64,000 nucleotides of DNA, taken from Dehalococcoidia bacterium. Lineage in GTDB: Bacteria; Chloroflexota; Dehalococcoidia; E44-bin15. The notes beneath the pieces were generated by a model, which did no database searches, was not told the DNA's origin, and worked only from the letters and a program-made list of their open reading frames with translations. The stretch spans positions 30,381 to 94,380 of the forward strand of contig DATKYK010000005.1 in NCBI GenBank assembly GCA_035528575.1, written 5' to 3'. Of the stretch, positions 1 to 64,000 are shown one piece after another (the stretch's first letter is position 1; each line of letters opens with the position of its first letter). The translations under genes were made by a program, and so were the position numbers.

Positions 1-569
1 TGTTCCACGTATACCACGCCCAAAGTGCGCAGCATCTTTATGAGCAGGTAGCACTCTTCGTTGTCCAGCGCCGCACCGCCCAATGAGGCGATGCCCTCGG
101 TCCGGTTTACCGTGTAGCCCTGATCATCGGTTGCCTTCCAGTTATCCGGGGCATCGCGGGTATCCTTAATCCTTCGCGCGATCTGGCCGATAGTCCAATC
201 CCAGCTCTTCTCCTCCCAACCACTTGCGCCGGGGGCTCGGTACATAGGCTTGGTCAGCCGCCTCTCGTTCAGCTTCCCATCCACCGTCCTCAGCTGGGCC
301 AGGGATGCGCCCTTGGCGCAGGCAGCACCAAGATTGATGGGATGATCGGGATCGCCCTCAATGTTTACGATATTGCCATTATCTGCCTCAATGATAAAGC
401 CGCATCCCGAAGCGTCATAGGGACAAATGGTGGTTATCTCACCGATCTTTTTGTGCAGCGGAATGGGTGAATAACCTAAAACCTTTTTCCAGCCCGCTCC
501 CTTAAACAGAAGAAAGCCAGCAGTGCTGGCACCAGATAGCTTGAGAAAACCCCTTCGAGTTAGCTCCAT
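1..569 (-). CDS. Formate-dehydrogenase-family molybdopterin oxidoreductase catalytic subunit, N-terminal 189 aa only. The C-terminus lies beyond the window start.
   Basis: Reverse translation begins MELTRRGFLKLSGASTAG (twin-arginine Tat signal). It continues ...NIEGDPDHPINLGAACAKGASL...ECYLLIKMLRTLGVVYVEH, which aligns with the FdnG/FdhA N-terminus up to just before the catalytic Sec/Cys position. GGAGGTG RBS upstream of the ATG (complement of 567-569). Not in the ORF track because it runs off the edge. Confidence 0.7.
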   Translation of the reverse strand, partial: MELTRRGFLKLSGASTAGFLLFKGAGWKKVLGYSPIPLHKKIGEITTICPYDASGCGFIIEADNGNIVNIEGDPDHPINLGAACAKGASLAQLRTVDGKLNERRLTKPMYRAPGASGWEEKSWDWTIGQIARRIKDTRDAPDNWKATDDQGYTVNRTEGIASLGGAALDNEECYLLIKMLRTLGVVYVE

Positions 570-864
570 ACGTCACCTCCGAAATTTTTTAACCAAATTT
601 CTATTGCGCTGACTATACTCCACTTTTATGGAAAATACAACGTATCCTTTTATACTCCCGATCCTTGCACCTAGCGCATTAAATCTACATCTCACACTAT
701 GAGGACTTATACCCAAAAGCTAGAAAGGCTGATAACAATACTCGGTTTCAATATATATGAAAGGAACTAGTGCTACTGTAATACGTTAATCTTTACTCAG
801 ATAAAAATATATTATACCATATGCTGTCAATGCTACCATAAAAAGACATCACAGGCAATTCCTA

Positions 865-1164
865 TCATCTATTCAGTTCTCTAGCCCCACCTATCTCTCC
901 CAGACCAAGCCTCTGAGCCAGCAAGATTATACCCTCTTTGGTGCAGAATTGTTTCTCATCGGGGTCGGTAAAAATCCCTCCGTGATCCATTTCGATGATT
1001 TTAAGATGAGCCCTAACAGTTCTTTGGTCCATACCGAGTTCGACTGCCAGTCTGGAGATGGAGAAGCAACCGCCATCTCCATCTGCAGACATCTCCATTA
1101 GTTTATTAACGATTTTCTCGTGCTTTGTCGTATAATCCCGATAAACTTTACTACTCATGCCCAT
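865..1164 (-). CDS. Small winged-helix DNA-binding protein (hypothetical regulator)
   Basis: 99-aa ORF with an HTH-like segment ISRLAVELGMDQRTVRAHLKIIE. Lies between the fdh-like gene and the ars operon. No confident family assignment. Confidence 0.35.
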   Translation of the reverse strand: MGMSSKVYRDYTTKHEKIVNKLMEMSADGDGGCFSISRLAVELGMDQRTVRAHLKIIEMDHGGIFTDPDEKQFCTKEGIILLAQRLGLGEIGGARELNR

Positions 1165-1589
1165 CCTTCCTAGTTAATTACAATGTAATAGTTTGTTAAT
1201 TTTTACCAATTCTAGTATATCAGCAGGGATTTGTCAATCCATTTAACTAAGGCTTTGGCAACCTTTCCATAGTATGCCTTATCATCGCTCTTTCACCGGC
1301 AAGATCTTCTGGCAATACCGACCCAACACCCTTAGACAATTCAAAATGGCATGGCTCGGGCCTCCTTCGAATTGTCTCAGCAGCGCTCATGGGGACCATT
1401 TTACTTCCTGGTTCCCGATAAACCCCACCACATTCAGCCCATCGAGCTCTTATTTAATAGCATCCATCTCAACACTCCTTAATGGTTTCACGGTTGTGGT
1501 ACACCCCCCCGCTACGGTACTGCTCTCACTTGATTTTATCTGCGAATCCTTTATAGCATTATACTTTACACAGTATTACCTCCAAGAGG

Positions 1590-2735
1590 CTACCTTTCGT
1601 GGTTCCATGGATCGGGCATGGCTGTTTGTTGTAATTCTTGGCGGAAAAACCTCCGTTGGAAGTATAAAGCAACGCTTACAAGGCTGATGAGCACCGGCAC
1701 TTCCACCAGTGGCCCAATAACCGCGGCGAAGGCCTGCCCCGAGCCGATGCCAAACACCGCTACAGCTACGGCTATAGAAAGCTCAAAATTGTTGCTGGCA
1801 GCGGTAAACGCAATGGCGGTGGTCTTGGAGTAGTCTGCTCCAATTTTCTTTCCCATATAGAATGAGATCAAGAACATGAGCACGAAGTATATTAGAAGCG
1901 GTATGGCTATGCGGATGACGTCCAGGGGGAGTTCCACTATAATCTCCCCTTTGAGGGAGAACATCACCACTATAGTGAAGAGAAGGGCAATGAGCGTAAT
2001 AGGGCTTATTTTGGGTATGAACTTGCTCTCATACCATTCCCGTCCTTTGACTCTGATGAGTACGAAGCGTGTCAGCATGCCCCCGAAGAAGGGGATTCCC
2101 AGATATATGAAGACGCTCTGTGCGATCTGGGCCATCGTTACGTCCACTGCCGAACCTTCGAGCCCGAAATATCTCGGTAGCACCGTTATAAATACGTAAG
2201 CATAAACAGAGTAGAAGAGTATCTGAAAGATAGTATTCAAGGCTACCAGCCCGGCGGCGTATTCGCTGTCCCCTTTTGCTAGCTCGTTCCAAACAATCAC
2301 CATGGCGATGCAGCGGGCAAGACCTATCATAATCAGGCCGACCATGTAGTCCGGATAGGGCCACAGGAAACCCAGGAACCCAATGGCAAGCAAGAACATG
2401 AGCACCGGCCCGATAACCCAGTTCTGGACCAGGGAAAGCCCCAATACACGCCAGTTGCGGAATACCTTGCCCAGTTCTTCGTACCTGACCTTGGCCAGTG
2501 GCGGATACATCATCAGGATGAGCCCGACAGCTATCGGAATCGATGTCGTACCCACGCTAAGGCGGTCGAGGAAATCGGCCATCCCGGGGACCAAGTAGCC
2601 CAGCCCCACGCCGAATCCCATAGCCAGGAATATCCAGAGCGTGAGGAAACGATTTAGTATTGACAGCCGACGGATAACACTTCCCGATTCCGTGTTACTC
2701 AACGCAATCCCCACAAGCAGTGCATGTGCTTTCAT
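1590..2735 (-). CDS. acr3: Arsenite efflux transporter, ACR3 family
   Basis: 381 aa, polytopic. N-terminal [24 protein letters not shown] matches the ACR3 signature. Last gene of the ArsR-led minus-strand operon. Confidence 0.85.
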
Positions 2736-2747
2736 CGACCTTTGCTA

Positions 2748-2963
2748 TCATAACGACCGTCCCTTGAACCTCTCCACCGGGCTCTCGCCACCGGTGTCCA
2801 AGTGAGACCTGAGCCTCCCTTTTTGAGACCGTAGGACCTTGTCAAAGACCACTTTTTTCAAGAACTTGAGGGCCTCTTTTTCATCGCGGTCGATGATAAT
2901 CCTCTGAAGCTCAACCAGCTCTTCCTCCTCAATGGCGACCGCTGTCTTCCTGCTTTCAAGCAT
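2748..2963 (-). CDS. Hypothetical small protein (71 aa) inside the ars-like operon
   Basis: ORF tightly packed between ccdA and acr3. No recognisable motif. Confidence 0.25.
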   Translation of the reverse strand: MLESRKTAVAIEEEELVELQRIIIDRDEKEALKFLKKVVFDKVLRSQKGRLRSHLDTGGESPVERFKGRSL

Positions 2964-2973
2964 AACGTGTCTC

Positions 2974-3690
2974 CTAACTTTGAATCCACAAAACTATGTA
3001 GTATATACCCACGCCGATAAAAATCAGCGCTGCAATCCTCCGCATCACTCTCTCTGCTGCAGTGATCTTGTTCAACCACTGAGAAACCTTAGCTACCCCG
3101 AAGGATAAGAGAACTGCAAAGAGCAGCACAGGAAGGCCTGTGCCTATTGCAAACACAGCGGGAAACGTGATGCCCCCTGTTGATTTAATCGACAGGGGTA
3201 TCAAAACACCGAAAAATAGGATCGCGGTATAGGGGCAAAACGCCAGGGCGAAGACAACGCCCATGAGGAACGCCCCAACTCTCCCCCTTTTGGCGACCCT
3301 TTCTGCTATAGATGAGAGCCTTCCACTGCCCTGAACGAATGGAATCTTGATAATACCCAGCATGAGAATCCCCACGATGATTAGAAGTGGCCCGAGGAAT
3401 TGCTCGCCCGAATCCTGAAGTGCTTTGGAAATGCCAGGGATACCTAGACCTGCAAGTATAACCAGGGCGCCAATTGCAGAATATGAGACCATGCGTCCCA
3501 GGGTATAGAGGATACCGGAAGTAGCCACATACCTGCGATCCGTGATATTACGGCTAATGTATGCCATCGCAGTAATATTGGTGGCTAGTGGACATGGGCT
3601 GATAGCAGCCAGCAACCCTATTAGGAAAGCGGCGATGAAGGGTAAACCACCGCTTTCAATAAAATGGAGGGCGAATCCACTAAAATCCAT
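2974..3690 (-). CDS. ccdA: Cytochrome c-type biogenesis / thiol:disulfide transmembrane electron carrier CcdA (DsbD core)
   Basis: 238 aa, about 6 TM helices. Two conserved membrane Cys are present (AISPCPLATN and LAFCPYTA), as is typical of the CcdA/DsbD_2 family. Confidence 0.75.
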   Translation of the reverse strand: MDFSGFALHFIESGGLPFIAAFLIGLLAAISPCPLATNITAMAYISRNITDRRYVATSGILYTLGRMVSYSAIGALVILAGLGIPGISKALQDSGEQFLGPLLIIVGILMLGIIKIPFVQGSGRLSSIAERVAKRGRVGAFLMGVVFALAFCPYTAILFFGVLIPLSIKSTGGITFPAVFAIGTGLPVLLFAVLLSFGVAKVSQWLNKITAAERVMRRIAALIFIGVGIYYIVLWIQS

Positions 3691-3696
3691 AAGCTA

Positions 3697-4149
3697 CTAC
3701 TCCAAACGCTCTGCTATCTCACTCTTTACCAGGTCAACAAACTCCTGGTCATTACCGATCAGAAACCAAATGCCGGTCACTGGTTCAATGTTATCAACGC
3801 CGTTTACCACCTTATTCATGTATAGAGATGACGTATAGGCCCCGTATTTGTCAACTATTGCAGCGTTGGCATCATCCTGAACATCGATCAGCATAAATAC
3901 CAGCTCACCATCTGCCAGCTCATCCGCAAAATACGTATTTATTGTATATTCCACGCCATCACCCGCGTAGGTACAACTATAGCAGCGATTGGTACGGTGG
4001 AAGTACACCACCTCTACCCCGTTATCCATGCTGGGCTTTAGAGGAGAGTCCGGGTTTGGCACAGATGAACTGCATGCGCAAAAAACGCCTCCAGCCAGGA
4101 TTACAATCATTATCAATGTGCAGGACATCGCTTTGGTAAATAAATTCAT
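3697..4149 (-). CDS. Lipoprotein with CxxC thioredoxin-like redox motif, a likely periplasmic partner of CcdA
   Basis: Lipobox LAGGVFCAC after an N-terminal signal. Motif VVYFHRTNRCYSCTYAG (CxxC) in a thioredoxin-fold-like context. 1-nt spacing to ccdA. Confidence 0.5.
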   Translation of the reverse strand: MNLFTKAMSCTLIMIVILAGGVFCACSSSVPNPDSPLKPSMDNGVEVVYFHRTNRCYSCTYAGDGVEYTINTYFADELADGELVFMLIDVQDDANAAIVDKYGAYTSSLYMNKVVNGVDNIEPVTGIWFLIGNDQEFVDLVKSEIAERLE

Positions 4150-4228
4150 GTTTCCTCCCTGTTTTCACCTTGATACACTTTTCACCGAGGTCTTACTCTT
4201 GTGAGCACAACGTGCCACATTTGCAACC

Positions 4229-4975
4229 TCAGCACTCGTTCTGTAGACAAACATCCCCCTCGGGGTCGCTGTTAACCCACCACTCACAATCACTATCGTT
4301 GGATGGGGTACCTGCCATGAAGTTGGGAACTAGCTTTGTCCATACTATGTCTCCCGGCTGGCCGTCAGCGGTGGGCCACTTCCCATGCTCATCGTGGTAA
4401 AGAGTAAGAGCTTCCTGAATGGCATCCCTAGCTTCCTCGCAGGACATGGCAATTGTTGTTGGTAATATTTCTACGAGTTGGATTTCAAAAGTCAGGTCTT
4501 CCCCTGCCAGCTGATGGGTGTTCACCATTGTCACTCTCGAACCGGATATATCGATCACCTCGGCTACAATTATAAGGTCGTTTTCTACTCCTATTTCGTA
4601 TAGCTCACCGACCTGTGGTGGCTCGTCCGGTGGAAATTGGTCTAGGCTCCCCACCACGTCAAGCGGGCCGTATGCTTCATCCGCCGGGATGTGCACAGTT
4701 ATCGATTCGTCGATGGTCAGCCCGATTACTGCTTGCTCGAAGCTGGGGAGTAACAGCCCATCTCCTATTATGAATTCCAGTGGGTCACCGCCCCGCAATT
4801 CGGAGGAATCAAATACAGTGCCATCATCCAATGTGCCTGTGTAGAAAACCTTAACGGTATCACCCTCCTTTGCAGTTACTTCCTCCGTAGAACAAGCTGA
4901 CATAAATATTGAGCCAATCAGTAGGGCCATTAGCATGAAAACCGATGCAAATCTTGTCATTTTTCCTCCCTTCAT
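4229..4975 (-). CDS. FKBP-type peptidyl-prolyl cis-trans isomerase lipoprotein with Cys-rich C-terminal tail
   Basis: Signal plus lipobox (FMSAC). FKBP core GDTVKVFYTGTLDDGTVFDSS...PLEFIIGDG...IPADEAYG. C-terminal tail SNDSDCEWWVNSDPEGDVCLQNEC, a SlyD-like metal-binding tail made with Cys. Confidence 0.7.
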   Translation of the reverse strand: MKGGKMTRFASVFMLMALLIGSIFMSACSTEEVTAKEGDTVKVFYTGTLDDGTVFDSSELRGGDPLEFIIGDGLLLPSFEQAVIGLTIDESITVHIPADEAYGPLDVVGSLDQFPPDEPPQVGELYEIGVENDLIIVAEVIDISGSRVTMVNTHQLAGEDLTFEIQLVEILPTTIAMSCEEARDAIQEALTLYHDEHGKWPTADGQPGDIVWTKLVPNFMAGTPSNDSDCEWWVNSDPEGDVCLQNEC

Positions 4976-5160
4976 ATTTAAGGTATTATATCCTATAACG
5001 GAACCACCGCAGATTTCGCTTGGGCCACAACAGCCGCCGGAGCAAGGTTGAATAACAACTTCCTCAGCTCCACAGGTGCATTCATCAGAGGAATTGACTG
5101 GCTCTATTTAAGTAGCCAAGGGTACACCTCAGTTCCTCTCTTATCGCGGTAAACAGCTCT

Positions 5161-5424
5161 CTACTTCTCTGCCTTTTGTTCTTTGTCCATAGCGTTAATG
5201 ATGAACTGGGTGATTTCAGCCTTGTTCGGCACCCGCCCGGAACAGACCGGCTCTTCGTTAAGCACCAGTCCCGGAGTGGTCAAGATGGGATACTCCAGTA
5301 TCTTATTGATGTCCTTGACCTCTTCGATGCTGGCATCTATCCCCAGTTCCTTTACAACCTCTCTTGTCGTCTTCTCCAGTTGGCTACACTTGGCACATCC
5401 CGGCCCGAGAATCTTGATTTGCAT
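5161..5424 (-). CDS. Thioredoxin-family small redox-active disulfide protein (redox-active disulfide protein 2 type)
   Basis: 87 aa. N-terminal MQIKILGPGCAKC, the characteristic CxxC of this small Trx-like family, which usually accompanies DUF318/ArsP permeases under ArsR control. Confidence 0.7.
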   Translation of the reverse strand: MQIKILGPGCAKCSQLEKTTREVVKELGIDASIEEVKDINKILEYPILTTPGLVLNEEPVCSGRVPNKAEITQFIINAMDKEQKAEK

Positions 5425-5439
5425 TTTTCTACCTCCTCT

Positions 5440-6483
5440 CTAATTTAATTGGGTTACCAGCCCGAATATGTACCCTGTTATGGTTGCCATCACCACCACC
5501 AATGCTATGTATACCAGCGTTTTTTTAATTCCCATAATTTTCCGTATCACCAGCATATTGGGCAGCGATACCGCAGGCCCTGCTAGTAACAGCGCCAGTG
5601 CTGGTCCCTTGCCCATGTCAAGGTCCAAAAAGGCCCTTACGATAGGTACCTCGGTAAGGGTGGCAAAGTACATCAGTGCGCCCGAGACAGAGGCAATTAG
5701 ATTGGCAAGAAGGCTGTTGCCTCCCACCAAGCTTGACACTATCGACTGCGGGACAGCAACTGTAATGATTCCAGCAATGAATACGCCGCCCAGGAGCCAC
5801 GGCACTATAAGCCTGACGAAGCGAAACGTCTCTTTCATCCACTGCACCAGTTCACCCCTCGCAAACCAGCGCCACAGGATGACGGCAAGAACGGCCATAG
5901 CGACACCGGTTGCAATCCAGTTCTTGGAGGCTGCAAAGACCAGGATGGCAACCAGAGTGCCGAGGAATATAATTTGCTGCCACGGCCTTTTGTCATCTGG
6001 ATTGGCGACCAGCATGTCAAAGGCCTTTGTATCCTTTGTCGTTTCCTCTTTCCGGTAGATAAAGGCCATTATGAGACCAATGCAAACGGCGAACACGATG
6101 GCACCGATGGCGCGTCCGATGCCTAAGTCGTAGCCTAAAAGCCGCGCTGTATAGACGATAGCGAGCACGTTGATTGCCGGCGCAGCATATAAAAAAGTAA
6201 TTGCCGGACCGAGGCCAGCGCCCCGCTTATATATGCTGCCGAACAGTGGAAGCACCGTGCAGGAGCAAACAGCCAGTATTGCGCCTGATACTGAGGCTAC
6301 GCTATAGGAAAGCCACCTATTAGCTCGCGGCCCAAAATATTTGAGAATCGCTGCCTGAGAAAGGAAAACCGATATAGCCCCGGCTATAAAGAAAGCGGGC
6401 ACAAGGCACGTTAGGACATGCGCCGATAAGTATTCGCGCAGGGCATCAACCCCACCTTGCAAGAGATCAATAAAAAATTCCAT
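5440..6483 (-). CDS. DUF318/YraQ-family permease, ArsP-like (organoarsenical/metalloid efflux permease)
   Basis: 347 aa, two 4-TM halves. Motif LAVCSCTVLPLF resembles the ArsP TPFcSCS signature. Located directly downstream of arsR. Confidence 0.7.
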   Translation of the reverse strand: MEFFIDLLQGGVDALREYLSAHVLTCLVPAFFIAGAISVFLSQAAILKYFGPRANRWLSYSVASVSGAILAVCSCTVLPLFGSIYKRGAGLGPAITFLYAAPAINVLAIVYTARLLGYDLGIGRAIGAIVFAVCIGLIMAFIYRKEETTKDTKAFDMLVANPDDKRPWQQIIFLGTLVAILVFAASKNWIATGVAMAVLAVILWRWFARGELVQWMKETFRFVRLIVPWLLGGVFIAGIITVAVPQSIVSSLVGGNSLLANLIASVSGALMYFATLTEVPIVRAFLDLDMGKGPALALLLAGPAVSLPNMLVIRKIMGIKKTLVYIALVVVMATITGYIFGLVTQLN

Positions 6484-6557
6484 ACAATGAACCTATTTCC
6501 TTAAATGCGCATTCTTGCATATGTTTTGTATAAAAAAGAGAGCCGTTATCCCACCTC

Positions 6558-6920
6558 TTATCCAACTGGCCTAACACAACCGGGACCGACACGCTCAGCC
6601 TTATTGAGGCGCTCCCTGTCTCGGGCTACCATTTCGTTGGCATCTAGCGCTTTCTCTACAGCTTGAAGAATATCTGAGAAATATTCTCCCGTCGTATCAC
6701 GGTCTATTGAATACAATGACCACAGGCCATCCTTCCTCAGCTTCAGAAAGCCAGCATCATATAAAGCACTCAGGTTGCGTGAAGCCCTTGTCTGGGAGAT
6801 CTCCAGCGCCTGCATCACCTCGCAGACACAGCACTCCCTTTCCAGGAGCAGGTTCAGGATCCTGAGCCTGGTCTCATCGGAAAGGGCTTTGAAAGCTTTG
6901 GTCAAATCTCGCATGGTCAA
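6558..6920 (-). CDS. arsR: ArsR/SmtB-family metalloregulatory repressor
   Basis: 120 aa. HTH LSDETRLRILNLLLERECCVCEVMQALEISQTRASRNL carries the ECCVCE metal-binding motif of ArsR. An extra C-terminal GPGCVRPVG Cys pair. First gene of the operon. Confidence 0.8.
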   Translation of the reverse strand: MTMRDLTKAFKALSDETRLRILNLLLERECCVCEVMQALEISQTRASRNLSALYDAGFLKLRKDGLWSLYSIDRDTTGEYFSDILQAVEKALDANEMVARDRERLNKAERVGPGCVRPVG

Positions 6921-6963
6921 ACCTCTGTTTAGTTAAACGTTATATGCGCATCTACGCCTATAT

Positions 6964-6991
6964 TTTATATCCACTATACATCTACTGTCAA
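6964..6991 (-). promoter_or_regulatory. Sigma70-like promoter for the arsR operon (-35 TTGACA, 16-nt spacer, -10 TATAAA). The 8-bp palindrome ATGCGCAT downstream is a candidate ArsR operator.
   Basis: Reading the minus strand upstream of the arsR ATG: TTGACAgtagatgtatagtggaTATAAAat...agATGCGCATataacgtt...AGAGGtttgaccATG. Confidence 0.45.
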
Positions 6992-7619
6992 CTCTAGCCG
7001 AGCCCTATAATCCTTCAGCACACCAGCCCGTGACACTATGATCAGAAGTTATGGAACCAGCGTTTGGTTTCTACAGAAGGCCAAGCTGATTTGGGGAATA
7101 TGGTGGACCCGTGATGCCCGGCTAACATCGAGCCTCTTTCTCCGGCCAAACTATATCGCCTATTTGCTGGTACGCAACTATGCTACCGAGGAATCTAGGG
7201 TTGCAGGATTTGCTGCGGTGCTGAGGATCGTTGGATTTATCAATGTACCCATAGTCCTTCCAGCATTCAATCTGTGACGAACACAACATACAGCCACACT
7301 GATTTTCGAAAGGGGACTTACATCTTCTATGCTCCTAACTTCACCGGTCAGCATTGCTGCCTTCACCACTTTGTACATTGCCTTGATTCTTCAGAATATT
7401 TCACTAAAGGGGCCGGGAATCGAGATCAAGCAGGTAAAACATATTAAGAATGAACAAGGGGAGGAGTGAATATGAAAAACCTGAGCTATCTCTTCAGAGC
7501 ACATATACCATCATCTGGGCTGTTATCTTTGGGTACATGCATCTAATGCGGCGAAAGCAAAGAAGGTTATATAGAGAGATTAAATCGCTCAAAGAGCGCC
7601 TGAGCAAGCAAGATTCGAA

Positions 7620-8981
7620 TTAGCGACTCAAGACATTTCGCAGGCGACCCAGCAGAGCCTCTTCCTCTTCCGGGAGGACGGTACGAGGATCGAGAAGCAG
7701 AAGGTTATTCTCAATCCGTCCGATGACCAGAGGTGACCCCCTGCGCAGCCTGTCAGCCAACTGCTTAACTTTGCCCCTTCCTCCGATAGCCACCAGGCAA
7801 GTGGGCAGGGTGCCACCGGGGAGGCTGCCGCCCCCTACTACGGATTCACCTTCAACTACTGAGGCAGCACCACCGAGTGACTGGCACCATTTCTGGGCTC
7901 GCTCCTCTATCTCCTCCAGGGATGCCGAAATCATCCGCCATACCGGGATTTTTACCTCCGCCTCCCCCTTGAGATAGTGGAGCAGGGTGACTGCCAGCCC
8001 TGCCAACCTTATCTTGTCGATGCGCACCGCGCGGGCCAGGGGGTGCTTTTGCAGCTTGGCCATAAGTTGGCCCTGGCCCACAATGATACCGGCCTGGGGT
8101 CCGCCCAGGAGCTTATCCGCAGAGAACATGGCCAGCCCTACGCCAGCCGCGATGCTCTGCTGCACCGTAGGCTCGGCCTCCAGCCCGAACCTGGCGGTAT
8201 CCAGGAGGCAGCCGCTGCCTAAGTCATCGAGTACTGAAAGCCGGTATCGCTCCCCCAGCTGAGTCAACTCCTCGATAGCCGCTGACTGGGTAAAACCGAC
8301 CAATCTGAAGTTACTGGAGTGGACCCGAAGCAAGGCGACGGTTCGTTGGGTGATCGCCTCTTCATAGTCCGACAAATATGTACAGTTGGTTGTCCCTACC
8401 TCCACCAGCTTGGCCCCGCTCTGGCGCATAACACTTGGGATACGAAAGCCGCCGCCGATCTCCACCGCCTGCCCCCTGGAGACGATCACCTCCTTGCCCC
8501 TAGCCAGGGCACTGAGGGCCAGGAGCACCGCTGAAGCGTTATTGTTTACTACAAGAGCAGCCTCGGCCCCGGTTAGCTGGCACAGCAGGGACTCAATGTG
8601 AACCTGGCGGGAGCCCCGCTTCCCACTATCGAGATCGATCTCCAGATTGGTATAGCCCCTGGCACACTCCTCCATAGCTGCCATAGCCTCCCGGCTTAAC
8701 GGTGCCCTCCCCAGGTTGGTATGCAGGAGAACGCCAGTAGCGTTTATCACCGGGCGCAGGCTGGGCTCTGCCAGAGAAGCGATTCGACTGCAGACCGATC
8801 CAACTATCTCGTCAAAAGTCGGGGCAGTTTGGCCCTCGGCGATATCACGGCGCACCTCTTCAAGGTATTGCCGCACCCCCCGGAGCACGAATTCGTGAGA
8901 GTATTCCTCTTGAAGGCGGTGTATGCGCTCATCAGAGAGCAACTTATCGACACTGGGAAGGCTACGAAGGCTTTGATCCAT
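7620..8981 (-). CDS. selA: L-seryl-tRNA(Sec) selenium transferase (selenocysteine synthase)
   Basis: The sequence MDQSLRSLPSVDKLL... plus a PLP-dependent core matches the SelA family along its full length. The start is placed at the Met preceding SLPSVD (the ORF track extends 17 codons further, to 9032). Confidence 0.85.
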   Translation of the reverse strand: MDQSLRSLPSVDKLLSDERIHRLQEEYSHEFVLRGVRQYLEEVRRDIAEGQTAPTFDEIVGSVCSRIASLAEPSLRPVINATGVLLHTNLGRAPLSREAMAAMEECARGYTNLEIDLDSGKRGSRQVHIESLLCQLTGAEAALVVNNNASAVLLALSALARGKEVIVSRGQAVEIGGGFRIPSVMRQSGAKLVEVGTTNCTYLSDYEEAITQRTVALLRVHSSNFRLVGFTQSAAIEELTQLGERYRLSVLDDLGSGCLLDTARFGLEAEPTVQQSIAAGVGLAMFSADKLLGGPQAGIIVGQGQLMAKLQKHPLARAVRIDKIRLAGLAVTLLHYLKGEAEVKIPVWRMISASLEEIEERAQKWCQSLGGAASVVEGESVVGGGSLPGGTLPTCLVAIGGRGKVKQLADRLRRGSPLVIGRIENNLLLLDPRTVLPEEEEALLGRLRNVLSR

Positions 8982-9060
8982 TGCGAAGGCAATGTAGCAC
9001 ATCCCGCTAAAGCCTGTCAAACGATATTTCACTGAAGTATTGCGTTAAAATTAACCAGAT

Positions 9061-9090
9061 TTGACAATACTCGTTTCTGTACTCTATAAT
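9061..9090 (+). promoter_or_regulatory. Sigma70-like promoter of the yedE-selD-selB operon (TTGACA, 18-nt spacer, TATAAT). It is followed by a ~125-nt leader.
   Basis: ttgacaatactcgtttctgtactctataat lies in the divergent selA/yedE intergenic region. Confidence 0.5.
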
Positions 9091-9217
9091 AATTCATTGA
9101 ATATAGAGAGCTAACTTGGAGAGGGGGTGAGATCGATGGCGAACCGACGCACATGAGCCGTGAAGCGGCTGAGAGCGTGGCTCTTAAAGACGGGTAAGAC
9201 CAAGAGAGAAGGAGGGC

Positions 9218-10318
9218 GTGTTTATGCGCGTTTCACGGCGGTTAACGCCGGGTACATTGATCTTCGCCTCCGCGCTGCTGATAGGTATCCTGGCGGCATT
9301 CCTGGTGAAGTGGGGAAACCCACAGAACATGGGAATATGCGTAGGCTGCTTCCTGAGGGATATTTCAGGTTCGCTCGGCCTACATCAAGCGAGTGTTGTA
9401 CAGTATCTCCGCCCTGAGATCATCGGCTTCGTCTTAGGCAGCTTCATCGCTGCCTATGCCTTCAAGGAATTTCGGTCTAGAGGTGGCTCCGCCCCGCTAG
9501 TCCGATTTTTTTTGGGCATGTTCATGATGATCGGGATACTGGTATTCCTCGGCTGCCCGGTGAGGGCACTGCTCCGGCTTGCCGGCGGCGACCTGAATGC
9601 TATCACTGGCCTTGCTGGCGTGGCATTCGGCACCTTCGGCGGAGTGCTCCTACTCAAGAGAGGCTTTAGCCTGGGGCGTGCGGTGAAGAGGCCGACGGTA
9701 GCAGGGTGGATAATACCGGCGGTTATGGCCGGGCTCCTGATCATGGCGATAGTTCAGCCCGGCTTCCTCATTGAGAGCGAAACGGGTCCCGGCTCAATGC
9801 ACGCCGCGCTAATCGTCTCCCTGGCGGTGGGCCTGCTGGTAGGCTTCCTTGCCCAGCGGACTAGGATGTGCACTGTTGGAGGCTGGCGCGACCTGTTCCT
9901 TGTCAGGGATACCTATTTGTTTAAGGGAATAGTCGGTCTTTTCCTCGGGGCGCTGTTGACAAACCTGATCCTCACCCATGGTTTTGGTGAAAGCCTGTTC
10001 AATCTCGGCTTTGAGAATCAGCCAATCGCTCATGCCAACCACCTGTGGAACTTCCTTGGCATGGCACTGGTGGGACTGGCGGCAACCCAGCTCGGCGGCT
10101 GCCCCCTGCGCACACTGGTGCTTAGCGGCGAGGGGGATACCGATGCCGGCATGACCGTCCTCGGCCTGCTCGTCGGCGCCGCTATAGCACATAACTTCAC
10201 TCTGGCCAGTACTTCTGCCGGTCCGTCGGGGCTGGGACCTTGGGCAGTAGTCGCGGGGCTGGTGCTCTGCATAGGCCTCGGATTCCTGCTGCGGGAGAGA
10301 AAGACGATACAACGCTAG
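9218..10318 (+). CDS. yedE: YedE/YeeE-family membrane protein (putative selenium/sulfur-compound transporter)
   Basis: 366 aa, polytopic, with two internal repeats. Conserved Cys-containing motifs GICVGCFLRD and TRMCTVGGWRD are typical of YedE. GTG start with a GAAGGAGGG RBS. Confidence 0.8.
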   Translation: MFMRVSRRLTPGTLIFASALLIGILAAFLVKWGNPQNMGICVGCFLRDISGSLGLHQASVVQYLRPEIIGFVLGSFIAAYAFKEFRSRGGSAPLVRFFLGMFMMIGILVFLGCPVRALLRLAGGDLNAITGLAGVAFGTFGGVLLLKRGFSLGRAVKRPTVAGWIIPAVMAGLLIMAIVQPGFLIESETGPGSMHAALIVSLAVGLLVGFLAQRTRMCTVGGWRDLFLVRDTYLFKGIVGLFLGALLTNLILTHGFGESLFNLGFENQPIAHANHLWNFLGMALVGLAATQLGGCPLRTLVLSGEGDTDAGMTVLGLLVGAAIAHNFTLASTSAGPSGLGPWAVVAGLVLCIGLGFLLRERKTIQR

Positions 10319-10327
10319 GAGGCATAT

Positions 10328-10870
10328 ATGTCACTTTCAAAATGGAAAAAAAAACCAGCCTTCGAGGGAGGGGGATTGGTTCTGTTCATGGATGTTCAGG
10401 CTGCCTTGAAGGCCGAGAAGGTGCTAAAGGGTACAGGGCACGCCGTTAAACTGATCGCCCCTCCCCCGGAACTGCGCAAAGGCTGCGATCTGGCGGTTGA
10501 AATAAACCTGGTAGAACAACCGGGCATTGAGCGGGTCTTCGATGAGAACGACGTCTTCTATGTGGAGATCGTTCCTCTTGGAGAGGGGTATTCCGAGCTT
10601 CTGGACATCGTACAGGTGACAGATTTCGGGGACTGGGTGATGGTCAAGGCAGGCAACATGAAGCTTACCTTTGACAAGGAGACCGGAGTCATCGTAAACA
10701 CATCCGGCGGGGGATGCCCCGATATCCCCGTCATGCACACCAAGCTGGTCGATAGAAAGCTCACCGAGGCACCCAAACCTAAGGAGATCGGCTTTACCCT
10801 GTGTTCCCTGATGCTGCACCGGGCTTTAGAGGAGAGCCTTCTCATATGGCAGGGGGGTGAGCAACAATGA
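10328..10870 (+). CDS. DUF3343-like N-domain (putative Se/S carrier) fused to an uncharacterised C-terminal domain carrying an SGGGCPDIP motif
   Basis: Residues ~15-80, LVLFMDVQAALKAEKVLKGTGHAVKLIAPPPELRKGCDLAV, resemble the ~70-aa DUF3343 proteins found beside yedE/yedF/selD, including the conserved Cys. Here the protein is 180 aa, with an extra ~100-aa domain. Confidence 0.5.
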   Translation: MSLSKWKKKPAFEGGGLVLFMDVQAALKAEKVLKGTGHAVKLIAPPPELRKGCDLAVEINLVEQPGIERVFDENDVFYVEIVPLGEGYSELLDIVQVTDFGDWVMVKAGNMKLTFDKETGVIVNTSGGGCPDIPVMHTKLVDRKLTEAPKPKEIGFTLCSLMLHRALEESLLIWQGGEQQ

Positions 10871-11766
10871 TGCTTATCGCCGGGACGATTCCCGATGAGG
10901 GCGTGCCGCTGACTGTTGGTGACGTCAGTATCGAGGACAATTATCTGGCTGTCTTTGGGCACCGGTTTCCCTGCATGCAGGGAACCGGCGCTATGATCAG
11001 CGCGGCACTGGCGGTCACTGACTACCTGAAGCTCGACCGGCCCCAGGTTGTTATCGCCGGCGACATCGGCAAGGGTAAAGGGAGCCGGGCAATCTACGAA
11101 TACCTTATCCAGAATATAAGGACTCTTTCGCCAAGAGTGCTCGCGCTGCACTACTGGCTGCCCGATATGGCCCTAACGAGGAGACTATGCCAGGCCGTCG
11201 ATAACTGTGAGAGCAGGCCGATCTTAGTCGCCGATGCGGCCTCGATGTATTCCGCCAAGGCAGCGGGGCTGGCTTCATGCTTCGACATCTTTACCCCGGA
11301 CGCTACTGAAATGGCCTTCCTCGCCGACACCTCAGCCACCCACCCTGCCTATATCGCCAGGCATCTCTTCGATAACGATATCACACAGACACCGAATCTA
11401 GTTGCTGCTGCCTACCAGAATAGGGGCGCAGCCAGGTTGCTTCTAGTCAAGGGAGCAGTTGACTACGTGATTCGTGATGGTGAGATTCTGGAAAGGGTGG
11501 ATGAACCGGATGTGCCTGAGTTGGAGGCTATAGGGGGGACCGGCGACACCATTACCGGCCTGGTCTCCGCTTTCGTCTACGCTGGCCTGGAACCGCATCA
11601 AGCAGCCATAATCGCAGCCAAAGCAAACCGTATGGCAGGGAAGTTCGCCCAGCCTACACCGGCAACCAAGGTTAGTGAAATCGTAAAACAGTTCCCCGCT
11701 GTGTTTAAGGAATACCTCTGTGAGTGGAGCGGGGTTTGCCTTACACGAGGAGGAAAAAATGACTGA
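10867..11766 (+). CDS. Ribokinase-superfamily-like protein (YjeF-C/ThiM-like fold, GGTGD motif) of unknown function, embedded in the selenium cluster
   Basis: 299 aa. Motif EAIGGTGDTITGLVSAFVYAG is typical of ADP/ATP-dependent small-molecule kinases/dehydratases of the ribokinase fold. Overlaps neighbours by 4 and 8 nt, so co-translated with yedE and yedF. Confidence 0.4.
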   Translation: MMLIAGTIPDEGVPLTVGDVSIEDNYLAVFGHRFPCMQGTGAMISAALAVTDYLKLDRPQVVIAGDIGKGKGSRAIYEYLIQNIRTLSPRVLALHYWLPDMALTRRLCQAVDNCESRPILVADAASMYSAKAAGLASCFDIFTPDATEMAFLADTSATHPAYIARHLFDNDITQTPNLVAAAYQNRGAARLLLVKGAVDYVIRDGEILERVDEPDVPELEAIGGTGDTITGLVSAFVYAGLEPHQAAIIAAKANRMAGKFAQPTPATKVSEIVKQFPAVFKEYLCEWSGVCLTRGGKND

Positions 11767-11971
11767 AGTCGATGCCCGCGGGCTATCATGCCCGATGCCG
11801 GTAATAAAGACTAAGAACGCCTTGGAAGACATAGAGTCAGGGGACGTGGTAGTCATCGTCAATGACGCTACAGCGCGCGATAACGTTACTCGCCTGGCAA
11901 AAAGCAAGGGGTGTGCCATCTCTGTGGAGCGAAAGGGGGATGATTTTTATCTAACCCTGACTAAGGGTTAA
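11759..11971 (+). CDS. yedF: TusA/SirA-like sulfur(selenium)-carrier protein, YedF-type
   Basis: 70 aa from the ATG at 11759 (GGAGGA RBS). CPxP motif DARGLSCPMPVIKTK. The ORF track's longer version from 11720 probably over-extends. Confidence 0.7.
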   Translation: MTEVDARGLSCPMPVIKTKNALEDIESGDVVVIVNDATARDNVTRLAKSKGCAISVERKGDDFYLTLTKG

Positions 11972-12085
11972 AAGGGGCAGAGCAAAGGAACCGAGATTCG
12001 TTCCGTGTGAAAAAAGTTGTGCGGCTTCAGCCAAGATGCTATGATGGTTCAACTACCATTCGCACTCCACAATGAAGGGAGGACA

Positions 12086-13138
12086 ATGGACGACCAAGTG
12101 AGGCCAAGGCTCACCGAGACCGTTCGCGGCTCCGGCTGAGCTTCCAAGATAGGTCCGTCGGACCTGGATAAAGCATTGTGCGGCCTGCCCCTGGTCGATG
12201 ACCCGAACCTGCTTGTCGGCCTGGAGAAGGGTGATGATGCTGCAGTGTATAGGCTGAACGATGAGCTGGCCATCATCCAGACCATCGATTTCATTACGCC
12301 CATCGTCGATGACCCCTATACCTTCGGGCAGATCGCTGCCGCCAACGCCCTTAGCGATGTCTACACCATGGGGGGCAGGCCCCTCACCGCGATGAATGTT
12401 GTCTGCTTCCCCACGAAGAGCCAGGAGATATCGGTGCTCAGGGACATCCTGCGCGGTGGATTCGATAAACTACAGGAGGCAGGGGTTGCCCTTGTTGGTG
12501 GGCACAGTGTAGAGGATAACGAACTGAAATACGGGCTATCGGTAACCGGCGTGGTACACCCAGCCAAGATAATCACCAGGGAGGGAGCCGAGATAGGGGA
12601 TAAGTTGATCCTCACCAAGCCCCTGGGCACGGGACTGGTTAGCACCGCCCTGAAGGGTGGATTGGCAGGAGAGGAGGCTGTGGCGGGAATCGTTAGCTCT
12701 ATGATTACATTGAACAGAAGGGCATCGGAGCTAATGCTGGAAGCTGAAGTACACGCCTGTACCGATATAACCGGCTACGGTCTCCTGGGGCATGCCTGTG
12801 GAATGATAGAGGATGGCCAGTTGGGCATGGAGCTCCATGTGGGGGCCATTCCCCTCTTCCCAGAGGCGAAGGAGTTCGCCCAGATGGGTCTGGCTCCAGC
12901 GGGAACACATCGCAACAGGGAGTTTCGCCTTAATATGATAGAGCAGGCTTATGAGATAGGCGATGATATATGGAGCATCCTATTTGACCCCCAAACCTCG
13001 GGTGGATTGCTGATCTCGGTCCCGGGTAAAGAGGCTGAGGCGCTACTGCAAAACCTGCACCGGAATGGCATAGAGGATGCTGCCATCATTGGAGCGGTAA
13101 TAGGCAAACCGAAGGGAAAAATCGTCATCCGGGAGTGA
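12086..13138 (+). CDS. selD: Selenophosphate synthetase (selenide, water dikinase), selenoprotein form with in-frame UGA
   Basis: ATG at 12086 (GGGAGG RBS) gives MDDQVRPRLTETVRGSGUASKIGPSDLDKALCGLPLVDDPNLLVG... The TGA at 12137-12139 aligns with catalytic Cys17/Sec of SelD (E. coli [20 protein letters not shown]). The rest matches SelD throughout. The ORF track started only at 12176, after the UGA. Confidence 0.85.
12137..12166 (+). other. Sec-encoding UGA of selD followed 11 nt later by a SECIS-like hairpin (AGGUCC-GUC-GGACCU)
   Basis: Hairpin at 12151-12165, at the canonical bacterial SECIS distance from the UGA, with G/U in the loop. Confidence 0.6.
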
Positions 13139-13141
13139 AGT

Positions 13142-14992
13142 ATGTCCTTTGTCCTGGGCACCGCAGGTCATGTCGATCACGGGAAATCGGTTCTGGTTAA
13201 GGCCCTCACCGGGATAGACCCGGACCGGCTGCGGGAGGAGAAAGAGAGAGGCCTGACCATCGACCTCGGCTTTGCCTGGTTAGAGCTGCCCAGCGGTCGA
13301 GCTGTAGGCATTGTGGACGTCCCCGGACATGAGCACTTCATAAAGAACATGCTCGCCGGTGTTGGAGGCATCGACATCGCCCTGCTCGTTGTCGCCGCCG
13401 ATGAAGGGGCAATGCCCCAGACCAGGGAGCACCTGGCCATTCTCGACCTGCTGAAGGTTGAAAATGGCATCGTAGTAATCACCAAGAAAGATCTGGTAGA
13501 CGATGAGCTGCTGGAATTGGTAACACTGGAGCTAAATGAGCTGCTGGCGAGTACAACGCTGTCCCAAGCCCCGATACTCGCCGTCTCCGCACTCACCGGC
13601 GAGGGCTTGCCCGAGTTGGTTTCCACCATTGACCTGGTTTTAGATTCGGCCACGCCCAAGCAGGACATCGGCAGACCAAGGCTTCCCATAGACCGTGTCT
13701 TTACCATGACTGGTTTTGGCACCGTGGTTACCGGAACCCTGGTCGATGGTTCTTTATCCAAGGGGCAAGAAATAGAGATCCTGCCCTCCGCTCTTACAGC
13801 ACGTATACGCGGGCTGCAATCACACAAGCAGAAGATCGACACTGCCCCTCCGGGCAGCCGCGTTGCGGCTAACCTGTCCGGTTTGTCTACCGTTGAGCTT
13901 GCGCGTGGCGATGTGGTGACCACCCCTGGTTGGCTCCTGCCGACCAGAGCGTTCGACGTCAAGCTACGCCTGCTGCCCTCTGCACCCCGCCCTCTCCCCC
14001 ATAATGCTACCGTTACCTTTCACCATGGGGCCGCCGAGGTGCTGGGGAAGGTCCGCCTGCTGGAAAGGGACAGGATTGACCCAGGGGAAACAACATGGGC
14101 TCAGTTTCTACTTGCTCAGCCCATTGCGGCTGTTAAGGATGACCGATTCATCATTCGCTCCCCCCAGGAGACCCTTGGCGGAGGGCAAATCGTTGGCCCC
14201 CGGGCAAAACGACACCGCCGCTTTCGCCCCGATGTCATTGAGAGACTAGCCACCAGGGAGGCGGGCACCGCTGAACAGATAATCCTGGCCATTATACAAG
14301 AAGAAGGGCCTCTCGAGCTGGAGAGGTTGCTGTCCCTCTGCAATCTGAGGCAAGGGGAAGCAGAGCAAGCCATAAAATCACTGGCCGCCCAGAAGAATGT
14401 TATAGCACTGAGAGACATGGGGCTGCTTTTCTCAGCCCAGGGTTGGGAAAAGCTGTCAAAGCAAGCAGAGCAAGCTGTCCGGAGATACCACCAGCAATTC
14501 CCGCTTCGCCACGGCCCTCCTAAAGAGGAACTAAAAGGCAAGCTGAAGACCCGCACCAAGTTCTTTGCCCACATACTGGAGCAGCTTATACAGGAAGGCA
14601 CTCTAATTGAGGTGGGGCCAATGGTGCGCCTGCCAGAGCACGAGCCTCAGCCAACGCCAAAACAGCAGGCGGAGGTCGACGCTTTCCTGGATAGGCTGAC
14701 ACACAATCCCTACTTGCCGTCCCTCGATCCTCTACCTGAGCCGGACCTCCTCAATCTGCTCATAGAGAAGCGTCTGGTGGTGAAGGTAAGCGATGACGTG
14801 ATCTTCCTGGCCTCTATCTATGACAAGATGGTGGATGACATAATCGCCGAGATAAAATCACGGGGCAAGGTAACCGTAGCCGAGGTCCGCGACCTTTTCC
14901 ACACCAGTCGCAAATATGCCCTGGCCCTGATGGAATACCTGGACACGCAAAAATTAACCCGCCGCGTCGGTGATGAGCGGGTGTTAAGGTAG
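13142..14992 (+). CDS. selB: Selenocysteine-specific translation elongation factor
   Basis: 616 aa. GTPase domain GTAGHVDHGKS...DVPGHE... EF-Tu-like domains II/III plus C-terminal winged-helix SECIS-binding domains. Start is 4 nt after the selD stop. Confidence 0.9.
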   Translation: MSFVLGTAGHVDHGKSVLVKALTGIDPDRLREEKERGLTIDLGFAWLELPSGRAVGIVDVPGHEHFIKNMLAGVGGIDIALLVVAADEGAMPQTREHLAILDLLKVENGIVVITKKDLVDDELLELVTLELNELLASTTLSQAPILAVSALTGEGLPELVSTIDLVLDSATPKQDIGRPRLPIDRVFTMTGFGTVVTGTLVDGSLSKGQEIEILPSALTARIRGLQSHKQKIDTAPPGSRVAANLSGLSTVELARGDVVTTPGWLLPTRAFDVKLRLLPSAPRPLPHNATVTFHHGAAEVLGKVRLLERDRIDPGETTWAQFLLAQPIAAVKDDRFIIRSPQETLGGGQIVGPRAKRHRRFRPDVIERLATREAGTAEQIILAIIQEEGPLELERLLSLCNLRQGEAEQAIKSLAAQKNVIALRDMGLLFSAQGWEKLSKQAEQAVRRYHQQFPLRHGPPKEELKGKLKTRTKFFAHILEQLIQEGTLIEVGPMVRLPEHEPQPTPKQQAEVDAFLDRLTHNPYLPSLDPLPEPDLLNLLIEKRLVVKVSDDVIFLASIYDKMVDDIIAEIKSRGKVTVAEVRDLFHTSRKYALALMEYLDTQKLTRRVGDERVLR

Positions 14993-14996
14993 ATGA

Positions 14997-15084
14997 TGGC
15001 GGGAGCGCATAGGAGTCGAACCTACCGTAGACACCGCATGGTGCCCACCAACGGATTTGAAGTCCGCGGAGTCCACCGGGGCCC
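14997..15084 (-). repeat. Truncated 3' copy of tRNA-Sec (88 nt, lacks the 5' acceptor strand). Direct repeat of 21308-21395.
   Basis: Reverse complement reads ...GGGCCCCGGUGGACUCCGCGGACUUCAAAUCCGUUGG...GGUAGGUUCGACUCCUAUGCGCUCCCGCCA. It is identical to the full selC downstream except for 1 nt, but has no 5' GGGAGCG partner for the acceptor stem. Confidence 0.75.
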
Positions 15085-15295
15085 GTGTCAATGGTGGGGG
15101 TTAATGATGTGGTTACAATTTTGCAACCTGAGGTTGTGTTGGTAAGATAACAGGTTTATCGCATCCTGGGCTATGGGCAGTGCACAGAGAATTATTGTAT
15201 CAAGCACAGTTCGCAATGTTAGTATTGACAGCATATGCCATTGCAGCTTAGAATCTCGTAGGTATAATTTAAATTCAATTAGGAGGTAATGAGCA

Positions 15296-16222
15296 ATGTG
15301 GAAAGTACTAGTCATCGGCATTATGTTGGTATTTTTATTAGCCTTGGCAGGGACTTCTGCTGCCACAACTCAACCCATGGGGGGAGCGTTTGAGACGACG
15401 CCAAAGGATTTACCTGTAATGAAACTGCCCGATGATATGAGTGGAGGGCCGACGACGCCTACTGGCAATCCATATGGTGTGCCACCAGGCCAGGATAAAA
15501 AGCCAAAACCAGATGACGGTTCAGAGGCTAATAAATGGGCAGTTGTAATTGGTATTTCCAATTACAGAGCTGGTGATTCTCTGTGGAATCCAGCGAATGA
15601 TGCCAAAGAGATGAAACAGGCGTTGATTGATAATTATGGCTTTCCGGAGAATAACATTAAACTTCTATTGGACAGAAAGGCAACAGCAAGAGCCATCGAT
15701 AAGGCGATAGACTGGCTAGCTAAGAGCGAGGATGCTGACTCGTCGGTGGTATTTTTCTTTAGTGGTCATGGGTATCGTGCAGCGGATGCTGATAAATGGG
15801 ATTCCGATGACGAGGTCGATGGTTACGATGAATTGATAGTTACGTATGACAACTATGGCCTCCCAGATGGATGGTTAAAGGGTAAGCTTTCAACCCTAGA
15901 ATCGCTAAAAATTACACTCGCCTTTGGTTCGTGTCACTCAGGGGGCATGTTCGACGACCCTGATGACCTTCAGGGTGAGGGACGTGTCATTGCAGCTGCA
16001 TGCAAAGCAGATGAGTATGGTTGGGATTACCTGCAGCTACGTAATACTCTCTGGGGCTATTACTTTGTCGATGAGGGTTTGCTCCAGGGTCTTGCTGACT
16101 TAAATGGAGATGGCGTTTCTATCCAAGAAGCCCATGCCTATGCTTATGCTGGAGTGACATCAGTGAGGGATGACTCACACCCACAGATAAGCGACCAGTA
16201 TTTTGATGAGCTAATCCCTTAA
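15296..16222 (+). CDS. Secreted caspase-family (peptidase C14, metacaspase-like) protein
   Basis: Signal peptide, then a Pro/Gly-rich linker. C14 domain WAVVIGISNYR...NDAKEM...VVFFFSGHGY (His) and LAFGSCHSGGMF (Cys). Lower GC than the flanks. Confidence 0.7.
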   Translation: MWKVLVIGIMLVFLLALAGTSAATTQPMGGAFETTPKDLPVMKLPDDMSGGPTTPTGNPYGVPPGQDKKPKPDDGSEANKWAVVIGISNYRAGDSLWNPANDAKEMKQALIDNYGFPENNIKLLLDRKATARAIDKAIDWLAKSEDADSSVVFFFSGHGYRAADADKWDSDDEVDGYDELIVTYDNYGLPDGWLKGKLSTLESLKITLAFGSCHSGGMFDDPDDLQGEGRVIAAACKADEYGWDYLQLRNTLWGYYFVDEGLLQGLADLNGDGVSIQEAHAYAYAGVTSVRDDSHPQISDQYFDELIP

Positions 16223-16245
16223 TAATATAGAAGCTAGCAATAGAC

Positions 16246-16298
16246 GGGGGGCCACCCATTATCGGGTAGCCCCCCGTAATCCGCTTGGCTAGGCTTGG
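16246..16298. repeat. Islet repeat, composite copy 1. Element A (GGGGGGCCACCCATTATCGGGTAGCCCCCC, a hairpin-forming palindrome) plus element B (AATCCGCTTGGCTAGGCT).
   Basis: Element A recurs at 17777-17804 and 18796-18824, with ~20 nt of shared upstream flank GCTGTGGGyAA. Element B recurs at 16561-16578 and 17681-17698. Confidence 0.65.
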
Positions 16299-16310
16299 TA
16301 CGGCGCATCT

Positions 16311-16529
16311 CTACAACTTGAGTTTCTGAACTATCTCACCCTGGTTGGGAAACCGGCCAGTTTCACCCTTGGAGAACACGAGCTTATCATCTGCAAAAAC
16401 ATCAAAGATGCCGTTGCTACCGGGGACTAGCTTTGTCTCTACACCAAAGGCATTGCGTAGTTCATCCGCCAGACTGGCGGCAGCGGGCTCATAGTTTCAT
16501 TGCCTGCAATAATGTATGTCAACTTTCAT
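16311..16529 (-). CDS. SelW-like (Rdx-family) selenoprotein with CxxU motif and in-frame UGA at 16497-16499
   Basis: Minus-strand translation MKVDIHYCRQUNYEPAAASLADELRNAFGVETKLVPGSNGIFDVFADDKLVFSKGETGRFPNQGEIVQKLKL (72 aa). CRQU sits at the Rdx redox motif position, and the C-terminal G.F.V...KLVFSK..GRFP signature is typical of SelW/Rdx. AGGAGG RBS 6 nt upstream. Missed by the ORF track because of the TGA. Confidence 0.65.
16466..16499 (-). other. UGA (Sec) codon of the selW-like gene with a SECIS-like hairpin (CCGCCAG-UC-UGGCGG) 16 nt downstream in the mRNA
   Basis: Hairpin at plus coordinates 16466-16480 on the minus strand, with G/U in the apical loop. Confidence 0.45.
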
Positions 16530-16548
16530 AATGTACCTCCTGCGGATT

Positions 16549-16581
16549 CTACCCTCTCCCAATCCGCCTGGCTGGGCTCTT
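16549..16581 (-). promoter_or_regulatory. Conserved 5'-leader element (element B plus flank) immediately upstream of the selW-like gene
   Basis: Minus-strand AGCCCAGCCAGGCGGATTGGGAGAGG...AGGAGGtacattATG. The same ~30-nt block precedes the nitrilase-like ATG (17671-17703). Confidence 0.45.
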
Positions 16582-16842
16582 TGCGCCGCTATCTTTTGTG
16601 GTTGTGAGCATACTCCTGGGCAGTTAGACTGTCAAGAGGCTACCAACTAAAACCGAACCGAGCCGAATGGCGGTCTACCAATCCGCTTTTCAAATCACAC
16701 ACTAATTGGCAGTTTTGGGGCATACGGTAGTTGAAGTTTGCCATGCTATTGTTTTTAACATTACTCTGTCGCGAATTCTCTAGATGAAAAAAATAGATAG
16801 GCGGGGATTAAAACATGACTGGCAAAGATTGTCGAGACCTCA

Positions 16843-17667
16843 CTATGGTGGGGGAACAGCTAAAGATGTAGTTAAATTAGAACAGGCAGCGGGATTTTGG
16901 AGCGAGAAGTCTAATATTTTTATTTTTATACGAGGAGTACCTTCTAAAACCTTATTTGAACACTCCGTAGACATATATCCTTTGTGGGGAATATAGTATC
17001 TAAACTTAGCATCTGGGCCTTGCACATGAAGCGAACACATAGAGGCAATGCCATGCTCACCCTCGCCAAGCCCCTTCATACCATGATGTACTCTAAATCC
17101 AGCCCCTCTGTGGCCTAAATCAGCTACAACATTAGATCTGGATTTGCATTCTCTCAAAGCATCTCGGATACGTTGATTAAATATCTCCCCACATATAAGC
17201 ACTCCGAGAGCTTCATCACCTATCATTAGTAGACGTACTTCCTTGCACCTCCTGTTATCTACTAACCACTGGTTATCGCTATCGGTTGACCTCTGCCTAC
17301 CATAATGAATCATCTCTTCAGTTGGACCCCAAGCATATCCATACATAGGGTCAGGCCACCATACCGTAGCCTGCTTTTGTACTTTTACTTTTGTCTTTGA
17401 CCTATGCTGGGTAGAGTCTTTATTCTCCTCATCTACTCCGAATACTACAGCAATACTTAATCTTTCAGCCTCATTTATAAGGGAATTTGCGATACGTTGT
17501 CTTGACTGAGAATCATCACAAGTAAAAAATCCACCAGGCAGCACTAATACATCAGCGCCTAATTCCTTCGCCGCTATTAAGGCCTGCTTCGCAGCTTCCA
17601 GCCTCTGTTGATTCTCGGCAGGAGTTTCAGGCCCCTGAGTTCCCACCGTAGTCGCTGCTATTTTCAT
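16843..17667 (-). CDS. Carbon-nitrogen hydrolase (nitrilase-superfamily)-like protein. Assignment is uncertain.
   Basis: 274 aa. ADVLVLPGGFF and LICGEIFN are reminiscent of the CN-hydrolase catalytic Cys context, but the motifs are atypical. A GGAGAGG RBS lies inside an islet-specific repeat. Confidence 0.35.
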   Translation of the reverse strand: MKIAATTVGTQGPETPAENQQRLEAAKQALIAAKELGADVLVLPGGFFTCDDSQSRQRIANSLINEAERLSIAVVFGVDEENKDSTQHRSKTKVKVQKQATVWWPDPMYGYAWGPTEEMIHYGRQRSTDSDNQWLVDNRRCKEVRLLMIGDEALGVLICGEIFNQRIRDALRECKSRSNVVADLGHRGAGFRVHHGMKGLGEGEHGIASMCSLHVQGPDAKFRYYIPHKGYMSTECSNKVLEGTPRIKIKILDFSLQNPAACSNLTTSLAVPPP

Positions 17668-17670
17668 GTT

Positions 17671-17703
17671 GTCCTCTCCAAATCCGCCTGGCTGGGCTGT
17701 TTA
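17671..17703 (-). promoter_or_regulatory. Second copy of the conserved 5'-leader element, upstream of the nitrilase-like gene
   Basis: Minus-strand ACAGCCCAGCCAGGCGGATTTGGAGAGGacaacATG. Confidence 0.45.
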
Positions 17704-17754
17704 AGTCACTACGTTGTTCGTGAAAGCGATAATACTCCTGCGTTACTAGCCTAT

Positions 17755-17825
17755 CAATGCTGTGGGCAATAACAGAAAGGCCGCCCATTATCGGGTAGCC
17801 CCCTACAATGCGGCTGGTTATGCTA
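17755..17825. repeat. Islet repeat, composite copy 2 (A plus degenerate B)
   Basis: caatgctgtgggcaataacagaaaggccgcccattatcgggtagccccctacaatgcggctggttatgc. Confidence 0.6.
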
Positions 17826-17969
17826 ATGCTTCTAACTCACATTCCCGCCATCTTGCACCCTAAGACCCTCCTGCGCAGCAGTTATGCCAGAATGCCCGCC
17901 CCCTTATCCCGACAGGGCGAATATCGCTGTCACTGCATTAAGGAATCCTCATTGATTAACTAGATAGGC

Positions 17970-18266
17970 TTATCGAGATAATCTTTTTGCAATTTCAACT
18001 ACTTGGCTCAGCGAAGCGACAGGATGCACCTTGAAAAAGACGAACGGAACATAGCGTTGCACCATATCGCCAATTTCCTCCTCAGTTCCCTCAGCAACTG
18101 CATAGCCGTTGATCTCGCCAACGAATGCCCCCCAATCCTTAGTTAAACCTTTTTGCATATCTTTCTTAACCATATCGAGCAAGGTACCCCATCCGGTCCC
18201 TCGCTCTTGAGGACTAATAGGTACTTTCGTCCGGTCTACTTCCCAAAGCATCAGATACTTTCCCAT
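17970..18266 (-). CDS. Hypothetical small protein (98 aa), possibly a GYD/alpha+beta-barrel-like fold
   Basis: ORF with a weak NGYAVAEG motif. No confident family. Confidence 0.3.
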   Translation of the reverse strand: MGKYLMLWEVDRTKVPISPQERGTGWGTLLDMVKKDMQKGLTKDWGAFVGEINGYAVAEGTEEEIGDMVQRYVPFVFFKVHPVASLSQVVEIAKRLSR

Positions 18267-18539
18267 GGCCTTGTTCCTCCTTCTCTGATTAGTCTTCTGG
18301 CTTGCACTCGATTCTCAGGCTACGCGATATCATCACCTCCCTCGCTTTATATGCAGTGAGCCAGGGCTGGGCTTCTATACCCCGCTTAAAGGTTTTTAGG
18401 CAAAACCGTAGGTCACCATACTTCCTGAGCCGATATTCTTTTTTGTGTGAATCCTCAGTTTTGCCCGTATGTGATTATGGCTATTCTTGGCGCAACATTC
18501 CCATTATCAATTTAATTGTAATGGTGAACGGCACTTTTG

Positions 18540-18633
18540 TCTGTAGAGAAAGTCTGTATTTTTTGTGGGGAAAGTCTGTATATTTTTGTGTGGGGAAAAC
18601 CCTGACAAAAATGTGGATTTTTGTAGGGAGGGC
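18540..18633. repeat. Iteron-like direct repeats (AAGTCTGTAT(A)TTTTTGTG(T)GGGGAAA x2 plus a degenerate third copy, with GTCTGTA x3)
   Basis: Seen directly, ~300 nt upstream (in minus sense) of the 98-aa gene. Confidence 0.5.
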
Positions 18634-18773
18634 TTGACACACGTCGATACCGCAGTGCGGGCTGGCAGGCTCAAGGGTGCGGGGAAGCAGGAGCGCAGCC
18701 CGCAAGCACCGTGCGTAGCCCTATCGGGCAAGGCAAGGCAACGCTGCCTATATAGTAGTGAAAACTAGGCTGT

Positions 18774-18826
18774 CAGTGCTGTGGGTAAAAAGATAGGGGG
18801 CCACCTATTTTCGGGTAGCCCCTGTT
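18774..18826. repeat. Islet repeat, copy 3 (element A with shared upstream flank). Lies just 3' of the beta-helix gene stop.
   Basis: gtgctgtgggtaaaaagatagggggccacctattttcgggtagcccctg. Confidence 0.6.
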
Positions 18827-18851
18827 ATCTTTCTGTACGCTACCGTGTAGC

Positions 18852-20675
18852 CTACGCTACTCTCTTCCTCTTAATCAACACTGCAACTGTCATAGCTACC
18901 ACTATAAGAGCAGCAAGTCCCAGCCACGGTGCTAGTATGCCAATCTTATCCACAGGCTCGACAATCCCGCCAACTGCAACCTGTCTCTCATATGCTCCCA
19001 CGTCGCAGACGTAGGTGCCATCTATATCCCCGTCCGCCGGCCGTGGTTGCCCCCGCTGGTCGGTGGTTAGGTTACATGAAACAATGCAGGCGTCTATGGC
19101 CGGGCTGCCAGTTATTAGAGCGTGGGTCTCTGTGGGACCCCCGTTATCCTGAAGCGGGCCGAGGAGGGGGTCGGGAGCAGGGCTAAGAAGCTCATCTACG
19201 ATGGATTCGCCGCCGATGTCTAAGTACTCACCGTAGTAGTTCTTATCAACAGCAGCATTATTACCGTATATTATGGTGCATCTTAGCTCTACATACTCCG
19301 CCCAACCCGTCCCTTCGTTATAAACGCCACCACCCCAATTCTGTGCAGAGTTATTGCTTACCGTGCAGTTAGTAAGAGTTGTAAGGCCCACGTAGGTATA
19401 TATGCCACCACCTTCCTTAGCGTTGTTTCCACTCACTGTACAGTTGGTCATATCCACTCGGCCACTATCATTACGAATACCACCACCGTTATCCCCGGCT
19501 TCGTTGCCGCTGATGGTGCAGTTGGTCAGCGTCACCTCGTCTTCATTGTTATAAATACCGCCGCCATCGCCAGAGGCGTTGTTTCCGCTGATGGTGCAGT
19601 TGGTCATCGTCACCGTGAAATCCGGCCCGACGGTACCAATGCCGCCGCCGTTGCCGTCCCGGGCAGTGTTGCCGCTGACGGTACAATCGGTCATCGTCAC
19701 GTGACCGCCGTAGTTATAAATGCCGCCTCCGTTATAGGCCTCATTTCCGCTTACGGTGCAGCCGGTCATCGTCAGCTCATCACCATAATCATTAAAGATG
19801 CCACCACCATTATTGTCGGCATCGTTTCCGCTTACGGTGCAGCCGGTCATCGTCACATTGCCACTATTATAAATGCCGCCTCCGTCGGGAGCCTCATTTC
19901 CAATTATGGTGCAGTTGGTCATCTCAAGCGGGCCATCGTTCCGAATGCCGCCGCCTTCGGTATCGGCCTTGTTATCGCTGACGGTGCAGCCGGTCATCGT
20001 CAGCCCATCTCCCGCCCCCCCGTTGTTATAAATGCCACCGCCGAGCATCCCGCTCGCGGCAGTGTTTCCGCTGACGGTGCACTTGGTCAGTGTCACCTCG
20101 CCCCCGTCTCTATAAATGCCGCCTCCCCAAAAATTAGCCTCATTCCCACTTATGGTGCAGCCGGTCATCGTGAGATTGCCACCGTTGTTATATAGGCCGC
20201 CTCCATTATAAGCCTCATTCCCACTTACGGTGCAGTTGGTCATCGTCACATTGCCGTATTCGTTATATAGACCGCCGCCGTTTGCTGCGGTTGAAACATT
20301 GCCATTCCGAATCGTCATGCCGGACATATCGACCGTGGAATTATTTATATAAAACACCCTGCTCATATCCTCACCGTCAACGAAGGTGCTTCCCGCACCT
20401 GCACCCCGTAGCGTCAGGGACTTGTTTATTGTAATGTCATGCTCATTGTATTGCCCTGCTGCTATGATGATGGTATCGCCTGCGGATGCGTTCCCGATAG
20501 CGCTCTGAATTTTACAGAACGGGTTGCCCACCGTGCCTGTCCCTGGCCCAGGGCAGCTCGTAGCATCAACATACCAAGGCGGTTGTGCAGACACTGTGCC
20601 TATTGGAATTATTACCGAGGCCAACGAAAATACAAGTACCAGAGCCACTACCATACTAACCATCCTGGCTTTCAT
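18852..20675 (-). CDS. Secreted parallel-beta-helix repeat surface protein with a C-terminal membrane anchor and basic tail
   Basis: 607 aa. Signal peptide. More than 15 tandem ~22-aa repeats of the type GGGIYN.G.VTMTNCTVSGN.A (PbH1-like). C-terminus ...IGILAPWLGLAALIVVAMTVAVLIKRKRVA. Confidence 0.65.
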   Translation of the reverse strand: MKARMVSMVVALVLVFSLASVIIPIGTVSAQPPWYVDATSCPGPGTGTVGNPFCKIQSAIGNASAGDTIIIAAGQYNEHDITINKSLTLRGAGAGSTFVDGEDMSRVFYINNSTVDMSGMTIRNGNVSTAANGGGLYNEYGNVTMTNCTVSGNEAYNGGGLYNNGGNLTMTGCTISGNEANFWGGGIYRDGGEVTLTKCTVSGNTAASGMLGGGIYNNGGAGDGLTMTGCTVSDNKADTEGGGIRNDGPLEMTNCTIIGNEAPDGGGIYNSGNVTMTGCTVSGNDADNNGGGIFNDYGDELTMTGCTVSGNEAYNGGGIYNYGGHVTMTDCTVSGNTARDGNGGGIGTVGPDFTVTMTNCTISGNNASGDGGGIYNNEDEVTLTNCTISGNEAGDNGGGIRNDSGRVDMTNCTVSGNNAKEGGGIYTYVGLTTLTNCTVSNNSAQNWGGGVYNEGTGWAEYVELRCTIIYGNNAAVDKNYYGEYLDIGGESIVDELLSPAPDPLLGPLQDNGGPTETHALITGSPAIDACIVSCNLTTDQRGQPRPADGDIDGTYVCDVGAYERQVAVGGIVEPVDKIGILAPWLGLAALIVVAMTVAVLIKRKRVA

Positions 20676-21307
20676 TTTCGCAACATCCTCCCAGTTTGAA
20701 ATTGAAAGGGTATTAATCCCTGCTAATTATGTGCGCCGTGCGTGATTTCAATCGAAATTAGACCATATCTGATAGAGCCTGTCAATGGCTCTAAGCAGCG
20801 GCGGATGGCAACAGGCTGGCGGGCTCAAGATACCGGTTGGCCAGATGGGTAGGCTAGAATATCCTGCTGCTATTAAATTCTGTAGCTATTCAATGACTTT
20901 TTCATGTTGATTAGTATACCTATTCAACGCAAAGTTCAACGTGACAGGCTCACCGGTCGAGAATTACCATTCTACCTTCCAGCTCCACCCCCGGCCATAA
21001 ATATACCCTCGAATATAAACACGTAGCCACTCCAGGGCAAATATGAGCGCTTTAACCTAATTCTAAGCCTGGGGCGACGGTGAGCTGTGCTGTGGCTGGT
21101 GAGCATATACACTCTAGCGGGGTGAAATTGCCGGTAAGAAGCTAGGACGTGATTGGGTAGTCCTGAGCTTGGACTATAAAAGGAAGAGGAAGCCGAAGGT
21201 TAAGAAAGGAGAGGGCAATGCAAAAAGCTGATCAAACTGCTAAGCAATTCGTTGCGGAAGAGTTTCAAACACCTCCAAATAATTCCGTAAAACCGCTGAA
21301 ATTAGAT

Positions 21308-21405
21308 TGGCGGGAGCGCATAGGAGTCGAACCTACCGTAGACACCGCAAGGTGCCCACCAACGGATTTGAAGTCCGCGGAGTCCACCGGGGCCCATCCG
21401 CTCCC
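21308..21405 (-). tRNA. selC: tRNA-Sec (anticodon UCA), full length with encoded CCA
   Basis: Reverse complement GGGAGCGGAU GGGCCC-CGGU-GGACUC ... GCGGA-CUUCAAA-UCCGU ... long variable stem-loop ... GUAGG-UUCGACU-CCUAU GCGCUCCC G CCA. It has a 6-bp D-stem with 4-nt loop, UCA anticodon, long extra arm and 5-bp T-stem, all typical of bacterial tRNA-Sec. There is a G-G mismatch at acceptor pair 8. Confidence 0.8.
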
Positions 21406-21996
21406 ACTATTTATCAAAGCTCTACCTGGGCTTCAGGCAGCGCAATACGCTTCTTAGATGGCTGGACAAGCAAAACCAGAAATGCTTCCGCAAGGTAGGG
21501 GTGGACCGCTGGTAACGCAATAAGCGAGCTTTCCCGATACCTAATAGAACATAACATCACCGGCACTCATCCCTAGAAGCCTGATGATCTCACACAAGGC
21601 CCCGCCACCATATCCTACTGCATAACAATTCTGGAAGTCGCATTCTGTCACATTATTCACAAACTGTCAAGCATCAAACCAGAGCACATCAAGGTGTCGC
21701 CAGAGCTGTAAAGCGATAGCCCTGTCGTACCGCCTCACCTCGGCCAGCGAATCCACTGCCAAAAGGGGTAATCTCAGGCTACTGAGAGAATATCTCATGA
21801 AACAGGGAGGATTCAAGTACATTGCCCAAGAGCAGATAAATGAACTTCAGGGCTGGATAAATGCCCGGTGCCAACTTTGCCTGGACCGGGCTAACGAATT
21901 TATAGAAAGTGCTCTCGCTTACCAAGGACTGGAAGGAAAAGAAAACGATAACCAACCTCAAGGAGTGAGCAATTCTATGATTGTGCTTTTTTTCAC

Positions 21997-22025
21997 TTTA
22001 CAAAAAAAATGACATGTTGTATAAT
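21997..22025 (+). promoter_or_regulatory. Sigma70-like promoter of the nuo operon (-35 TTTACA, 17-nt spacer, -10 TATAAT)
   Basis: tttacaaaaaaaatgacatgttgtataat, ~55 nt upstream of the nuoA TTG start. GGAGGGG RBS. Confidence 0.5.
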
Positions 22026-22081
22026 GCCAAAAGTTGTTGTAAAATACTGCAGGTTTCCAAATTAACTCGGAGGGGCGATAT

Positions 22082-22453
22082 TTGCTAGGTGACTTCGGTT
22101 ACATTGGAATTTTCCTCGTTGCTGCTCTTGGTTTTACCGCCTCAATGATCCTAATCCCCGTTACCCTCAGGCTCCTCCACATCGTCCCCCGGAAGCCCAA
22201 CCCCACAAAGTACACCACCTATGAGTGCGGCATGGAAACGATAGGCAACTCCCGGGTTCAATTCAACTTCCGCTATTATTTCTTTGCCCTGCTCTTTGTA
22301 ACCTTCGATGTACAGGTGGTCTTTCTCTATCCCTGGGCAGTGGAGCTAAAGCAGCTTAAGCTCTTCGGGCTGGTGGAGATGCTGGCATTCGTACTGATCC
22401 TGATGGTCGGTTTTGTCTATGCGTGGAGAAAGGGGGTTCTAAAGTGGAAATAG
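22082..22453 (+). CDS. nuoA: NADH-quinone oxidoreductase subunit A
   Basis: 123 aa, 3 TM. ...[40 protein letters not shown]... conserved NuoA core. TTG start. Confidence 0.85.
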
Positions 22454-23040
22454 AGATGCCCTATGTGAGCAGCGAGCTGGATAAGACCGAGGGCGCGGAA
22501 ATAGAGGCGCTCATCGCAGCTTCAAGGGAGCCCTATCCCGATCCGGTAGCCTGGCTCCATGAGGAGCTTCAGCGCAATGTGCTGCTTACCTCAACCGAGC
22601 ACGTTATAGACTGGGGGAAGCGCTACTCTGTCTGGCCGGTTCTCCTGGGGCTCGCCTGCTGCGCCTTCGAGATGATCTGTGCTGCTGCTTCGCGCTATGA
22701 TTTCTCTCGATTCGGCATGGAGGTTTTTCGCTTCTCCCCACGCCAGGCCGACCTGATGCTTGTTGCCGGCACGCTCACCTGGAAGATGGCCCCAGCCCTG
22801 AGGCGAATCTATGATCAGATGGCCGAGCCGAAGTGGGTCATAGCTATGGGGGCCTGCACTATCAGCGGTGGGGCATTCCGTGGTTCCTATAGCGTGGTTC
22901 CCGGGATAAACCTCATCGTCCCGGTAGACGTCTACATCCCCGGGTGCCCGCCTCGCCCCGAGGGTCTGCTCCACGGATTCATGGAGCTGCATCGCAAGGT
23001 CTTGAAAGACAAACTTATAAAGAAAGAAAAGGATGACTAA
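22423..23040 (+). CDS. nuoB: NADH-quinone oxidoreductase subunit B (N2 cluster subunit)
   Basis: Motif GLACCAFEM...GACTISGG...IPGCPP (four Cys ligands of cluster N2). The true start may be the ATG at 22456, directly after the nuoA stop. Confidence 0.85.
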
Positions 23041-23497
23041 GCAGCTTTCCGGCCCAGAGGTCGCACAGCAAGTAGGAGGGCGATTCCCCGACGCGATCAC
23101 TGGTTCCGATGAAACCGCTGTTTTCGTCCGCGGCGAAGCGCTTCTTGAAGTGGCGCGCTTCATCAAAGAGAGCCTCGATCTCGATTACCTCAACAGCATC
23201 ACCGCCGTCGATTACATCGACTATTTCGAACTGGTATACCTTCTAACCTCGCTAGAAAATAACCATAGCATCATCTTAAAGACGAGGTGCGATGAGCGCG
23301 AAAATCCCAGGCTGCCCTCGGTGGTCAGCCTGTGGCAGGGGGCCGATTTTCAGGAGCGCGAGATCTATGACCTCATGGGCATCTCCTTTGAGGGACACCC
23401 CAATATGAAGCGAATCTTCCTCTGGGATGGGTTCAAGGGGCATCCTCTGAGGAAGGATTTTGTTATAGACGTGCCGGGCGGTGGGAAAGCGACGTAG
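23033..23497 (+). CDS. nuoC: NADH-quinone oxidoreductase subunit C (30 kDa)
   Basis: 154 aa. ...[42 protein letters not shown]... matches the NuoC core. Confidence 0.8.
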
Positions 23498-23507
23498 CAG
23501 GGAGTAA

Positions 23508-24611
23508 ATGACGCTCAAGACCGAGCCAGTCACTATTAATATAGGGCCGCAGCACCCCTCAACCCATGGGGTATTTCGGATGAGGGTCACCTTCGATGGC
23601 GAGGTGATCGTCGATATGGAGCCCATCTTTGGCTACCTCCACCGCGGGATCGAGAAGCTCGCAGAGCATAAAACCTACACCCAGAATATCCCCTTTACCG
23701 ATAGGCTGGACTACCTGGCCTCGATGTCCAATAACTTTGCCTACGTGCTAGCGGTGGAGAAGCTTGCCGGTATCGAGGTCCCCGAGCGGGCAGAATATAT
23801 CAGAATAATAATGGCCGAGCTTATGCGGATTGCCAGTCACCTCATGGGAGTGGGATTTTTCTTCAACGACATGGGAGCCTTCATGACGCCGGTCCTTTAT
23901 ATGTTACGCGAGCGGGAAAAGATCCTAGACCTCTTTGAGATGGCCTGCGGGCAGCGCCTGACCTATAACTATATGCGCTTCGGCGGGGTTAGCCACGATA
24001 TCCCCCAGGAGTTTATACCGGCACTGAAGAGGTTTATCGGTGAGATGCCCCGCTATATCGATGAATACGACCAGCTTCTTGCCGAGAACGAGGTGGTACT
24101 TGCCCGCGCCAAGGGAGTGGGCATTCTACCAGCGGATAAGGCAATCAACGCTTCGGTCGCCGGCCCGGTGCTGCGTGCCAGCGGGGTAAAGTGGGACCTG
24201 CGCAAGGCAGATCCCTACTCTATCTATGACCGGTTCGATTTCGACATCCCTACCGGCACCAATGGCGATAACTACGACCGGTACCGGATTAAGATAGAGG
24301 AGATTAAGCAGAGCGTGCGCATTATCGAGCAGGCTATGGAGCAGATTCCCCAAGGGGAGGTACGCACCAGGGTATCGCCGACATTCAAGCCGCCTAAAGG
24401 GGAAGCCTACGGCAGGGTGGAGGGCCCCAAGGGAGAGCTGGGCTTTTATCTGGTGAGCGATGGCTCTGCTAAACCCTATCGCTTCAAGGTACGTGCCCCA
24501 ACACTACTAAACCTCACCGTACTCCGCGATATGATTATCGGACGGATGCTGGCAGATGCCATAATCACCTTTGGCAGCATTGACATCTGTATGGGCGAGG
24601 TGGATCGCTAG
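23508..24611 (+). CDS. nuoD: NADH-quinone oxidoreductase subunit D (49 kDa)
   Basis: 367 aa. [39 protein letters not shown]...ICMGEVDR matches Nqo4/NuoD end to end. Confidence 0.9.
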
Positions 24612-27600
24612 TGGGCGTTCTCGAGCAGTTCCAGGATTGGCTGCTGGGCTATATCCCCGGTTGGGCAGCATACCTCATACCCGTAGTCATCGCCTTCGCC
24701 ATCCTCTCCACCTTTATTCTGCTTGTGGTAATGGCCTTTATTTACATCGAGCGGAGAGGGATAGGAAGATTCCAGGTTCGCCAGGGGCCCAATCGAGCAG
24801 GCCCACAGGGCATCCTTCAACCGGTAGCAGATGCCATCAAGATACTGCTGAAGGAGGACATCATCCCCATCCTGGGGGACCGCTGGGTTCACTGGCTAGC
24901 CCCCATAATAATCTTCACTCCCGTATTAATGATCTTCGCTATCATACCCTGGGGCCACGGTGCTTTCATCGCCGACCTTAATATCGGCATACTTTACATA
25001 ATAGCGATATCCTCTCTGAGCGTAGTTGGTATTTTCATGGCGGGGTGGGGCTCAAGCAATAAATACTCCCTGCTTGGTGCCATGCGCGCTGTGGCCCAGA
25101 TGGTAAGCTATGAGATCCCGCTGGTGCTCTCCATCATTGGTGTGCTCATAATAACCGGCTCCATGTCCATGGTGAGTATCGTGGAGGCACAGACCGTGCC
25201 CTTCCTTCTGCTCCAACCCTTGGGGTTAATGATCTTCTTCCTGGCAGCAGCCGCAGAGATCAACCGCAGCCCCTTCGACCTCCTGGAGGCAGATTCGGAG
25301 ATTGTCGCCGGCTTCCATACGGAATACTCCGGAATGAAGTATGGCCTCATTATGCTCGGGGAATACGCTCACGCCTTCGCCGTTTCCGCTATCCTGACCA
25401 CCCTTTTCCTCGGTGGAGGCAGCGGGCCACTACTACCGGCGGTGTTGTGGTTCATGATTAAGGTGTTACTGGTTTTTGTCACCCTCGTATGGATACGGAG
25501 CACCCTGCCCCGGCTCAGGGTGGACCAACTGATGGAGTTTGCCTGGAAGTTCCTCTTCCCACTGGCATTGGCAAATATCTTTATCACCGCGATTGAGGTT
25601 ATCGTCTGGCCCTCGTTCCCCTGGTGGCTTATGTTCATTAATATCCCCGTCGCCATCATACTCATTATCCTATGGTCAAGTATGTTCAGGGTGTACGGGG
25701 AGAGGTTTAGCCTCAGGCATTTCGGCCGTGGCGTTGCCAAGGGGATGGCTCTTACCTTCAGGCATCTTTTACGCAGCCCCATCACGGTACAGTATCCTGA
25801 GCAGCGGCTCAATGTTTCCAGGCGGGCACGGGGCCAACGATTTATACGGGATGAGCGCAAACGGGCTCCATGCATTGCGGCGTGCCCTGCCAGCGTGGAT
25901 GTGCAGGGATATGTCTCTCTTATCACCCAGGGTCGATTTGTTGAAGCGGTTGAGCTCATCAGGCAAACCAATCCCTTCCCCGTCGTCTGCGGGCGGGTCT
26001 GCACCCACCCCTGCGAAACGGCCTGCAACCGGGGATCTATGGATAAAGCGGTCGCCATCCGTGAACTAAAGCGCTTCGTGACCGACTATGAAATGAGCGT
26101 AGGCAGGGGAGAGATAATGCCGTACCCCCGAACCAAAGACGAGCGGGTAGCGGTTATTGGCTCAGGGCCTGGAGGGTTGACCGCCGCCCGCGATCTGTCG
26201 AGGATGGGCTATGGGGTGACCGTCTTCGAAGCGCTCCCGGTCGCCGGCGGGATGATGTCGGTAGGTATTCCGGAGTATCGTTTGCCCAAAGCGGTGCTGC
26301 AAAAGGAGATCGATGGAATACTGCAGCTTGGTGTTGAACTGAAGCTGGAAAGCCCCCTAGGCAAAGATGGCCTGACACTGGAATCGCTCAAAGGACAAGG
26401 CTATAAAGCCATTATCATGTCCGTGGGTGCCCATGAAAGCATGAAACTGGACATCCCCGGCGAAGACATTGAGGGAGTATATCACGGGGTTTTTTTCCTC
26501 AGGGATGTACTCCTGGGCAAAAAGGTCAAGGTGGGAAATAGGGTCGCCATAGTTGGCGGAGGTAATGTGGCCATCGACGCTGCGCGAACCGCCCTCCGCC
26601 TCGGCGCCAAGGAGGTAACTATTGTTTACCGCAGGTCGCGGCAGGAGATGCCCGCCGCTGAGGAGGAGATAGAGGATGCGGAGGCCGAGGGGATCAATAT
26701 CCATTATCTGGCGGCGCCGGTCAGGGTTGTTGAAGATGGAGGGAAGCTGGCAGGCCTGGAGTGCATTCGGATGGAGCTGGGCGAACCCGATGCCAGCGGC
26801 AGAAGGCGCCCGGTACCCGTCGATGGGTCGGAATTTATACTCGACATCGACATGCTCATTCCCGCCATCGGTCAGGTCACTGACCTCTCCTGCTTGCCCC
26901 ATGATCACAAACTTAATATCACAAAGAGAGGGACATTCGAGGTCGACCCCCTCAGCATGGCTGCCAACATATCCGGCGTCTTCGCCTGCGGGGATGCCGT
27001 GAGCGGGCCCAAGACTGTGGTTGAGGCTATCGGGGCAGGAACCAAGGCTGCCCTCGCCGTCGACTGCTACCTTCGCGGCGAAAAATTCGGAGAGCTGGAG
27101 CCAGTGCTGCCACTAAAGGAGGTAGCTTTCGAGGATCTCGATATCAGCGATGTCGAGAGTAAAGAGAGGGCAAAGGTATCCCACTTACCGGTTAAGGATA
27201 GGATCCGCAGCTTCGAGGAGGTAGCCCTCGGCTTTTCAGAAGAGACGGCTATAGAGGAAGCCAACAGGTGCCTCAACTGTGGCTTCTGTGCCTGGTGCCG
27301 GCAGTGCGAAAATGCCTGTCCCTACGGGGTTATCAGGATAGTACCCCAGGAGACCCCGGAGGGTACGACCGGAGTGGAAAGGTTTGACATCGACCTCGGA
27401 GAATGTATATTCTGCGGCCTGTGCATCGAGGCATGTCCGGCACACCGACTATATCTATCGAGAATATACGAAGCATCCTGTTACCGGCGGGGAGACCTAT
27501 TACTGGATAAGGAGGGGCTAATACCATCCCCCGAAAAACAGCCGAGTGCCTATGCCCGTCCCGAGATTGAGCCTGCCCTGCCCAAACAGGCCCTTCTACT

Positions 27601-27652
27601 GGACAATAACCGGGTGGTTGAGGAGGAGAGAGAGAAGGAAAAGGTGACGTGA
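24611..27652 (+). CDS. nuoH/nuoI: Tripartite fusion: NuoH (aa 1-~330), an extra TM helix, the NuoI N-terminal segment, a GltD-like NAD(P)H/FAD oxidoreductase domain (~440 aa), the NuoI 2x[4Fe-4S] ferredoxin domain, and an acidic/basic tail
   Basis: The N-terminus matches NuoH through ...[50 protein letters not shown] is an added TM segment. [38 protein letters not shown] aligns with the NuoI N-terminus. [54 protein letters not shown] matches the GltD/DPD Fe-S N-domain. [17 protein letters not shown] is the FAD Rossmann motif and [31 protein letters not shown] the NAD(P)H Rossmann motif. [12 protein letters not shown] and [12 protein letters not shown] are the two NuoI CxxCxxCxxxCP motifs. No separate nuoI gene exists, and nuoJ overlaps the stop by 4 nt. 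Confidence 0.8.
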   Translation: [1013 protein letters not shown]

Positions 27653-28143
27653 TTGGTTTAGATATTGCCTTCTGGATTCTGGCGGTGGTGAGCGTTAGTG
27701 CGGCTCTGGCGGTGGTACTACTGCGCGATGTCTTCCGCGCCGCACTTTTCCTGATGCTATGCTTCCTCACCGTTGCCGGAATCTATATCACCCTGAGTGC
27801 CGATTTCCTTGCCGGCGCACAGGTGCTCATCTATGTGGGGGCCATCGGGGTGCTTATCATCTTCGCTATCATGCTTACCAGAGAGAGCCAGCGGGGCAGC
27901 CCCTCGGGGCGACTACGGCTCCCTGCCTTACTGATAGGGCTTTTCTTTCTAATAACCATGCTCTTTGTGGTGTTGAATACCGATTGGCATGTCGTCGCTG
28001 AGATTCCCACCCAGCCCACCACATCAGCGATCGCAGATGCCCTGTTTAATAAGGTGGATGGCTTCGTCCTTGCCTTCGAAATAGCAGCAGTGCTTCTGCT
28101 GGCAGCGATAATCGGGGCTATAGTGCTGGTGAGGGAGAAATAG
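27649..28143 (+). CDS. nuoJ: NADH-quinone oxidoreductase subunit J
   Basis: 164 aa, 5 TM, ND6-like. Position and size fit between the nuoH/I fusion and nuoK. Confidence 0.8.
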   Translation: MIGLDIAFWILAVVSVSAALAVVLLRDVFRAALFLMLCFLTVAGIYITLSADFLAGAQVLIYVGAIGVLIIFAIMLTRESQRGSPSGRLRLPALLIGLFFLITMLFVVLNTDWHVVAEIPTQPTTSAIADALFNKVDGFVLAFEIAAVLLLAAIIGAIVLVREK

Positions 28144-28146
28144 ACG

Positions 28147-28452
28147 ATGTCTGTTGGACTCGAGCATTTCTTGATCCTTTCAGCGGTGCTCTTCTCTATC
28201 GGGCTCTATGGCGTTCTGGCAAAGAGAAATGCGGTGATAATCCTGATGAGCATCGAGATAATGCTTGCTGCAGTGAGTATCTCTATGGCGGCTTTCTCCC
28301 GGTATAGCCATGTCATCACCGGACAGGTCTTTGTCATCTTTATTATGGTAGTCGCTGCCGCCGAGGTTACGGTTGGTCTGGCGCTTATAATTACCATCTA
28401 TCGAAGAAAGAAAACTGTGGATGCAGAGAAATTCGATCTAATGAAGTGGTAG
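28147..28452 (+). CDS. nuoK: NADH-quinone oxidoreductase subunit K
   Basis: 101 aa, 3 TM, ND4L-like (LEHFLILSAVLFSIGLYGVLAKRNAVIILMSIEIMLAAV). Confidence 0.85.
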   Translation: MSVGLEHFLILSAVLFSIGLYGVLAKRNAVIILMSIEIMLAAVSISMAAFSRYSHVITGQVFVIFIMVVAAAEVTVGLALIITIYRRKKTVDAEKFDLMKW

Positions 28453-28456
28453 TACT

Positions 28457-30379
28457 ATGCCGAATGTAGCAGTTTGGGCCATATTTCTATTGCCGTTCTT
28501 CTCCTTCCTCATTATCGCACTGATATTGAGGCCGTTTTTCAATCATAAGCCCCAGTTCAGCGCGTATACTACTATTTTTGCCATAGCGGGCTCTCTCGCA
28601 CTTTCTATCTGGGCACTAATCTCGGTCAATGGAGCGGAGCATCATGTCCTGACGGACGTCAGCTACCAGTGGTTGTCCATCGGCGATATGGCGATCAATA
28701 TTGGTATTACGATGGACTCGCTGGCAGCGATAATGGTAGTTGCAGTCAGCACCATAAGCTTACTGGTACAGATATACTCCATAGGTTATATGAAGGGAGA
28801 CGGGGGACTTGCCCGCTATTTTGCCTTCATGTCGCTTTTCACCGGTTCGATGCTGGGGCTAGTGATGGCCAACAACCTCCTCTTCCTGTTTCTGTTCTGG
28901 GAGGGTGTAGGGCTCTGCTCATACCTCCTTATCGGATTCTGGTTCCATAAGCCCGAGGCAGCTAGGGCAGCGATGAAGGCCTTCTTGGTAACCCGTCTCG
29001 GTGACTTCGGCTTCCTGGTCGCGGTCATACTCCTCTACGTCAAAACCGGCACATTCGATATCGGGGAACTTCATACGCTCGCCCTTGCGGGGGTACTAGG
29101 CGGTTCAACGCTTACCTTAGCGGCTATCGGCATCTTCTCGGGGGCGGTGGGAAAATCGGGCCAGTTCCCACTACATGTATGGCTCCCCGATGCCATGGAG
29201 GGCCCGACACCAGTCAGTGCCCTAATCCATGCCGCTACCATGGTAACTGCAGGCGTCTACTTGGTTGCGCGTATGTTCCCCGTGTTCGCATCATCGGAGA
29301 CAGCGATCACTATAGTGGCCATAATTGGAGGCTTTACCGCAATATTCGCTGCTTCTATGGGTCTGGTGGCGACCGATGTTAAGCGCGTTCTGGCATACTC
29401 CACCATCAGCCAGCTCGGCTATATGATGCTGGGACTGGGAGCAGTCGGTATAGGTTATGCCAGCGGTCACTTAGATGAGCATCATGCCCTGGCGCTGGGT
29501 GTAGCGGTGGCAATCTTCCATCTGTTCACCCATGCCTTCTTCAAGGCGCTACTCTTCCTGGGAGCAGGCAGCGTCAGCCACGCTACGGGAACCTTCGATA
29601 TGCGGATGATGGGAGGACTCAGGAAGGTGCAACCCTGGACATATGCCACCTTCGTAATAGGCTCATTGAGCCTTGCCGGGATCTGGCCGCTGGCGGGATT
29701 CTGGAGCAAAGAAGGCATCCTGCACGAAGCAAATGCGTACACTCCAGTTTTATTCTGGTTAGCGATGATCACCGTCTTCATGACCGCCTTCTATATGTTC
29801 CGCGCAGTATTTCTCACCTTCCATGGAGAGTACCGGGGTGATGTGGAAGGCAGTCATAGCCATGGCCTGCATGAGTCGCCCAAGATTATGATCATCCCAC
29901 TTGTTATTCTAGCCATATTTGCAGTAATTGCGGGGTGGCTGCCAGTTGGAGATTTCTTAGGGGCGGATGTCCATTTCAGCTTCTTTGGCGCCCTCACCAG
30001 CTGGTTGGCCTGGGCGTCGCTCGGTTTTGGAATCGCCGGTATCTTGCTAGCCTATGCCATATACGGAAGGAAGCTAGTGTCAGCGAAATCTATCGGGCAG
30101 AGCCTTGGCCCCATCTATACCTTACTCATCCGTAAATACTTCTTTGATGAGCTTTACGAGAGATTCTTCTTGATGAGATTCTTTATAGACGGCATTTCCG
30201 CCGCCCTTGAATGGATCGACACATACATTGTTGACGGTGCGGTAAACGGCATCGCCACGGTTACAGTGGCGGGCGGGAGCCTTATGCGGAGGCTAGAAAC
30301 GGGACAGCTACAGGTCTATGGACTGTCCATATTTGTCGGCATCCTGGCAATCGTAGCTTTCCTGCTCATATTTAGCTAG
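28457..30379 (+). CDS. nuoL: NADH-quinone oxidoreductase subunit L (antiporter-like)
   Basis: 640 aa. ND5/MrpA-type antiporter core (...WLPDAMEGPTPVSALIHAATMVTAGVYL...). Confidence 0.9.
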   Translation: MPNVAVWAIFLLPFFSFLIIALILRPFFNHKPQFSAYTTIFAIAGSLALSIWALISVNGAEHHVLTDVSYQWLSIGDMAINIGITMDSLAAIMVVAVSTISLLVQIYSIGYMKGDGGLARYFAFMSLFTGSMLGLVMANNLLFLFLFWEGVGLCSYLLIGFWFHKPEAARAAMKAFLVTRLGDFGFLVAVILLYVKTGTFDIGELHTLALAGVLGGSTLTLAAIGIFSGAVGKSGQFPLHVWLPDAMEGPTPVSALIHAATMVTAGVYLVARMFPVFASSETAITIVAIIGGFTAIFAASMGLVATDVKRVLAYSTISQLGYMMLGLGAVGIGYASGHLDEHHALALGVAVAIFHLFTHAFFKALLFLGAGSVSHATGTFDMRMMGGLRKVQPWTYATFVIGSLSLAGIWPLAGFWSKEGILHEANAYTPVLFWLAMITVFMTAFYMFRAVFLTFHGEYRGDVEGSHSHGLHESPKIMIIPLVILAIFAVIAGWLPVGDFLGADVHFSFFGALTSWLAWASLGFGIAGILLAYAIYGRKLVSAKSIGQSLGPIYTLLIRKYFFDELYERFFLMRFFIDGISAALEWIDTYIVDGAVNGIATVTVAGGSLMRRLETGQLQVYGLSIFVGILAIVAFLLIFS

Positions 30380-30395
30380 AAATTAGGAGGAAAGG

Positions 30396-31877
30396 TTGGA
30401 TTTTCCTTATCTATCGGTAATAATTTTCCTCCCCCTCATCGGGGCAATAGTCATTGCCCTGCTGGGGGCTAACCACAGGCGTATAAAGCTCACTGCCACT
30501 GCCTTTGCCGCGGTATCGTTTATATTGTCGCTGGCTCTCTTCTCCATGTTCGACCGCTCACTTGACGGGCCCCAGTTTGTGGAACAGGTGTCGTGGATCC
30601 CGGCAATCGATGTCCAGTACTTTATGGGCGTCGACGGGTTAAGCCTGCCCTTAGTAATCCTTACCACCTTTATCGGCCTCGTCGCAGTGCTTGTATCGTG
30701 GAAGATAGACCTCAGGGTCAGGGAATACTTTGCCTGGCTCCTGGTACTGGAAACGGGCATCCTGGGAGTGTTCTGCTCCCTGGATCTTCTCCTATTCTTC
30801 ATCTTCTGGGAGGTGGAGCTGATACCGATGTATATGCTCATCTCCATCTGGGGCACGGGGAGGAAGGAGTACTCGGCAATCAAGTTCGTCCTCTATACCC
30901 TCTTCGGCAGCGCCTTTATGCTTGCCGGCATCCTGCTTCTCTATTTCCAGGCGGGTACCTTCGATATGATAGCGCTGGCGGGAATGGGCCTCGACTCCAT
31001 CCTCAGCTCAATGATGGCAGCGTCGATATTCTTCCTTATTATCGCTGCCTATGCGATTAAGCTGCCCATTTTCCCCTTACACACATGGCTCCCCGATGCG
31101 CATACCGATGCCCCAACCGCGGTGAGCGTAGTGCTCGCCGGAGTGCTCCTCAAGATGGGGGGCTACGGTATGATACGGGTTGCGGTGGGCATATTCCCTG
31201 AGACTGCGCATAGCTATGCGCCGTTCTTCATTGTGCTAGCGGTTGTCGGTGTGATTTACGGTGCGGCATTGACGTTGCGGCAGACCGATCTAAAGAGACT
31301 GATCGCTTACAGCAGCGTGAGCCATATGGGCTTCGTCCTACTCGGCATTTTTGCCTTATCCCATGTGAGCATGACCGGCGCCGTGCTGCAGATGGTCAGC
31401 CACGGCGTCATAACCGGACTCCTATTTGCGTCGGTTGGGCTAGTCTACAGCAAAACGCATGAGCGTAGCATCCCCAAGCTTGGCGGGCTGGTGCGTCAGA
31501 TGCCGGTAGTCGCGGTCGTCTTCAGCATTGCCGGCCTTGCCGCCTTGGGCCTTCCTGGCACTAGCGGTTTCGCCGCCGAGGTCATAACCTTCATTGGTAG
31601 CTTCGGCAGCACCATGGTTTCCGGCATTCAGGTCTACACCATTCTGGCAATTACCGGGGTGGTGCTGGGTGCGGGGTACATCCTGTGGATGCTGCGGCGC
31701 GTGTTCTACGGCCCGCCTAGGGATGAATATAATGGTGCACCCGATGCTGACAGGCTGGAAAAGGTGTACACATTCGCCTTTATAGCTTTGATCATGCTCA
31801 TCGGGCTCTATCCGGCAATACTCACCGATGTTATTAAACCAAGCATTCAGTCAATTCTTGGGGTGTTCAGTGGGTGA
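30396..31877 (+). CDS. nuoM: NADH-quinone oxidoreductase subunit M (antiporter-like)
   Basis: 493 aa, ND4-type (...WLPDAHTDAPTAVSVVLAGVLLKMGGYG...). Confidence 0.9.
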   Translation: MDFPYLSVIIFLPLIGAIVIALLGANHRRIKLTATAFAAVSFILSLALFSMFDRSLDGPQFVEQVSWIPAIDVQYFMGVDGLSLPLVILTTFIGLVAVLVSWKIDLRVREYFAWLLVLETGILGVFCSLDLLLFFIFWEVELIPMYMLISIWGTGRKEYSAIKFVLYTLFGSAFMLAGILLLYFQAGTFDMIALAGMGLDSILSSMMAASIFFLIIAAYAIKLPIFPLHTWLPDAHTDAPTAVSVVLAGVLLKMGGYGMIRVAVGIFPETAHSYAPFFIVLAVVGVIYGAALTLRQTDLKRLIAYSSVSHMGFVLLGIFALSHVSMTGAVLQMVSHGVITGLLFASVGLVYSKTHERSIPKLGGLVRQMPVVAVVFSIAGLAALGLPGTSGFAAEVITFIGSFGSTMVSGIQVYTILAITGVVLGAGYILWMLRRVFYGPPRDEYNGAPDADRLEKVYTFAFIALIMLIGLYPAILTDVIKPSIQSILGVFSG

Positions 31878-32292
31878 GATAAAGGTAGCAGTTGGAGCCG
31901 TGATCGGTGATGAGGAGGGGCGGGTCCTGCTAGTAAAGCATGTGCCGGAGAGGAATGGTTTCTGGCAGGGGAAATGGATCTGCCCCGGGGGTACACTGGA
32001 ATTTGGGAAAGGTATCGAGGAGGGAATAACGAGGGAAGTGAAGGAGGAAACCGATCTCCAGATACAACTGCAGACTCTGCTACCTCCCTTCGAGCGGATC
32101 GTAAAGTCGGATAGTGAGACAACGCTTCACGTTATTTACATTGATTCTATAGCACGCTTGATCGGGAGGGAATTCCGACCGGGCAGCGACGTGGGCGAAG
32201 GAATCTGGGTTTCACCAGAAGATCTCCCGAAGATATGGGATGATCTGCACGAGGATACCCAGAAGCTACTAAATTTAGCGAAGGTGGTTTAA
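31870..32292 (+). CDS. NUDIX hydrolase inserted between nuoM and nuoN
   Basis: Nudix box GGTLEFGKGIEEGITREVKEETDL (GX5EX7REUXEEXGU). Likely GTG start at 31870, overlapping the nuoM stop. The ORF track's longer form starts at 31828. Confidence 0.65.
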   Translation: MGEIKVAVGAVIGDEEGRVLLVKHVPERNGFWQGKWICPGGTLEFGKGIEEGITREVKEETDLQIQLQTLLPPFERIVKSDSETTLHVIYIDSIARLIGREFRPGSDVGEGIWVSPEDLPKIWDDLHEDTQKLLNLAKVV

Positions 32293-32302
32293 GGAGCGAG
32301 CA

Positions 32303-33724
32303 TTGGATCTTTATCTGTTGTCACCTGAGATAAGCCTCCTGGCCCTGGCTCTGGTTGTGATCCTCCTCGACCTATTCATCAAGGAAAAGTGGATCCTGGG
32401 ATGGGTGAGCATTATCGGGCTCATCGTGCCTGCCATCTTCGCTCTATCCCTATGGGGTAGAAATGAGACATCCTTCGGCGGCACGCTGGCTGTTGACTAT
32501 TTCTCTATCTTCTTCTGCCTACTTTTCCTAGGAGTGGCAGCTCTAATACTACTGTCCTCTACTGAGTATGCCCGTAAGTTCAACGCCTTTCGCGCGGAGT
32601 ACTATGCCCTGGTGCTCTTGGCTACCACGGGGATGATGTTGCTGGCATCAACTAGGGAGCTGATCTCTATCTTCATAGCCCTAGAGTTGACCGGAATATC
32701 TCTTTATGTCTTAACCGGCTTTCTCAAGGATCCCAAGTCCAGCGAGGCGGGATTGAAGTACCTGCTCCTGGGTGCAGTGGCCAGCGCGGTGCTGCTATAT
32801 GGTATGGCGCTTGTCTTCGGGCTAACCGGTACCACCCATCTTGAGGGGATTGCCGCGGCTATTTCATCTCAGAGTCTGTTGGCAAGTCCGGCGCTCCTCA
32901 TGGGCATCGTTCTACTAGTTGCCGGCTTCGGCTTTAAGATCGCCAGCGTTCCCTTCCAGATGTGGGTCCCCGATGTTTATGAAGGGGCGCCCACACCAAT
33001 TACCGCTTATCTCTCTGTAGCCAGCAAGGCGGCGGGCTTTGCGATTGTACTGAGGGTCTTCTATGAGGCCTTCGGGGCGGCGAGCGCGGACTGGGGGATG
33101 ATATTCGCCGTGATTGCTGCCATCACCATGACCGTAGGCAATGTGGTCGCCATCGCCCAGAAGAACATCAAGCGCATGCTGGGGTACTCCAGCATCGCCC
33201 AGGCGGGCTATCTTATAATCGGGCTGGCGGCGGTTACCACCCAGGCAAGTAGCGCGCTAATCTTCTTCCTGGCATGCTACGCCCTCACCAATCTTGGGGC
33301 GTTTATCGCCATTATTGCCATCTCCAACAAGATCAACAGCGATGAAATCGCTGACTATTCCGGTATGGTGCGGCGGGCCCCGCTATATGCCATAGCCTTG
33401 GCGCTCTGCCTCATCTCACTTGCCGGCATCCCGCCTACCGCAGGGTTCATGGCCAAGGTCTATATCTTCAGTGCCGGCGTTAACGCCGAGCTGTTATGGC
33501 TGGTTATCATTGCCGTTATTAACTCGGTGATCTCGGCATACTACTATTTGAGGGTAGTACGCGTGATGTTCCTGGGAGAGCCACTATCAGAGGAGAAGGT
33601 ACATGCCTCAATTGGGCTCCGCGTTGCACTTTCCATCGCCTGCCTCGGGGTGTTAGCGCTCGGTATTTACCCCTGGATGCTGATGAAGTTTGCAGAGACT
33701 GCCGCTAGTATCTTTCTCCCTTGA
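32303..33724 (+). CDS. nuoN: NADH-quinone oxidoreductase subunit N (antiporter-like)
   Basis: 473 aa, ND2-type (...WVPDVYEGAPTPITAYLSVASKAAGF...). Confidence 0.9.
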   Translation: MDLYLLSPEISLLALALVVILLDLFIKEKWILGWVSIIGLIVPAIFALSLWGRNETSFGGTLAVDYFSIFFCLLFLGVAALILLSSTEYARKFNAFRAEYYALVLLATTGMMLLASTRELISIFIALELTGISLYVLTGFLKDPKSSEAGLKYLLLGAVASAVLLYGMALVFGLTGTTHLEGIAAAISSQSLLASPALLMGIVLLVAGFGFKIASVPFQMWVPDVYEGAPTPITAYLSVASKAAGFAIVLRVFYEAFGAASADWGMIFAVIAAITMTVGNVVAIAQKNIKRMLGYSSIAQAGYLIIGLAAVTTQASSALIFFLACYALTNLGAFIAIIAISNKINSDEIADYSGMVRRAPLYAIALALCLISLAGIPPTAGFMAKVYIFSAGVNAELLWLVIIAVINSVISAYYYLRVVRVMFLGEPLSEEKVHASIGLRVALSIACLGVLALGIYPWMLMKFAETAASIFLP

Positions 33725-33808
33725 CAGCCCTTATGAGCAATGCTAGACTTCCCAGTGCAATTTAGCCTAAAAATCTTTGTTGTTTTGATTAGGTATTGAG
33801 AGCAGTTC

Positions 33809-34624
33809 TTGAAGCGGGTTGGTATTCTCTATCATCCAAAGATCGCTGCTGCCAGGGCTTTTGCCGAGGAGTTGGCAGACTTTTTACCCTCCCTGAATGC
33901 GCTTGTTTGGCTCTGTTCTGCCTGGGATGAGGAGAGTGCCGGGGCCCAGATTGAGAGCACGGAGCTAGTCCTCAGCATTGGCGGCGATGGCACTATATTG
34001 CGGGCAGCGCGCGCTGTCGCACCTAAGTCCATTCCCATTGTGGGGATAAATCTGGGCAGGCTTGGGTTTATGACCGAGCTTAGCGTTGAGCAGGCTAGGG
34101 ATGGACTCACTGCCTTACTGGCAGGAGAGGGCTGGGTTGATGAGCGCGCTATGCTCCAGGCAAAACTGCCAGGCAAACGAACATATCATGCCTTAAACGA
34201 CATTGTCATAGGGCGTGGCGCCATATCCAGGGTAATCTACGTGGAGACCACCATCGATGGTGCTCCTTTAACCACCTACAAGGCGGATGGTGTCATTCTC
34301 GCCACTGCAACCGGAAGCACAGGACACTCCCTGGCCGCAGGTGGACCCATCCTCTATCCCCAGTCTAGGGAGATCCTATTAAACCCCATTTCCCCCCACC
34401 TCACCTTCGCCAAGGCGGTGGTGCTTCCACCCACAGCCATCGTTGAGCTAAAAGTGCACACCGACCATCAAGCGATGCTCAGCATCGACGGTCAGATTAA
34501 CCTGTCGCTGGAAAGCGGTGATGAAGTTAAGGTCAACCTCAGCCATCACGTAGCCCGTTTCCTCAGGGTTCAGCCGCGTGGCTATTACTACACCGTCCTG
34601 ATGGAGAGATTGGTGCCAAAATGA
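33809..34624 (+). CDS. nadK: NAD(+)/NADH kinase
   Basis: 271 aa. GGDGTILRAAR and NDIVIGRG...DGVILATATGSTGHSLAAGGPI motifs. TTG start. Confidence 0.85.
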   Translation: MKRVGILYHPKIAAARAFAEELADFLPSLNALVWLCSAWDEESAGAQIESTELVLSIGGDGTILRAARAVAPKSIPIVGINLGRLGFMTELSVEQARDGLTALLAGEGWVDERAMLQAKLPGKRTYHALNDIVIGRGAISRVIYVETTIDGAPLTTYKADGVILATATGSTGHSLAAGGPILYPQSREILLNPISPHLTFAKAVVLPPTAIVELKVHTDHQAMLSIDGQINLSLESGDEVKVNLSHHVARFLRVQPRGYYYTVLMERLVPK

Positions 34625-35085
34625 AGGCGGAAAGGGCCCGCATTAGTGACATACCTCATATTCACAAGCTGGTCAATCACTTTGCCGATAAGGGAGAGAT
34701 GTTGCCCCGCGCCCGGAGCGAGCTCTATGAGAACGTGAGGGACTTTTTCGTGGTACTCGATGACGAACAACTGGTTGCCTGTGCCGCGCTTCATATATTC
34801 TGGTCCGATCTGGCAGAGATAAGGGCTGTATCCGTGGTCGAGGGGATGCAGGATCAGGGGGCCGGCACTCTGCTGATTCAGGCTTGCCTTGAAGAGGCGA
34901 CTAGTATGGGGATGAAGACCATCTTCTGTCTCACCTACAGGCCCGATTTCTTCGAGCACTTTGGCTTTCGACAGGTGGACAAAAAGGAGCTACCGCACAA
35001 GATATGGGGGGAGTGTTTTCGCTGCCCCAAGTTCCCCGACTGCGATGAGGTGGCACTAATTTATAAGCCGGAATCTTCGTGCTGA
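34621..35085 (+). CDS. GNAT-family N-acetyltransferase (N-acetylglutamate-synthase-like)
   Basis: 154 aa. Acetyl-CoA binding segment VSVVEGMQDQGAGTLLIQACLEEA. Confidence 0.6.
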   Translation: MKAERARISDIPHIHKLVNHFADKGEMLPRARSELYENVRDFFVVLDDEQLVACAALHIFWSDLAEIRAVSVVEGMQDQGAGTLLIQACLEEATSMGMKTIFCLTYRPDFFEHFGFRQVDKKELPHKIWGECFRCPKFPDCDEVALIYKPESSC

Positions 35086-35624
35086 TGGATGAGCAAACCC
35101 TAGACAGCAGACAAATATATGACGGGCGCCGGGTGAAACTTCGCCTCGATAGGGTGGTGCTCCACGGCGGCAGGGAGACCACCCGGGAGGTGGTAGAGCA
35201 CCCGGATTGTGTCGCCATTATTGCCCTCGACGCGGATGATAATGTTATCCTGGTACGCCAATTTCGCCAAGCGGCAGCGCAAGAGCTTCTGGAGGTCCCC
35301 GCCGGCGTCATCGAACCCGGCGAGGAGCCACTGAAGAGTGCCCTGAGGGAGCTAGCGGAAGAGAGCGGGTATATCGCCGGGAGGATTGAGCGGCTTGGCG
35401 GTTTCTACAGCAGCCCGGGATACTCCACCGAGTTTTTGCACCTTTTCCTCGCCACTGAACTCAAGCCCGGTCCCAGCCAGGCCCATGAGGACGAGATTTT
35501 GGAGGTGGTACCCATCCCATTGAAACAGGTTCACCGCCTGATTAAATCGGGTGAGATCCGGGATGCCAAGAGCATAGCCGGCCTCTTGGCCCTATCCCTG
35601 CACCGGGGGAAGAGCGAAGCATGA
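35079..35624 (+). CDS. nudF: ADP-ribose pyrophosphatase (NUDIX)
   Basis: 181 aa. Nudix box GVIEPGEEPLKSALRELAEESG plus a NudF-like N-terminal beta domain. Confidence 0.75.
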   Translation: MLMDEQTLDSRQIYDGRRVKLRLDRVVLHGGRETTREVVEHPDCVAIIALDADDNVILVRQFRQAAAQELLEVPAGVIEPGEEPLKSALRELAEESGYIAGRIERLGGFYSSPGYSTEFLHLFLATELKPGPSQAHEDEILEVVPIPLKQVHRLIKSGEIRDAKSIAGLLALSLHRGKSEA

Positions 35625-36841
35625 GAATTTGCCTCCTTTGCAATAGGGGGAATATGTACAGTGGGGGGCAGGGGATTTATCTCTATTACCTGTCCCGCGA
35701 GCTTAAGAAATTGGGGCACGAGGTTCATGTCATTGTCGGTCCTCCCTATCCACATATTGCCGAGGGTATCACGGAGCACCGCCTAAAAAACCTGAACCTC
35801 TTCGAGTTCGGATTCCCCAAGAAAGACCCGTTCCAGGTTTTCACCCCGCTCAACCTCTACGAGCTGGCGGCAACCAGGATGGGTATGTTCCCCGAGATGT
35901 TCTCATTCAGCATCAGGGCCTACCAGAAACTGTGCCAGCTCCGTCGCCATCTCCACTTCGATATCATTCATGACAATCAGACCCTGGGCTATGGCATGCT
36001 TCTGATGAAGGCGTTTAAAATACCTGTGGTGGCTACCGTTCACCACCCCCTACCCATCGACAGAAAGACCGATATCGCCTATATACACAGGGCATGGGAG
36101 AGATTCGGCAGGATAATGTTCTACCCGCTGGTAATGCAGCACCTGGTGACCAGAAGAATGGATCGGGTAATCACGGTCTCAGAGAGCGCTGCAGAGGAGA
36201 CCAGGCGCGCCTTCAAGGTTCCCCGAGAGAAGATAAGGGTGGTCTACAATGGCATCGATACCGAGATGTTCCGGGAGCTGGATGGCAAGCGGAAGGAGAG
36301 AGGTCGCCTCCTCGTCGTGGCCAACACCAAGGACCGCAAAAAGGGGGTTATCTACCTGCTTCGCGCCCTTCAGCTACTCCGTGAAGAGATGGATGTGAAA
36401 TTAACTATCGTAGACCGTGGCGCCCCTGATAACGACTATACACCGGCCCTGGTGGAAAGGTTCGGGCTCGATGGAAGCGTCGAGTTTACCGGGAGACTGC
36501 GTGTGGAGGAACTAGTCGAGTGCTACGCAAGAGCCGAGGTGACAGTGGTTCCCTCCTTGTATGAGGGCTTTTGCCTTCCCGCTGCGGAAGCGATGGCCTG
36601 TGGCCTTCCCGTGGTCGCCACTACGGCGGGAGCGCTCCCTGAGGTTGTGGAGGACGGGAAGTGCGGCATCTTGGTGCCACCGCGGGACCACCATGCACTG
36701 GCTGGAGCACTCAAGCGCCTGCTTGACGACGAATCCCTGCGCCAGGCAATGGGGGAAGCGGGAAGGGAAAGGGTAAAACGCCACTTCACCTGGGAGGAGG
36801 CGGCACGGAAAACCCTGGAGGTATACCGGGAGGTAGTTTAG
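35621..36841 (+). CDS. GT4-family glycosyltransferase (paralog 1)
   Basis: 406 aa. GT-B fold, with E...E motif region EGFCLPAAEAMACGLPVVATTAGALPEVV. Confidence 0.8.
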   Translation: MRICLLCNRGNMYSGGQGIYLYYLSRELKKLGHEVHVIVGPPYPHIAEGITEHRLKNLNLFEFGFPKKDPFQVFTPLNLYELAATRMGMFPEMFSFSIRAYQKLCQLRRHLHFDIIHDNQTLGYGMLLMKAFKIPVVATVHHPLPIDRKTDIAYIHRAWERFGRIMFYPLVMQHLVTRRMDRVITVSESAAEETRRAFKVPREKIRVVYNGIDTEMFRELDGKRKERGRLLVVANTKDRKKGVIYLLRALQLLREEMDVKLTIVDRGAPDNDYTPALVERFGLDGSVEFTGRLRVEELVECYARAEVTVVPSLYEGFCLPAAEAMACGLPVVATTAGALPEVVEDGKCGILVPPRDHHALAGALKRLLDDESLRQAMGEAGRERVKRHFTWEEAARKTLEVYREVV

Positions 36842-37566
36842 TGCTTACCGTTAATTTTAACCTTTTTAAGATAAGAGACGGCGACAGGTTTTTAGACGTG
36901 GGCTGCGGTGATGGCAGGCACAGCTATGAAGCATACCGCCTCAACAATGGCAGTGGCATGACATGCTCTATGGATCTCGACGATTTATGCCTCAGGAAGA
37001 CCAAGTATGTGCTGGACCATATGGATCAACAGAACGGGTCCAGTGGTAACCGGAACGTGCTTTGCAGTGACGCCCTGAACCTCCCTTTTAAGGACCACTC
37101 CTTCAACAGGATTATCTGTGCTGAGGTTATGGAACACGTTAAGGATCCCGATCAGGGTATTCAGGAAATGGTGCGGGTACTCAAGCCTGGGGGACTGCTG
37201 GCGGTCACCGTGCCCACCTATGTGCCCGAAAAGGGCTGCTGGATACTGGATTCGGACTACTATAACCATCCCGGCGGCCACGTTAGGATATTCACCGCAC
37301 GAGGGCTGGTGAGGACACTGCGCCGCCATAACCTGGGGGTTTACGCTATTCGCTATGAACATGCCTTCCATTCTATCTATTGGATCCTGCGCTGCATCTT
37401 CGGGCTTAAGAATGAGGATTCAAGGGTTCCCGCGACCTACCTGAGGTTCCTAGAGATGCAGATAACCACCAAGTCCAGGTTTGTTCCCCGGGTAGAACGC
37501 ATTTTCAACTTCATATTTCCCAAAAGCATCGTTATCTATACCCGAAAGCAAAACAGGGGGAGCTAA
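36841..37566 (+). CDS. Class I SAM-dependent methyltransferase
   Basis: Motif I FLDVGCGDGRHS. Post I ...VLKPGGLLAV. Confidence 0.7.
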   Translation: MLTVNFNLFKIRDGDRFLDVGCGDGRHSYEAYRLNNGSGMTCSMDLDDLCLRKTKYVLDHMDQQNGSSGNRNVLCSDALNLPFKDHSFNRIICAEVMEHVKDPDQGIQEMVRVLKPGGLLAVTVPTYVPEKGCWILDSDYYNHPGGHVRIFTARGLVRTLRRHNLGVYAIRYEHAFHSIYWILRCIFGLKNEDSRVPATYLRFLEMQITTKSRFVPRVERIFNFIFPKSIVIYTRKQNRGS

Positions 37567-37568
37567 AG

Positions 37569-38831
37569 GTGAAAATATGTCTCCTGTGTTATCGGGGGAA
37601 TAAATACTGTGGTGGTCAGGGAGTTTATCTCTATTACCTATCTCGCGAGCTTCACCGGCTGGGACATGAAGTTGACATAATCGTTGGCCCGCCCTATCCC
37701 GATGTCCCCTGCGGTGTCAGGGCGCACTACCTGGAGAGCCTGAATCTGTACGATCGCAGGCATGACGGGAAAAGCCCCCTGTCCCAGGAAAAACCATTCC
37801 ACCTGCTCACCCCGTTTAACCTCTACGAGTTCGCCGGTAGCAAGCTGGGCATGTTCCCCGAAATGCTCACCTTCAGCCTTAAGGCATATCTCAAGATAAG
37901 GGAACTTCTCGACACCCATCGCTACGATGTCATTCATGATAACCAGTGCCTGGCCTACGGGCTGCTGCTGATGAAGACCCTCCAGATCCCCGTGGTCGCC
38001 ACCATTCACCACCCCCTCCCAATTGATACCAGGGCCGAACTTGCTCAGGAGACGAGCGTTTGGAAGAAGGTCAGGCAACTCCTTCTCTATCCCCCGCTAA
38101 TGCAGGGGATCGTTTCTCGCCGCCTTGATATGGTCATCACCGACTCGAATAGCTCGGCGTTTGAGATTGGCCGGGAATTCAGGATACCCGATAGCAAGAT
38201 TAGGATGGTTTACCCCGGCATCGATACCGATCTATTCCGGAATGTGAATGGGTTTGGTGCGAAGTCCGAAAAGGAGTTGGGCCGACTCATCATGGTCGGC
38301 AGAACCAGCGACCGCAAAAAGGGTGTCCTTTTCCTGCTTCAGGCGTTGCGGCTGCTGAAGCAGGAAAATGTGGCGCTTAAACTAACGGTGGTAGACCAGA
38401 TCGAGACAAATGATACCTATGCCCTCGACCTGGTGAAGGAGTACGGGATCGAGGACATGGTTGACTTCACCGGGAGGGTGACCACAGAGGAACTGGTGAG
38501 AGAGTACTCAGCAGCCCAGATCGCCATTACACCCTCCGTTTATGAAGGCTTCGGTCTCCCCGCAGCGGAGGCTATGGCATGCGAGGTTCCGGTAATCGCC
38601 ACCAGGGCCGGGGCGCTTCCTGAGGTGGTGGGTGAGGATGGGAAGAATGGCATTTTGGTGCCCCCCCAGGATCCCCATGCCTTGGCCAGGGCAATAAAAA
38701 GACTCCTGGGGGACGAACAGTTACGCCGAAGGCTGGGTGATGAGGGGAGGAGCAGGGTAACGCAACGCTTCTCCTGGGAGCAGACAGCAAGACAGATTAT
38801 CGACGTGTATGAAGAGGTCTGCAAGCGCTAA
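37569..38831 (+). CDS. GT4-family glycosyltransferase (paralog 2)
   Basis: 420 aa. N-terminus MKICLLCYRGNKYCGGQGVYLYYLSRELHRLGHEV parallels paralog 1. EGFGLPAAEAMACEVPVIATRAGALPEVV. Confidence 0.8.
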   Translation: MKICLLCYRGNKYCGGQGVYLYYLSRELHRLGHEVDIIVGPPYPDVPCGVRAHYLESLNLYDRRHDGKSPLSQEKPFHLLTPFNLYEFAGSKLGMFPEMLTFSLKAYLKIRELLDTHRYDVIHDNQCLAYGLLLMKTLQIPVVATIHHPLPIDTRAELAQETSVWKKVRQLLLYPPLMQGIVSRRLDMVITDSNSSAFEIGREFRIPDSKIRMVYPGIDTDLFRNVNGFGAKSEKELGRLIMVGRTSDRKKGVLFLLQALRLLKQENVALKLTVVDQIETNDTYALDLVKEYGIEDMVDFTGRVTTEELVREYSAAQIAITPSVYEGFGLPAAEAMACEVPVIATRAGALPEVVGEDGKNGILVPPQDPHALARAIKRLLGDEQLRRRLGDEGRSRVTQRFSWEQTARQIIDVYEEVCKR

Positions 38832-39595
38832 TTGCGTCTCGGCGTAACCCTGATAATGATAACATCGCTTAGCGAGGGGAACAGGCAGGCAATCTTATCG
38901 AGAGATACCAGGATGGCTGAAGCGACCCACCGGGGGAGCAGGGATAGAAATTTTCCCCAGTAAGGGGCAGTCCAGAGCAGTGACATGCCCCTTACTTTTT
39001 TTATCTCGAAATCATCTGCAACTGTCTTTTTCAGTATGGGGCAGTCGAACCTGTAGTTGTGGTCGGCAGGAGGCATCCAGGGATGGATGTCAGACTGTTT
39101 ACGGTAAAGCCTCTTCACAATAGAGAACCAGTTCCTCCCCAGTCGACAGCTAAGGCTTTCGAAGTTGGCAATAGCGATTATCGCAGCGCCACCAGGCTTT
39201 AGTGACTGAGATATATCCGCCATCGTCCTTGGTATGTCGGCGAAGTGGTCCAGCGCCCCCTTGCATATAATCTTATCCAGGGAGTTTCCTTTGAAGGGCA
39301 GCGCCTCCCCAATCCCGCGCACAAGGGCGACATCGCTATCTCTCAGGTTGCTTTTAGCCCCGCTCATCATCTTATCTGAGGGATCAATACCTATCGCTCT
39401 AACACCCTGCTTGCCTAGCTCCAGAGCATCCACTGCCCGGCCACACCCGATATCCAGTATTATCTCCCCGTTATTGGGGGCAACCATCTCCCGGATTATC
39501 TCCGCCATCTTGTCAAAGATAAATGCGGTATCGGGGTGAACCGTCTCCGGGACAACCCCCTCATCACCCCACTCCAGATCAACCTTTAGCTCCAT
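38828..39595 (-). CDS. Class I SAM-dependent methyltransferase (convergent)
   Basis: Motif I ILDIGCGRAVDAL. Post I KPGGAAIIAI. Confidence 0.7.
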   Translation of the reverse strand: MELKVDLEWGDEGVVPETVHPDTAFIFDKMAEIIREMVAPNNGEIILDIGCGRAVDALELGKQGVRAIGIDPSDKMMSGAKSNLRDSDVALVRGIGEALPFKGNSLDKIICKGALDHFADIPRTMADISQSLKPGGAAIIAIANFESLSCRLGRNWFSIVKRLYRKQSDIHPWMPPADHNYRFDCPILKKTVADDFEIKKVRGMSLLWTAPYWGKFLSLLPRWVASAILVSLDKIACLFPSLSDVIIIRVTPRRN

Positions 39596-39796
39596 TTGCT
39601 CTCCAACCAGGGCGTTATAACAGGTTGAGCCCCTTAACCGAAGGAGCCCATATTTTCAGGATGCCAGCACAAAATCTCACTACCAGATAGATGCTAGGGA
39701 CATATCTACCAGGGTAATTACCATATCAAGGAAAAACAACCTTAATGGTACGCACTAACTGTCCCTCCTGACCCTGTAAATCTCATCGCCATTTGT

Positions 39797-40354
39797 CTAG
39801 CCTGCTTTTTTCCGGTACATGGCCTTCCCCTCCTCGTATAAATCCCCCCCGTGGGCATCGTTTACCACAGTGGCGGGGAAGTCCTCCACCTCAAGGCGCC
39901 TGATTGCTTCTGCCCCCAGGTCATCGTAGGCTACTACCTCAGCCTTCTTTATCGACCTGGCAATGAGAGCACCGGCTCCCCCGATGGCGGCGAGGTACAC
40001 CCCCTTGTTTTTCACGATAGCTTCCTTTACCTCCGACGAGCGGCTGCCTTTTCCTATCATGACCTTTAGCCCTTCGGCAATGAGGCGCGGAGAATAGGGG
40101 TCCATGCGCCCGCTGGTAGTGGGTCCCGCCGCACCGATAACCGCACCCGGCTTAGCCGGGGAGGGGCCCATATAATAAAGGGTCTGACCATGGAAATCGA
40201 ATGGCGGCTCTTCCCCGCGATCCAGGGCTTCGGTCAGCCGCTTATGAGCAGCATCACGTGCGGTATAAATGACCCCGCTGATTAATACCTGTTCCCCAGA
40301 TCTTAGATCCTCGATGGTCTTATCATCTAGGGGCGAGGTAATCTTCTTCAACAT
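39797..40354 (-). CDS. Class I fumarate hydratase / tartrate dehydratase, beta subunit
   Basis: 185 aa Fe-S hydro-lyase beta (C-terminal domain) family (...GVIYTARDAAHKRL...YYMGPSPAKPG...). Confidence 0.8.
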   Translation of the reverse strand: MLKKITSPLDDKTIEDLRSGEQVLISGVIYTARDAAHKRLTEALDRGEEPPFDFHGQTLYYMGPSPAKPGAVIGAAGPTTSGRMDPYSPRLIAEGLKVMIGKGSRSSEVKEAIVKNKGVYLAAIGGAGALIARSIKKAEVVAYDDLGAEAIRRLEVEDFPATVVNDAHGGDLYEEGKAMYRKKAG

Positions 40355-40380
40355 CGCAATCCTCCATTTCGATGCTCGGT

Positions 40381-41181
40381 TTATTTTACCGTAAACTCAG
40401 GCACCTCTATCTTCGGCTTTATCTCCGTCGGTGCCGGGGCGATAGGGGCAGGCCGTTTCCCCCTTTTTAACCGCAGACTACTAGCCACCATCGCTCGCTT
40501 GAGCAGTTGTATGGCTAGTGCCGGATCGACGCCCTTAGGACATGCCTCCGAGCAGGCACCAGCCAGGTGACACAGCCAGATGCCGTGACGCGAGTCGGCT
40601 TGGCAGAACCTCTCCCTAGCTCCCGTATCCCTGGTATCAGTGCAGTATCTATATGCCTGGGTTAGCGACTGGGGACCTATAAAAAGATCGTCCCAGGCCA
40701 CAGTGGGGCAGGCTGACATGCAAAGCCCGCATTTTAGGCAATACGAAAACTGCGCATATGCCTCCAGCTCATCTGTTGATTGTACAGATTCCGCTTCAGT
40801 TTCCTCGGCCCCTTCTCCGCCCATTACGTAGGGCTTTATCGACCTGTGCTTCTCGAAGAGGGAAACCAGATCGGGCACCAGGTCCCTGATAATGGGAAAG
40901 TTGTGTAGGGACCTTACCGTTATCGTACCCGCACCCAGCTCTTCAACGGGGGTGTGGCAGGCGAGCATAGGGAAACTGTTTACGAGCATGCCGCAGGAGC
41001 CACAGATTCCCATGCGGCACGAGCTGCGAAATGAAAGGGTGTTATCCATATTCTCCTTGATGTAGATAAGGCCATCCAGCACCGTCATCCCTTTACGCAG
41101 TGGAATGGTGAACTGCTGAAGATAGGGCTTCTGATCTTTGCCGGGGAGGTACCGCTGCACCTTGAAGGTTAACTCTTGCAC
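40381..41181 (-). CDS. sdhB: Succinate dehydrogenase / fumarate reductase iron-sulfur subunit
   Basis: SCRMGICGSCGM (2Fe-2S), CLKCGLCMSACP and CHLAGACSEACP (4Fe-4S/3Fe-4S). Confidence 0.9.
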   Translation of the reverse strand: MQELTFKVQRYLPGKDQKPYLQQFTIPLRKGMTVLDGLIYIKENMDNTLSFRSSCRMGICGSCGMLVNSFPMLACHTPVEELGAGTITVRSLHNFPIIRDLVPDLVSLFEKHRSIKPYVMGGEGAEETEAESVQSTDELEAYAQFSYCLKCGLCMSACPTVAWDDLFIGPQSLTQAYRYCTDTRDTGARERFCQADSRHGIWLCHLAGACSEACPKGVDPALAIQLLKRAMVASSLRLKRGKRPAPIAPAPTEIKPKIEVPEFTVK

Positions 41182-41211
41182 AAGCTACTCCTTGCTACCT
41201 GTTTTTTTCAC

Positions 41212-41544
41212 TCATAGGAAGGCATTTATGGGAATATAGACAGCGTAACCGAAGATCGCCAGCCCTACGACCACCAAGCCCCAGTCCAGCAATCTGGCAG
41301 GAGGCTTGGGTATTCTCGATTCTATAATTATGGTTCGAAGTCCATGTATCCCGTGGTAAAGCCCAAATATCAAGAGGAGTACATAGCAGATGAGCCAACC
41401 GGCGCTGGCCGCCCTCTCTGAAACCGCTCCCCAATCCGTTTGCTCGCCGCTTCCCAGGTATATGATTACTAAATGCAAACCTACAAGGAAGAAGAGCCCT
41501 ATACCGGTAATGTACTGTAGAATCTTAAGATTAGTCTCTCTCAT
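41212..41544 (-). CDS. sdhD: Succinate dehydrogenase membrane anchor subunit
   Basis: 110 aa, 3 TM, with His for heme b (LYHGIHG). Confidence 0.7.
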   Translation of the reverse strand: MRETNLKILQYITGIGLFFLVGLHLVIIYLGSGEQTDWGAVSERAASAGWLICYVLLLIFGLYHGIHGLRTIIIESRIPKPPARLLDWGLVVVGLAIFGYAVYIPINAFL

Positions 41545-41553
41545 AGCGGTCTC

Positions 41554-42003
41554 CTAGGTCAGAATCACGATTAGAACATATATCACCAGTGCCGCCATCA
41601 GCGCCAGCATCATCCAAACCAGGTATCGCTTACGGCGCAGGGCATCGACATAGGGATATACCGGTGTCTTGGGCCTGCCTAGGGTGTACCCCAGGTGTTG
41701 CAGTATGAGCCTGCCGCCGTTCAGGGCATGGATGATAAAGGCTGCTGCTACCAGGTATTCGCCCGCCTTGAACCCGGGGTGGCTGAAGATCCCCATGATG
41801 TCAGTCCAGCTTTCCACACCCCCCAGGCGGAAGCCATTCATGGCTAGGTGCAGGGTTATATATAGAAGTAAGCCGAGCCCGGTCAGCCTATGCAGGGTGT
41901 AGAGATAGCGCTCCAACGTGTAGCGCCCCGCCCATGCCCAACCCTTTATACCCAGACGATTGGGTAAATGCCCGCTCTGGCTACCTGCTGCCTTCATTGC
42001 CAT
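41554..42003 (-). CDS. sdhC: Succinate dehydrogenase cytochrome b subunit
   Basis: 149 aa, 3 TM. HRLTGLGLLLYITLH and FIIHALNG heme-ligand contexts. Confidence 0.75.
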   Translation of the reverse strand: MAMKAAGSQSGHLPNRLGIKGWAWAGRYTLERYLYTLHRLTGLGLLLYITLHLAMNGFRLGGVESWTDIMGIFSHPGFKAGEYLVAAAFIIHALNGGRLILQHLGYTLGRPKTPVYPYVDALRRKRYLVWMMLALMAALVIYVLIVILT

Positions 42004-43724
42004 TAGTATTTCCTCTCAACCGGTTTCCACATGGTGATATTCACCGGGATATAGTCCAGTCGCGGCCCTTCTGGTGTATAATAAGCCAGGGTATGCCTCT
42101 CCCAGTTGACGTCGTCCCGCTTGGGAAAGTCCCGCCTGGAATGCGCCCCCCTGGACTCGGTGCGCGCCAGGGCACCGGCCACGATTACCTCTGCCACATC
42201 AACCAGGTTAACCATTTCCAGAACGGCGAGCAGGTTGGTATTATATATCCGACTCTCATCCTTAACCCTTACTTGCCCAACCCTCTTTTTAAGTTCCCTT
42301 ATCTTTTCCAGAGCCTGTTCCAACTCCGAGCCATCACGATAAACAGCCACATTGTGGTCCATCACTCGTTGCAGTTCCGTGCGTAGGGCAAAGATATCCT
42401 CGCTTCCACTGCCACGCCCAATTTGCTCAAACAATCGTTCACTTTGCTCCTGAGCCTTCTGCTGAGGAGCAGGTGGAAGAGACCTCTGACCCATAGCATA
42501 ACGTGCTGCTTTCTCTCCTGTGATCCTACCCCAGACCAGGCACTCAGCGGTAGAATTGGCGCCCAGGCGATTTGCCCCGTGCAGGGATACACAAGCTGCC
42601 TCCCCCGCTGCCCAGATGCCCTCAACAGGTGTCGCCCCGTCAATATCGGTATGGATGCCCCCCATGAAATAGTGAGCCGCCGGCCGAATGGGTATGGGCT
42701 GCTCTATGGGGTCGATGAAGGCAAACCTGATGGCAACCTCCCTGATAAGTGGCAATCGCTCATTTATCTTTTGTGCCCCTAGATGGCGCAGGTCAAGATG
42801 AACATAGTCCAGGCCATCTGGTCCCGATAAACCTCTACCCTCCAAAATCTCGGTTATCTCAGAGCGGGATACGATATCCCGGGGCGCAGTTTCCATCTTG
42901 GAAGGCGCGTACCGCTCCATGAATCTCTCACCTTCACTGTTAATCAGATACCCGCCCTCGCCCCTCGCAGCCTCAGTGATCAGGATACCCGAAGGTATCA
43001 ACCCAGTTGGGTGAAACTGCACAAACTCCATATCCTTAAGTGGCATACCAGCCCTATAGGCCATAGCCAAACCGTCTCCGGTAGCTGTTAGGGAATAGGT
43101 GGTAAATCCAAACATGCGGCAGCCACCACCGGTAGCTATAACAAGGGCTTTACCTCTTATCACAAAAAAATCCCCGGTGGTCAGATCCCAAACCGTTATA
43201 CCCTGAAAGATGCCATTATCTATCAAAATAGAAGTAACGTAGCATTCATCATAGCGTGTAACGCTGGCATACTGCTGAAGGGTATCGTATAGGGTGTGCA
43301 TCTCAAAGAAGCCAGTCTTGTCCTCAGCGAAGGTAGCCCGATCGAAGCTGTGCCCCCCGAACGGCCTCTGGTTTATGCGGCCATCAGGACGTCTGGACCA
43401 GGGGATACCCCAGCGATCCAGTTGCAGGATCTCCATGGGAGACTCCTCGACGAAACGCCACACCACATCCTGGTCAGCCAGGAAATCGCTCCCCCTTACC
43501 GTATCCCAGGCGTGAAGCTCGAGGCTATCGCCCTCTTCCGGGCGCATGACTGCGGCGGTTCCACCCTCGGCGCAGACAGAATGCGAGCGCATTAGCTGCA
43601 CCCGGGAAACAATGGCTATATCCATCTCGTCACCGCTCACACGGGCAGCTTCAATCGCTGCCCTTAAACCTGCCAGACCAGAACCCAGAATTACTACATC
43701 ATGAGTAGTTTCTACAGCTACCAT
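42003..43724 (-). CDS. sdhA: Succinate dehydrogenase / fumarate reductase flavoprotein subunit
   Basis: 573 aa. DVVILGSGLAGLRAAIEA FAD fold. RSHSVCAEGG (FAD-attachment His region), HYFMGGI, RLGANS. Confidence 0.9.
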   Translation of the reverse strand: MVAVETTHDVVILGSGLAGLRAAIEAARVSGDEMDIAIVSRVQLMRSHSVCAEGGTAAVMRPEEGDSLELHAWDTVRGSDFLADQDVVWRFVEESPMEILQLDRWGIPWSRRPDGRINQRPFGGHSFDRATFAEDKTGFFEMHTLYDTLQQYASVTRYDECYVTSILIDNGIFQGITVWDLTTGDFFVIRGKALVIATGGGCRMFGFTTYSLTATGDGLAMAYRAGMPLKDMEFVQFHPTGLIPSGILITEAARGEGGYLINSEGERFMERYAPSKMETAPRDIVSRSEITEILEGRGLSGPDGLDYVHLDLRHLGAQKINERLPLIREVAIRFAFIDPIEQPIPIRPAAHYFMGGIHTDIDGATPVEGIWAAGEAACVSLHGANRLGANSTAECLVWGRITGEKAARYAMGQRSLPPAPQQKAQEQSERLFEQIGRGSGSEDIFALRTELQRVMDHNVAVYRDGSELEQALEKIRELKKRVGQVRVKDESRIYNTNLLAVLEMVNLVDVAEVIVAGALARTESRGAHSRRDFPKRDDVNWERHTLAYYTPEGPRLDYIPVNITMWKPVERKY

Positions 43725-43791
43725 TCTACACCCACAAGCTTTTCTTTTAGTATAGCCTTCAACAATCCGAGACTATGGAAAATTTCTACTT

Positions 43792-44643
43792 TCAGAGAAT
43801 CGCCTCCTTATGCCTTGCGGCGTGGCAATTCAGGTTCACCGCCACCGGCATCATCGCAATATGCGTCGGAAAGACCTCGGCGTGCACCGCCAGGGCTGTG
43901 GTCCTACCACCGAAACCCTGCGGCCCGATGCCCAGGTTATTCACGCGCTCCAGTATTTCCCGCTCCAGCTCAGCCATCTCGGGGTCTGGATTTGGCTCTC
44001 CCACCCGGCGCAGCAGTGCCTTTTTCGCCAATATCGTCGCCTTATCTGCCGTCCCACCAATCCCCACGCCGACGACAATCGGTGGACAAGGATTGGAGCC
44101 TGCCTCCGCCACCGATTTCACCACGAATTCGATAACCCCCTGACGGCCCTTGGCTGGGGTGAGCATAGCAAGACGGCTCATGTTCTCGCTACCGCCGCCC
44201 TTGGGCATGACCGTGATCTTCAAGCAGTCCCCTGGCACCATGTCTAGGTGTATCACAGCGGGGGTGTTATCTTTGGTATTCGCCCTTGCCGAGAAAGGCT
44301 GGCTCACTATGGATTTTCTGAGGTAGCCATCCTCATAACCCCGGCGTACCCCCTCTTCAACGGCGGTATAAAGATCGCCACCGGTAACATGGGCATCCTG
44401 ACCCAGCTCAAGAAATATCACTGCGGTACCACAGTCCTGACATATAGGGATATTCTCATTCGTGGCGATACTGTCATTCTCCAATATCTGATCTAAGACC
44501 TGCTGCCCTAAGGTGGATTCCTCCTTCTCCCTAGCCTGCTTAAGCGCCTCTAGGACATCCTCTCCGATATTGAAATTTGCCCGCTGACAGAGGTGTGCCA
44601 CGGTGTTGACAATATCCGCAACCGATATTTCTCTCATCGTCAC
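43792..44643 (-). CDS. Class I fumarate hydratase / tartrate dehydratase, alpha subunit
   Basis: 283 aa Fe-S hydro-lyase alpha (N-terminal domain) family (...[19 protein letters not shown]...[12 protein letters not shown]...). Confidence 0.8.
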
Positions 44644-45569
44644 TCCAGCTTCATAATAGCTACGAGTTCCTTTACCGCCTCAGCCGAGCGCTTGAGCGCC
44701 TCGCTCTCCTCAGGTGTCAGCTTTAATTCAATGATCTGCTCGATCCCACTGGCTCCCAGCTTTGCCGGGACTCCGACGTATGCACCGTTGATGCCGTATT
44801 CGCCCTCGAGGTAGGCAGCACAGGGGAGGATCTTCTTTCTATCGAACACTATAGCTTCAACCATCTGGACTGCTGCCGCGGAGGGGGCATAGTAGGCACT
44901 TCCTGTCTTGAGCAGGCCAACGATCTCGGCGCCGCCCTTCACAGTGCGTTCCAAGATAGCATCCACTCTATCTTTCGACAGAAGCTCGGTCATTGGGATG
45001 CCACCAACGGTAGTCAATCGGGGGATTGCTACCATAGTGTCGCCGTGCCCACCAAGGAGGCATGCAGCAACGTCGTCAACCGACACACCGAGCTCCATTG
45101 CGATAAATGTCCTGAGCCTGGATGAATCGAGGATTCCGGACTGCCCCATGACGCGATTCTTGGGGAACTTGCTCACATGAAGCGCCAGCTGCGTCATGGC
45201 ATCTAGTGGGTTGGTGACCACGATGATGATGCAATTAGGGGAATACTCCACCACGTTCTCGGTAACCTCTTTGATGATCTTCATGTTGGTGAGGATGAGG
45301 TCATCGCGGCTCATCCCTGGCTTTCGCGCTATGCCCGAGGTGATGACTACGATATCGGAATCCGCTGTCTCCTCGTAGCCGTTGGTACCGATAATACTGG
45401 AGTCGAAGTTCAGGATCGGTCCACTTTGCAGGATATCCAGTGCCTTCCCTTGAGGCAGCCCCTCGATGATGTCCACCATCACCACATCGGCATAGCCCCC
45501 CTCCACGATCCGCTGGGCGCAGGTAGCACCCACATTCCCGGCACCAACAACTGTGACCTTATTTCGCAT
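44640..45569 (-). CDS. mdh: Malate dehydrogenase (LDH-like family)
   Basis: [15 protein letters not shown] Rossmann. [25 protein letters not shown]. Confidence 0.85.
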
Positions 45570-45573
45570 TGCT

Positions 45574-46653
45574 CTACTCCTTCATTTTTTCGATTACGGC
45601 ATCAGCAACCTGTGAGGTGCCTACCGCCGTGGGGTCGTTGCGGTCGCGTTTCATATCATAGGTAACCGATTTCCCCTCAGCGATAACCTGGACTATGGCA
45701 CTCTCCATCCTATCGGCAGCCTCTTTCTCCCCGAGGTGGCGGAGCATCATCACCCCGGAGAGCATCATGGCCATAGGGTTTACCTTGTTCTGACCGGCAT
45801 ATTTAGGGGCGCTGCCATGGGTCGGTTCAAAGACGGAGATATCATTCCCGATATTGGCTCCAGGGGCGATCCCCACCCCACCAATAAGCCCGGCACAAAG
45901 CTCGGAGACGATGTCACCATAAAGGTTCGGTAGGACGATAACATCATGGTGCTGAGGGAAACGTACTAGTTGTGAGCACATGCTATCGACCATGTGGGAT
46001 TCAAACTCAATGTCGGGGTAATCCTTAGCAACCTCGGTTGTGATTGATAAAAAGAGCCCATCGGTTTCCTTCAGGATATTCGCCTTGTGAACTACAGTAA
46101 CCTTTTTGCGGCCATGGGCTCTGGCATAATCGAAGGCATACTGTGCAATCCTTCGGGTGGCATTGGGGGATATCGCCTTGATGCTAAAGCTCGAATCCGC
46201 ATTGACCCAGTTTCCGTTTTCCTCAATGAGGCGGGTAAGCTTTATCGCCTCGGGGGTCTGCCTACGGCACTCGATCCCCAGGTAGAGGTCCTCGGTATTT
46301 TCTCGCACCACTACAACATCTACATTAGTGTGGATGGAAGGAGCACCGGGGTAGCTCTTGCAGGGGCGGAGGCAAACATAGAGATCCAGCCCCTTCCTTA
46401 TCGCTACATTGACGCTGCGAAAGCCCGAGCCCACGGGGGTGGTGATCGGGCCTTTCAAGGCTACCTTGTTCCTCCTGATGGAGTCGAGTAGTTCATTGGG
46501 AAGTAAAGAGCCATACTTTTCTTGAGCCCTCTCGCCGGCAAACGCTTCCTCCCAGTTGAACTCGATCCCGGTCGCCTCAAGGACCCTTACTGCAGCCTCG
46601 GTTACCTCAGGACCGATGCCATCGCCCCTAATTAGTGTAATGGTATATGCCAA
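45574..46653 (-). CDS. icd: Isocitrate dehydrogenase (short, prokaryotic/archaeal-type; beta-decarboxylating dehydrogenase family)
   Basis: [41 protein letters not shown] is closest to IDH rather than Leu[11 protein letters not shown]. Confidence 0.65.
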
Positions 46654-46667
46654 TATATATCTCCGCG

Positions 46668-47162
46668 CTAAGATTCAAAGCCACCATGCCTCTTAATATA
46701 AGGGATAAGCCCGCCCTCTTTAAGTATCACGAGCATCACATCGGGGAACTTTCCTGTGGTGAGCTCGGTTCCGCTGGTAAGATTCTTCACTGTTCTTCCC
46801 GCAAGGTCAACCTCAAGCGTATCGCTATCATTGATCTTTTCAGTGTCGCATATCAATACGGGAAGCCCGATATTGATGGCATTTCTATAAAAGATGCGCG
46901 CCGCTGACTTCGCCAGGACAGCAGCCACGCCAGCCATCTTGATTACGATAGCGGCATGCTCCCGGCTTGAGCCAAGCCCGAAGTTCAAACCTGCAACGAC
47001 GAAATCGCCTGGCTTCACCATTGTACAAAAGCCGGGTTCAACATCTTCAAGGGTGTGCTTTGCCAATTCCGGAAGATTACTCCTAAGATGGAAGTACCTT
47101 CCCGGGCAGATGTGATCGGTGGAAATATTATCACCGAATTTAAAGGCTTTTCCCCTTAGCAT
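46668..47162 (-). CDS. Aconitase-family dehydratase small subunit (LeuD-like)
   Basis: 164 aa, LeuD/HACN small-subunit family (GDNISTDHICPGRY...GLNFGLGSSREHAA). Confidence 0.75.
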   Translation of the reverse strand: MLRGKAFKFGDNISTDHICPGRYFHLRSNLPELAKHTLEDVEPGFCTMVKPGDFVVAGLNFGLGSSREHAAIVIKMAGVAAVLAKSAARIFYRNAINIGLPVLICDTEKINDSDTLEVDLAGRTVKNLTSGTELTTGKFPDVMLVILKEGGLIPYIKRHGGFES

Positions 47163-48428
47163 TTACATTAGCTCCCTGGGGTCGGTGATCTCGCCAGCGA
47201 TGGCGCTCGCCGCGGCAGTAGCCGGGCTTCCCAAGTAGATATGGGCCTCTGGATTTCCCATGCGCCCCCTGAAATTGCGGTTGGCTGTGGAGAGGCAAGC
47301 CTCCCCATCCCCCAGCACTCCCTGGTGTACCCCAACGCATGGGCCACAACTCGGCGGCAGAAGCACCGCCCCAGCCTCAAGGAAGGTCTGGATATATCCA
47401 GCGCTAATCGCTTCTTTAAGTACATCCAAAGATGCCGGGGCAACGAGCAGCCTAGTTTTAGGATAACGTCTTTTTCCATTCAGAATTGCGGCCGCTACCG
47501 CCAGGTCATCCAGGCGACCGTTGGTACAGGTGCCGATGAAAACCTGGTCGACTTTCGTGCCCGCTAGCTCTCTCGCCAGGGCGATATTATCTACTGCGTG
47601 AGGTCTAGACAATGTGGGCTCAAGGCTAGAAGCATCGATGGTGATCACTTGCTCATACATGGCATCATGATCAGGGCACAAAGCGTGAAAAAGAGCACCG
47701 CGACCGCGAGATTCAAGATAGGCTTGTGTAGTCCCATCCGTAGGGAAAAGCCCCGTCTTGGCCCCTGCCTCCACTGCCATATTAGCCAGGGTGAAACGAC
47801 CCGCCATGCTCATATTTGCGATAGCCTCTCCTGAGAACTCCAGCGATTTGTAAGTGGCGCCATCAGCACCAAGGCTCCCGATAAGGTGCAGGGCAAGGTC
47901 CTTTGCATATACTCCCTTGGCGAAGCGACCACTTACCTCTACCTTGAAGCTCTCAGGTACCCTGAGCCAGGTCTTTCCTAAAGCAATGGCTATGGCAACA
48001 TCGGTGGAGCCCATACCAGTGGCAAAAGCCCCTAATGCCCCTGCGGTCACGGTGTGGGAATCAGCGCCGAGGATCACCTCCCCCGGGTTAGCATAGTATT
48101 CCAACACCAGCTGGTGGCAAACCCCTTCCCCCACATCGCAAATCTGGACGCCGCTCTTTCGGGCGAACTGACGTAGGGTAATGTGGTCATTGGCAAGCTC
48201 TCGTGACGGGCAGGGAGCAGCGTGATCAAGAAAAAGGACTACCCTATCTGGATTGGCTGCCTGCCCAAGGCCGCTCTCTTCAAGTTGCCGCAGCGCTAGA
48301 GGGCCAGTGCCATCCTGGAGGAAGGCAAGATCGACCCTGGCGATGATGATATCTCCAGCATGGGCATCGCTCCCTGAATTCTCGCTCAGGATCTTCTCGG
48401 CGAGGGTCTTCCCCATAGCGTTAACCAA
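47163..48428 (-). CDS. Aconitase-family dehydratase large subunit (LeuC-like)
   Basis: 421 aa. LeuC/HACN large-subunit motifs (ILGADSHTVTAG, IGTCTNGR, PPSCGPCVG). Confidence 0.75.
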   Translation of the reverse strand: MVNAMGKTLAEKILSENSGSDAHAGDIIIARVDLAFLQDGTGPLALRQLEESGLGQAANPDRVVLFLDHAAPCPSRELANDHITLRQFARKSGVQICDVGEGVCHQLVLEYYANPGEVILGADSHTVTAGALGAFATGMGSTDVAIAIALGKTWLRVPESFKVEVSGRFAKGVYAKDLALHLIGSLGADGATYKSLEFSGEAIANMSMAGRFTLANMAVEAGAKTGLFPTDGTTQAYLESRGRGALFHALCPDHDAMYEQVITIDASSLEPTLSRPHAVDNIALARELAGTKVDQVFIGTCTNGRLDDLAVAAAILNGKRRYPKTRLLVAPASLDVLKEAISAGYIQTFLEAGAVLLPPSCGPCVGVHQGVLGDGEACLSTANRNFRGRMGNPEAHIYLGSPATAAASAIAGEITDPRELM

Positions 48429-50304
48429 TCACTGCGATGATACCATCTTTGGCCACGCGATCCCCAGGCTTCACCCTCAGCTCCCTAACCGTACCATCGA
48501 TAGGGGTAGGGAGGACACTCTCCATCTTCATCGCCTCCAGGATCACGATGGTATCTCCTGCCTTAACCGCTTGTCCCAGCGTCACTTCGCATCTGATGAT
48601 TATTCCGGGCATGGGGGCGAGTACAGCACCCTCAGGAGTCACCGCAGGTGTTTCTCTGGTCTCCTGCGTAGCTACGGGTTCCGCCGGTTTTGGTGGCGCT
48701 GCGCTAGCAGCCGGACTATTTATTGCAGGATGCCCACCAGCAGGCTCCACCTCTACCTGGTAATACTCATCACCCACAAATACATTATAAGCCTTAAGCC
48801 CCGGCCCCTTTGGCGGAACGGCCTTCTCCGCCTTCTCCTCCAGCTTACCAGCTTTCGCTTTGGCTATAAGTTCATCCTCCCGCTTAACGTCCTCTAAGGT
48901 CTTTGGTTTTGTCTCCGGTGGTGGCTCCTCCAACCCATATTTCCATTTCAGAAAGCGCATCCCGGTGGTGGGATAGAGGGCATAGATGAGCACATCGCCA
49001 TCGTCCCTGGCGATTTCTTTTGTATCCGCCCTAGCCTTCTCCATCTCTGGCTCTAGTATATCTGCAGCGCGGCAGGTGATTGGCTCCTCACCACGCTCAT
49101 ACCCCTTGAGCGCTTTCTTTTGCACCTCAGGGTCGATATTAGCCGGAGGCTTGCCGTAGAGGCCATAGATATAGTCCTTGACCTGGCTGGAGATCATCTT
49201 GTATCTGCCCATGAGGACATTTTGCACCGCCTGAATCCCCACGATCTGGCTGGTGGGGGTAACCAGGGGGGGGTTACCCAGCTCCTTCCTGGTCTTGGGA
49301 AGCTCAGCATATACCTCATTGATCCTATCCAGTGCATCCGCTTCCTTTAGCTGGGATATCAGGTTAGTAGTCATGCCTCCAGGAATCTGGTGCACCAGCA
49401 CCCCGGTATCGATGACCGACATCTTGGTGGTACCCAGGAAGTCGCGGTATTTAGGGGCAATGGACTCGATATACTGCCCCAGTTTAAAAAGATAGGCCAG
49501 GTTAAGCCCAGTGTCCCGCGGCGTCCCCTCAAGGGCGACCACAATAGGCTCCACCGCTGGCTGGGAAGAGCGTAGGGCAAACGGGGCCAGGGCGGTATCG
49601 ATAATGTCCACCCCAGCCTCGGCGGCCTTGAGGCAGCTCATAGACGCCATACCGCTGGTATAGTGAGTGTGGAACTGGATTGGTATCTTTATTACCGCCT
49701 TGAGGGCGCTAACTAGCTCATAGATGTCATAGGGGGCAGCGAGTCCGGCCATATCCTTGATGCAAATGCTGTCAGCTCCCATATCCTGAATTATAAGCGC
49801 TTTCTTGACATAATAATCTATGTTGTAGGTCGGCCCCCCTAATTTCCGCTCAGTGAGGGAGTAACATAATGTACCCTGGATGTGCTTGCCACACTCCTTG
49901 ATCGCCTTAAAAGGAGCCTCGAAATTACGCTCATCATTCACCGCATCGAAGACGCGAAAGATATCGATGCCTACCTTCGCTGCCTGATGGACGAAAGCGA
50001 ATACTACATCGTCGGCATAGTGGCGATAGCCCACCAAGTTCTGCCCTCGAAGCAGCATCTGAAGCGGGGTATTAGGCATCAGCCGTTTCAAGAGGCGAGG
50101 TCTCTCCCAGGGATCCTCATTGAGAAACCTTGTTGGCACATCGAAAGTAGCTCCACCCCACACCTCCGCAGAATAAAATCCTGCCTTATCCATCTCCGCG
50201 GCGATGGCTTCCATATCCTCAGTACGCATCCTAGTTGCCAGCGATGACTGATGCCCATCTCGGAGGGTGGTATCGGTGATTTTAAGCGGGTTCTTCTTCT
50301 CCAT
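48421..50304 (-). CDS. Pyruvate/oxaloacetate carboxyltransferase (5S-type) fused to a biotin carboxyl carrier domain (PycB/OadA-like)
   Basis: N-terminal TIM-barrel carboxyltransferase (ITDTTLRDGHQS...FHTHYTSGMA). C-terminal biotinyl domain IVILEAMKMESVLP. Confidence 0.8.
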   Translation of the reverse strand: MEKKNPLKITDTTLRDGHQSSLATRMRTEDMEAIAAEMDKAGFYSAEVWGGATFDVPTRFLNEDPWERPRLLKRLMPNTPLQMLLRGQNLVGYRHYADDVVFAFVHQAAKVGIDIFRVFDAVNDERNFEAPFKAIKECGKHIQGTLCYSLTERKLGGPTYNIDYYVKKALIIQDMGADSICIKDMAGLAAPYDIYELVSALKAVIKIPIQFHTHYTSGMASMSCLKAAEAGVDIIDTALAPFALRSSQPAVEPIVVALEGTPRDTGLNLAYLFKLGQYIESIAPKYRDFLGTTKMSVIDTGVLVHQIPGGMTTNLISQLKEADALDRINEVYAELPKTRKELGNPPLVTPTSQIVGIQAVQNVLMGRYKMISSQVKDYIYGLYGKPPANIDPEVQKKALKGYERGEEPITCRAADILEPEMEKARADTKEIARDDGDVLIYALYPTTGMRFLKWKYGLEEPPPETKPKTLEDVKREDELIAKAKAGKLEEKAEKAVPPKGPGLKAYNVFVGDEYYQVEVEPAGGHPAINSPAASAAPPKPAEPVATQETRETPAVTPEGAVLAPMPGIIIRCEVTLGQAVKAGDTIVILEAMKMESVLPTPIDGTVRELRVKPGDRVAKDGIIAVIG

Positions 50305-50506
50305 ACGATCTCCTCCTTCTACGGGGGGCTGGGGCGCATATTCTTATTTGCCACGATATACGCATCCTCATCATCTCCGCAAGCCCCCAATATTTCCAAT
50401 AGCTCATCCTAGGGCGCGGCACTGCGGGCACTGCCAGGGTCTCCTCCTCCTCAAACCGGTCGATGGCCGCCAGGATCGCCGCCATGACCCCCTCTTTTTC
50501 ATGCAT
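50282..50506 (-). CDS. Small hypothetical protein between the carboxyltransferase genes (possible small accessory subunit)
   Basis: 74-aa ORF in the 12S-x-5S operon gap. Basic C-terminus. No family assigned. Confidence 0.3.
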   Translation of the reverse strand: MHEKEGVMAAILAAIDRFEEEETLAVPAVPRPRMSYWKYWGLAEMMRMRISWQIRICAPAPRRRRRSYGEEEPA

Positions 50507-50515
50507 TCTTTCTCA

Positions 50516-52066
50516 CTATAGCGGGATGTTGCCGTGTTTCTTGGGGGGATTTGAGTCCCTCTTATTTTGCAGCATATCCAGTGCCTTTATCAACCTGGGG
50601 CGGGTCTCCCTGGGGTCGATCACATCATCGAGATAGCCCCGGGCCGCCGCTATATAGGGATTGGCGAACTTCTCCTTATACTCCGCGACCAGATTCGCTC
50701 TGGTCTCCTCGGGGTTCTCCGACTTTCGGATGGCCTCCCTATGTATGATGTTCACCGCACCATCGGGCCCCATAACCGCGATCTCGGCAGTGGGCCAGGC
50801 GAAGTTGATGTCGCTCCTGAGGTGCTTGCTGCTCATAGCTACATAGGCACCGCCGTAGGCTTTACGGGTGATCACGGTCACCTTTGGCACTGTGGCCTCG
50901 GAGTAGGCATAGAGCAGCTTAGCGCCGTGCCTGATGATCCCACCATATTCCTGATGGACACCGGGCATATACCCTGGGACATCGCAGATGGTGATTATGG
51001 GGATGTTAAAGCAATCGAGGAAGCGCACAAACCGGGCAGCCTTGTCGGAGGCATCGATATTGATACACCCCGCCGATATGGAGGGCTGCTGGGCCACGAT
51101 GCCCACCGAGCGCCCCCCGAGCCGGGCAAATCCAGTAAGGATGTTCGGGGCGAAGTGCTCATGAACCTCCATGAATTGGCCATTATCGAACACCCTCCGG
51201 ATAACCTCTTTCATATCGTAGGCTTTACTAGCATCCTCGGGTATGATGTGAAGAAGCTCCTCATCTCTCCTATCGGGGTCATCGGCATTTTTCTCAAAGG
51301 GAGCTTCCTCCATGTTGTTCTGGGGGAGGTAGGTGAGGAGCTGGCGCACCATCTTCAGGCACTCCTCCTCGTTTGGGGCTACAAAGTGGCAATTCCCGCT
51401 CTGGCTGGCATGAACCATCGCCCCTCCCAACTGCTCAAGGGTCACCTCCTCGCCGGTCACCGCCCTGATGACATCGGGGCCGGTGATATACATCTCCCCC
51501 ATTCCTTGAACCATAAAAATGAAGTCGGTGATCGCCGGAGAGTATACCGCGCCGCCAGCGGCCGGGCCCATGATCACCGATATCTGGGGGATCACCCCCG
51601 ATGATAGGGTATTTCTGACGAAGATCTCACCATATCCGGCGAGGCTCTCCACCCCCTCCTGAATCCTGGCCCCGCCACAATCCAAAAGGCCAATTAAGGG
51701 CGCCCCGTTCTTCACCGCCATGTCCATGACCTTACAGATCTTCTCAGCGGCCACCTCCGATAGCGAGCCCCCGAGGACGGTGAAGTCCTGAGAGAAGATA
51801 TAAATAAGCCTGCCATCTACCTTGCCGTATCCAATGACCACCGCATCGCCCAGGAACTTCTTATCCCCGAGGCCGAACTCGGTGGCGCGGTGGGTGACGA
51901 AGGGGTCCAGCTCCTCGAAGCTGCCCTCATCGATGAGATAGGAGATTCGCTCCCTGGCGGTGAGCTTGCCCTTCTCATGCTGCGCTGCGATGCGCTTTTC
52001 GCCCCCACCCAGCTGCGACTCCGCCCTCAGTTTGGCCAGAATTTCCAGCCTTTCTTCAATCGCCAT
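50516..52066 (-). CDS. Acyl-CoA carboxyltransferase (12S / propionyl-CoA carboxylase beta / methylmalonyl-CoA decarboxylase alpha family)
   Basis: 516 aa. Two crotonase-like CT domains (...GGARIQEG...MGPAAGGAVYSPA...MYITGP...). Confidence 0.85.
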   Translation of the reverse strand: MAIEERLEILAKLRAESQLGGGEKRIAAQHEKGKLTARERISYLIDEGSFEELDPFVTHRATEFGLGDKKFLGDAVVIGYGKVDGRLIYIFSQDFTVLGGSLSEVAAEKICKVMDMAVKNGAPLIGLLDCGGARIQEGVESLAGYGEIFVRNTLSSGVIPQISVIMGPAAGGAVYSPAITDFIFMVQGMGEMYITGPDVIRAVTGEEVTLEQLGGAMVHASQSGNCHFVAPNEEECLKMVRQLLTYLPQNNMEEAPFEKNADDPDRRDEELLHIIPEDASKAYDMKEVIRRVFDNGQFMEVHEHFAPNILTGFARLGGRSVGIVAQQPSISAGCINIDASDKAARFVRFLDCFNIPIITICDVPGYMPGVHQEYGGIIRHGAKLLYAYSEATVPKVTVITRKAYGGAYVAMSSKHLRSDINFAWPTAEIAVMGPDGAVNIIHREAIRKSENPEETRANLVAEYKEKFANPYIAAARGYLDDVIDPRETRPRLIKALDMLQNKRDSNPPKKHGNIPL

Positions 52067-52262
52067 TTCCCCTCCCGACTAGCAGGTTTGTGAAAACGCT
52101 CACTTTGTGAAAGCAGTCACATAGTGCATTATATAATGCTAAACCTAAAAATGCAACCAAGTTTACTCGTACGATAGATTAGCGACACGTCGCCTTTCGC
52201 CCGCTTTTCCCCGTCATTGCTACGAAAATACACTTATATGTCTGGACGAACCCTACGCACAT

Positions 52263-52328
52263 GTCATTCCCGCGCAGGCGGGAATCTAGACCGACCAGTC
52301 TCTGGATTCCTGCTTCCGCAGGAATGAC
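52263..52328. repeat. Pair of adjacent inverted hairpins (ATTCCCGCgcaggCGGGAAT / ATTCCTGCttccGCAGGAAT) nested within the outer inverted repeat GTCATTCC...GGAATGAC. Candidate bidirectional terminator.
   Basis: Seen directly, between the citE-like stop and the 12S gene start. Confidence 0.4.
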
Positions 52329-52395
52329 AGCCAAAGCCGGTACAAACATACACCATTTTCATCCTCTGTAGTGCCGCTGGCGAGAGGCATGCTGG

Positions 52396-52426
52396 ATTGC
52401 GACCCCGATGTATCGGGGACGGCAAT
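52396..52426. repeat. REP-like palindrome ATTGCGACCCCGAT-gt-ATCGGGGACGGCAAT (copy 1)
   Basis: Near-perfect 14-bp inverted repeat. A second, perfect copy is at 62216-62247. Confidence 0.6.
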
Positions 52427-52536
52427 CTCACCTCTAAACTCCCCAGGGCTCTTTCACCACAGAGCTCCCGGGGATGAGAAAAGGGCGAAATCAACCATAC
52501 TATATATCACATGTCTATCTGAGCGAGATCGTGAAG

Positions 52537-53445
52537 TTAATCATCCTCACTCCTCCGCCGGGCAATGGAATCCGCTACAAAGAGCAGCTTCCTTGCCCTA
52601 TTGGCGATAGGAATATCGATCATCTTGCCATCAAGAGAGGTTGAGGCGAAGCCCTGGGCCACAGCGGCCTCAAAGGCGTCAACCACCCTTCTAGCATGGG
52701 CTATCTCCTCTGGCGAGGGGCTAAAGATACGGTTCACCGACTCTATCTGGCTGGGGTGAATAAGGAACTTACCCCCAAAGCCAAGCCTTCGAGCGAGCCT
52801 GGCCTCATTAACCAGCCCCGCTTCATCCTTGAAGTTATTATAGGGGGTGTCCACTGCGACAACATCGGCCGCCTTGGCGGCGATGACAACCATCGTCCGG
52901 GGATAAAGAAGCTCGCTGCCCTCCTCGGTGCGTATCATGCCCGTATCCAAGGTGAAATCCTCAGCACCAAAAGAGATGCCTACAACCCGGGGTGAGGCAC
53001 TGGCGATCTCGAAGGCGTGGAGCAGCCCCATGGCAGTCTCCACCCAGGGAAGAAGCCTGACATGACCCGCGGCGATCCCTCTTTCTTGTTCCAGAAGCGC
53101 AATGATCGCCGCCATCTCTGTTACGTCATGCGCCGTAGCAGGCTTGGGCTGGCTGATACCATCGACCCCGGGGATGATGACAGCCTCTAGATCCTCCCGC
53201 GCCAGTCCGCTGGCGAGTGAATTGATACGCACAAAGACCTTTCGCCCTTTTTGCGTCTCCCCTCTCTTCGCCCTCGCCAGCATAGCTAGCGTATCCCTTG
53301 CCAGGGCTCTGGCACTAGCTTTCTCTGAAGTGGGCACCGAATCTTCCAGGTCCAAAACGAGCGCATCGACAGGCAGATTCCACACTTTATCAATCATGTT
53401 TTGCCGGTTGCCGGGGACAGAGAGTAGAGTTCTAAGCGGCTCCAC
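52537..53445 (-). CDS. HpcH/HpaI-family (citrate lyase beta / citryl- or malyl-CoA lyase-like) protein
   Basis: 302 aa. ...DALVLDLEDSV... and VVGISFGAEDF... are characteristic of CitE-like lyases. Confidence 0.7.
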   Translation of the reverse strand: MEPLRTLLSVPGNRQNMIDKVWNLPVDALVLDLEDSVPTSEKASARALARDTLAMLARAKRGETQKGRKVFVRINSLASGLAREDLEAVIIPGVDGISQPKPATAHDVTEMAAIIALLEQERGIAAGHVRLLPWVETAMGLLHAFEIASASPRVVGISFGAEDFTLDTGMIRTEEGSELLYPRTMVVIAAKAADVVAVDTPYNNFKDEAGLVNEARLARRLGFGGKFLIHPSQIESVNRIFSPSPEEIAHARRVVDAFEAAVAQGFASTSLDGKMIDIPIANRARKLLFVADSIARRRSEDD

Positions 53446-53523
53446 TTATTACCTCCGTGCTGCTAAAGGCTAGTATGGTGTTTCTGCCAGATAGTTGTCA
53501 AGTATTCTCAACGCCACAGGCTT

Positions 53524-54372
53524 GTGCTAGAATCTGAGGCGATGAGTACCGCTCTTGGCGTTACCGTATGTGGCAATCGGGAGTTCCGCTGGGGTGAGCG
53601 AACCTTCATTATGGGGGTGTTGAACCTCACGCCGGATTCCTTCTCCGGCGATGGGCTGGGAGATGACATCGCTGCTGCCCTTGCCCAGGCAAGACGCCTG
53701 GTGGCTGAGGGTGCTGACATCCTCGATGTGGGGGGTGAGTCCACCCGTCCCCAATCGTCGCCGGTATCTGCCGAGGAGGAGCTGGCACGGGTGATCCCGG
53801 TGATTGAAAAGCTGGCCGGGGAGGTTGCGGTGCCCATCAGCATCGACACCTACAAACCTGAGGTGGCCATGCATGCCCTTGAGGCTGGTGCCAGGATGAT
53901 CAATGATATCTGGGGCTTAAGGCGTAATCCCTATCTTGCCCAGCTTGCTGCAGAATGGGAGGTACCCCTGGTTATCGCGGCTAACCAGCGGGAAACCACC
54001 TACGATCAGATCGTCCCTGAGGTTATTGCTTCCCTGAGTCAGGGAATTGATCTAGCGCGGGACGCGGGGGTGGTCTGGGAGAATATCATCATCGACCCGG
54101 GTATCGGCTTCGGCAAGACCCTGGAGGGAAACCTTGAGCTCATCCGGCGGCTGGGCGAGCTCAAGGCGCTAGGACGGCCGATCCTCTTGGGCACGTCGCG
54201 CAAATCGATGATCGGGCTGGTATTAAACCTGCCTCCTGAGCAACGTTTGGAGGGGACAGCGGCCACCATCGCCCTGGGCATTGCCGGGGGCGCTGATATA
54301 GTGCGGGTGCACGACGTGCTGCAGATGGGACGCGTGGCCCGTATGACCGATGCCATTATCAGGGGAAGGTGA
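53524..54372 (+). CDS. folP: Dihydropteroate synthase
   Basis: IMGVLNLTPDSFSGDG and ILDVGGESTRP motifs. Confidence 0.85.
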   Translation: MLESEAMSTALGVTVCGNREFRWGERTFIMGVLNLTPDSFSGDGLGDDIAAALAQARRLVAEGADILDVGGESTRPQSSPVSAEEELARVIPVIEKLAGEVAVPISIDTYKPEVAMHALEAGARMINDIWGLRRNPYLAQLAAEWEVPLVIAANQRETTYDQIVPEVIASLSQGIDLARDAGVVWENIIIDPGIGFGKTLEGNLELIRRLGELKALGRPILLGTSRKSMIGLVLNLPPEQRLEGTAATIALGIAGGADIVRVHDVLQMGRVARMTDAIIRGR

Positions 54373-54379
54373 ACTTTAT

Positions 54380-54877
54380 ATGCAGGTCTACCTTGGCCTC
54401 GGTTCCAATTTAGGTGAGCGCCAGGCAAATCTGGCAAGGGCGCTGAAAATCCTTAGCGATAGTGTTCACATAGAGCAGGTCTCCTCCCTCTACGAGACCG
54501 AACCCGTGGGACACATCGAGCAGCCCTTATTCCTCAATGCCGTCTGCCGCGCGCAAACGGAGCTAGGCCCCCTGCAACTGCTCTCGCTGATAAAAGGGAT
54601 CGAAGCCAGCCTGGGGAGAGTGCCGGGCTTCCCCAATGCCCCTCGCTCCATTGACCTTGACATAATACTCTACGGCGACCTGGTTATGGAGACCCCCGAG
54701 TTAACCATTCCCCACCCCCGTTTTATGGAGCGAGCCTTCGTGCTAATCCCCCTTCTCGAGATCGCCCCCGATCTCCGCCACCCGGTAAGCGGTGATCGAA
54801 TAAAGGATATGGCAGCTGTAGTCGAGGGGCAGGATGGGGTGAAAAAGATAGGTGAACTAAAGACTGAAGATGTATGA
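54380..54877 (+). CDS. folK: 2-amino-4-hydroxy-6-hydroxymethyldihydropteridine pyrophosphokinase
   Basis: MQVYLGLGSNLG...ETEPVG...RSIDLDIILYG. ATG at 54380 (the ORF track starts 10 codons earlier). Confidence 0.8.
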   Translation: MQVYLGLGSNLGERQANLARALKILSDSVHIEQVSSLYETEPVGHIEQPLFLNAVCRAQTELGPLQLLSLIKGIEASLGRVPGFPNAPRSIDLDIILYGDLVMETPELTIPHPRFMERAFVLIPLLEIAPDLRHPVSGDRIKDMAAVVEGQDGVKKIGELKTEDV

Positions 54878-55115
54878 GATAGACGAAATACTTGCTCTAG
54901 TTTCCGAGAGTCTAGCATTCGCCGGCACCTGAGCCGCCTGCGAGTCATGTAAGAGCGAGATAGCAGCATAGACGCAGCCCTGCCGGACGGACTTGGAGGA
55001 TTGAAACATAAGCTATATAGCTAGAAAACAGAAGGGCCTAAAAACCGTTGAGATCGATGGTATAGGGCTAGTTCTATTTGAACGCAGCAAGCGGGCAAAG
55101 CATCTGAACATCTCC

Positions 55116-55598
55116 GTGAAACCTTTGAGAGGCGTTCGAGTTGCTGTTCCTTATAGACTGTCACTTAAAAAAGCCGAGGAATTTGTTCACGCGAAGTCGG
55201 ATTGGATAAACAAGCATCTGGAAAGGATAAAACAGTATGAGCGAGAATATGAAGCCAACTCACAGAATGCCCCTGGTATCGACAGGGCAAAAGCGAAAAG
55301 AAAACTATCCCGAAGGCTCAAATACCTGGCAGATAAGCACGGGTTTACCTATGAAAGGGCGTTCATCCGAAATCAAAGGACAAGGTGGGGCAGTTGCTCT
55401 CAGAAAAACGACATCAGCCTCAATATGAAACTCGTCCGGTTGCCGGATGAATTGATGGATTACGTGATCCTGCATGAGCTTGCCCATACCCGATGCAAGA
55501 ACCACAGCAGCGAATTCTGGGCCGAGTTGGATAGACTTGTCGGAAACGGGAAGGGTATGGACGCTCAATTGAAAGCATACGGACTGGGATTATTATAA
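55116..55598 (+). CDS. DUF45/YgjP-like HExxH metal-dependent hydrolase (M48-like). The N-terminus may use a non-canonical start or be truncated.
   Basis: ILHELAHTRCKNHSSEFW zinc motif. The in-frame upstream sequence (..IDGIGLVLFERSKRAKHLNIS) looks like the family N-terminus but has no ATG/GTG before the stop at 55002. Confidence 0.55.
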   Translation: MKPLRGVRVAVPYRLSLKKAEEFVHAKSDWINKHLERIKQYEREYEANSQNAPGIDRAKAKRKLSRRLKYLADKHGFTYERAFIRNQRTRWGSCSQKNDISLNMKLVRLPDELMDYVILHELAHTRCKNHSSEFWAELDRLVGNGKGMDAQLKAYGLGLL

Positions 55599-56267
55599 TA
55601 GCACCATATCCGATCGATTAATTCGCCCAGCCAGGCGTATTTGGGACAACCCGACAGAAAAATGCAACCCAACTTGCATCCGGCCATAGCCTATCATTTC
55701 TAGCCTGTTCCCGCGCCGGGCCATTTCACAAGAGTAATTTGCAGTTCTATAATCTGGCCGATCGGAGAAACCCACCAAAAAGGCTTATGCTATATCAACA
55801 TCAGATGGTACGCTTGCCTAGTCAGGCGAAATGTATCATATATGCCACAGCTATACTTTGCAGATCTTTATCATGGTGCCGTAGTGCTTCGCCTTATATT
55901 GCCAGCACAACCTCATGTTGCAATTTTATGACTGTATCACGTAAGCACACCCATCCGGCTACCACGACCGCAGGGCTTACAGTCGCCATTTGACCGCGTA
56001 TCAGCGAAGTGATAGCCCTTTACCTGCTTGGACGGCTGCGATTCTCCCGGAAAGCCCATTCCCCACAGATGGCCTCCTCAACAGCAAGTCGCTTGCTCTG
56101 GTAGAAGACGCTCATCGAGGAGATGGGATATACCCTGATAAGACCTGTTTGACACGACCACTGTAGTTGATGCGGTAAATCCCTGGATAATTAGATTGCG
56201 ATAGCGGGCTAAGATGAAGAAGAGCAGCACAGGTCTTGATTCCAACATGGGAGGGATGCTATAGTAT

Positions 56268-56675
56268 ATGCAGGGCCGGTTAACCGATCTGATATACTCC
56301 CTGATAGAGCATAAGGACGAATTTATCCGCTACCACGACGTGCAGTCGATCATCTTCTTCGGTGCCATAACCGCAGCTTGTATTGTCTTTAGCTTCTCGC
56401 AGTGGATTCCCGGCCACGTGGGTGTTTTGTTCACCGCTATCATATCGCCTGGGGGACTCTTTGCTTTTTATTATACGGAGCGTGCTCACGGTGAAAGTCT
56501 GCCAGGGAAAGCGCTACAGGCTGCCCGTGGCCGGCGACCTGGCCGGGAGATGCTCGCCAGAGCGAGACAAGGTTTAACTGCCAGGGATAGGGCTGTAAAG
56601 GCACAGGGCAGAGCGGATCAGGCTACCCCTGATTTCGTCTATGTAGTCGTGAGGCGAAATAGCATATTTGATTGA
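56268..56675 (+). CDS. Hypothetical membrane protein
   Basis: 135 aa with 2 hydrophobic helices and an Arg-rich tail. No family assigned. Confidence 0.3.
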   Translation: MQGRLTDLIYSLIEHKDEFIRYHDVQSIIFFGAITAACIVFSFSQWIPGHVGVLFTAIISPGGLFAFYYTERAHGESLPGKALQAARGRRPGREMLARARQGLTARDRAVKAQGRADQATPDFVYVVVRRNSIFD

Positions 56676-56688
56676 TGGATTGTAATAT

Positions 56689-57789
56689 ATGAGTTTTAAA
56701 AAGCTGCCAAAACTGCGAATAGGTGATTTGGAAGCTAACCTGGCCATTGTTCAGGGAGGAATGGGCGTTGGTATTTCCTTATCAGGTTTAGCCTCGGCTG
56801 TTGCAAATGAGGGTGGTATTGGAGTTATTGCTGCTACTGGGATTGGTTGGCTTGAGCCTGATTCAGGCATAAATTTCAAGGAGGCAAACAAGAGAGCCTT
56901 GAGCAAAGAAATAAAAAAGGCAAGGGAGATGACAACGGGCGTTATTGGTGTAAACATAATGGTAGCTCTTTCAGATTCTCATGATCTCGTACAGGTTGCA
57001 GTGGATGAAGGCGCAGATTTAGTTTTTCTTGGCGCAGGGCTTCCACTAAGGAATTATAATGCATCGTCGCCGGATAGCTCGAGAAAAGCCACAACCAAGA
57101 TTGTTCCTATAGTATCTTCTGCAAGAGCGGCCGGAATTATATTTCGATATTGGCAAAGAAACTACAATCATGTGCCTGATGCTGTGGTTCTTGAGGGCCC
57201 ACTGGCCGGTGGACACCTCGGGTTTAAAAAGTGGCAGATCGATGACCCTGACTATACACTGGAAAAGATACTGCCGGAGGTGATCTCCATTATAAAGCCC
57301 TATGAGCAGCATTTTAATAAAAGCATTCCAGTAATCGCCGCAGGCGGCATATACACAGGGGCTGATATTCATAAATTTATCCAGCTAGGTGCTCAGGGAG
57401 TGCAGATGGCAACCAGGTTTGTTGCAACTCACGAGTGTGATGCTTCCATAGAATTTAAGGAGGCATATGTAAAATGCAAAAAAGATGATATAATCATAAT
57501 TGAGAGCCCCGTTGGATTGCCGGGAAGAGCTATACGAAACAGGTTTCTTGAAGATGTGTCATCGGGAGTTAAAAAGCCTTTTAAATGCCCCTGGAAGTGT
57601 CTGAAGGCCTGTGATTTTAGAAATGCGCCATACTGCATTGCCCTTGCATTAACCAATGCCAAAAAGGGAAACCTTGAAGAAGGATTTGCTTTTGGGGGAG
57701 CCAACGCCTATAGGTCAGATAAAATCACCCCTGTTAAGGAGCTTATAGAGGCTTTATTGGAAGAATATGAAAGGGCAGCATCTGCATAA
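56689..57789 (+). CDS. NAD(P)H-dependent flavin oxidoreductase, nitronate monooxygenase / FabK-like (NPD family), paralog 1
   Basis: 366 aa. IVQGGMGVGIS, AGGIYTGADI, QLGAQGVQMATRF. Confidence 0.7.
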   Translation: MSFKKLPKLRIGDLEANLAIVQGGMGVGISLSGLASAVANEGGIGVIAATGIGWLEPDSGINFKEANKRALSKEIKKAREMTTGVIGVNIMVALSDSHDLVQVAVDEGADLVFLGAGLPLRNYNASSPDSSRKATTKIVPIVSSARAAGIIFRYWQRNYNHVPDAVVLEGPLAGGHLGFKKWQIDDPDYTLEKILPEVISIIKPYEQHFNKSIPVIAAGGIYTGADIHKFIQLGAQGVQMATRFVATHECDASIEFKEAYVKCKKDDIIIIESPVGLPGRAIRNRFLEDVSSGVKKPFKCPWKCLKACDFRNAPYCIALALTNAKKGNLEEGFAFGGANAYRSDKITPVKELIEALLEEYERAASA

Positions 57790-57944
57790 AATGCTTCGCC
57801 TGATACAAGCAGACACGCTTCGGGCTTGCGCCCCCTTGCCCTTTGGGACGTTGCTTCCTCTGGTAGCAACGTCGTATACGCTGTAAACGTCAGGTGAATT
57901 TTCAGCATTGATGTCAAAGAGAGAGAGATAGAAAGGAGGTCAAA

Positions 57945-58217
57945 GTGAACATCTACGCAGGCAACTTGTCACACGAGCTCACCGAGGAGGAATTGCAGGA
58001 GGCTTTTAAAGAGTTCGGGGAGATTACATCCGCCAGAATCATCACCGACAGATACAGCGGCGTATCGAGAGGATTCGGATTTGTGGAGATGCCCAGCAAA
58101 TCTGAAGCCGAGGCTGCGATCGCTGGACTGAACGGCAGGGAGTTGAAAGGACGAGCACTTACCGTTAATGAGGCGCGCCCTCGCACCGAAGGCCCTCGAG
58201 GTGGGGAACGGCGCTGA
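57945..58217 (+). CDS. RRM-type RNA-binding protein
   Basis: RNP-2 IYAGNL and RNP-1 RGFGFVEM. Gly/Arg-rich tail. Confidence 0.85.
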   Translation: MNIYAGNLSHELTEEELQEAFKEFGEITSARIITDRYSGVSRGFGFVEMPSKSEAEAAIAGLNGRELKGRALTVNEARPRTEGPRGGERR

Positions 58218-58613
58218 TAAACGGTCCTAATTTCTAACAGATTTACAAGAGCCTATTGCACAAAGCAAAAAATTTGAATAAGTTCCCCCACTAGGCTGCT
58301 AAAATCGCTATCACAATGGCATGATGGCTCCATTATTAGTCTCAAGATAGGCTTTCCAGTGGGCCTATTCCTCACTGTAATGAGAAGATCCGTGTTTATG
58401 CAACAAGCTCATAATAGAGCTTCCCGGGGGGGCTGAGGTTTCACTCGCTTTGGGTGAGAGGAGACTAATACTTCCTTGCGGAAATCCGCGTCACTTCTTG
58501 ACTACCCCTAGGGGGGGCTGACAGGCTTGGGAAATCGCATTCTCGAACAAGGTACTGAGACGTTTACTTTTACAACAAAGTACTAGCATAGAGTATATAT
58601 GAGTGCTGGTTGA

Positions 58614-59009
58614 TTAGGTTGCAGGGGTTACAGGGGTTACAGGGATTACAGGCTTTCCACTTCTCGGCCCAAACCCGCTAAAGGTTTTAAAAACTTTCTG
58701 TCCACCACACTTCTTGCAAATACCTAGAGCCTCACCATCACTCTGTTCTTTAATAATCCAGTGATGCACACAGGTAATCAGAGGGGGGGAGTCCAGGGTA
58801 TCAGAAAGCGTCTCACCGTAAGTTAGAGAGTAACAACGTGATTTAAAAATTCTCACACCTTCCTGAATTCCATTATACCACATTTGAAACCAACACCCAT
58901 AGCGAACTTTTTTGAATATTCGAATATTCAAACGGCTCTGCTTTAACCAAAAAGTCGGTGGGTACCCTGACGTAAGATTGTAAGGCAATATTTTAATGCT
59001 GAAAAACAT
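58614..59009 (-). CDS. Doubtful ORF (131 aa) in an AT-rich non-coding-looking tract. Carries a CxxHH...CKKCGG zinc-ribbon-like stretch and a C-terminus encoded by a 9-nt tandem repeat.
   Basis: GC is clearly lower than in the surrounding genes. No RBS. The end of the ORF is the (GGGGTTACA)x3 repeat. Confidence 0.15.
   Translation of the reverse strand: MFFSIKILPYNLTSGYPPTFWLKQSRLNIRIFKKVRYGCWFQMWYNGIQEGVRIFKSRCYSLTYGETLSDTLDSPPLITCVHHWIIKEQSDGEALGICKKCGGQKVFKTFSGFGPRSGKPVIPVTPVTPAT
58622..58650. repeat. Tandem 9-mer repeat GGGGTTACA GGGGTTACA GGGATTACA
   Basis: Seen directly. Confidence 0.7.
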
Positions 59010-59391
59010 AGCTCATAGATACCCGCTATTTGGGGGATACTTAATTAGTACTAAACATGGAATTCCTCAGGCTTGCTTCTGCTAAGCAGCCGTTTATGCC
59101 AGGGCGACCTATCCGCAGTTAGCAGCTTAACCTGGCTTTCGAGGGCTTCTACCTTATTCCGAGGCAACCCCGATCTAATCTGAAAGAGCAATTAACTCAC
59201 ACTATCAAGATAGTGGCGCCTCATAAAACCTCAGGCTATCCTCAAATCTGATAGAGCGCGTATAGCGCACCACTCCAATCAGTAGCAGTCTTGTTGGGTG
59301 CGAACGCCCCCGCGACATGGTACAATAGCGCGAGTCATAATCTCTATTGAAAAGTCCATTTCCCAGCATCCGCTAGATAGATGCCCTGAGT

Positions 59392-61218
59392 TTGAAAATG
59401 GGTTATAAAAGTATAAGCGATTATGGAATCATTGGAAATATGCTTTCTGCGGCCCTGGTAGGGATCGACGGCTCCATCGACTGGTGTTGCCTGCCCCAAT
59501 TCGATTCCCCCAGCGTCTTTGCCGCGATATTGGATGATGAGAGGGGGGGGAGATTTCATATCAGGCCGCAGACGCCTTTTAAGTGCGGCCAAGCCTATCT
59601 ACCCGATACTAACGTGCTTCAGACCACCTTCCAAACCGCGACAGGCACGGCCACTGTAACCGATTTCATGCCCTGCTACCTAATCTCTGGGCATCGACTG
59701 GCCCAATTCCCTGAGATCCATCGCGTGGCGCAGTGCACCGAAGGTGAGGTGTCACTGGAAATTATTTTTGAGCCGAGGCTAGACTACGCTCGAAGTAGGA
59801 CACGATTAGATATCTCAAAATACGGAGTTACCGCAAATGGAGGGAAAGATACTCTAGCACTCTCCTCTTCGATTCCCTTTGCCACTCATGAAGATAGCGC
59901 TGTTAGCCGATTCACTCTTCAACAGGGACAAAAAAATGAGTCTGTCCTGCGATACGGCTCCGATACACCTGTGCCTCCCAGTGCCTATAAATCGGCAGGT
60001 AAATTAGAGAGAACCGCGGCATACTGGCAACATCAAACTGAAGGCATGGCCTGTTCGGGCACTTGGCGAGAGGCCATTGTGAGGTCTTATCTGGCCCTGC
60101 GCCTGCTGGTTTACTCACCAACAAGTGCCGTTATCGCGGCTCCAACCACATCATTGCCGAATGAAATCGGCGGCGAGCGTAACTGGGACTATCGCTTTTC
60201 ATGGCTCAGAGATACCTCGCTAACGTTTAATGCATTTCACTGCCTATGGCACAGTGAAAAGGATTCAGGGTTCAGGAAGTGGCTGCTTAATGTATGCCGC
60301 AAGGGTGACTCCAGAAACCAGGTTTTCCATAAAATCGATTTTATGGAACCAGTTGATGAACAGGTGCTCGATCATTTTAGGGGATACCGGGACTCCCAGC
60401 CGGTACGAATCGGGAATGATGCCTATCGGCAACTTCAACTGGACGTTCCTGGTGAGGTTCTAGAGACCGCCTACAACTACTTCAACATCGGTGGCCACAT
60501 CGGGCAATGCATCTGGGCACTCCTGGAGAGCTTTGTTAATGACGCGTGCGAGCTGTGGCAGAAACCCGACAGCGGTATCTGGGAGGTAAGGGGTGGCCCA
60601 TATCATTTTGTGCATTCCAAGCTCATGTGCTGGGTAGCTGTGAACCGGGGAATCAAAATGGCCGAAAAGCTGGGGCACAGGAGAAACCTTGAGCGATGGG
60701 GAAGAACTGCCCGGGATATCAAGGATGACATTCTAACCAGGGGCTGGAACTCACAGCGGCGGGCTTTTACACAGCACTACGATACATTAGCTATGGACGC
60801 GAGTAATCTCCGCATGCCTCTCTACGGCTTCTTACCCATCTCTGACGAGCGGATAATGTCCACTATCGAACGCACCGTTGAAGAGCTGAGTTTAAATGGC
60901 CTTTTGTTCCGATATAGAGCCGACGAGATCGATGATGGACACAGCGGGTCGGAGGGAGCGTTCTTGTCGTGCTCCTTCTGGTTAGCGAGGGATTTGCTCC
61001 GGATGGGAAGGCTAGAAGATGCTGTCGCTATGTATCAAAGATTACTTGGCTACGGCAATCATATCGGGCTTTTTTCAGAAATGGCCGACCCAACTTCCGG
61101 AGAAGCCCTGGGTAATTTCCCTCAGGCCCTTACTCATCTAGAGGTAATCACCACTGGACTGGAGCTACTCCAAGCCATGCAAGGTAAAAACACTGCAGCA
61201 GGCAGATCGCCAGCATGA
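59392..61218 (+). CDS. Glycoside hydrolase family 15 (glucoamylase/trehalase-like)
   Basis: 608 aa. N-terminus YKSISDYGIIGNMLSAALVGIDGSIDWCCLPQFDSPSVFAAILD is the GH15 N-domain signature. C-terminal (alpha/alpha)6 barrel region. Confidence 0.8.
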   Translation: MKMGYKSISDYGIIGNMLSAALVGIDGSIDWCCLPQFDSPSVFAAILDDERGGRFHIRPQTPFKCGQAYLPDTNVLQTTFQTATGTATVTDFMPCYLISGHRLAQFPEIHRVAQCTEGEVSLEIIFEPRLDYARSRTRLDISKYGVTANGGKDTLALSSSIPFATHEDSAVSRFTLQQGQKNESVLRYGSDTPVPPSAYKSAGKLERTAAYWQHQTEGMACSGTWREAIVRSYLALRLLVYSPTSAVIAAPTTSLPNEIGGERNWDYRFSWLRDTSLTFNAFHCLWHSEKDSGFRKWLLNVCRKGDSRNQVFHKIDFMEPVDEQVLDHFRGYRDSQPVRIGNDAYRQLQLDVPGEVLETAYNYFNIGGHIGQCIWALLESFVNDACELWQKPDSGIWEVRGGPYHFVHSKLMCWVAVNRGIKMAEKLGHRRNLERWGRTARDIKDDILTRGWNSQRRAFTQHYDTLAMDASNLRMPLYGFLPISDERIMSTIERTVEELSLNGLLFRYRADEIDDGHSGSEGAFLSCSFWLARDLLRMGRLEDAVAMYQRLLGYGNHIGLFSEMADPTSGEALGNFPQALTHLEVITTGLELLQAMQGKNTAAGRSPA

Positions 61219-61305
61219 CGCCGTGTAGCAGCATATCATCTCGCTAGCACAACCTCTCTTTACGGAGCTATGTTATAATTGGTAAAGATAGGGAAGGAGG
61301 ACGCT

Positions 61306-61668
61306 GTGTTCGTTATAGAAGTACGGGAGCACTTTGATGCGGCGCACGCATTGAGGGGCTACCGGGGGAAATGCGAGAACCTTCACGGGCACCGCTTTGA
61401 GGTGATGGTAACGCTGCAGGCACAGGAGCTGGACCAGATCGGCTTGGCCTACGATTTTACGGTGCTCAAGCGGCACCTCAGGGAGATACTGGCAAGCTTT
61501 GACCACGTGTGTCTTAACGATGTACCACCCTTCGACCGTATAAACCCCTCCTCAGAGAACATCGCCACCACAATATATGAGGAGTTCCAGAAAAGGGAAC
61601 TCCCCATCTCAAGCATCCAGGTCTGCGAATCTGCAGACTCCTGCGTTATCTACATGCCGGGTAAATAG
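61306..61668 (+). CDS. queD: 6-carboxy-5,6,7,8-tetrahydropterin synthase / 6-pyruvoyl-tetrahydropterin synthase
   Basis: CENLHGHRF (Cx3HGH zinc/catalytic motif) plus the ...EHFDAAHAL... motif. GTG start at 61306 with a GGAAGGAGG RBS. The ORF track's ATG at 61279 lies inside the RBS. Confidence 0.8.
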   Translation: MFVIEVREHFDAAHALRGYRGKCENLHGHRFEVMVTLQAQELDQIGLAYDFTVLKRHLREILASFDHVCLNDVPPFDRINPSSENIATTIYEEFQKRELPISSIQVCESADSCVIYMPGK

Positions 61669-61670
61669 GT

Positions 61671-61907
61671 TTAGGTCCTGGACTCTGATTCCTCGATGAC
61701 CTCCGGCGGGATCTCGATCGCGGTCACTGCCATGATCCATCCGATCCAGAACCCCAGCGCCAGCACCACGAAAAAGCCAATGATTACCGGAACCGCAATG
61801 GCCCAGACGACCAGTTCGTGCTGCAGGACTATCCCGGCGATGAAGGCACACCCTGCCAGAACGGTTCCCAGGCAAATCAGCACACCAACTACGCGAGACT
61901 TCTGCAT
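61671..61907 (-). CDS. Small membrane protein (78 aa, 2 TM)
   Basis: Two hydrophobic helices. No family assigned. Confidence 0.35.
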   Translation of the reverse strand: MQKSRVVGVLICLGTVLAGCAFIAGIVLQHELVVWAIAVPVIIGFFVVLALGFWIGWIMAVTAIEIPPEVIEESESRT

Positions 61908-61922
61908 GTTACCTCCTATAAT

Positions 61923-62108
61923 TTAGGTACGAAGCTCCGGCGGGAGTAGATTTGGGATAGTATCTTCTATGGGATAGGTTACCGAGCAACTTTCGCAATA
62001 CAGTGAGCCCTTGACTATCTCTTGCTCATCCTCCTCCTCGACGGTAAGTTTCAGGTCCCCCTTACACAGCGGGCAGGCGAGGATCTCCATAAGCTCTCGT
62101 TTCATCAT
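61923..62108 (-). CDS. trm112: Trm112-family protein (UPF0434/YcaR)
   Basis: ILACPLCKGDL...LYCESCSVTYPIEDTIPNLL, a zinc-ribbon-like Trm112 signature. Confidence 0.8.
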   Translation of the reverse strand: MMKRELMEILACPLCKGDLKLTVEEEDEQEIVKGSLYCESCSVTYPIEDTIPNLLPPELRT

Positions 62109-62215
62109 CCCTCCTTATCATCGAATAGAATTCTACCTCACTACCTTCACATCGTCAATATCGTATACTTGTACAGTACATTAGTGACACAAAATCGCCA
62201 GACCATTGCCGCTGT

Positions 62216-62247
62216 CATTGCGACCCCGATTTATCGGGGTCGCAATG
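62216..62247. repeat. REP-like perfect palindrome CATTGCGACCCCGAT-tt-ATCGGGGTCGCAATG (copy 2 of the element at 52396)
   Basis: 15-bp perfect inverted repeat. A shared 27-mer (TATCACccATcTCTATCTGArCGAGATC) also occurs near both copies, at 52504-52530 and 62282-62307. Confidence 0.65.
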
Positions 62248-62384
62248 ATGGGTAAAAGAGCGCCTTAAAAGTACACTAGGGTATCACCCATCTATCTGAA
62301 CGAGATCAATAGCGGCCGCTTCGCCTTGACAGCGCTCCTCCTCTCCGAATAGAATGCTTGAGAGCCAGTGAAGGGGTGGCATCT

Positions 62385-63341
62385 GTGAAAAAGACTAGGA
62401 TTTGCGAATTGCTGGGTATAGAGTACCCAATAATACAAGGGGGGATGACCTGGATTGCCAACGCAGAGCTGGCCGCTGCCGTCTCCAGTGCTGGAGGGCT
62501 GGGCCTAATCAGCCCCAACGCTTCTATGAGGCTGGAGGATGATCTGTTAGCGAACCTGAGGAGCCAGATAAGGACGGCGAAAAGGCTCACCGATAAGCCC
62601 TTCGGGGTGAACCTTGTGGTGCAGATCCCGGGGATTGAGGATCTGATCGGTGTAGTAATTGAAGAGGGGATAAAGGTGGTAACTACCTCCGCGGGCAACC
62701 CTGCCATCTATACCCCCCTCCTGAAGGAAGCCGGGATGACGGTGCTTCACCTGGTAGCCTCCGTAAGACAGGCTAGAAGCGCGGAAAGAAGCGGGGTGGA
62801 TGCGGTGATTGCTGAGGGCTATGAGGCCGGCGGGCACAACGGCTTGGATGAGATTCCCACCCTGGTCCTCGTCCCCCAGGTGGTGGATGCGGTGAGCATC
62901 CCGGTGGTTGCCGCCGGCGGCATCGCCGACGCGCGCGGCTTCGCCGCTGCCCTGGCCCTAGGGGCGGAGGGGGTACAGATGGGCACCCGCTTTATCGCCA
63001 CCCACGAATGCATCGCTCACGGCAACTTCAAGGATGGTATCATAAACGCTACTGACACCGGGACAATGGTCACCGGCAGAAGGCTTGCCCCCACACGGGG
63101 GCTCAAAAACGATTTCCTGGCAAAGGTCGCCGAGATGGAGCAGCAGGGTGCCACCGCTGAGGAGCTTTTCGCTTTCATCGGTTTTGCCCCGTCAAGGATT
63201 GGCCAGTTAAAGGGCGAGATGCAAGAAGGCGAGCTATACTGCGGTGCTATCTCCGGAATGATAAGCGAGATCACGAGCGCGGGCGATGTGGTGCGAAATA
63301 TCGCAGATGGCTACTCCGGGGTGGTAGCCAGTCTAAGATAA
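62385..63341 (+). CDS. NPD-family nitronate monooxygenase / FabK-like flavin oxidoreductase, paralog 2
   Basis: VKKTRICELLGIEYPIIQGGMTWIA... GTG start at 62385 with a GAAGGGGTGG RBS (the ORF track's TTG 62358 start is less likely). AAGGIADARG...GAEGVQMGTRF. Confidence 0.75.
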   Translation: MKKTRICELLGIEYPIIQGGMTWIANAELAAAVSSAGGLGLISPNASMRLEDDLLANLRSQIRTAKRLTDKPFGVNLVVQIPGIEDLIGVVIEEGIKVVTTSAGNPAIYTPLLKEAGMTVLHLVASVRQARSAERSGVDAVIAEGYEAGGHNGLDEIPTLVLVPQVVDAVSIPVVAAGGIADARGFAAALALGAEGVQMGTRFIATHECIAHGNFKDGIINATDTGTMVTGRRLAPTRGLKNDFLAKVAEMEQQGATAEELFAFIGFAPSRIGQLKGEMQEGELYCGAISGMISEITSAGDVVRNIADGYSGVVASLR

Positions 63342-63366
63342 ACCATTGAGCTAAAAGGGGGAGTAG

Positions 63367-64000
63367 GTGAAAAAGACCAGGGTCTGCGAGCTTCTGTGTA
63401 TCGAGTATCCCATAATTCAAGGGGGGATGAGCCTTATCGCCAATGCCGAGCTGGCGGCCGCCGTCTCCAATGCTGGAGGGCTGGGCATAATAAGCCCCAA
63501 CGCCGGAGAGCATGACTGGGGGAAGGTCGAGGGGAACCTCAGAAGCCAGATTCGAAAGGCGAAAAGCCTCACCGATAAACCCTTCGGGGTGAATTTCCCC
63601 ATACCTGTATTAGGGCAGGATAGAAGCCTGCTCGATATCGCTATTGAGGAGGGTATTCCGGTAGTTACTACGGGGGCGGGAAGCCCGGCTCTTCATACCA
63701 GCTACCTACAGGAGCATGGCGTCAGGGTTCTCCATTTAGTAGCCTCAGTAAAACATGCAAAGGGGGCTGAGAAAAGTGGTGTAGATGCTGTGATCGCTGA
63801 GGGATACGAATCGGGTGGGATAAATAGCCCAGATGAGCTTACTACTTTTATCCTCGTCCCTCAGGTAGTGGATGCTGTGAGCATCCCGGTGATTGCCGCC
63901 GGGGGTATTTGTGATGCCCGTGGCTTGGTTGCTGCCCTCGCTCTGGGAGCGGAGGGGGTGCAGATGGGGACAGTATTCATTGCTACCCAGGAATGCATTG
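63367..64000 (+). CDS. NPD-family nitronate monooxygenase / FabK-like flavin oxidoreductase, paralog 3. Tandem duplicate, 3' end beyond the window.
   Basis: VKKTRVCELLCIEYPIIQGGMSLIANAELAAAVSNAGGLGII... has the same architecture and start context (GGGGGAGTAGGTG) as paralog 2. Absent from the ORF track because it uses a GTG start and runs off the window. Confidence 0.7.
   Translation, partial: MKKTRVCELLCIEYPIIQGGMSLIANAELAAAVSNAGGLGIISPNAGEHDWGKVEGNLRSQIRKAKSLTDKPFGVNFPIPVLGQDRSLLDIAIEEGIPVVTTGAGSPALHTSYLQEHGVRVLHLVASVKHAKGAEKSGVDAVIAEGYESGGINSPDELTTFILVPQVVDAVSIPVIAAGGICDARGLVAALALGAEGVQMGTVFIATQECI

Follow-up and report, generated by a model that had tools for sequence, protein, structure and literature searches.

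Two intergenic repeats, a predicted terminator hairpin and a putative 26-base ribosome-binding leader, flank many unrelated genes in uncultured Dehalococcoidia

Two short elements, A and B, cluster in a low-GC island of 6.3 kb (the islet) flanked by a direct repeat of 88 nt from tRNA-Sec. Of the copies found in the window, the whole 64-kb stretch of DNA analyzed here, the islet holds all three of A and three of the four of B. Both are real repeats, but neither is private to the islet. We consider it probable that A is a terminator hairpin and B a 26-base ribosome-binding leader, and that the two flank many unrelated genes in uncultured Dehalococcoidia. They are best read as standard terminator-promoter-leader modules of an accessory-gene pool, in which a modular “expression linker” would lie between genes, with A and B as its two best-conserved parts. 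Read along the gene strand, the proposed unit would run from B through the A hairpin and its U-rich tail to a promoter (CCCACAGCA-TTGACAG-N14-GGAGTATGCT), a short leader, B with UGGAGAGG, and a start codon. A would act as the intrinsic terminator of the gene upstream, and B would be an unstructured, transcribed 18-nt box directly 5′ of a G-rich tract that could serve either as a Shine-Dalgarno sequence or as the 5′ arm of hairpin A. Because of this position, B would supply or abut the ribosome-binding site of whichever open reading frame (ORF) comes next, and because identical B copies separate many unrelated genes, they would also be joints at which upstream or downstream modules are exchanged, inserted, or deleted. 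The islet would then be a tRNA-Sec-integrated set of accessory genes built with such modules, which would account for the clustering of A and B within it.

In the sense of the genes (minus strand), A forms a GC hairpin of 10 bp, GGGGCUACCC-GAUAAU-GGGUGGCCCC, and a U-rich tail comes after it. The core of A, GGCCACCCATTATCGGGTAGCC, occurs at 16250, 17779, and 18799 with 0, 1, and 2 mismatches, respectively, and nowhere else in the window. Shuffled sequence yielded 0 matches in 100 shuffles, and a covariance model applied to every window position recovered only the same three strong copies at 51–57 bits, so the three hairpin-forming copies described in the earlier note are borne out. Each lies downstream of a gene, again as that note had it, and is co-oriented with that gene. 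A1 (GGGGGGCUACCC-GAUAAU-GGGUGGCCCCCC; 16246..16275, minus strand, 57.2 bits) sits between the convergent SelW-like and metacaspase genes, 35 nt past the stop codon of the former (minus strand), and folds with its flanks at −39.3 kcal/mol (z = −4.5). A2, with its U-rich tail (17777..17804, minus strand, 52 bits), follows the stop codon of a 98-aa gene by 165 nt, and A3 (18797..18822, minus strand, 51.4 bits), in which the hairpin is followed by CUAUCUUUUU, lies 28 nt past the stop codon of a beta-helix gene. A flank said to be shared by all copies is common to A2 and A3 (17745-17772 versus 18764-18791, 82% identical), but not to A1.

Beyond the window, the A core is present in 24 further copies from seven assemblies, four of them labelled Dehalococcoidia or Dehalococcoidales, and 14 more copies lie on contigs that were retrieved through B. 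Eighteen core positions are invariant in an alignment of 27 copies, and the best-sampled draft genome carries at least 11. A co-oriented ORF ends upstream of A in 19 of the 22 scorable copies, mostly 2–190 nt before the hairpin (two-sided binomial p ~0.0009). The structure is also strand-asymmetric. The sense RNA folds at −22.5 kcal/mol (z = −5.1) and the antisense RNA at −17.2 kcal/mol, the latter being less stable because a U·G wobble becomes a C·A mismatch; stem variants replace the wobble with C-G or U-A. Within the 10 nt after the hairpin, T content averages 5.7, compared with 3.1 on the other strand. The U-tract is interrupted (e.g., UUUCUUAUU), and only A3 passes a simple terminator scan. 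About half of the copies are fused to a TTGACA-N17-TATGCT promoter, with TTGACA 16–29 nt downstream. Judged by its placement behind genes, A behaves as a repeated intrinsic terminator, in keeping with the terminator-like role suggested earlier; termination at A and the associated transcription start sites are predictions from sequence. Two other candidate features were set aside: a pseudoknot between AUUAU, 5′ of A, and the AUAAU loop was judged sterically implausible, and a “degenerate A” upstream of the SelW promoter (16660-16700) proved to be the 3′ region that is conserved in the module of the 274-aa gene.

B consists of AGCCCAGCCAGGCGGAUU followed by UGGAGAGG, with the consensus comprising B plus TGGAGAGG and flanks that carry no information. 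The 18-nt motif is non-palindromic, sharply bounded, and orientation-specific, and GGAGAGG follows it. AATCCGCCTGGCTGGGCT is exact at 16561 and 17681 and has two mismatches at 16278, against a chance expectation of 0.09 matches in the window. The earlier count of three copies thus holds within the islet, but must be extended by a fourth copy with two mismatches (55624..55641, plus strand) and a degenerate one, AGCAUAACCAGCCGCAUU, that matches at 13 of 18 positions (17807..17824, minus strand) 5′ of A2. The fourth copy lies 37 kb from the islet, after a 160-aa ORF with a HELAH motif (55116-55598), and its upstream flank is homologous to that of locus L057.

Direct B copies flank the SelW/Rdx-family selenoprotein gene (16311..16529, minus strand; in-frame TGA at 16497-16499) on both sides. 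On its 3′ side, AGCCUAGCCAAGCGGAUU (16278..16295, minus strand) is fused to the 5′ side of A1 within the 3′ untranslated region, and comparable B-A fusions are found at 15–18 other loci. Pairing of B with the A flank, which would lengthen the hairpin, is seen at A1 only and is not visible in other copies, so it is not general. On the 5′ side lies the leader box with GGGAGAGGG (16552..16578, minus strand; exact B at 16561-16578), whose B copy ends 31 nt before the ATG, downstream of a predicted sigma-70-type promoter (TTGACA-17-TATGCT; 16607..16635, minus strand). Here, a separate AGGAGG (16536-16541, minus strand), 6 nt before the ATG, is likely the working Shine-Dalgarno sequence, and UGGAGAGG is therefore not always the functional ribosome-binding site. 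The leader box of the 274-aa gene (17673..17698, minus strand) joins exact B (17681-17698) to UGGAGAGG (17673-17679), a putative Shine-Dalgarno sequence, and its B copy ends 13 nt before the ATG (17665-17667, minus strand); a predicted sigma-70-type promoter for this gene (TTGATA-17-TATTAT; 17729..17757, minus strand) lies directly 3′ of A2. A promoter-like CTGACA-16-TATATA (18749..18776, minus strand) 3′ of A3, within the shared flank CCCACAGCAyTGAyAG, was read directly from the sequence and falls below the promoter-scan threshold. The claim that B occupies the 5′ untranslated regions of two cargo genes is upheld, and B lies right at their ribosome-binding sites; the conserved CTCTCC flank noted there is present, but we reread it as the complement of a GGAGAG Shine-Dalgarno sequence.

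The exact B 18-mer occurs on at least 119 metagenome contigs, which hold ordinary chromosomal genes. It is always in gene sense. Either a Shine-Dalgarno sequence and a start codon follow it closely or it is fused to A, and it is often squeezed between the stop codon of one gene and the start of the next. At 50 of 99 B sites, an ORF of 50 codons or more begins 5–60 nt downstream, compared with 10 of 99 control-anchor sites, and at 38 of the 99 an ORF begins 5–29 nt downstream; about half of the B sites have no ORF of that length within 60 nt. Enriched −10 boxes are found 5–30 nt upstream of B. The genes that follow are diverse (nitroreductase, cold-shock, EthD, thioesterase, RRM, and others), and in the array at L140, five small co-oriented genes are each preceded by B. 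Copies elsewhere show a positional preference, random scatter having been named in the earlier note as a refuting outcome. The other such outcome was a leader box not conserved in orthologous islets; orthologs of the 274-aa gene retain a recognizable B at the same place, albeit in degenerate form with 3 to ~8 mismatches. In three of these orthologous leaders, B directly adjoins the −10 box, so its 5′ half may be left out of the transcript. A folded form of B was rejected, since it folds no better than shuffles (z = +0.94). Its likeness to the D-arm or acceptor stem of a tRNA was treated as chance, and so was an 8-nt complement to the anticodon arm of tRNA-Sec. That an 18-nt core without structure is so extremely conserved points to a putative trans-acting partner, and the core may be read by a dedicated sequence-specific factor; our analysis identified no protein, RNA, or recombinase partner.

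B also marks the junctions of genomic mosaics. Pairs of B sites share homology upstream only in 35 cases, downstream only in 22, and on both sides in 11. When L083 is aligned to L165, the alignments overlap by the 26-nt motif and no more; they enclose a 909-nt segment, bounded by B copies on both ends, that L083 lacks. This was the one clean case in a search for B-bounded insertions and deletions; two other candidates were explained by repeated promoter modules. L155 and L061 contain promoter-B-A units with no gene between B and A. The promoter, leader, and B of the SelW-like gene themselves form a repeated module, with identities of 82.9% over 105 nt at L155, 86.7% over 83 nt at L119, and 84.1% over 82 nt at L161, and the genes downstream differ among the four loci. 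We tentatively suggest, as an idea with a modest chance of being correct, that B defines a gene-cassette system in Dehalococcoidia, in which a 26-bp direct repeat is at once the recombination joint and a ready-made ribosome-binding leader. If so, an ORF dropped between a resident promoter-B unit and a B-A terminator would be expressed at once, an integron-like logic that operates without attC hairpins.

These junctions could also mean that B serves site-specific recombination as its dedicated function, as integron attI/attC or pdif sites do. Promoterless ORFs would then be inserted between B copies, with a resident promoter before them and terminator A behind, and the translation signal would be a built-in by-product. 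The mosaic pairs, the precise 909-nt insertion/deletion with its 26-nt overlap, the L140 array of small unrelated accessory genes, the direct copies around the SelW-like gene, and the promoter-B-A units of L155 and L061, which resemble empty sites, all agree with this explanation. We nevertheless regard it as unlikely: B lacks dyad symmetry, does not fold, and has neither GTTRRRY nor R/L boxes; RecA-type exchange on 26 identical bases would give the same patterns; and in orthologous leaders B decays without changing its position, a pattern that resembles a 5′ untranslated region inherited vertically. Integrases and transposases are not among the top 25 families of 139 large ORFs from the B contigs, a weak negative because only those families were listed and the contigs are short. 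B might also act as DNA, either as the operator of a regulator or as the promoter of a specialized polymerase or sigma factor, akin to T7-type promoters (~18 conserved bases, then GGAGA). Its length, sharp bounds, single orientation, and adjoining GGAGAGG would suit such a role, as would its recurrence before each gene in arrays and the abutting −10 box in the three orthologous leaders, where part of B may occupy −6 to +12. Good sigma-70 promoters, however, precede B by 0, 9, 28 nt, or more, and with such variable spacing B has no fixed position relative to the start site. Its frequent position between a stop codon and the next start also fits poorly; in B-A fusions, transcription from such a promoter would run directly into a terminator, and the gene that A1 faces is convergent. 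The islet has no polymerase gene, yet its genes keep B, and we consider this account very unlikely.

For A, the main competing explanation is a selfish REP/MITE-like repeat that, with or without B, spread by transposition and came to rest at tolerated insertion sites. Near-identical copies at many loci and across species, flanks that sort into a few unrelated classes, and the extragenic, palindromic nature of A would be expected of such a repeat. Against this stand the 19/22 orientation bias relative to the upstream gene, the wobble-versus-mismatch asymmetry of the stem, and the U-rich tail on one side only. By inspection, the 27 aligned copies and their flanks show the hairpin alone, with no terminal inverted repeats beyond it and no target-site duplications at its borders. 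Copies are also single rather than paired in BIME-like clusters (L031 has two, 6.6 kb apart). The absence of further terminal repeats and the strong orientation preference argue that A is not a plain MITE, and we judge a selfish origin of its distribution to be quite unlikely, although an element may spread as a repeat and still be used as a terminator. The elements were originally described as an islet-private system, with B co-regulating two cargo genes (SelW-like and 274-aa) and A acting as a private terminator. This explanation draws on the concentration of both elements in the islet. It now seems scarcely credible: A is near-invariant in seven assemblies, B precedes functionally unrelated genes on at least 119 contigs, and one B-like copy lies outside the islet in this very window. 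Since both recur so far beyond the islet, B is not a device for co-regulating its cargo but rather a generic leader/junction motif of the lineage. The “nitrilase-like” label given to the 274-aa gene likewise found no Pfam, NCBIfam, or PADLOC support, and PADLOC and NCBIfam returned 0 matches for the 274-aa and 98-aa proteins.

Searches of other collections were negative. Rfam gave 0 matches at the gathering score or at a permissive E of up to 5 for the islet and 10 B-rich loci, and plasmid and phage records gave 0 matches to the A-promoter-B module. Viral contigs contained 0 matches to A and four to a degenerate B pattern, about the chance number, none with a clear Shine-Dalgarno sequence or gene context. 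We found neither sequence in print in the searchable literature, nor any publication that connects attC cassettes to Dehalococcoidia.

In the subsurface, Dehalococcoidia are abundant. Metagenome assemblies are the only source for the lineages that carry A and B, so little is known of how these lineages signal gene expression. Annotation of transcription units, gene starts, and small ORFs in their metagenome-assembled genomes could take its landmarks from a terminator defined by sequence, a consensus promoter, and a leader box of 26 nt. Should B be confirmed as a joint for the shuffling of accessory genes, it would reveal how small genes for stress and detoxification are turned over in streamlined genomes, and would represent a natural “plug-in” expression context.

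Integron attC sites are imperfect palindromes of 57–141 nt with R″/L″/L′/R′ boxes and a GTTRRRY core, and the integron integrase adjoins the array. The B loci resemble integrons in their arrays of small, unrelated, co-oriented accessory ORFs with a conserved repeat between them, in the breaks of synteny at that repeat, and in the gain or loss of units as repeat-bounded blocks. B, however, is 26 nt long and unstructured, lies 5′ of the ORF, carries a Shine-Dalgarno sequence, and lacks the R″/L″/L′/R′ organization; neither A nor B has GTTRRRY in the required arrangement. The REP/BIME elements of proteobacteria are short, repeated extragenic palindromes, often at gene 3′ ends, that can terminate or stabilize transcripts; they go together with a RAYT gene, which encodes a Y1 transposase, and occur as inverted pairs in clusters. 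A is likewise short, extragenic, palindromic, repeated, and often located at gene 3′ ends, but its copies are single and strongly biased in orientation, with a promoter fused to the hairpin, and no RAYT gene was identified.

Near-invariance of the A stem and loop across loci and species exceeds what a terminator needs, and we count this against the reading of A and B as terminator and leader.

A published system close to A is TRIT, a sequence-conserved repeated intrinsic terminator of Mycobacterium that is largely bidirectional, centered at about −8 relative to the stop codon, and present in 147 copies per genome (RNIE paper, PMC3152330). Both are stable hairpins with conserved sequence and structure that occur in many copies tied to gene ends, and in both, conservation above the needs of termination hints at an extra factor (PMC3152330 for TRIT). 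A differs in sequence and lineage, is strand-asymmetric, lies mostly 2–190 nt past the stop codon, and is often fused to a promoter and B. For B, a parallel exists in the Start-Associated Sequences (SAS/ESAS) of Cluster K mycobacteriophages, which are 13 bp long (GGGATAGGAGCCC), lie 3–7 bp from the start codon, are confined to phage genomes, and are suspected to act in translation or factor binding (PMC3203893). B and SAS are both asymmetric, contain a Shine-Dalgarno core, and stand in one orientation just upstream of the starts of many unrelated genes, sometimes overlapping the upstream stop codon. B, by contrast, comprises 18 + 8 nt of other sequence on chromosomal contigs, precedes the start codon at a variable distance, is also fused to a terminator, and marks recombination joints. 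Finally, putative mobile promoters (PMPs) are 5′ regulatory stretches of 50–100 nt, at least 80% identical, that lie upstream of non-homologous genes and are defined by similarity only (PMC3488235). The SelW promoter-leader-B module matches this description at L155, L119, and L161, where the downstream genes differ; unlike a PMP, it has a resolved anatomy of terminator, −35, −10, leader, and ribosome-binding box, and no single promoter module comes close to B in how widely it recurs.

The islet, a genomic island next to the selD-selB selenium cluster, has tRNA-Sec as its integration site. At each edge of its 6311 bp the 3' part of tRNA-Sec recurs as an 88-nt direct repeat: the copy at 14997-15084 is a tRNA-Sec remnant that abuts the selB stop, and the copy at 21308-21395 lies inside an intact tRNA-Sec (21308-21405, minus strand). 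This repeat and the drop in GC content from ~57% outside to 45-49% within identify the segment as integrated; no integrase-sized ORF is visible within it. A C14 metacaspase gene is the plus-strand cargo; the minus-strand genes encode a beta-helix surface protein, two further proteins of 98 and 274 aa, and a SelW/Rdx selenoprotein (16311-16529) with an in-frame TGA (16497-16499) in a CRQU motif. The SelW/Rdx protein passes the NCBIfam SelT/W/H cut-offs. A SECIS is not obvious in its gene, as only one small, unremarkable 6-bp hairpin occurs, 19 nt 3' of the UGA. The 274-aa protein, earlier labeled nitrilase-like, is not detectably a nitrilase, and Pfam, NCBIfam, and PADLOC give it no significant assignment.

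Three copies of a repeated hairpin, element A (A1, 16246-16275; A2, 17777-17804; A3, 18797-18822; all minus strand), and three of an 18-nt box, element B, occur in the islet, far above chance and at the positions first reported. On the gene strand, A is GGGGCUACCC-GAUAAU-GGGUGGCCCC with a U-rich tail behind it. It lies past the stop codon of the preceding gene by 28 nt (beta-helix), 165 nt (98-aa), and 35 nt (SelW-like). The flank common to A2 and A3 (CCCACAGCAyTGAyAG) holds the -35 box of a sigma-70-type promoter, with predicted promoters of TTGATA-17-TATTAT for the 274-aa gene and TTGACA-17-TATGCT for the SelW-like gene. B (AGCCCAGCCAGGCGGAUU) lies 3' of the promoter and runs straight into GGAGAGG, the complement of the CTCTCC flank described in the earlier note, and then ATG. 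One of the three B copies lies directly 5' of A1, and a degenerate one lies 5' of A2. Between genes, the order is therefore B - A - promoter - leader - B - ribosome-binding site. Direct copies of B sit on both sides of the SelW-like gene.

Neither element is private to the islet, as had been proposed. A scan of species-representative genomes located the A core in 39 loci and the full hairpin in 24 copies from seven other assemblies, with taxon labels as given in the record titles: Dehalococcoidales MAG-BB-17 (11 contigs), Dehalococcoidia Uz-K9-09 and JL_US_03_9 (four copies each), JL_RS_05_24 (labeled Calditrichales; two), and SFP3_RM_33, Dehalococcoidia N7_337, and SMAG_U14251 (one each). Eighteen core positions are invariant in a 27-copy alignment. 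With copies oriented to give the hairpin a U.G wobble in place of a C.A mismatch, and with ORFs called mechanically, a co-oriented ORF ends upstream of A in 19 of 22 copies, mostly 2-190 nt away. The tail averages 5.7 T per 10 bases versus 3.1 on the other strand, the sense hairpin is more stable than the antisense by 5 kcal/mol, and variants replace the wobble with C-G or U-A. TTGACA lies within 16-29 nt 3' of about half of the copies, followed by GGAGTATGCT. A covariance model built from the A copies matches only the three islet copies within the window, and recovers 14 more in contigs fetched independently via B. As judged from these features, A appears to work like an intrinsic terminator, and we file it as a putative sequence-conserved, repeated terminator family. 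Of the earlier suggestion of a terminator or a REP/MITE-like family, the terminator part is supported; a plain MITE is not supported because the copies elsewhere are non-randomly placed. By chance, the A pattern also matched an unrelated family of palindromic repeats in Casimicrobiaceae assemblies (L011, L024, L030, and L032), built around GCCACCGATTTTCGGGTAGCC and conserved in its flanks.

At least 119 metagenome contigs contain the exact B 18-mer; a few matches within coding sequence look like chance. The consensus over 116 distinct sites is B followed by TGGAGAGG, with no information 5' of the motif or more than 8 nt 3' of B, although conservation inside the motif is overstated because sites were sampled by exact 18-mer match. 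Further copies in the fetched contigs have one to four mismatches, mostly at positions 2-4, 9, 11, and 14. B is followed either by a Shine-Dalgarno-like run (114 distinct sites) or by AYRR and hairpin A (15-18 sites), and folds no better than shuffled sequence. An ORF of 50 or more codons begins 5-60 nt 3' of B at 50 of the 99 sites where the contig extends far enough downstream, compared to 10 of 99 for a control anchor; 38 of the 50 begin within 5-29 nt, and 27 of these use ATG. Boxes resembling a -10 element, many of them extended (TGn), are enriched 5-30 nt 5' of B (33 boxes over 114 sites), and at other sites B lies no more than a few bases past the preceding gene's stop codon. In one contig, L140, B precedes each of five small co-oriented genes. 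The downstream genes are varied (nitroreductase, cold-shock, EthD, thioesterase, SnoaL, RRM, and others), and the contigs, which are short, carry ordinary chromosomal genes of anaerobes, with no phage, integrase, or transposase families among their most frequent families. One B-bearing contig (L155) also contains an ordinary Moco/tungsten riboswitch (RF01055, 3653-3816, 41.5 bits).

The leader box persists in orthologs of the 274-aa gene. These orthologs (69-75% amino-acid identity) reside in other neighborhoods without A, and their leaders retain a recognizable B at the same place (3, 5, and ~8 mismatches), directly abutted by a -10 box and followed by GGA(T/G)AGGACAAC-ATG. The box is therefore an old part of the gene's 5' region; the islet copy is a perfect B consensus. 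In L168-L173 the neighborhood is defense-island-like, with N6/N4 methylase, NotI, AAA_15, PLDc_2, Hypoth_Ymh, and Trypsin_2 genes.

B also marks joints between modules. Pairs of B sites share homology upstream only in 35 cases, downstream only in 22, and on both sides in 11. A single promoter module is joined at B to several different downstream sequences, and several different upstream sequences precede cold-shock genes. At an EthD/thioesterase joint, upstream and downstream segments occur as (U1,D1), (U1,D2), (U2,D1), and (U2,D3) among L140, L064, L088, and L078. A fourth B-like copy in the window (55624-55641, plus strand, two mismatches), outside the islet and starting 26 nt past a 160-aa ORF with a HELAH motif, has an upstream flank homologous to the B site of contig L057 and a different downstream sequence. 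L083 and L165 are colinear apart from 909 nt found in L165 alone, a segment with a cold-shock gene and, inside it, a degenerate B; their alignments overlap by exactly the 26-nt motif (B plus the following 8 nt). This was the single clean case in a systematic search for B-bounded insertions and deletions. In the promoter-B-A units of L155 and L061, no gene separates B from A.

The best account is that A and B would form a standard terminator-promoter-leader tool-kit of a Dehalococcoidia pool of accessory genes, with identical B copies that may double as exchange points. Integron cassettes resemble B in joint behavior, but the defining attC features are absent from B. Mycobacterial TRIT (PMC3152330) is closest in kind to A, whose fusion to a promoter and to B is unusual. 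B seems to act much as start-associated sequences do in Cluster K phages (PMC3203893), yet it is longer, chromosomal, sometimes far from a start codon, and found fused to a terminator as well. By the similarity definition, the promoter-leader-B blocks qualify as putative mobile promoters (PMC3488235). No Rfam family, plasmid or phage record, or paper in the searchable literature matches A or B. The 18-nt core may be read by an RNA-binding protein, by an RNA that pairs with it, or by a recombinase.

Other conserved segments accompany these elements. A second flank class, CTTACTAGCACAACCTCACGATATATTTTTTCAACTACATTCTGCACGCACACCTGTGCAG, follows A in L015, L020, L022, L028, and L037; it has its own inverted repeat, and several copies come after genes of ~550-600 aa. 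The ~170 nt 3' of the 274-aa gene (16660-16842, minus strand) are conserved 3' of its orthologs in L168, L170, and L171, include the hairpin AGCGGATTGGTAGACCGC, and are overlapped by a 70-aa antisense ORF (16784-16996, plus strand); this region is a candidate 3' untranslated element or small RNA. A long GC-rich leader (18300-18760, minus strand) separates the A3-linked promoter from the 98-aa gene. This leader folds at z = -2.8, contains a 22-nt tandem repeat (18548-18598), and may represent a non-coding RNA or a further repeated element; its 5' block, GGCAGCGTTGCCTTGCCTTGCCCGATAGGGCT, is also found in L019, L020, L037, L042, and L045.

Follow-up and report, generated by a model that had tools for sequence, protein, structure and literature searches.

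Does a TGA at the eleventh codon of a short, unlisted reading frame beside a tRNA-Sec locus in a Dehalococcoidia genome encode selenocysteine, or does it mark the point at which the frame is broken? The frame in question lies on the minus strand at 16311..16529 of the 64,000-nt stretch of DNA that was analyzed, which is referred to as the window throughout. An earlier note, made by inspection of the same stretch, had proposed that it is a gene for a SelW-like selenoprotein. SelW-like proteins, which carry a CXXU motif, are well established among bacterial selenoprotein families and were described in surveys of the Sargasso Sea and of bacterial selenoproteomes (PMC1088965, PMC1794560). We conclude with high confidence that a functional gene, absent from the annotation, lies here and encodes a SelW-like selenoprotein of 72 residues, a member of the Rdx family with a predicted thioredoxin fold and Cys-x-x-Sec as its active site. 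The gene is a new member of a bacterial selenoprotein family that has been known for twenty years, a correct catch and no discovery.

Reading Frame and Family Assignment

The minus-strand frame running from 16529 to 16311 translates exactly as had been claimed, as MKVDIHYCRQ-TGA-NYEPAAASLADELRNAFGVETKLVPGSNGIFDVFADDKLVFSKGETGRFPNQGEIVQKLKL-TAG, which amounts to 72 codons including Sec-11 and ends at a TAG stop codon at 16313-16311. The in-frame TGA (codon 11, 16497..16499, minus strand) is located three codons past the codon for Cys-8 (16506-16508), and the two residues make up a CxxU redox motif in the context Y-C-R-Q-U (residues 7-11). With U read as C, the translation matches Pfam PF10262 (Rdx) with an E value of 5.9e-21 and 74.9 bits against a threshold of 22.6, and the alignment spans both sides of the TGA, from residue 2 to residue 71. 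The NCBIfam models NF041051 (91.4 bits, cut-off 88) and TIGR02174 (63.2 bits, cut-off 34.2) are also exceeded, and the proposed SelW/Rdx identity is borne out by both profile collections.

Sequence searches of the PDB return the solved Rdx structures 3DEX, 2FA8, and 2P0G, with E values of 5e-9 to 2e-7. The CxxU motif sits directly after the N-terminal β-strand and aligns to the YCTQC of 3DEX and 2FA8; Sec-11 is paired with the second Cys of the CxxC motif in the solved proteins, which places the TGA at the redox position to which the earlier note had assigned it. The human family member MIEN1 (2LJK) was also matched in this search, and mammalian SelW, another member of the Rdx family, is not among the PDB matches here. 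On the basis of homology to the solved Rdx structures, the protein is predicted to adopt a thioredoxin-like fold.

The signals expected of an expressed gene are found upstream. The ribosome-binding site that had been reported is present as a Shine-Dalgarno sequence, AGGAGG, at 16536..16541 (minus strand), 6 nt 5' of the ATG, and GGAGG is kept at the equivalent place 5' of the homologues. A candidate sigma-70-like promoter, TTGACA-17-TATGCT (16607..16635, minus strand), is located ∼75 nt 5' of the ATG and is identified by consensus match only, with agreement at 10 of 12 positions in a consensus scan. The ORF listing of the window contains nothing at this locus, and public gene calls on identical contigs omit the gene. 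As had been surmised, the ORF track missed it because of the in-frame TGA.

Conservation of the TGA Codon

TGA is found at the identical codon in 28/28 homologous DNAs from at least seven phyla, with variation in the flanking codons, in a set that is skewed to Sec-type genes because the genomic homologues were fetched with peptide patterns containing AASLADEL, the stretch that the hairpin described below encodes. These DNAs come from Dehalococcoidia, Actinomycetota, KSB1, Fibrobacterota, Planctomycetota, Acidobacteriota, Gemmatimonadota, and Myxococcota. The earlier note had envisaged that homologues might instead carry a sense codon at this position and a different frame; the TGA is kept in every one. 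The closest homologue of the protein is 85% identical to it, and one homologue (L029) looks frameshifted. The ten codons 5' of the TGA show conservation at the protein level among the homologues.

Database homologues were aligned, and the alignment was used to search representatives of the family. In the 150 highest-ranking of these, the public calls give at least 50 as CxxW proteins, ∼24 that begin past the TGA, and at least 38 as true CxxC proteins. In both cases that were checked (n = 2), the W of the CxxW entry is a TGA in the DNA. The family therewith displays Sec/Cys pairing, with TGA in the 28 DNAs and Cys in at least 38 of the top 150 representatives.

The Hairpin Downstream of the TGA

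A bSECIS-type hairpin is located at 16466..16480 (minus strand), with a 5' arm CCGCCA (16480-16475), a GUC loop (16474-16472), and a 3' arm UGGCGG (16471-16466). The hairpin in the earlier note was placed correctly, in that the stem begins 16 nt past the UGA, but the structure consists of a 6-bp stem with a GUC triloop rather than the 7-2-6 arrangement drawn there. The loop is 22 nt past the UGA, and the folding energy is -8.6 kcal/mol for the hairpin alone and -9.9 kcal/mol in context. Eukaryotic members of the SelW family use a SECIS element in the 3'-UTR, whereas the putative element here lies inside the coding sequence. The published bSECIS model specifies a loop of 3-9 nt, an upper stem of 4-16 bp, a G in the first two loop positions, a distance of 16-37 nt from UGA to loop, and an MFE of ≤ -7.5 kcal/mol (PMC13188914). 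With its 3-nt GUC loop, 6 bp, 22-nt distance, and -8.6 kcal/mol, the minus-strand hairpin passes all four published criteria. When the whole 64-kb window is scanned for an in-frame TGA together with a SECIS-like hairpin, only the SelW-like gene, selD, and two antisense artefacts inside the SelW-like gene are returned.

The comparison of homologues reveals constraint on the hairpin itself. Across the 28 sequences, the named pairs are able to form in 95.8% of cells, whereas slid controls reach 19-48%. Pair 30-42, which joins two third-codon positions and is compensatory, occurs as CG in 21 sequences, UA in 3, GC in 2, and UG in 1. Ser19, within the hairpin, is encoded by AGT in 26/26 sequences, while the equally conserved Ser53 is encoded by TCN in 25 and AGC in 1; likewise, Leu20 in the hairpin is YTG in 28/28, as compared to 12/28 at Leu34. 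Synonymous codons are thus restricted at the hairpin and not elsewhere in the gene. Since codon choice is limited at the hairpin and free at equally conserved residues, constraint on the protein is no explanation, and the hairpin is under constraint at the RNA level. Of the six pairs, one alone has changed on both sides; the sequences share ancestry, and AASLAD is conserved as a peptide in its own right. Folding of the 73 nt past the UGA gives an MFE no better than that of shuffled sequences (z = 0.25), so thermodynamics alone would not pick out this hairpin. RNAalifold, applied to a 29-sequence alignment, returned a register shifted by one and no covariation; the shifted register was dropped in view of the pairing frequencies of the named hairpin and the slid controls given above.

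Selenocysteine Machinery and Proposed Decoding

All four of the genes selA, selB, selC, and selD are present within the window. The selenocysteine synthase gene selA is at 7620..9032 (minus strand; Pfam SelA, E 5.5e-137), and selB, for the Sec-specific elongation factor, is at 13142..14992 (plus strand; Pfam GTP_EFTU, Beta-barrel_SelB, SelB-wing_2, and SelB-wing_3). The intact tRNA-Sec (selC, anticodon UCA) is at 21308..21405 (minus strand), where it is called by ARAGORN and matches Rfam RF01852 with 70.2 bits and an E value of 4e-13. The selenophosphate synthetase gene selD (12086..13138, plus strand; Pfam AIRS/AIRS_C) encodes a selenoprotein itself, with an in-frame TGA at 12137-12139 (GSG-U-ASK) and, 17 nt downstream, a 7-bp hairpin that has the same GUC loop as in the SelW-like gene. 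Public calls on identical contigs truncate selD.

From these elements we infer Sec incorporation, SelB binding, and a redox role for the SelW-like protein. The UGA at codon 11 would be decoded as selenocysteine during translation, with the CCGCCA-GUC-UGGCGG hairpin in the mRNA serving as the bacterial SECIS. SelB, which is encoded 1.3 kb away, would bind the hairpin through its winged-helix domains and bring Sec-tRNA(Sec) to the ribosome; the Sec-tRNA(Sec) itself would be the joint product of SelA and SelD, encoded at the neighbouring locus, and of the adjacent selC. The product would most likely be a small thiol/selenol oxidoreductase that alternates between a selenenylsulfide (Cys8-Sec11) and a reduced form.

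The genes that adjoin SelW-like genes elsewhere do not point to a common partner. In Vicinamibacterales the neighbours are MsrA, a pyridine-nucleotide disulfide oxidoreductase, and a gamma-glutamyltranspeptidase, and MsrA adjoins the SelW-like gene in one Actinomycetota MAG. No neighbours are shared between the window and the 25 genomic homologues, except in L029 (selD and yedE). The neighbours found are limited to clades, and no conserved functional partner emerged among them.

Alternative Readings of the TGA

The TGA might be a nonsense codon in what was once a CxxC Rdx gene, or the gene might be decaying island cargo, and in either case no full-length protein would be made. CxxC versions do exist in the family, the gene sits in a foreign islet that lacks mobility genes and is possibly decaying, and the homologue in L029 is apparently frameshifted. 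However, the TGA occupies the exact codon in all 28 homologues across phyla, the frame is intact on both sides of it with full-length profile coverage, the RBS is conserved, synonymous-site constraint keeps the hairpin, and a complete set of Sec machinery adjoins; a pseudogene is extremely unlikely in light of these data. We regard it as very unlikely that the TGA is simply a stop codon, which would leave a 10-residue peptide or a protein of ∼53 residues from an internal start, with the hairpin as a by-product of the conserved AASLAD helix. Gene callers do give products of 52-55 residues that start past the TGA (P0006-P0009), and the stability of the hairpin is unremarkable in comparison to shuffled sequences. 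Moreover, CxxC homologues retain part of the AxSLA motif, so that the protein accounts for some of the nucleotide conservation. A product truncated in this way would nonetheless be devoid of strand β1 and of the whole family-defining CxxU active site. In the window sequence, codons 12-29 contain no ATG, GTG, or TTG and no RBS is seen there, and the GTA at codon 30 is a non-start. The conservation of the ten codons ahead of the TGA as protein, and the restriction of the hairpin codons at synonymous sites when equally conserved residues elsewhere vary freely, also stand against a stop.

A third reading would make TGA a codon for Trp or Gly in an alternative genetic code, and the protein a CxxW or CxxG protein and not a selenoprotein. 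The public databases do give CxxW homologues (P0001-P0005), though in the two cases noted above the database W is a TGA in the DNA, and TGA is the stop codon in only 1 of 13 nearby genes that were checked. Against this, under translation table 11 the neighbours, SelB, SelA, and NuoD among them, are full length, free of internal TGA codons, and completely covered by Pfam, and selD terminates with TGA at its expected C-terminus. In-frame TGAs are found only at the known Sec positions of SelD and SelW, each accompanied by a SECIS-type hairpin, and a dedicated tRNA-Sec and selA/B/D are present. The probability that we assign to an altered code is practically negligible.

The Insert in selC

Genomic islands integrate at selC elsewhere too, among them pathogenicity islands of enterobacteria such as LEE. 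The SelW-like gene sits on a 6.2-kb segment (the islet, 15085..21307) that is inserted into the 3' part of selC. The islet is bounded by an 88-nt direct repeat with 87/88 identical positions (14997-15084 and 21308-21395), and its GC content is 0.43-0.49 as compared to 0.55-0.58 in the flanks. The first copy of the repeat, at 14997..15084 (minus strand) and 5 nt past the selB stop, is a tRNA-Sec remnant comprising the 3' 88 nt without the 5' acceptor strand; it scores 46.4 bits in Rfam, under the gathering score of 47, and ARAGORN gives no call. This remnant represents the half of the integration site that was displaced. The site is empty in L038, a relative with 96% identity, where selB, a full tRNA-Sec, and the nuo-side flank are found with no insert. 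These results uphold the tRNA-Sec-flanked islet of the earlier note.

In addition to the SelW-like gene, the islet carries a caspase-domain gene (15296-16222, plus strand), two unknown genes (16843-17667 and 17970-18266, both minus strand), and a beta-helix surface-protein gene (18852-20675, minus strand). Searches of these four ORFs against Pfam, NCBIfam, and PHROGs found no mobility genes and no integrase, and 20676-21307 contains no ORF of ≥50 aa on the relevant strand. Just past the stop codon of the SelW-like gene is a repeat element (16237..16295, minus strand) with a strong 12-bp hairpin (core 16250-16273). It belongs to a repeat family (D6) that has three copies in the 64-kb window, all of them in the islet, where 0 are expected by chance, and it is probably a terminator and/or an islet-specific repeat. 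Integron attC sites were considered as a possible identity of the repeated hairpins, and inspection by eye revealed no attC-like core sites. An Rfam search of 14000-24000 at E ≤ 1 returned two tRNA-Sec matches only, and the 5' UTR motif and the repeats match no family. A motif, AGCCCAGCCAGGCGGATT, is common to the regions upstream of the SelW-like gene and of the neighbouring 274-aa gene, and is partly kept upstream of SelW-like genes in other Dehalococcoidia.

How the islet came to be there is a separate matter from the identity of the gene. It is unlikely, in our estimation, that a local duplication or rearrangement, and not site-specific integration of a mobile element, gave rise to the two copies of tRNA-Sec, with the position of the SelW-like gene by the sel locus being ancestral. 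Such an origin would fit with the 6.2 kb having no integrase, excisionase, or transposase, with a repeat of 88 nt that is long for an att site, and with the presence in the distant relative L029 of a SelW-like gene near selD and yedE. The layout is however the classical one of intact tRNA, insert, and displaced 3' fragment, GC falls by ∼10 points, the site is empty in the 96%-identical relative, and the closest SelW homologues are found in unrelated contexts. Furthermore, several relatives have different inserts at the selC site, where the 3' end of the tRNA is duplicated; one of these inserts, that of L076, has a Phage_integrase fragment beside the intact tRNA, with a Pfam score of 25.4 bits that is below the cut-off of 27.1. 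Integration into selC is the reading that we retain.

The earlier note had also seen a functional linkage in the carriage of a selenoprotein gene on an element inserted at selC, a proposal that finds no support beyond this one case. A tRNA-Sec is near the SelW-like gene in 0/25 genomic homologues, and tblastn searches of 80 selB loci of relatives, including the other selC inserts, found no SelW-like gene. A scan for selenoproteins in four inserts with a duplicated tRNA 3' 16-mer (L055, L074, L076, and L100) gave one implausible match and no convincing candidate. Possibly the islet is what remains of a mobile element that targeted selC and thereby ensured that its UGA-dependent cargo landed only in Sec-decoding hosts. 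We consider this quite improbable; if true, attachment-site specificity would be coupled to the decodability of the cargo. In a smaller variant of this reading, AGCCCAGCCAGGCGGATT might regulate these genes as an element not described before.

Significance and Comparison with Known Systems

The locus adds one more selenoprotein to those dropped by standard gene calling, and its relatives are stored in public protein databases as false CxxW proteins or 53-residue fragments. The missed SelW-like gene, the truncated selD, and the false CxxW and fragment entries therefore distort counts of the Dehalococcoidia selenoproteome; some genomes of this class rank among the richest in selenoproteins in BSepDB, a 2026 catalogue of bacterial selenoproteins (PMC13326102). 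The results further describe the transfer of a selenoprotein gene between genomes on a small insert, and selC as a recurrent insertion hot spot in the lineage. They raise no new mechanistic question. The protein family, the recoding mechanism, and islands at selC were each established before.

The gene resembles the bacterial SelW-like selenoproteins (PF10262, TIGR02174 'CXXU_selWTH', NF041051) in its length of ∼70-80 residues, in a CxxU motif right past the first β-strand, in the C-terminal G.F.V ... FSK..GRFP block, and in the small hairpin, with a G in its loop, that comes after the Sec-UGA. As in that family, Sec forms are commoner than Cys forms among its close relatives. The gene itself is no different from these; what sets it apart is that the copy comes from a Dehalococcoidia-type genome and is carried on a selC insert. 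The solved CxxC Rdx proteins SAV_2001 (3DEX), Atu0228 (2FA8), and 'Selenoprotein W-related' (2P0G) are homologous over the whole length, with their CxxC aligned to the CxxU; those proteins, in contrast, are ∼105 residues long and have Cys, whereas the form here is a minimal one of 72 residues with Sec. The hairpin shares with the E. coli fdhF-type and consensus bacterial SECIS (PMC13188914) a small apical loop with G and then U, located 22 nt from the UGA, and a GC-rich upper stem, but the putative SelW element is a short 6-bp stem with a triloop in which no conserved lower stem was detected. Finally, the islet is similar to selC islands such as LEE in its insertion into the 3' part of tRNA-Sec, its direct repeat, its deviating GC content, and its variable occupancy among relatives. 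It differs from them as an islet without an integrase, small at 6.2 kb, that is bounded by an unusually long 88-nt repeat and has a selenoprotein gene in its cargo.

Results and Discussion

On translation of the window, the minus-strand frame running from 16529 to 16311 reads MKVDIHYCRQ-TGA-NYEPAAASLADELRNAFGVETKLVPGSNGIFDVFADDKLVFSKGETGRFPNQGEIVQKLKL-TAG, with the in-frame TGA (16499–16497, minus strand) three codons 3' of the Cys codon and a Shine-Dalgarno AGGAGG (16541–16536, minus strand) 6 nt upstream of the ATG. The mechanical ORF finder lists no ORF in this interval, and the gene calls of public contigs identical to the window leave it empty. The earlier note, made from the sequence alone, had described the frame, its ribosome-binding site (RBS), the TGA and the missed ORF, and all are indeed present at these positions. 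If the TGA is translated as Cys, the resulting 72-residue protein aligns over residues 2–71 with Pfam Rdx (PF10262; E 5.9e-21, 74.9 bits, cut-off 22.6) and also scores above the cut-offs of NCBIfam NF041051 "SelT/SelW/SelH family (seleno)protein" (91.4 bits versus 88) and TIGR02174 "CXXU_selWTH" (63.2 bits versus 34.2). These three curated models cover essentially its whole length, which bears out the SelW/Rdx assignment proposed in the earlier note. Because the Rdx profile alignment crosses the TGA, both halves belong to one gene.

Database proteins closest to the product fall into two classes: full-length entries in which the critical residue is W (P0001–P0005), and 52–55-residue fragments that start after the critical codon (P0006–P0009). 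For three of these proteins the DNA was retrieved, and it carries TGA at that codon in every case (tgccaacagTGAaac, tgcgcaccaTGAaac and tgtgcacccTGAaac), including both CxxW entries checked (2/2); the "W" is therefore the product of gene callers using a code in which TGA is Trp. Public collections hold many SelW-like selenoproteins as CxxW (P0001–P0005 and many of P0010–P0159, with TGA as Trp, on short contigs) and others as 50–60-residue C-terminal fragments, a systematic annotation artefact. Scanning GTDB genomes, one for each species, for the patterns AASLADEL[RH] and G[ST][NE]GIF... in peptides gave 25 loci with TGA at the same codon in 25/25, in a set biased toward Sec-type genes since AASLADEL[RH] is encoded by the hairpin discussed below. 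These loci span Dehalococcoidia (including the closest, at 85% amino acid identity), Actinomycetota, KSB1, Fibrobacterota, Planctomycetota, Vicinamibacterales, Gemmatimonadota, Polyangiaceae and others. A profile search free of this bias, run over 1.84 billion representatives, returned 1625 matches, the best 150 of which include at least 50 CxxW proteins, ∼24 fragments that start after the TGA and no fewer than 38 genuine CxxC proteins, a mix that we read as classical Sec/Cys pairing.

The hairpin CCGCCA-GUC-UGGCGG (16480–16466, minus strand) begins 16 nt past the TGA. Its location and start are as first noticed, while the 7-2-6 form drawn then is recast here as a 6-bp stem with a 3-nt loop, which is the sterically sensible one. 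The bacterial SECIS (bSECIS) consensus model has four criteria: an apical loop of 3–9 nt on a 4–16-bp stem, a G at loop position 1 or 2, as a rule with G or U after it, a UGA-to-loop spacing of 16–37 nt, and an MFE of ≤ −7.5 kcal/mol (PMC13188914). With its GUC loop, 6 bp, 22-nt spacing and −8.6 kcal/mol (−9.9 in context), the hairpin passes all four, the outcome of a check that the earlier note had suggested. Folding energy against shuffles gives a z of 0.25; thermodynamics alone being non-distinctive, we tested conservation of the hairpin. Across 29 sequences aligned without gaps, 95.8% of cells are paired in the named hairpin, as compared with 19–48% when the 3' arm is slid by 1–3 columns as a control. 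The sole pair of two third-codon positions, Ala17-3/Ala21-3, is CG in 21 sequences, UA in 3, GC in 2, UG in 1 and unpaired in 1. RNAalifold reported no covariation and picked a shifted 4-bp register, which we judged inferior to the named hairpin.

More telling than pairing is an internal control in which codons of hairpin residues are compared with those of equally conserved residues in the same genes. Ser19, which gives the loop G and U, is AGT in 26/26, whereas the equally conserved Ser53 outside the hairpin is TCN in 25 and AGC in 1. Similarly, Leu20 within the hairpin is YTG in 28/28, as opposed to 12/28, 9/21 and 9/22 for Leu34, Leu24 and Leu70 outside it, and Ala18 in the hairpin is GCC in 19/20. 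Such restriction cannot arise from selection on the protein, whereas constraint at the RNA level can produce it.

A complete selenium-utilisation locus, selA through selD and selB, occupies 7620–14992: selA (7620–9032, minus strand) is followed by genes for a YedE-like Sulf_transp transporter (9218–10318), a Se/S-carrier-like protein (10328–10870), a 299-aa Carb_kinase-like protein (10867–11766) and a YedF/TusA-like protein (11720–11971), and by selD (12086–13138, plus strand) and selB, whose product has its winged-helix domains. The window also contains an intact tRNA-Sec gene (selC; 21308–21405, minus strand). An in-frame TGA also lies in selD (12137–12139, ...RGSG-U-ASKIGP), with a 7-bp hairpin bearing the same GUC loop 17 nt after the UGA; in the ORF listing and in public calls the gene begins at a TTG past the TGA and is just 320 aa long. 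By its sequence, selD is itself a selenoprotein gene. A crude scan of the 64 kb for an in-frame TGA with a SECIS-like hairpin returned only selD, the SelW-like gene and two antisense artefacts inside the latter. An alternative genetic code was considered and excluded, as the neighbouring genes are all full length under table 11 and selD ends at TGA.

The gene and its RBS, the conserved UGA, the constrained hairpin, SelB, tRNA-Sec, SelA and SelD are all observed here. On the basis of bacterial Sec insertion as summarised in PMC1794560, SelB·GTP·Sec-tRNA(Sec) would bind the hairpin while the ribosome approaches, and UGA-11 would be decoded as Sec. The product would be a small protein with a Cys8-x-x-Sec11 centre, able to form a selenenylsulfide, in an oxidoreductase role. 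The function of the family is described in the literature as unclear; its CXXU motif points to a redox role, and it is reported to interact with glutathione (PMC1088965). MsrA adjoins SelW-like genes in one Actinomycetota MAG and in Vicinamibacterales, and in the latter a pyridine-nucleotide disulfide oxidoreductase and a gamma-glutamyltranspeptidase do so as well (redox-type neighbours at homologue loci L007, 6091–6627; L017–L019, L023 and L024, near 5500–8000; L015, 3234–4790). Such neighbours hint weakly, and only within certain clades, at a redox context involving thiols or glutathione.

The SelW-like gene lies in an islet within selC. A direct repeat (14997–15084 and 21308–21395), identical at 87/88 positions, represents the 3'-terminal 88 nt of tRNA-Sec, which is 98 nt long; the selB-side copy is without the 5' acceptor strand, scores 46.4 against an Rfam threshold of 47, and is not called as a tRNA by ARAGORN. 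The 6.2 kb between the copies has a GC of 0.43–0.49, versus 0.55–0.58 outside. Its genes encode a caspase-domain protein, the SelW-like protein, two products that match no family and a beta-helix/PMP-repeat surface protein. An integrase was looked for in the islet and not found, and on that account we describe it as an integrated islet, or a remnant, rather than a demonstrably mobile element.

Within the islet, a hairpin repeat with core GGGGCTACCCGATAATGGGTGGCC, set in ∼59-nt repeats, occurs at 16250–16273, 17779–17802 and 18799–18822, all on the minus strand and each just 3' of a minus-strand gene (the SelW-like gene, a 98-aa ORF and the beta-helix protein gene). It is found nowhere else in the 64 kb, with 0 expected by chance, and the copies might serve as terminators, mark the boundaries of cassettes or represent a small repeat element. 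A candidate promoter, TTGACA-17-TATGCT (16635–16607, minus strand), precedes the SelW-like gene and, together with the strong post-stop hairpin, suggests a monocistronic unit. The motif AGCCCAGCCAGGCGGATT is exact at 16561–16578 and 17681–17698, directly before the RBS of the SelW-like gene and of a neighbouring 274-aa gene, and recurs with 2 mismatches at 16278–16295. The upstream regions of these two genes are paralogous, sharing this motif and similar predicted −35/−10 pairs (16635–16607 and 17757–17729). A related motif lies upstream of SelW-like genes at three homologue loci (L001, L005 and L022), and Rfam has no match for it; it may be a common regulatory element of the two islet genes.

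Relatives were sought in a metagenome scan with SelB as query, which gave 80 selB loci. One of these, L038, is 96% identical over selD–selB and has a complete tRNA-Sec 8 nt after selB, then directly the nuo-side tRNA flank of the window; this arrangement is an empty site. Past ∼150 nt beyond the far side of its tRNA-Sec, nuoA is absent, and 2593–4238 instead codes for an FrhB/FdhB-like protein and for a C-terminus of the molybdopterin-binding, formate-dehydrogenase type. Close relatives thus differ by rearrangement on this flank of selC as well. In the window, the gene after nuoD (24611–27652, plus strand) encodes a 1013-aa product with NADHdh (NuoH-type), Fer4 and pyridine-nucleotide-disulfide oxidoreductase domains (precomputed Pfam, identical public contig), an unusual fusion for a nuo operon. 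Other relatives carry different inserts of 0.5–4 kb between selB and tRNA-Sec, several with duplicated tRNA 3' ends: ∼550 nt in L039, L040, L042 and L045, whose inserts share with the window the ∼90 nt next to its tRNA 3' end (21218–21305), and 2 kb in L048. Duplicated 3' ends are seen in L055, L074 (two extra copies), L076 and L100, and L076 has a Phage_integrase fragment beside the intact tRNA (25.4 bits, below the Pfam 27.1-bit cut-off). Given these varied inserts and the empty site, selC has been a target of repeated insertion in this lineage, the islet being one such insert.

None of the 80 selB loci contains a SelW-like gene, and hence none of the other selC inserts does; four inserts bracketed by the duplicated tRNA 3' 16-mer gave no credible selenoprotein candidate when scanned. 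None of the 25 genomic homologues is near tRNA-Sec, and no neighbours are common to them and the window except at L029, from an uncultured deltaproteobacterial MAG. There the homologue (8001–8211) keeps the TGA and hairpin and is frameshifted after ∼30 codons, which could reflect loss of function as a pseudogene or an indel error of long-read sequencing. The homologue is ∼1.5 kb from selD and close to yedE-like, Se-carrier and Carb_kinase-like genes, with these neighbours in 9575–15365. With homologues away from tRNA-Sec and other selC inserts devoid of SelW-like genes, the "neat functional linkage" between selC and its selenoprotein cargo remains an idea. We consider it improbable that attachment-site choice is coupled to whether Sec-dependent cargo can be decoded, or that a novel regulatory element underlies the motif shared by the 5' UTRs.

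Conclusions

SelW-like proteins have counted as a bacterial selenoprotein family since the mid-2000s. No selenoprotein family was more abundant in the Sargasso Sea data, where they accounted for 48 genes with a CXXU motif (PMC1088965), and they have few Cys homologues in Sec-using organisms (PMC1794560). Two Dehalococcoidia genomes are among the ten most selenoprotein-rich organisms in the 2026 catalogue BSepDB (PMC13326102). Since the family and its curated models, which already give the product its correct name, are established, the gene adds one more, so far unannotated, member to a known family with a known decoding mechanism, and its carriage on a selC insert is its only mildly unusual aspect. 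Sequence matches in the PDB include the bacterial Rdx structures 3DEX, 2FA8, 2P0G, 2OJL, 2OKA and 2OBK as well as human MIEN1 (2LJK). A thioredoxin-like fold is assumed via homology to the solved Rdx structures, and in the sequence alignment the CxxC of these proteins and of MIEN1 falls exactly over the CxxU of the SelW-like product.

Follow-up and report, generated by a model that had tools for sequence, protein, structure and literature searches.

A Nudix hydrolase gene conserved between nuoM and nuoN in the complex I operon of Dehalococcoidia, probably encoding an autonomous housekeeping enzyme

The nuo operon of a Dehalococcoidia bacterium carries, between nuoM and nuoN, a gene for a Nudix hydrolase (31870..32292, plus strand), and, among 80 genome loci that each represent a species, the same gene order was observed in about 50, all from Dehalococcoidia. 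The gene was analysed within a stretch of 64,000 nucleotides, referred to here as the window. Taking its fold, inheritance and distribution together, we consider that the gene probably encodes an autonomous housekeeping Nudix pyrophosphohydrolase, anciently inserted into the nuo operon and co-transcribed with it, that is not a part of complex I.

The Nudix gene within the nuo operon

The gene encodes a protein of 140 amino acids, with a GTG start and a TAA stop, that belongs to the Nudix superfamily by the curated threshold of Pfam PF00293 NUDIX (E 2.6e-16, 60.3 bits against a cut-off of 21.1, residues 5-121) and has homologues in 1642 protein clusters, which places the gene far above chance. 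Its start overlaps the end of nuoM by 8 nt (GTGGGTGA), with the nuoM stop codon TGA (31875-31877) lying within the start of the Nudix reading frame, and its stop is separated from the TTG start of nuoN by a 10-nt spacer (32293..32302, plus strand; GGAGCGAGCA) with a Shine-Dalgarno-like GGAG. A purine run GGGGTG (31860..31865, plus strand), located within the nuoM coding sequence 4 nt upstream of the GTG, also resembles a Shine-Dalgarno sequence and may act in translation of the Nudix gene. An alternative TTG at 31858 would give a 144-aa form, as in some homologues; the identical protein is present on three other assemblies, and independent gene calls gave the same boundaries. A minus-strand reading frame of 91 aa overlapping the gene (31847-32122) was treated as spurious.

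The genes at both sides are well assigned, NuoM (30396..31877, plus strand, 493 aa) to TIGR01972 NDH_I_M with 542 bits against a cut-off of 263.8 and NuoN (32303..33724, plus strand, 473 aa) to TIGR01770 NDH_I_N with 432 bits against 332.6, confirming the placement of the Nudix gene between them that was proposed in the first-pass annotation. Assignment of the reading frames with Pfam and NCBIfam models defined a nuo operon of the 11-gene type without nuoEFG (22082..33724, plus strand), in which nuoM is preceded, all on the plus strand, by nuoA (22082-22453), nuoB (22423-23040), nuoC (23033-23497), nuoD (23508-24611), a nuoH-GltD-nuoI fusion (24611-27652), nuoJ (27649-28143), nuoK (28147-28452) and nuoL (28457-30379). 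This gene order is repeated in related loci.

The region 21000-36000 was scanned for promoters and terminators by consensus matches, whose total counts were at the level of shuffled sequence; the scan neither proves nor disproves co-transcription of the Nudix gene. The best match, a candidate operon promoter of the sigma-70 type (TTTACA-17-TATAAT, 11 of 12 consensus positions; 21997..22025, plus strand), is located 57 nt upstream of nuoA, and no promoter- or terminator-like site was found in the scanned region at either Nudix junction. The lack of an isolating site, together with the overlapping or very short junctions, makes co-transcription with nuoM and nuoN the natural inference. The Nudix gene has what is expected of a member of the operon: the same strand, short junctions with no terminator or promoter between them, and a conserved order. 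The claim that it is co-transcribed with the membrane-arm genes is thus upheld as regards the arrangement of the genes, while the transcript itself is something that we infer.

Downstream of nuoN, and on the same strand, lie nadK (33809-34624, after a gap of 84 nt), a GNAT N-acetyltransferase gene (34621-35085; NF005840, 208 bits against 154) and, 2.8 kb downstream of the operon Nudix gene, a second Nudix gene (35079-35624) of the YffH/AdpP type, whose product is assigned by TIGR00052 (80.6 bits against 79.55) as a nucleoside-diphosphate-sugar or ADP-ribose pyrophosphatase. The three genes (33809..35624) agree with those originally annotated after nuoN; next to them, up to 38831, are a GT4, a methyltransferase and another GT4 gene. 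A promoter-like sequence with an upstream TG (TTGACA-17-TAGACT, 10 of 12 consensus positions; 33721..33749, plus strand) covers the nuoN stop and the beginning of the gap before nadK, so the nadK block may be a separate transcription unit. This block moves as a unit and remains beside the Nudix gene in genomes that lack nuo at the locus; 18 of the 38 genomes with enough sequence have it no more than 2.5 kb from nuoN. Both this distribution and the promoter-like site in the 84-nt gap speak against treating nadK, the GNAT gene and the second Nudix gene as one functional theme with the operon Nudix gene, as had been suggested.

Fold, catalytic residues and likely substrate

The AlphaFold2 model of the Nudix protein (mean pLDDT 89.6, pTM 0.85) shows a single domain with the alpha/beta/alpha Nudix fold, and neither a transmembrane nor an obvious anchoring segment is present in it. 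Comparison of the model with the PDB by Foldseek gave 607 matches at E <= 0.001, and the best 50 of the 607 were all Nudix proteins. The Nudix box (residues G41-L63; 31990..32058, plus strand; GTLEFGKGIEEGITREVKEETDL) was aligned with the reference consensus G-x5-E-x7-R-E-U-x-E-E-x-G-U. The R55-E56-x2-E59-E60 core is intact in the window copy, but the first Glu of the box is replaced by K47 (codon AAA, 32008..32010, plus strand) and the penultimate Gly by D62. The box had been described as complete; this holds for the four core residues and not for these two positions. The careful alignment that had been proposed as a check on the catalytic residues found R55, E56, E59 and E60 invariant in all 82 orthologues.

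The Gly at position 62 is variable across the family, whose consensus is otherwise a full Nudix box. At position 47, 80 of 82 orthologues have a Glu, among them one that is 96% identical to the window copy, and the change from Glu to Lys has also occurred independently in one other orthologue. Since the identical protein is found on three separate assemblies, K47 is not an assembly artefact. Besides the core, G40, G41 and L63 of the box region and H24, C38, H87, Y90, D107, H127 and D129 are invariant in the 82 orthologues. As judged from this intact catalytic core, the orthologues are apparently active enzymes, and the activity of the window copy itself may be reduced by K47. The first Glu of the box is probably less critical than the glutamates of the RE-x2-EE core; a literature search on its role (Glu-44 in MutT) returned no paper.

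The best structural match of the model was NudI (YfaO; PDB 3n77, 3oga and 6dt3), an enterobacterial nucleoside triphosphatase that is likewise a single-domain Nudix protein of about 140 aa (Foldseek E ~1e-10, TM 0.76-0.81, 26-28% identity) and whose genomic context is unrelated. NudI was also the best NCBIfam match, yet the score of 37 bits against a cut-off of 95 (NF012016) indicates that the window protein is not a NudI orthologue. MutT/MTH1-type and MutT-like proteins (PDB 3grn, 4dyw and 1iry) share the same single-domain fold and loop-helix-loop catalytic motif, and 3grn was the best profile-to-PDB match (E 9e-10), but the scores against the MutT equivalog models were low (TIGR00586, 30.4 bits against 97.9; NF008044, 26.7 against 148) and nothing indicates the 8-oxo-guanine specificity of the MutT 8-oxo-(d)GTP diphosphatases. 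Among the top matches were also the Ap4A/ApnA hydrolases of Aquifex (aq_158, 3i7u) and Thermus (Ndx1, 1vc8), together with DR1025 (TM 0.71-0.77, 21-25% identity). The signature of ApnA hydrolases is a Tyr located 16 to 18 residues past the Nudix box, and this Tyr is missing from the window protein, which has K, S and D at positions +16 to +18. It is on fold similarity that a housekeeping NTP-type substrate class is proposed, as none of the NCBIfam equivalog models comes close to its cut-off.

Enzymes acting on NADH or ADP-ribose (NudC and NudF/YffH/AdpP) have the superfamily and the catalytic box in common with the window protein. The similarity does not go further: the NudC model NF001299 gave 17.5 bits against 158, the motif SQPWPFPxS is absent after the box, where the sequence is QIQLQTLLPPFERIV, the model of the 140-aa protein contains no extra N-terminal or zinc domain of the NudC or ADPRase kind, and the ADP-ribose pyrophosphatase models TIGR00052, NF008003 and NF008736 did not match it. 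The signature of CoA pyrophosphatases upstream of the box, compared by eye, did not fit either. AtNUDX1 is one of the nearest solved relatives of the window protein, and its reported hydrolysis of NADH, among other substrates, counts against a housekeeping enzyme of the NTP type. Altogether, with NudI, MutT and Ap4A hydrolases as nearest relatives, an NAD(H)-related substrate is conceivable, but nothing in these comparisons points to it, and the NADH or ADP-ribose activity initially proposed for the protein finds no support in them.

Inheritance of the gene order and orthologues in other contexts

The junctions of the nuoM-Nudix-nuoN loci are mostly between -8 and +35 nt, and the arrangement is kept among loci whose NuoM proteins are as little as about 56% identical. 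Across 42 loci, the distance matrix of the Nudix protein was correlated with those of NuoM (r = 0.73) and NuoN (r = 0.79), values that were reached in none of 999 permutations, and the mean pairwise distances were of the same order for the three proteins (0.347 for Nudix, 0.325 for NuoM and 0.336 for NuoN). This divergence in step and at equal rate indicates a single ancient insertion followed by vertical inheritance. The co-divergence led us to reject a recent horizontal acquisition of the gene, as did its GC3 (0.567), which is like that of nuoK (0.569), the flanks being at about 0.67. As a feature of how the nuo operon is built, the nuoM-Nudix-nuoN order is a stable marker in Dehalococcoidia.

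The region of nuoH and nuoI was visible in 30 of the genomes with this order: 18 have the two genes separate, three have them fused without GltD and nine have them fused with GltD. With 21 of 30 genomes lacking the GltD fusion, the Nudix insertion predates the NuoH-GltD-NuoI fusion and has a wider distribution, and the connection between both that the first-pass annotation had proposed to check by comparative genomics was not supported. Insertion of the Nudix gene, fusion of NuoH to NuoI and insertion of GltD took place as separate events in evolution, and this bears on how the fusion is to be read.

The Nudix gene is also found at loci without nuo. Six genomes (contigs CAYTKL010000008, CAYUCL010000009, CAZZJX010000101, JAXHUA010000066, JAUWRG010000007 and CAZYLE010000003) have the arrangement holA-x-Nudix-nadK with no nuo genes at the locus, and in this clade nuoA to nuoM and most of nuoN have been deleted, leaving the Nudix gene intact; at one locus, a nuoN remnant with an internal deletion (aa 1-44 plus 308-471) is the sole trace of nuo. 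These copies are nested among the nuo-embedded ones in a neighbour-joining tree that, being based on a protein of 140 aa, is weakly resolved. Orthologues were also found at about 23 further loci whose contexts are unrelated. Orthologues follow era-der in six Thermodesulfobacteriota genomes, the [NiFe] hydrogenase cluster FlpD-hydS-hydL-hycI in four Dehalococcoidales genomes, larA-HTH in three genomes of the archaeal Methanocellales and fabD-nusB in two genomes, and are found also near holA or dnaE. Orthologues in unrelated contexts and phyla are 56-66% identical. Judged from locus neighbourhoods, the six nuo-deleted and the other loci indicate that the Nudix gene does not occur obligately with nuo.

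Mean column conservation hardly differed between copies embedded in nuo (0.74) and those located elsewhere (0.73), and when a binding surface peculiar to the copies within nuo was sought by differential conservation, R18 was the one position found. This result, the persistence of the gene after deletion of nuo and the orthologues found elsewhere speak against the proposal of a function dedicated to complex I. The orthologous group as a whole, hitherto uncharacterised, is tightly conserved, with 56-96% identity across Dehalococcoidia, Thermodesulfobacteriota and Methanocellales and with distinctive invariant residues; its presence in the last two groups may reflect transfer.

In the literature searched, we found no report of nuoM and nuoN being separated by a Nudix gene. 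The complex I genes of Dehalococcoides mccartyi are presumably DET0923-0933. For this species the literature states that 11 complex I subunits are encoded; the papers give this number only, and adjacency of nuoM and nuoN without an insert was not confirmed from them. No link of a Nudix gene to complex I of Dehalococcoidia was found in the papers searched either, including PMC4453560 and PMC7117926.

Role of the Nudix protein and comparison with known systems

The explanation that we favour is that the reading frame encodes a soluble single-domain Nudix pyrophosphohydrolase, structurally of the NudI, MutT or Ap4A-hydrolase type, whose gene would have entered between nuoM and nuoN once, in an ancestor shared by much of the Dehalococcoidia, and would have been passed on vertically with the operon since then. 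The gene would be transcribed from the nuo promoter, and its translation, to judge from junctions that overlap or are very short, would be coupled to that of the two flanking genes. The most likely task of the enzyme would be a general housekeeping one, the hydrolysis of a substrate of the nucleoside polyphosphate type, for example (d)NTPs, canonical or damaged, or dinucleoside polyphosphates. The protein would work alone, neither as a subunit of complex I nor as a dedicated sanitiser of NAD(P)H or ADP-ribose, and the position in the operon would mainly provide steady co-expression and make loss of the gene difficult without polar damage to nuoN. Among the points against this explanation, a gene order so stable at NuoM identities of about 56% usually signals a functional link, and a location in the middle of the membrane-arm genes, not at the end of the operon, is unusual for a passenger gene.

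An alternative that we regard as unlikely is that an autonomous Nudix enzyme is functionally coupled to the NuoEFG-less complex I, with their co-expression under selection. The enzyme would then remove or regulate a nucleotide-type metabolite important to complex I or to the redox state that the complex controls, for example a product of cofactor breakdown, a dinucleotide acting as inhibitor or a nucleotide used in signalling. The mid-operon place kept with coupled junctions in some 50 species-level genomes and the divergence at equal rate with NuoM and NuoN are in line with such a tie, as is the occurrence of the four Dehalococcoidales orthologues after a [NiFe] hydrogenase and HycI, that is, in another energy-metabolism operon. 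Furthermore, the electron donor and the accessory needs of the 11-subunit, NuoEFG-less complex I-like enzymes are still unsettled (PMC11238625, PMC6005880), and a functional tie, if true, would offer a new handle on this complex I of strict anaerobes. On the other hand, the gene is intact after nuo deletion, orthologues lie after era-der, after fabD-nusB and, in the archaeal genomes, after larA-HTH, with others close to holA or dnaE, a single position is specific to the nuo-embedded copies, and the insertion occurs irrespective of how the NuoH/NuoI input region is built.

We are still more doubtful that, in a large clade of Dehalococcoidia, the NuoEFG-less complex I has gained a dedicated Nudix partner, which could be a peripheral accessory protein on the cytoplasmic side of NuoM and NuoN or a co-regulated enzyme controlling a nucleotide-type effector or a cofactor of the complex. 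The copies elsewhere would in that case be secondary escapes that retained the catalytic role alone, and this would be the first case of a respiratory complex I equipped with its own nucleotide hydrolase. It appears improbable as well that the protein is a pyrophosphatase for NADH, damaged NAD(P)H or ADP-ribose that forms, with NadK and the downstream Nudix protein, a sanitising or regulatory module for a complex I whose input, at the GltD-like domain, may be NAD(P)H. The presence of nadK and of a YffH/AdpP-family Nudix gene directly downstream in the window, the persistence of the Nudix gene beside nadK in the nuo-less clade and a public record that labels a homologue "NADH pyrophosphatase", an automatic name, would favour such a module. 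Against it, the insertion mostly occurs without the GltD fusion, nadK is near nuoN in fewer than half of the genomes compared, the NudC score is low and its motif missing, the ADP-ribose pyrophosphatase models that match the second Nudix protein miss the one in the operon, and the best structural neighbours, with no added N-terminal domain, are NTP and ApnA hydrolases. Least probable of all is that the protein docks as an accessory subunit or assembly factor on the cytoplasmic face near NuoM and NuoN, produced in subunit-like amounts through translational coupling, since this idea, for which the nucleotide-binding accessory subunits of mitochondrial complex I offer an analogy and which would agree with the overlapping or very short junctions to two membrane-arm genes and with an evolutionary rate equal to that of core subunits, is opposed by catalytic residues as strictly conserved as expected of an enzyme and not of a structural module, by orthologues that persist in the absence of nuo and in other phyla with the same constraints, by R18 being the one position specific to the nuo-embedded copies and by a model with no membrane-spanning or anchoring segment.

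The Nudix gene carried within nuo has a counterpart in the extra, non-subunit genes of other nuo/nqo units. The nuo/nqo operons of Paracoccus and Rhodobacter also contain unidentified reading frames, and there, as in Dehalococcoidia, a gene that is not a Nuo gene lies inside the operon. The present case differs in that the insert is an identifiable enzyme and is conserved in about 50 species-level genomes.

Position and conservation of the Nudix gene within the nuo operon

The compact nuo operon of the window (22082-33724, + strand) contains nuoA, B, C, D, a nuoH-GltD-nuoI fusion of 1013 aa (24611-27652, +), nuoJ, K, L, M and N, and nuoE, nuoF and nuoG are absent from it. NuoL, NuoM and NuoN scored above the cut-offs of NCBIfam models NF005141 (647 bits), TIGR01972 (542 bits) and TIGR01770 (432 bits), respectively. 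The Nudix ORF (31870-32292, +) starts at a GTG (31870) within the final codons of nuoM, whose TGA stop is at 31875-31877, resulting in an 8-nt overlap, and ends at a TAA (32290-32292) separated by 10 nt from the TTG start of nuoN (32303). This spacer, GGAGCGAGCA, contains GGAG. Pfam NUDIX recognises the 140-aa product (E 2.6e-16), and a large protein database yielded 1642 clusters of homologues. The location of this ORF between nuoM and nuoN, noticed in the first-pass annotation, was confirmed because three other independently assembled contigs encode an identical protein, and their gene calls reproduce both the overlap with nuoM and the gap to nuoN.

A consensus scan for promoters and terminators, whose overall counts equalled the shuffled-sequence level, revealed no promoter- or terminator-like site at either Nudix junction. 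The top promoter match (11/12) was found just upstream of nuoA (21997-22025), and another (10/12, with an upstream TG) in the 84-nt nuoN-nadK gap. From the lack of such sites at the junctions, co-transcription with nuoM and nuoN would be the natural inference, and the overlap with nuoM suggests that both genes may be translationally coupled. Together with the short overlap and gap, these data uphold the proposed operon membership.

Relatives of the Nudix protein come nearly all from Dehalococcoidia metagenome-assembled genomes (MAGs). In a scan limited to a single genome for each species, with genes labelled by BLASTP against the window proteins, the nuoM-Nudix-nuoN order was observed in about 50 of the 80 loci, with junctions mostly of −8 to +35 nt; it was also present on two long contigs (metagenome and NCBI). 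For 42 loci with full-length proteins, pairwise Nudix distances correlated with those of NuoM (r = 0.73) and NuoN (r = 0.79), values reached by 0 of 999 permutations in both cases, and the NuoM-NuoN correlation was 0.88. Mean pairwise divergence was alike for the three proteins (0.347, 0.325 and 0.336 for Nudix, NuoM and NuoN, respectively). Since divergence rates are equal and distances correlate, the data fit a single ancient insertion followed by vertical inheritance; they also fit purifying selection as strong as that on the core membrane subunits. The GC3 of the Nudix gene (0.567) is below that of its neighbours (~0.67) and equal to that of nuoK.

The NuoH/NuoI region was visible in 30 genomes with the nuoM-Nudix-nuoN order: nuoH and nuoI were separate in 18, fused without a GltD domain in three, and joined as nuoH-GltD-nuoI in nine. 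The co-occurrence of insertion and GltD fusion, which the first-pass annotation had proposed to check, is thus not specific, and the Nudix insertion is older and far more widespread than the fusion. The direct NuoH-NuoI fusions (~526-575 aa, no GltD) of three related genomes (L003, at 4190-5770, L021 and L058) are apparent intermediates of the 1013-aa protein. The suggested order is separate nuoH and nuoI, H-I fusion, and then GltD-like insertion, within a clade already carrying the Nudix insert.

Two further ORFs of the window were observed from their translation only. One, of 607 aa (18852-20675, −), combines a signal-like segment at the N-terminus and a hydrophobic anchor at the C-terminus with many tandem, parallel beta-helix-like repeats of the 'TMTxCTVSGNxAxxGGGIYN' type, and is probably a surface protein. 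The other, of 308 aa (15296-16222, +), has a signal-like N-terminus and a FFFSGHG ... GSCHSGG pattern that may resemble the caspase/peptidase C14 His-Cys dyad.

The Nudix gene outside the nuo operon

Six genomes showed the arrangement holA-x-Nudix-nadK-GNAT-Nudix2 (Nudix2 being a second, YffH/AdpP-type gene), with nuo genes absent at that locus. In a weakly resolved neighbour-joining tree of the 140-aa protein, these copies formed one clade nested among nuo-embedded copies. At locus L023, nuoA-M are gone and a nuoN remnant with an internal deletion (10434-11025; residues 1-44 joined to 308-471) lies directly 3′ of the Nudix gene after the usual 10-nt gap. Given this nesting and this remnant, the nuo operon appears to have been deleted at these loci and the Nudix gene retained, with all catalytic residues intact. 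L023 seems to capture the nuo operon in the course of decay.

Orthologues 56-66% identical to the window protein were found in unrelated gene contexts. In six Thermodesulfobacteriota / 'Deltaproteobacteria' MAGs (L047, L061, L062, L065, L066 and L067; 59-62% identity) the gene directly follows era and der (EngA), which are ribosome-assembly GTPase genes, and overlaps der in L067; in three Methanocellales MAGs it is preceded by larA-like and HTH genes. In the tree, both sets branch from within the Dehalococcoidia copies; this suggests that the gene was transferred horizontally from Dehalococcoidia to both groups. Two genomes have the gene behind fabD-nusB, and another one has it flanked by a PD-(D/E)XK nuclease gene and dnaE. 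In four Dehalococcoidales genomes (L040, ~8334; L050 and L051, ~9995; L052, ~9992) it lies after FlpD-hydS-hydL-hycI, which encode a FlpD/MvhD-like protein, the small and large subunits of a [NiFe] hydrogenase and the HycI maturation protease. About 0.8 kb downstream of it in L052 begins an Mrp/Mbx-like cluster with nuoK-, L-, N-, A-, B-, C- and D-like genes.

This second association with an energy-metabolism operon, along with a remarkably stable mid-operon position, would speak for a physiological coupling of the enzyme to complex I. We consider such a coupling unlikely, in view of the nuo-less loci and the unrelated contexts.

Type of Nudix enzyme

The AlphaFold2 model was confident (pLDDT 89.6) and predicted nothing beyond one Nudix domain, an additional N-terminal domain being absent. 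The closest solved structures were those of NudI/YfaO (TM 0.76-0.81, 26-28% identity), DR1025, the Ap4A hydrolase of Aquifex, and MutT1 and MutT-like proteins, and PDB sequence and profile searches agreed with these matches. Every NCBIfam equivalog scored far below its cut-off (NudI, 37 vs 95 bits; MutT, 30 vs 98; NudC, 17.5 vs 158), and ADP-ribose pyrophosphatase models matched the second Nudix (35079-35624) and gave no match to the window protein. Given this architecture, the substrate is more likely a nucleoside polyphosphate, of (d)NTP or ApnA type, than NADH or ADP-ribose, with NAD(H) a less probable candidate. Since the catalytic residues plus H24, C38, H87, Y90, D107, H127 and D129 are invariant in 82/82 orthologues, the protein can be assigned to a distinct, uncharacterised orthologous group.

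The Nudix box of the window copy, GGTLEFGKGIEEGITREVKEETDL, is not complete as had been claimed: its first conserved Glu is replaced by Lys (K47, codon AAA, 32008-32010), with the metal-binding core R55-E56-x2-E59-E60 intact. At position 47, 80 of 82 orthologues carry Glu, among them one with 96% identity, and the change to Lys arose independently in L037. K47 is a real variant, as three assemblies made independently from this population (SRR8554511, SRR8554512 and SRR8554643) carry it.

The first-pass annotation had envisaged an NAD(P)H or ADP-ribose sanitising module linked to the GltD fusion and to the downstream nadK and nudF genes. Of that proposal operon membership stands, and the ties with NAD(P)H, with the fusion and with nadK and nudF do not. 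The nadK-GNAT-Nudix2 block lay within 2.5 kb of nuoN in only 18 of the 38 genomes that offered sufficient sequence and, where found, forms a conserved block of its own that also includes two GT4 genes and a methyltransferase gene. With the profile scores also against it, such a module is improbable. In the window this unit (33809-38831, +) runs nadK, GNAT (NF005840), YffH/AdpP-type Nudix, GT4 glycosyltransferase, methyltransferase and GT4 glycosyltransferase; it is kept in at least 24 genomes, nuo adjacent or not, and lies beside a convergent methyltransferase gene (38828-39595, −).

A role as accessory subunit or assembly factor of complex I, to which the place among membrane-subunit genes might point, is very improbable: mean column conservation was 0.74 in nuo-embedded and 0.73 in other copies, R18 was the sole position conserved specifically in the former, and this comparison revealed no hint of an additional surface for binding the complex.

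Origin of the arrangement and comparison with known operons

The reading that we favour, with moderate confidence, is that of an autonomous housekeeping Nudix pyrophosphohydrolase. One insertion would have placed it between nuoM and nuoN, where it would be co-transcribed with both genes and probably translationally coupled. Its position would persist for two reasons: the gene itself is required, and cutting it out of the interior of an essential operon is difficult. The importance of the gene would grow considerably only if it were shown to associate physically or functionally with the complex.

Paracoccus and Rhodobacter operons contain unidentified reading frames. We found no report in the literature of a Nudix gene between nuoM and nuoN, and public records name the protein merely 'NUDIX domain-containing'. 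Extra genes within nuo transcription units are mentioned in the Figure 1 legend of PMC11238625, and Dehalococcoides encodes a complex of 11 subunits that lacks NuoEFG and for which neither role nor donor is clear (PMC6005880; PMC11238625). Against this background, the protein adds a new, uncharacterised member to a very well-known superfamily, and the nuoM-Nudix-nuoN arrangement is an undescribed, probably incidental variant.
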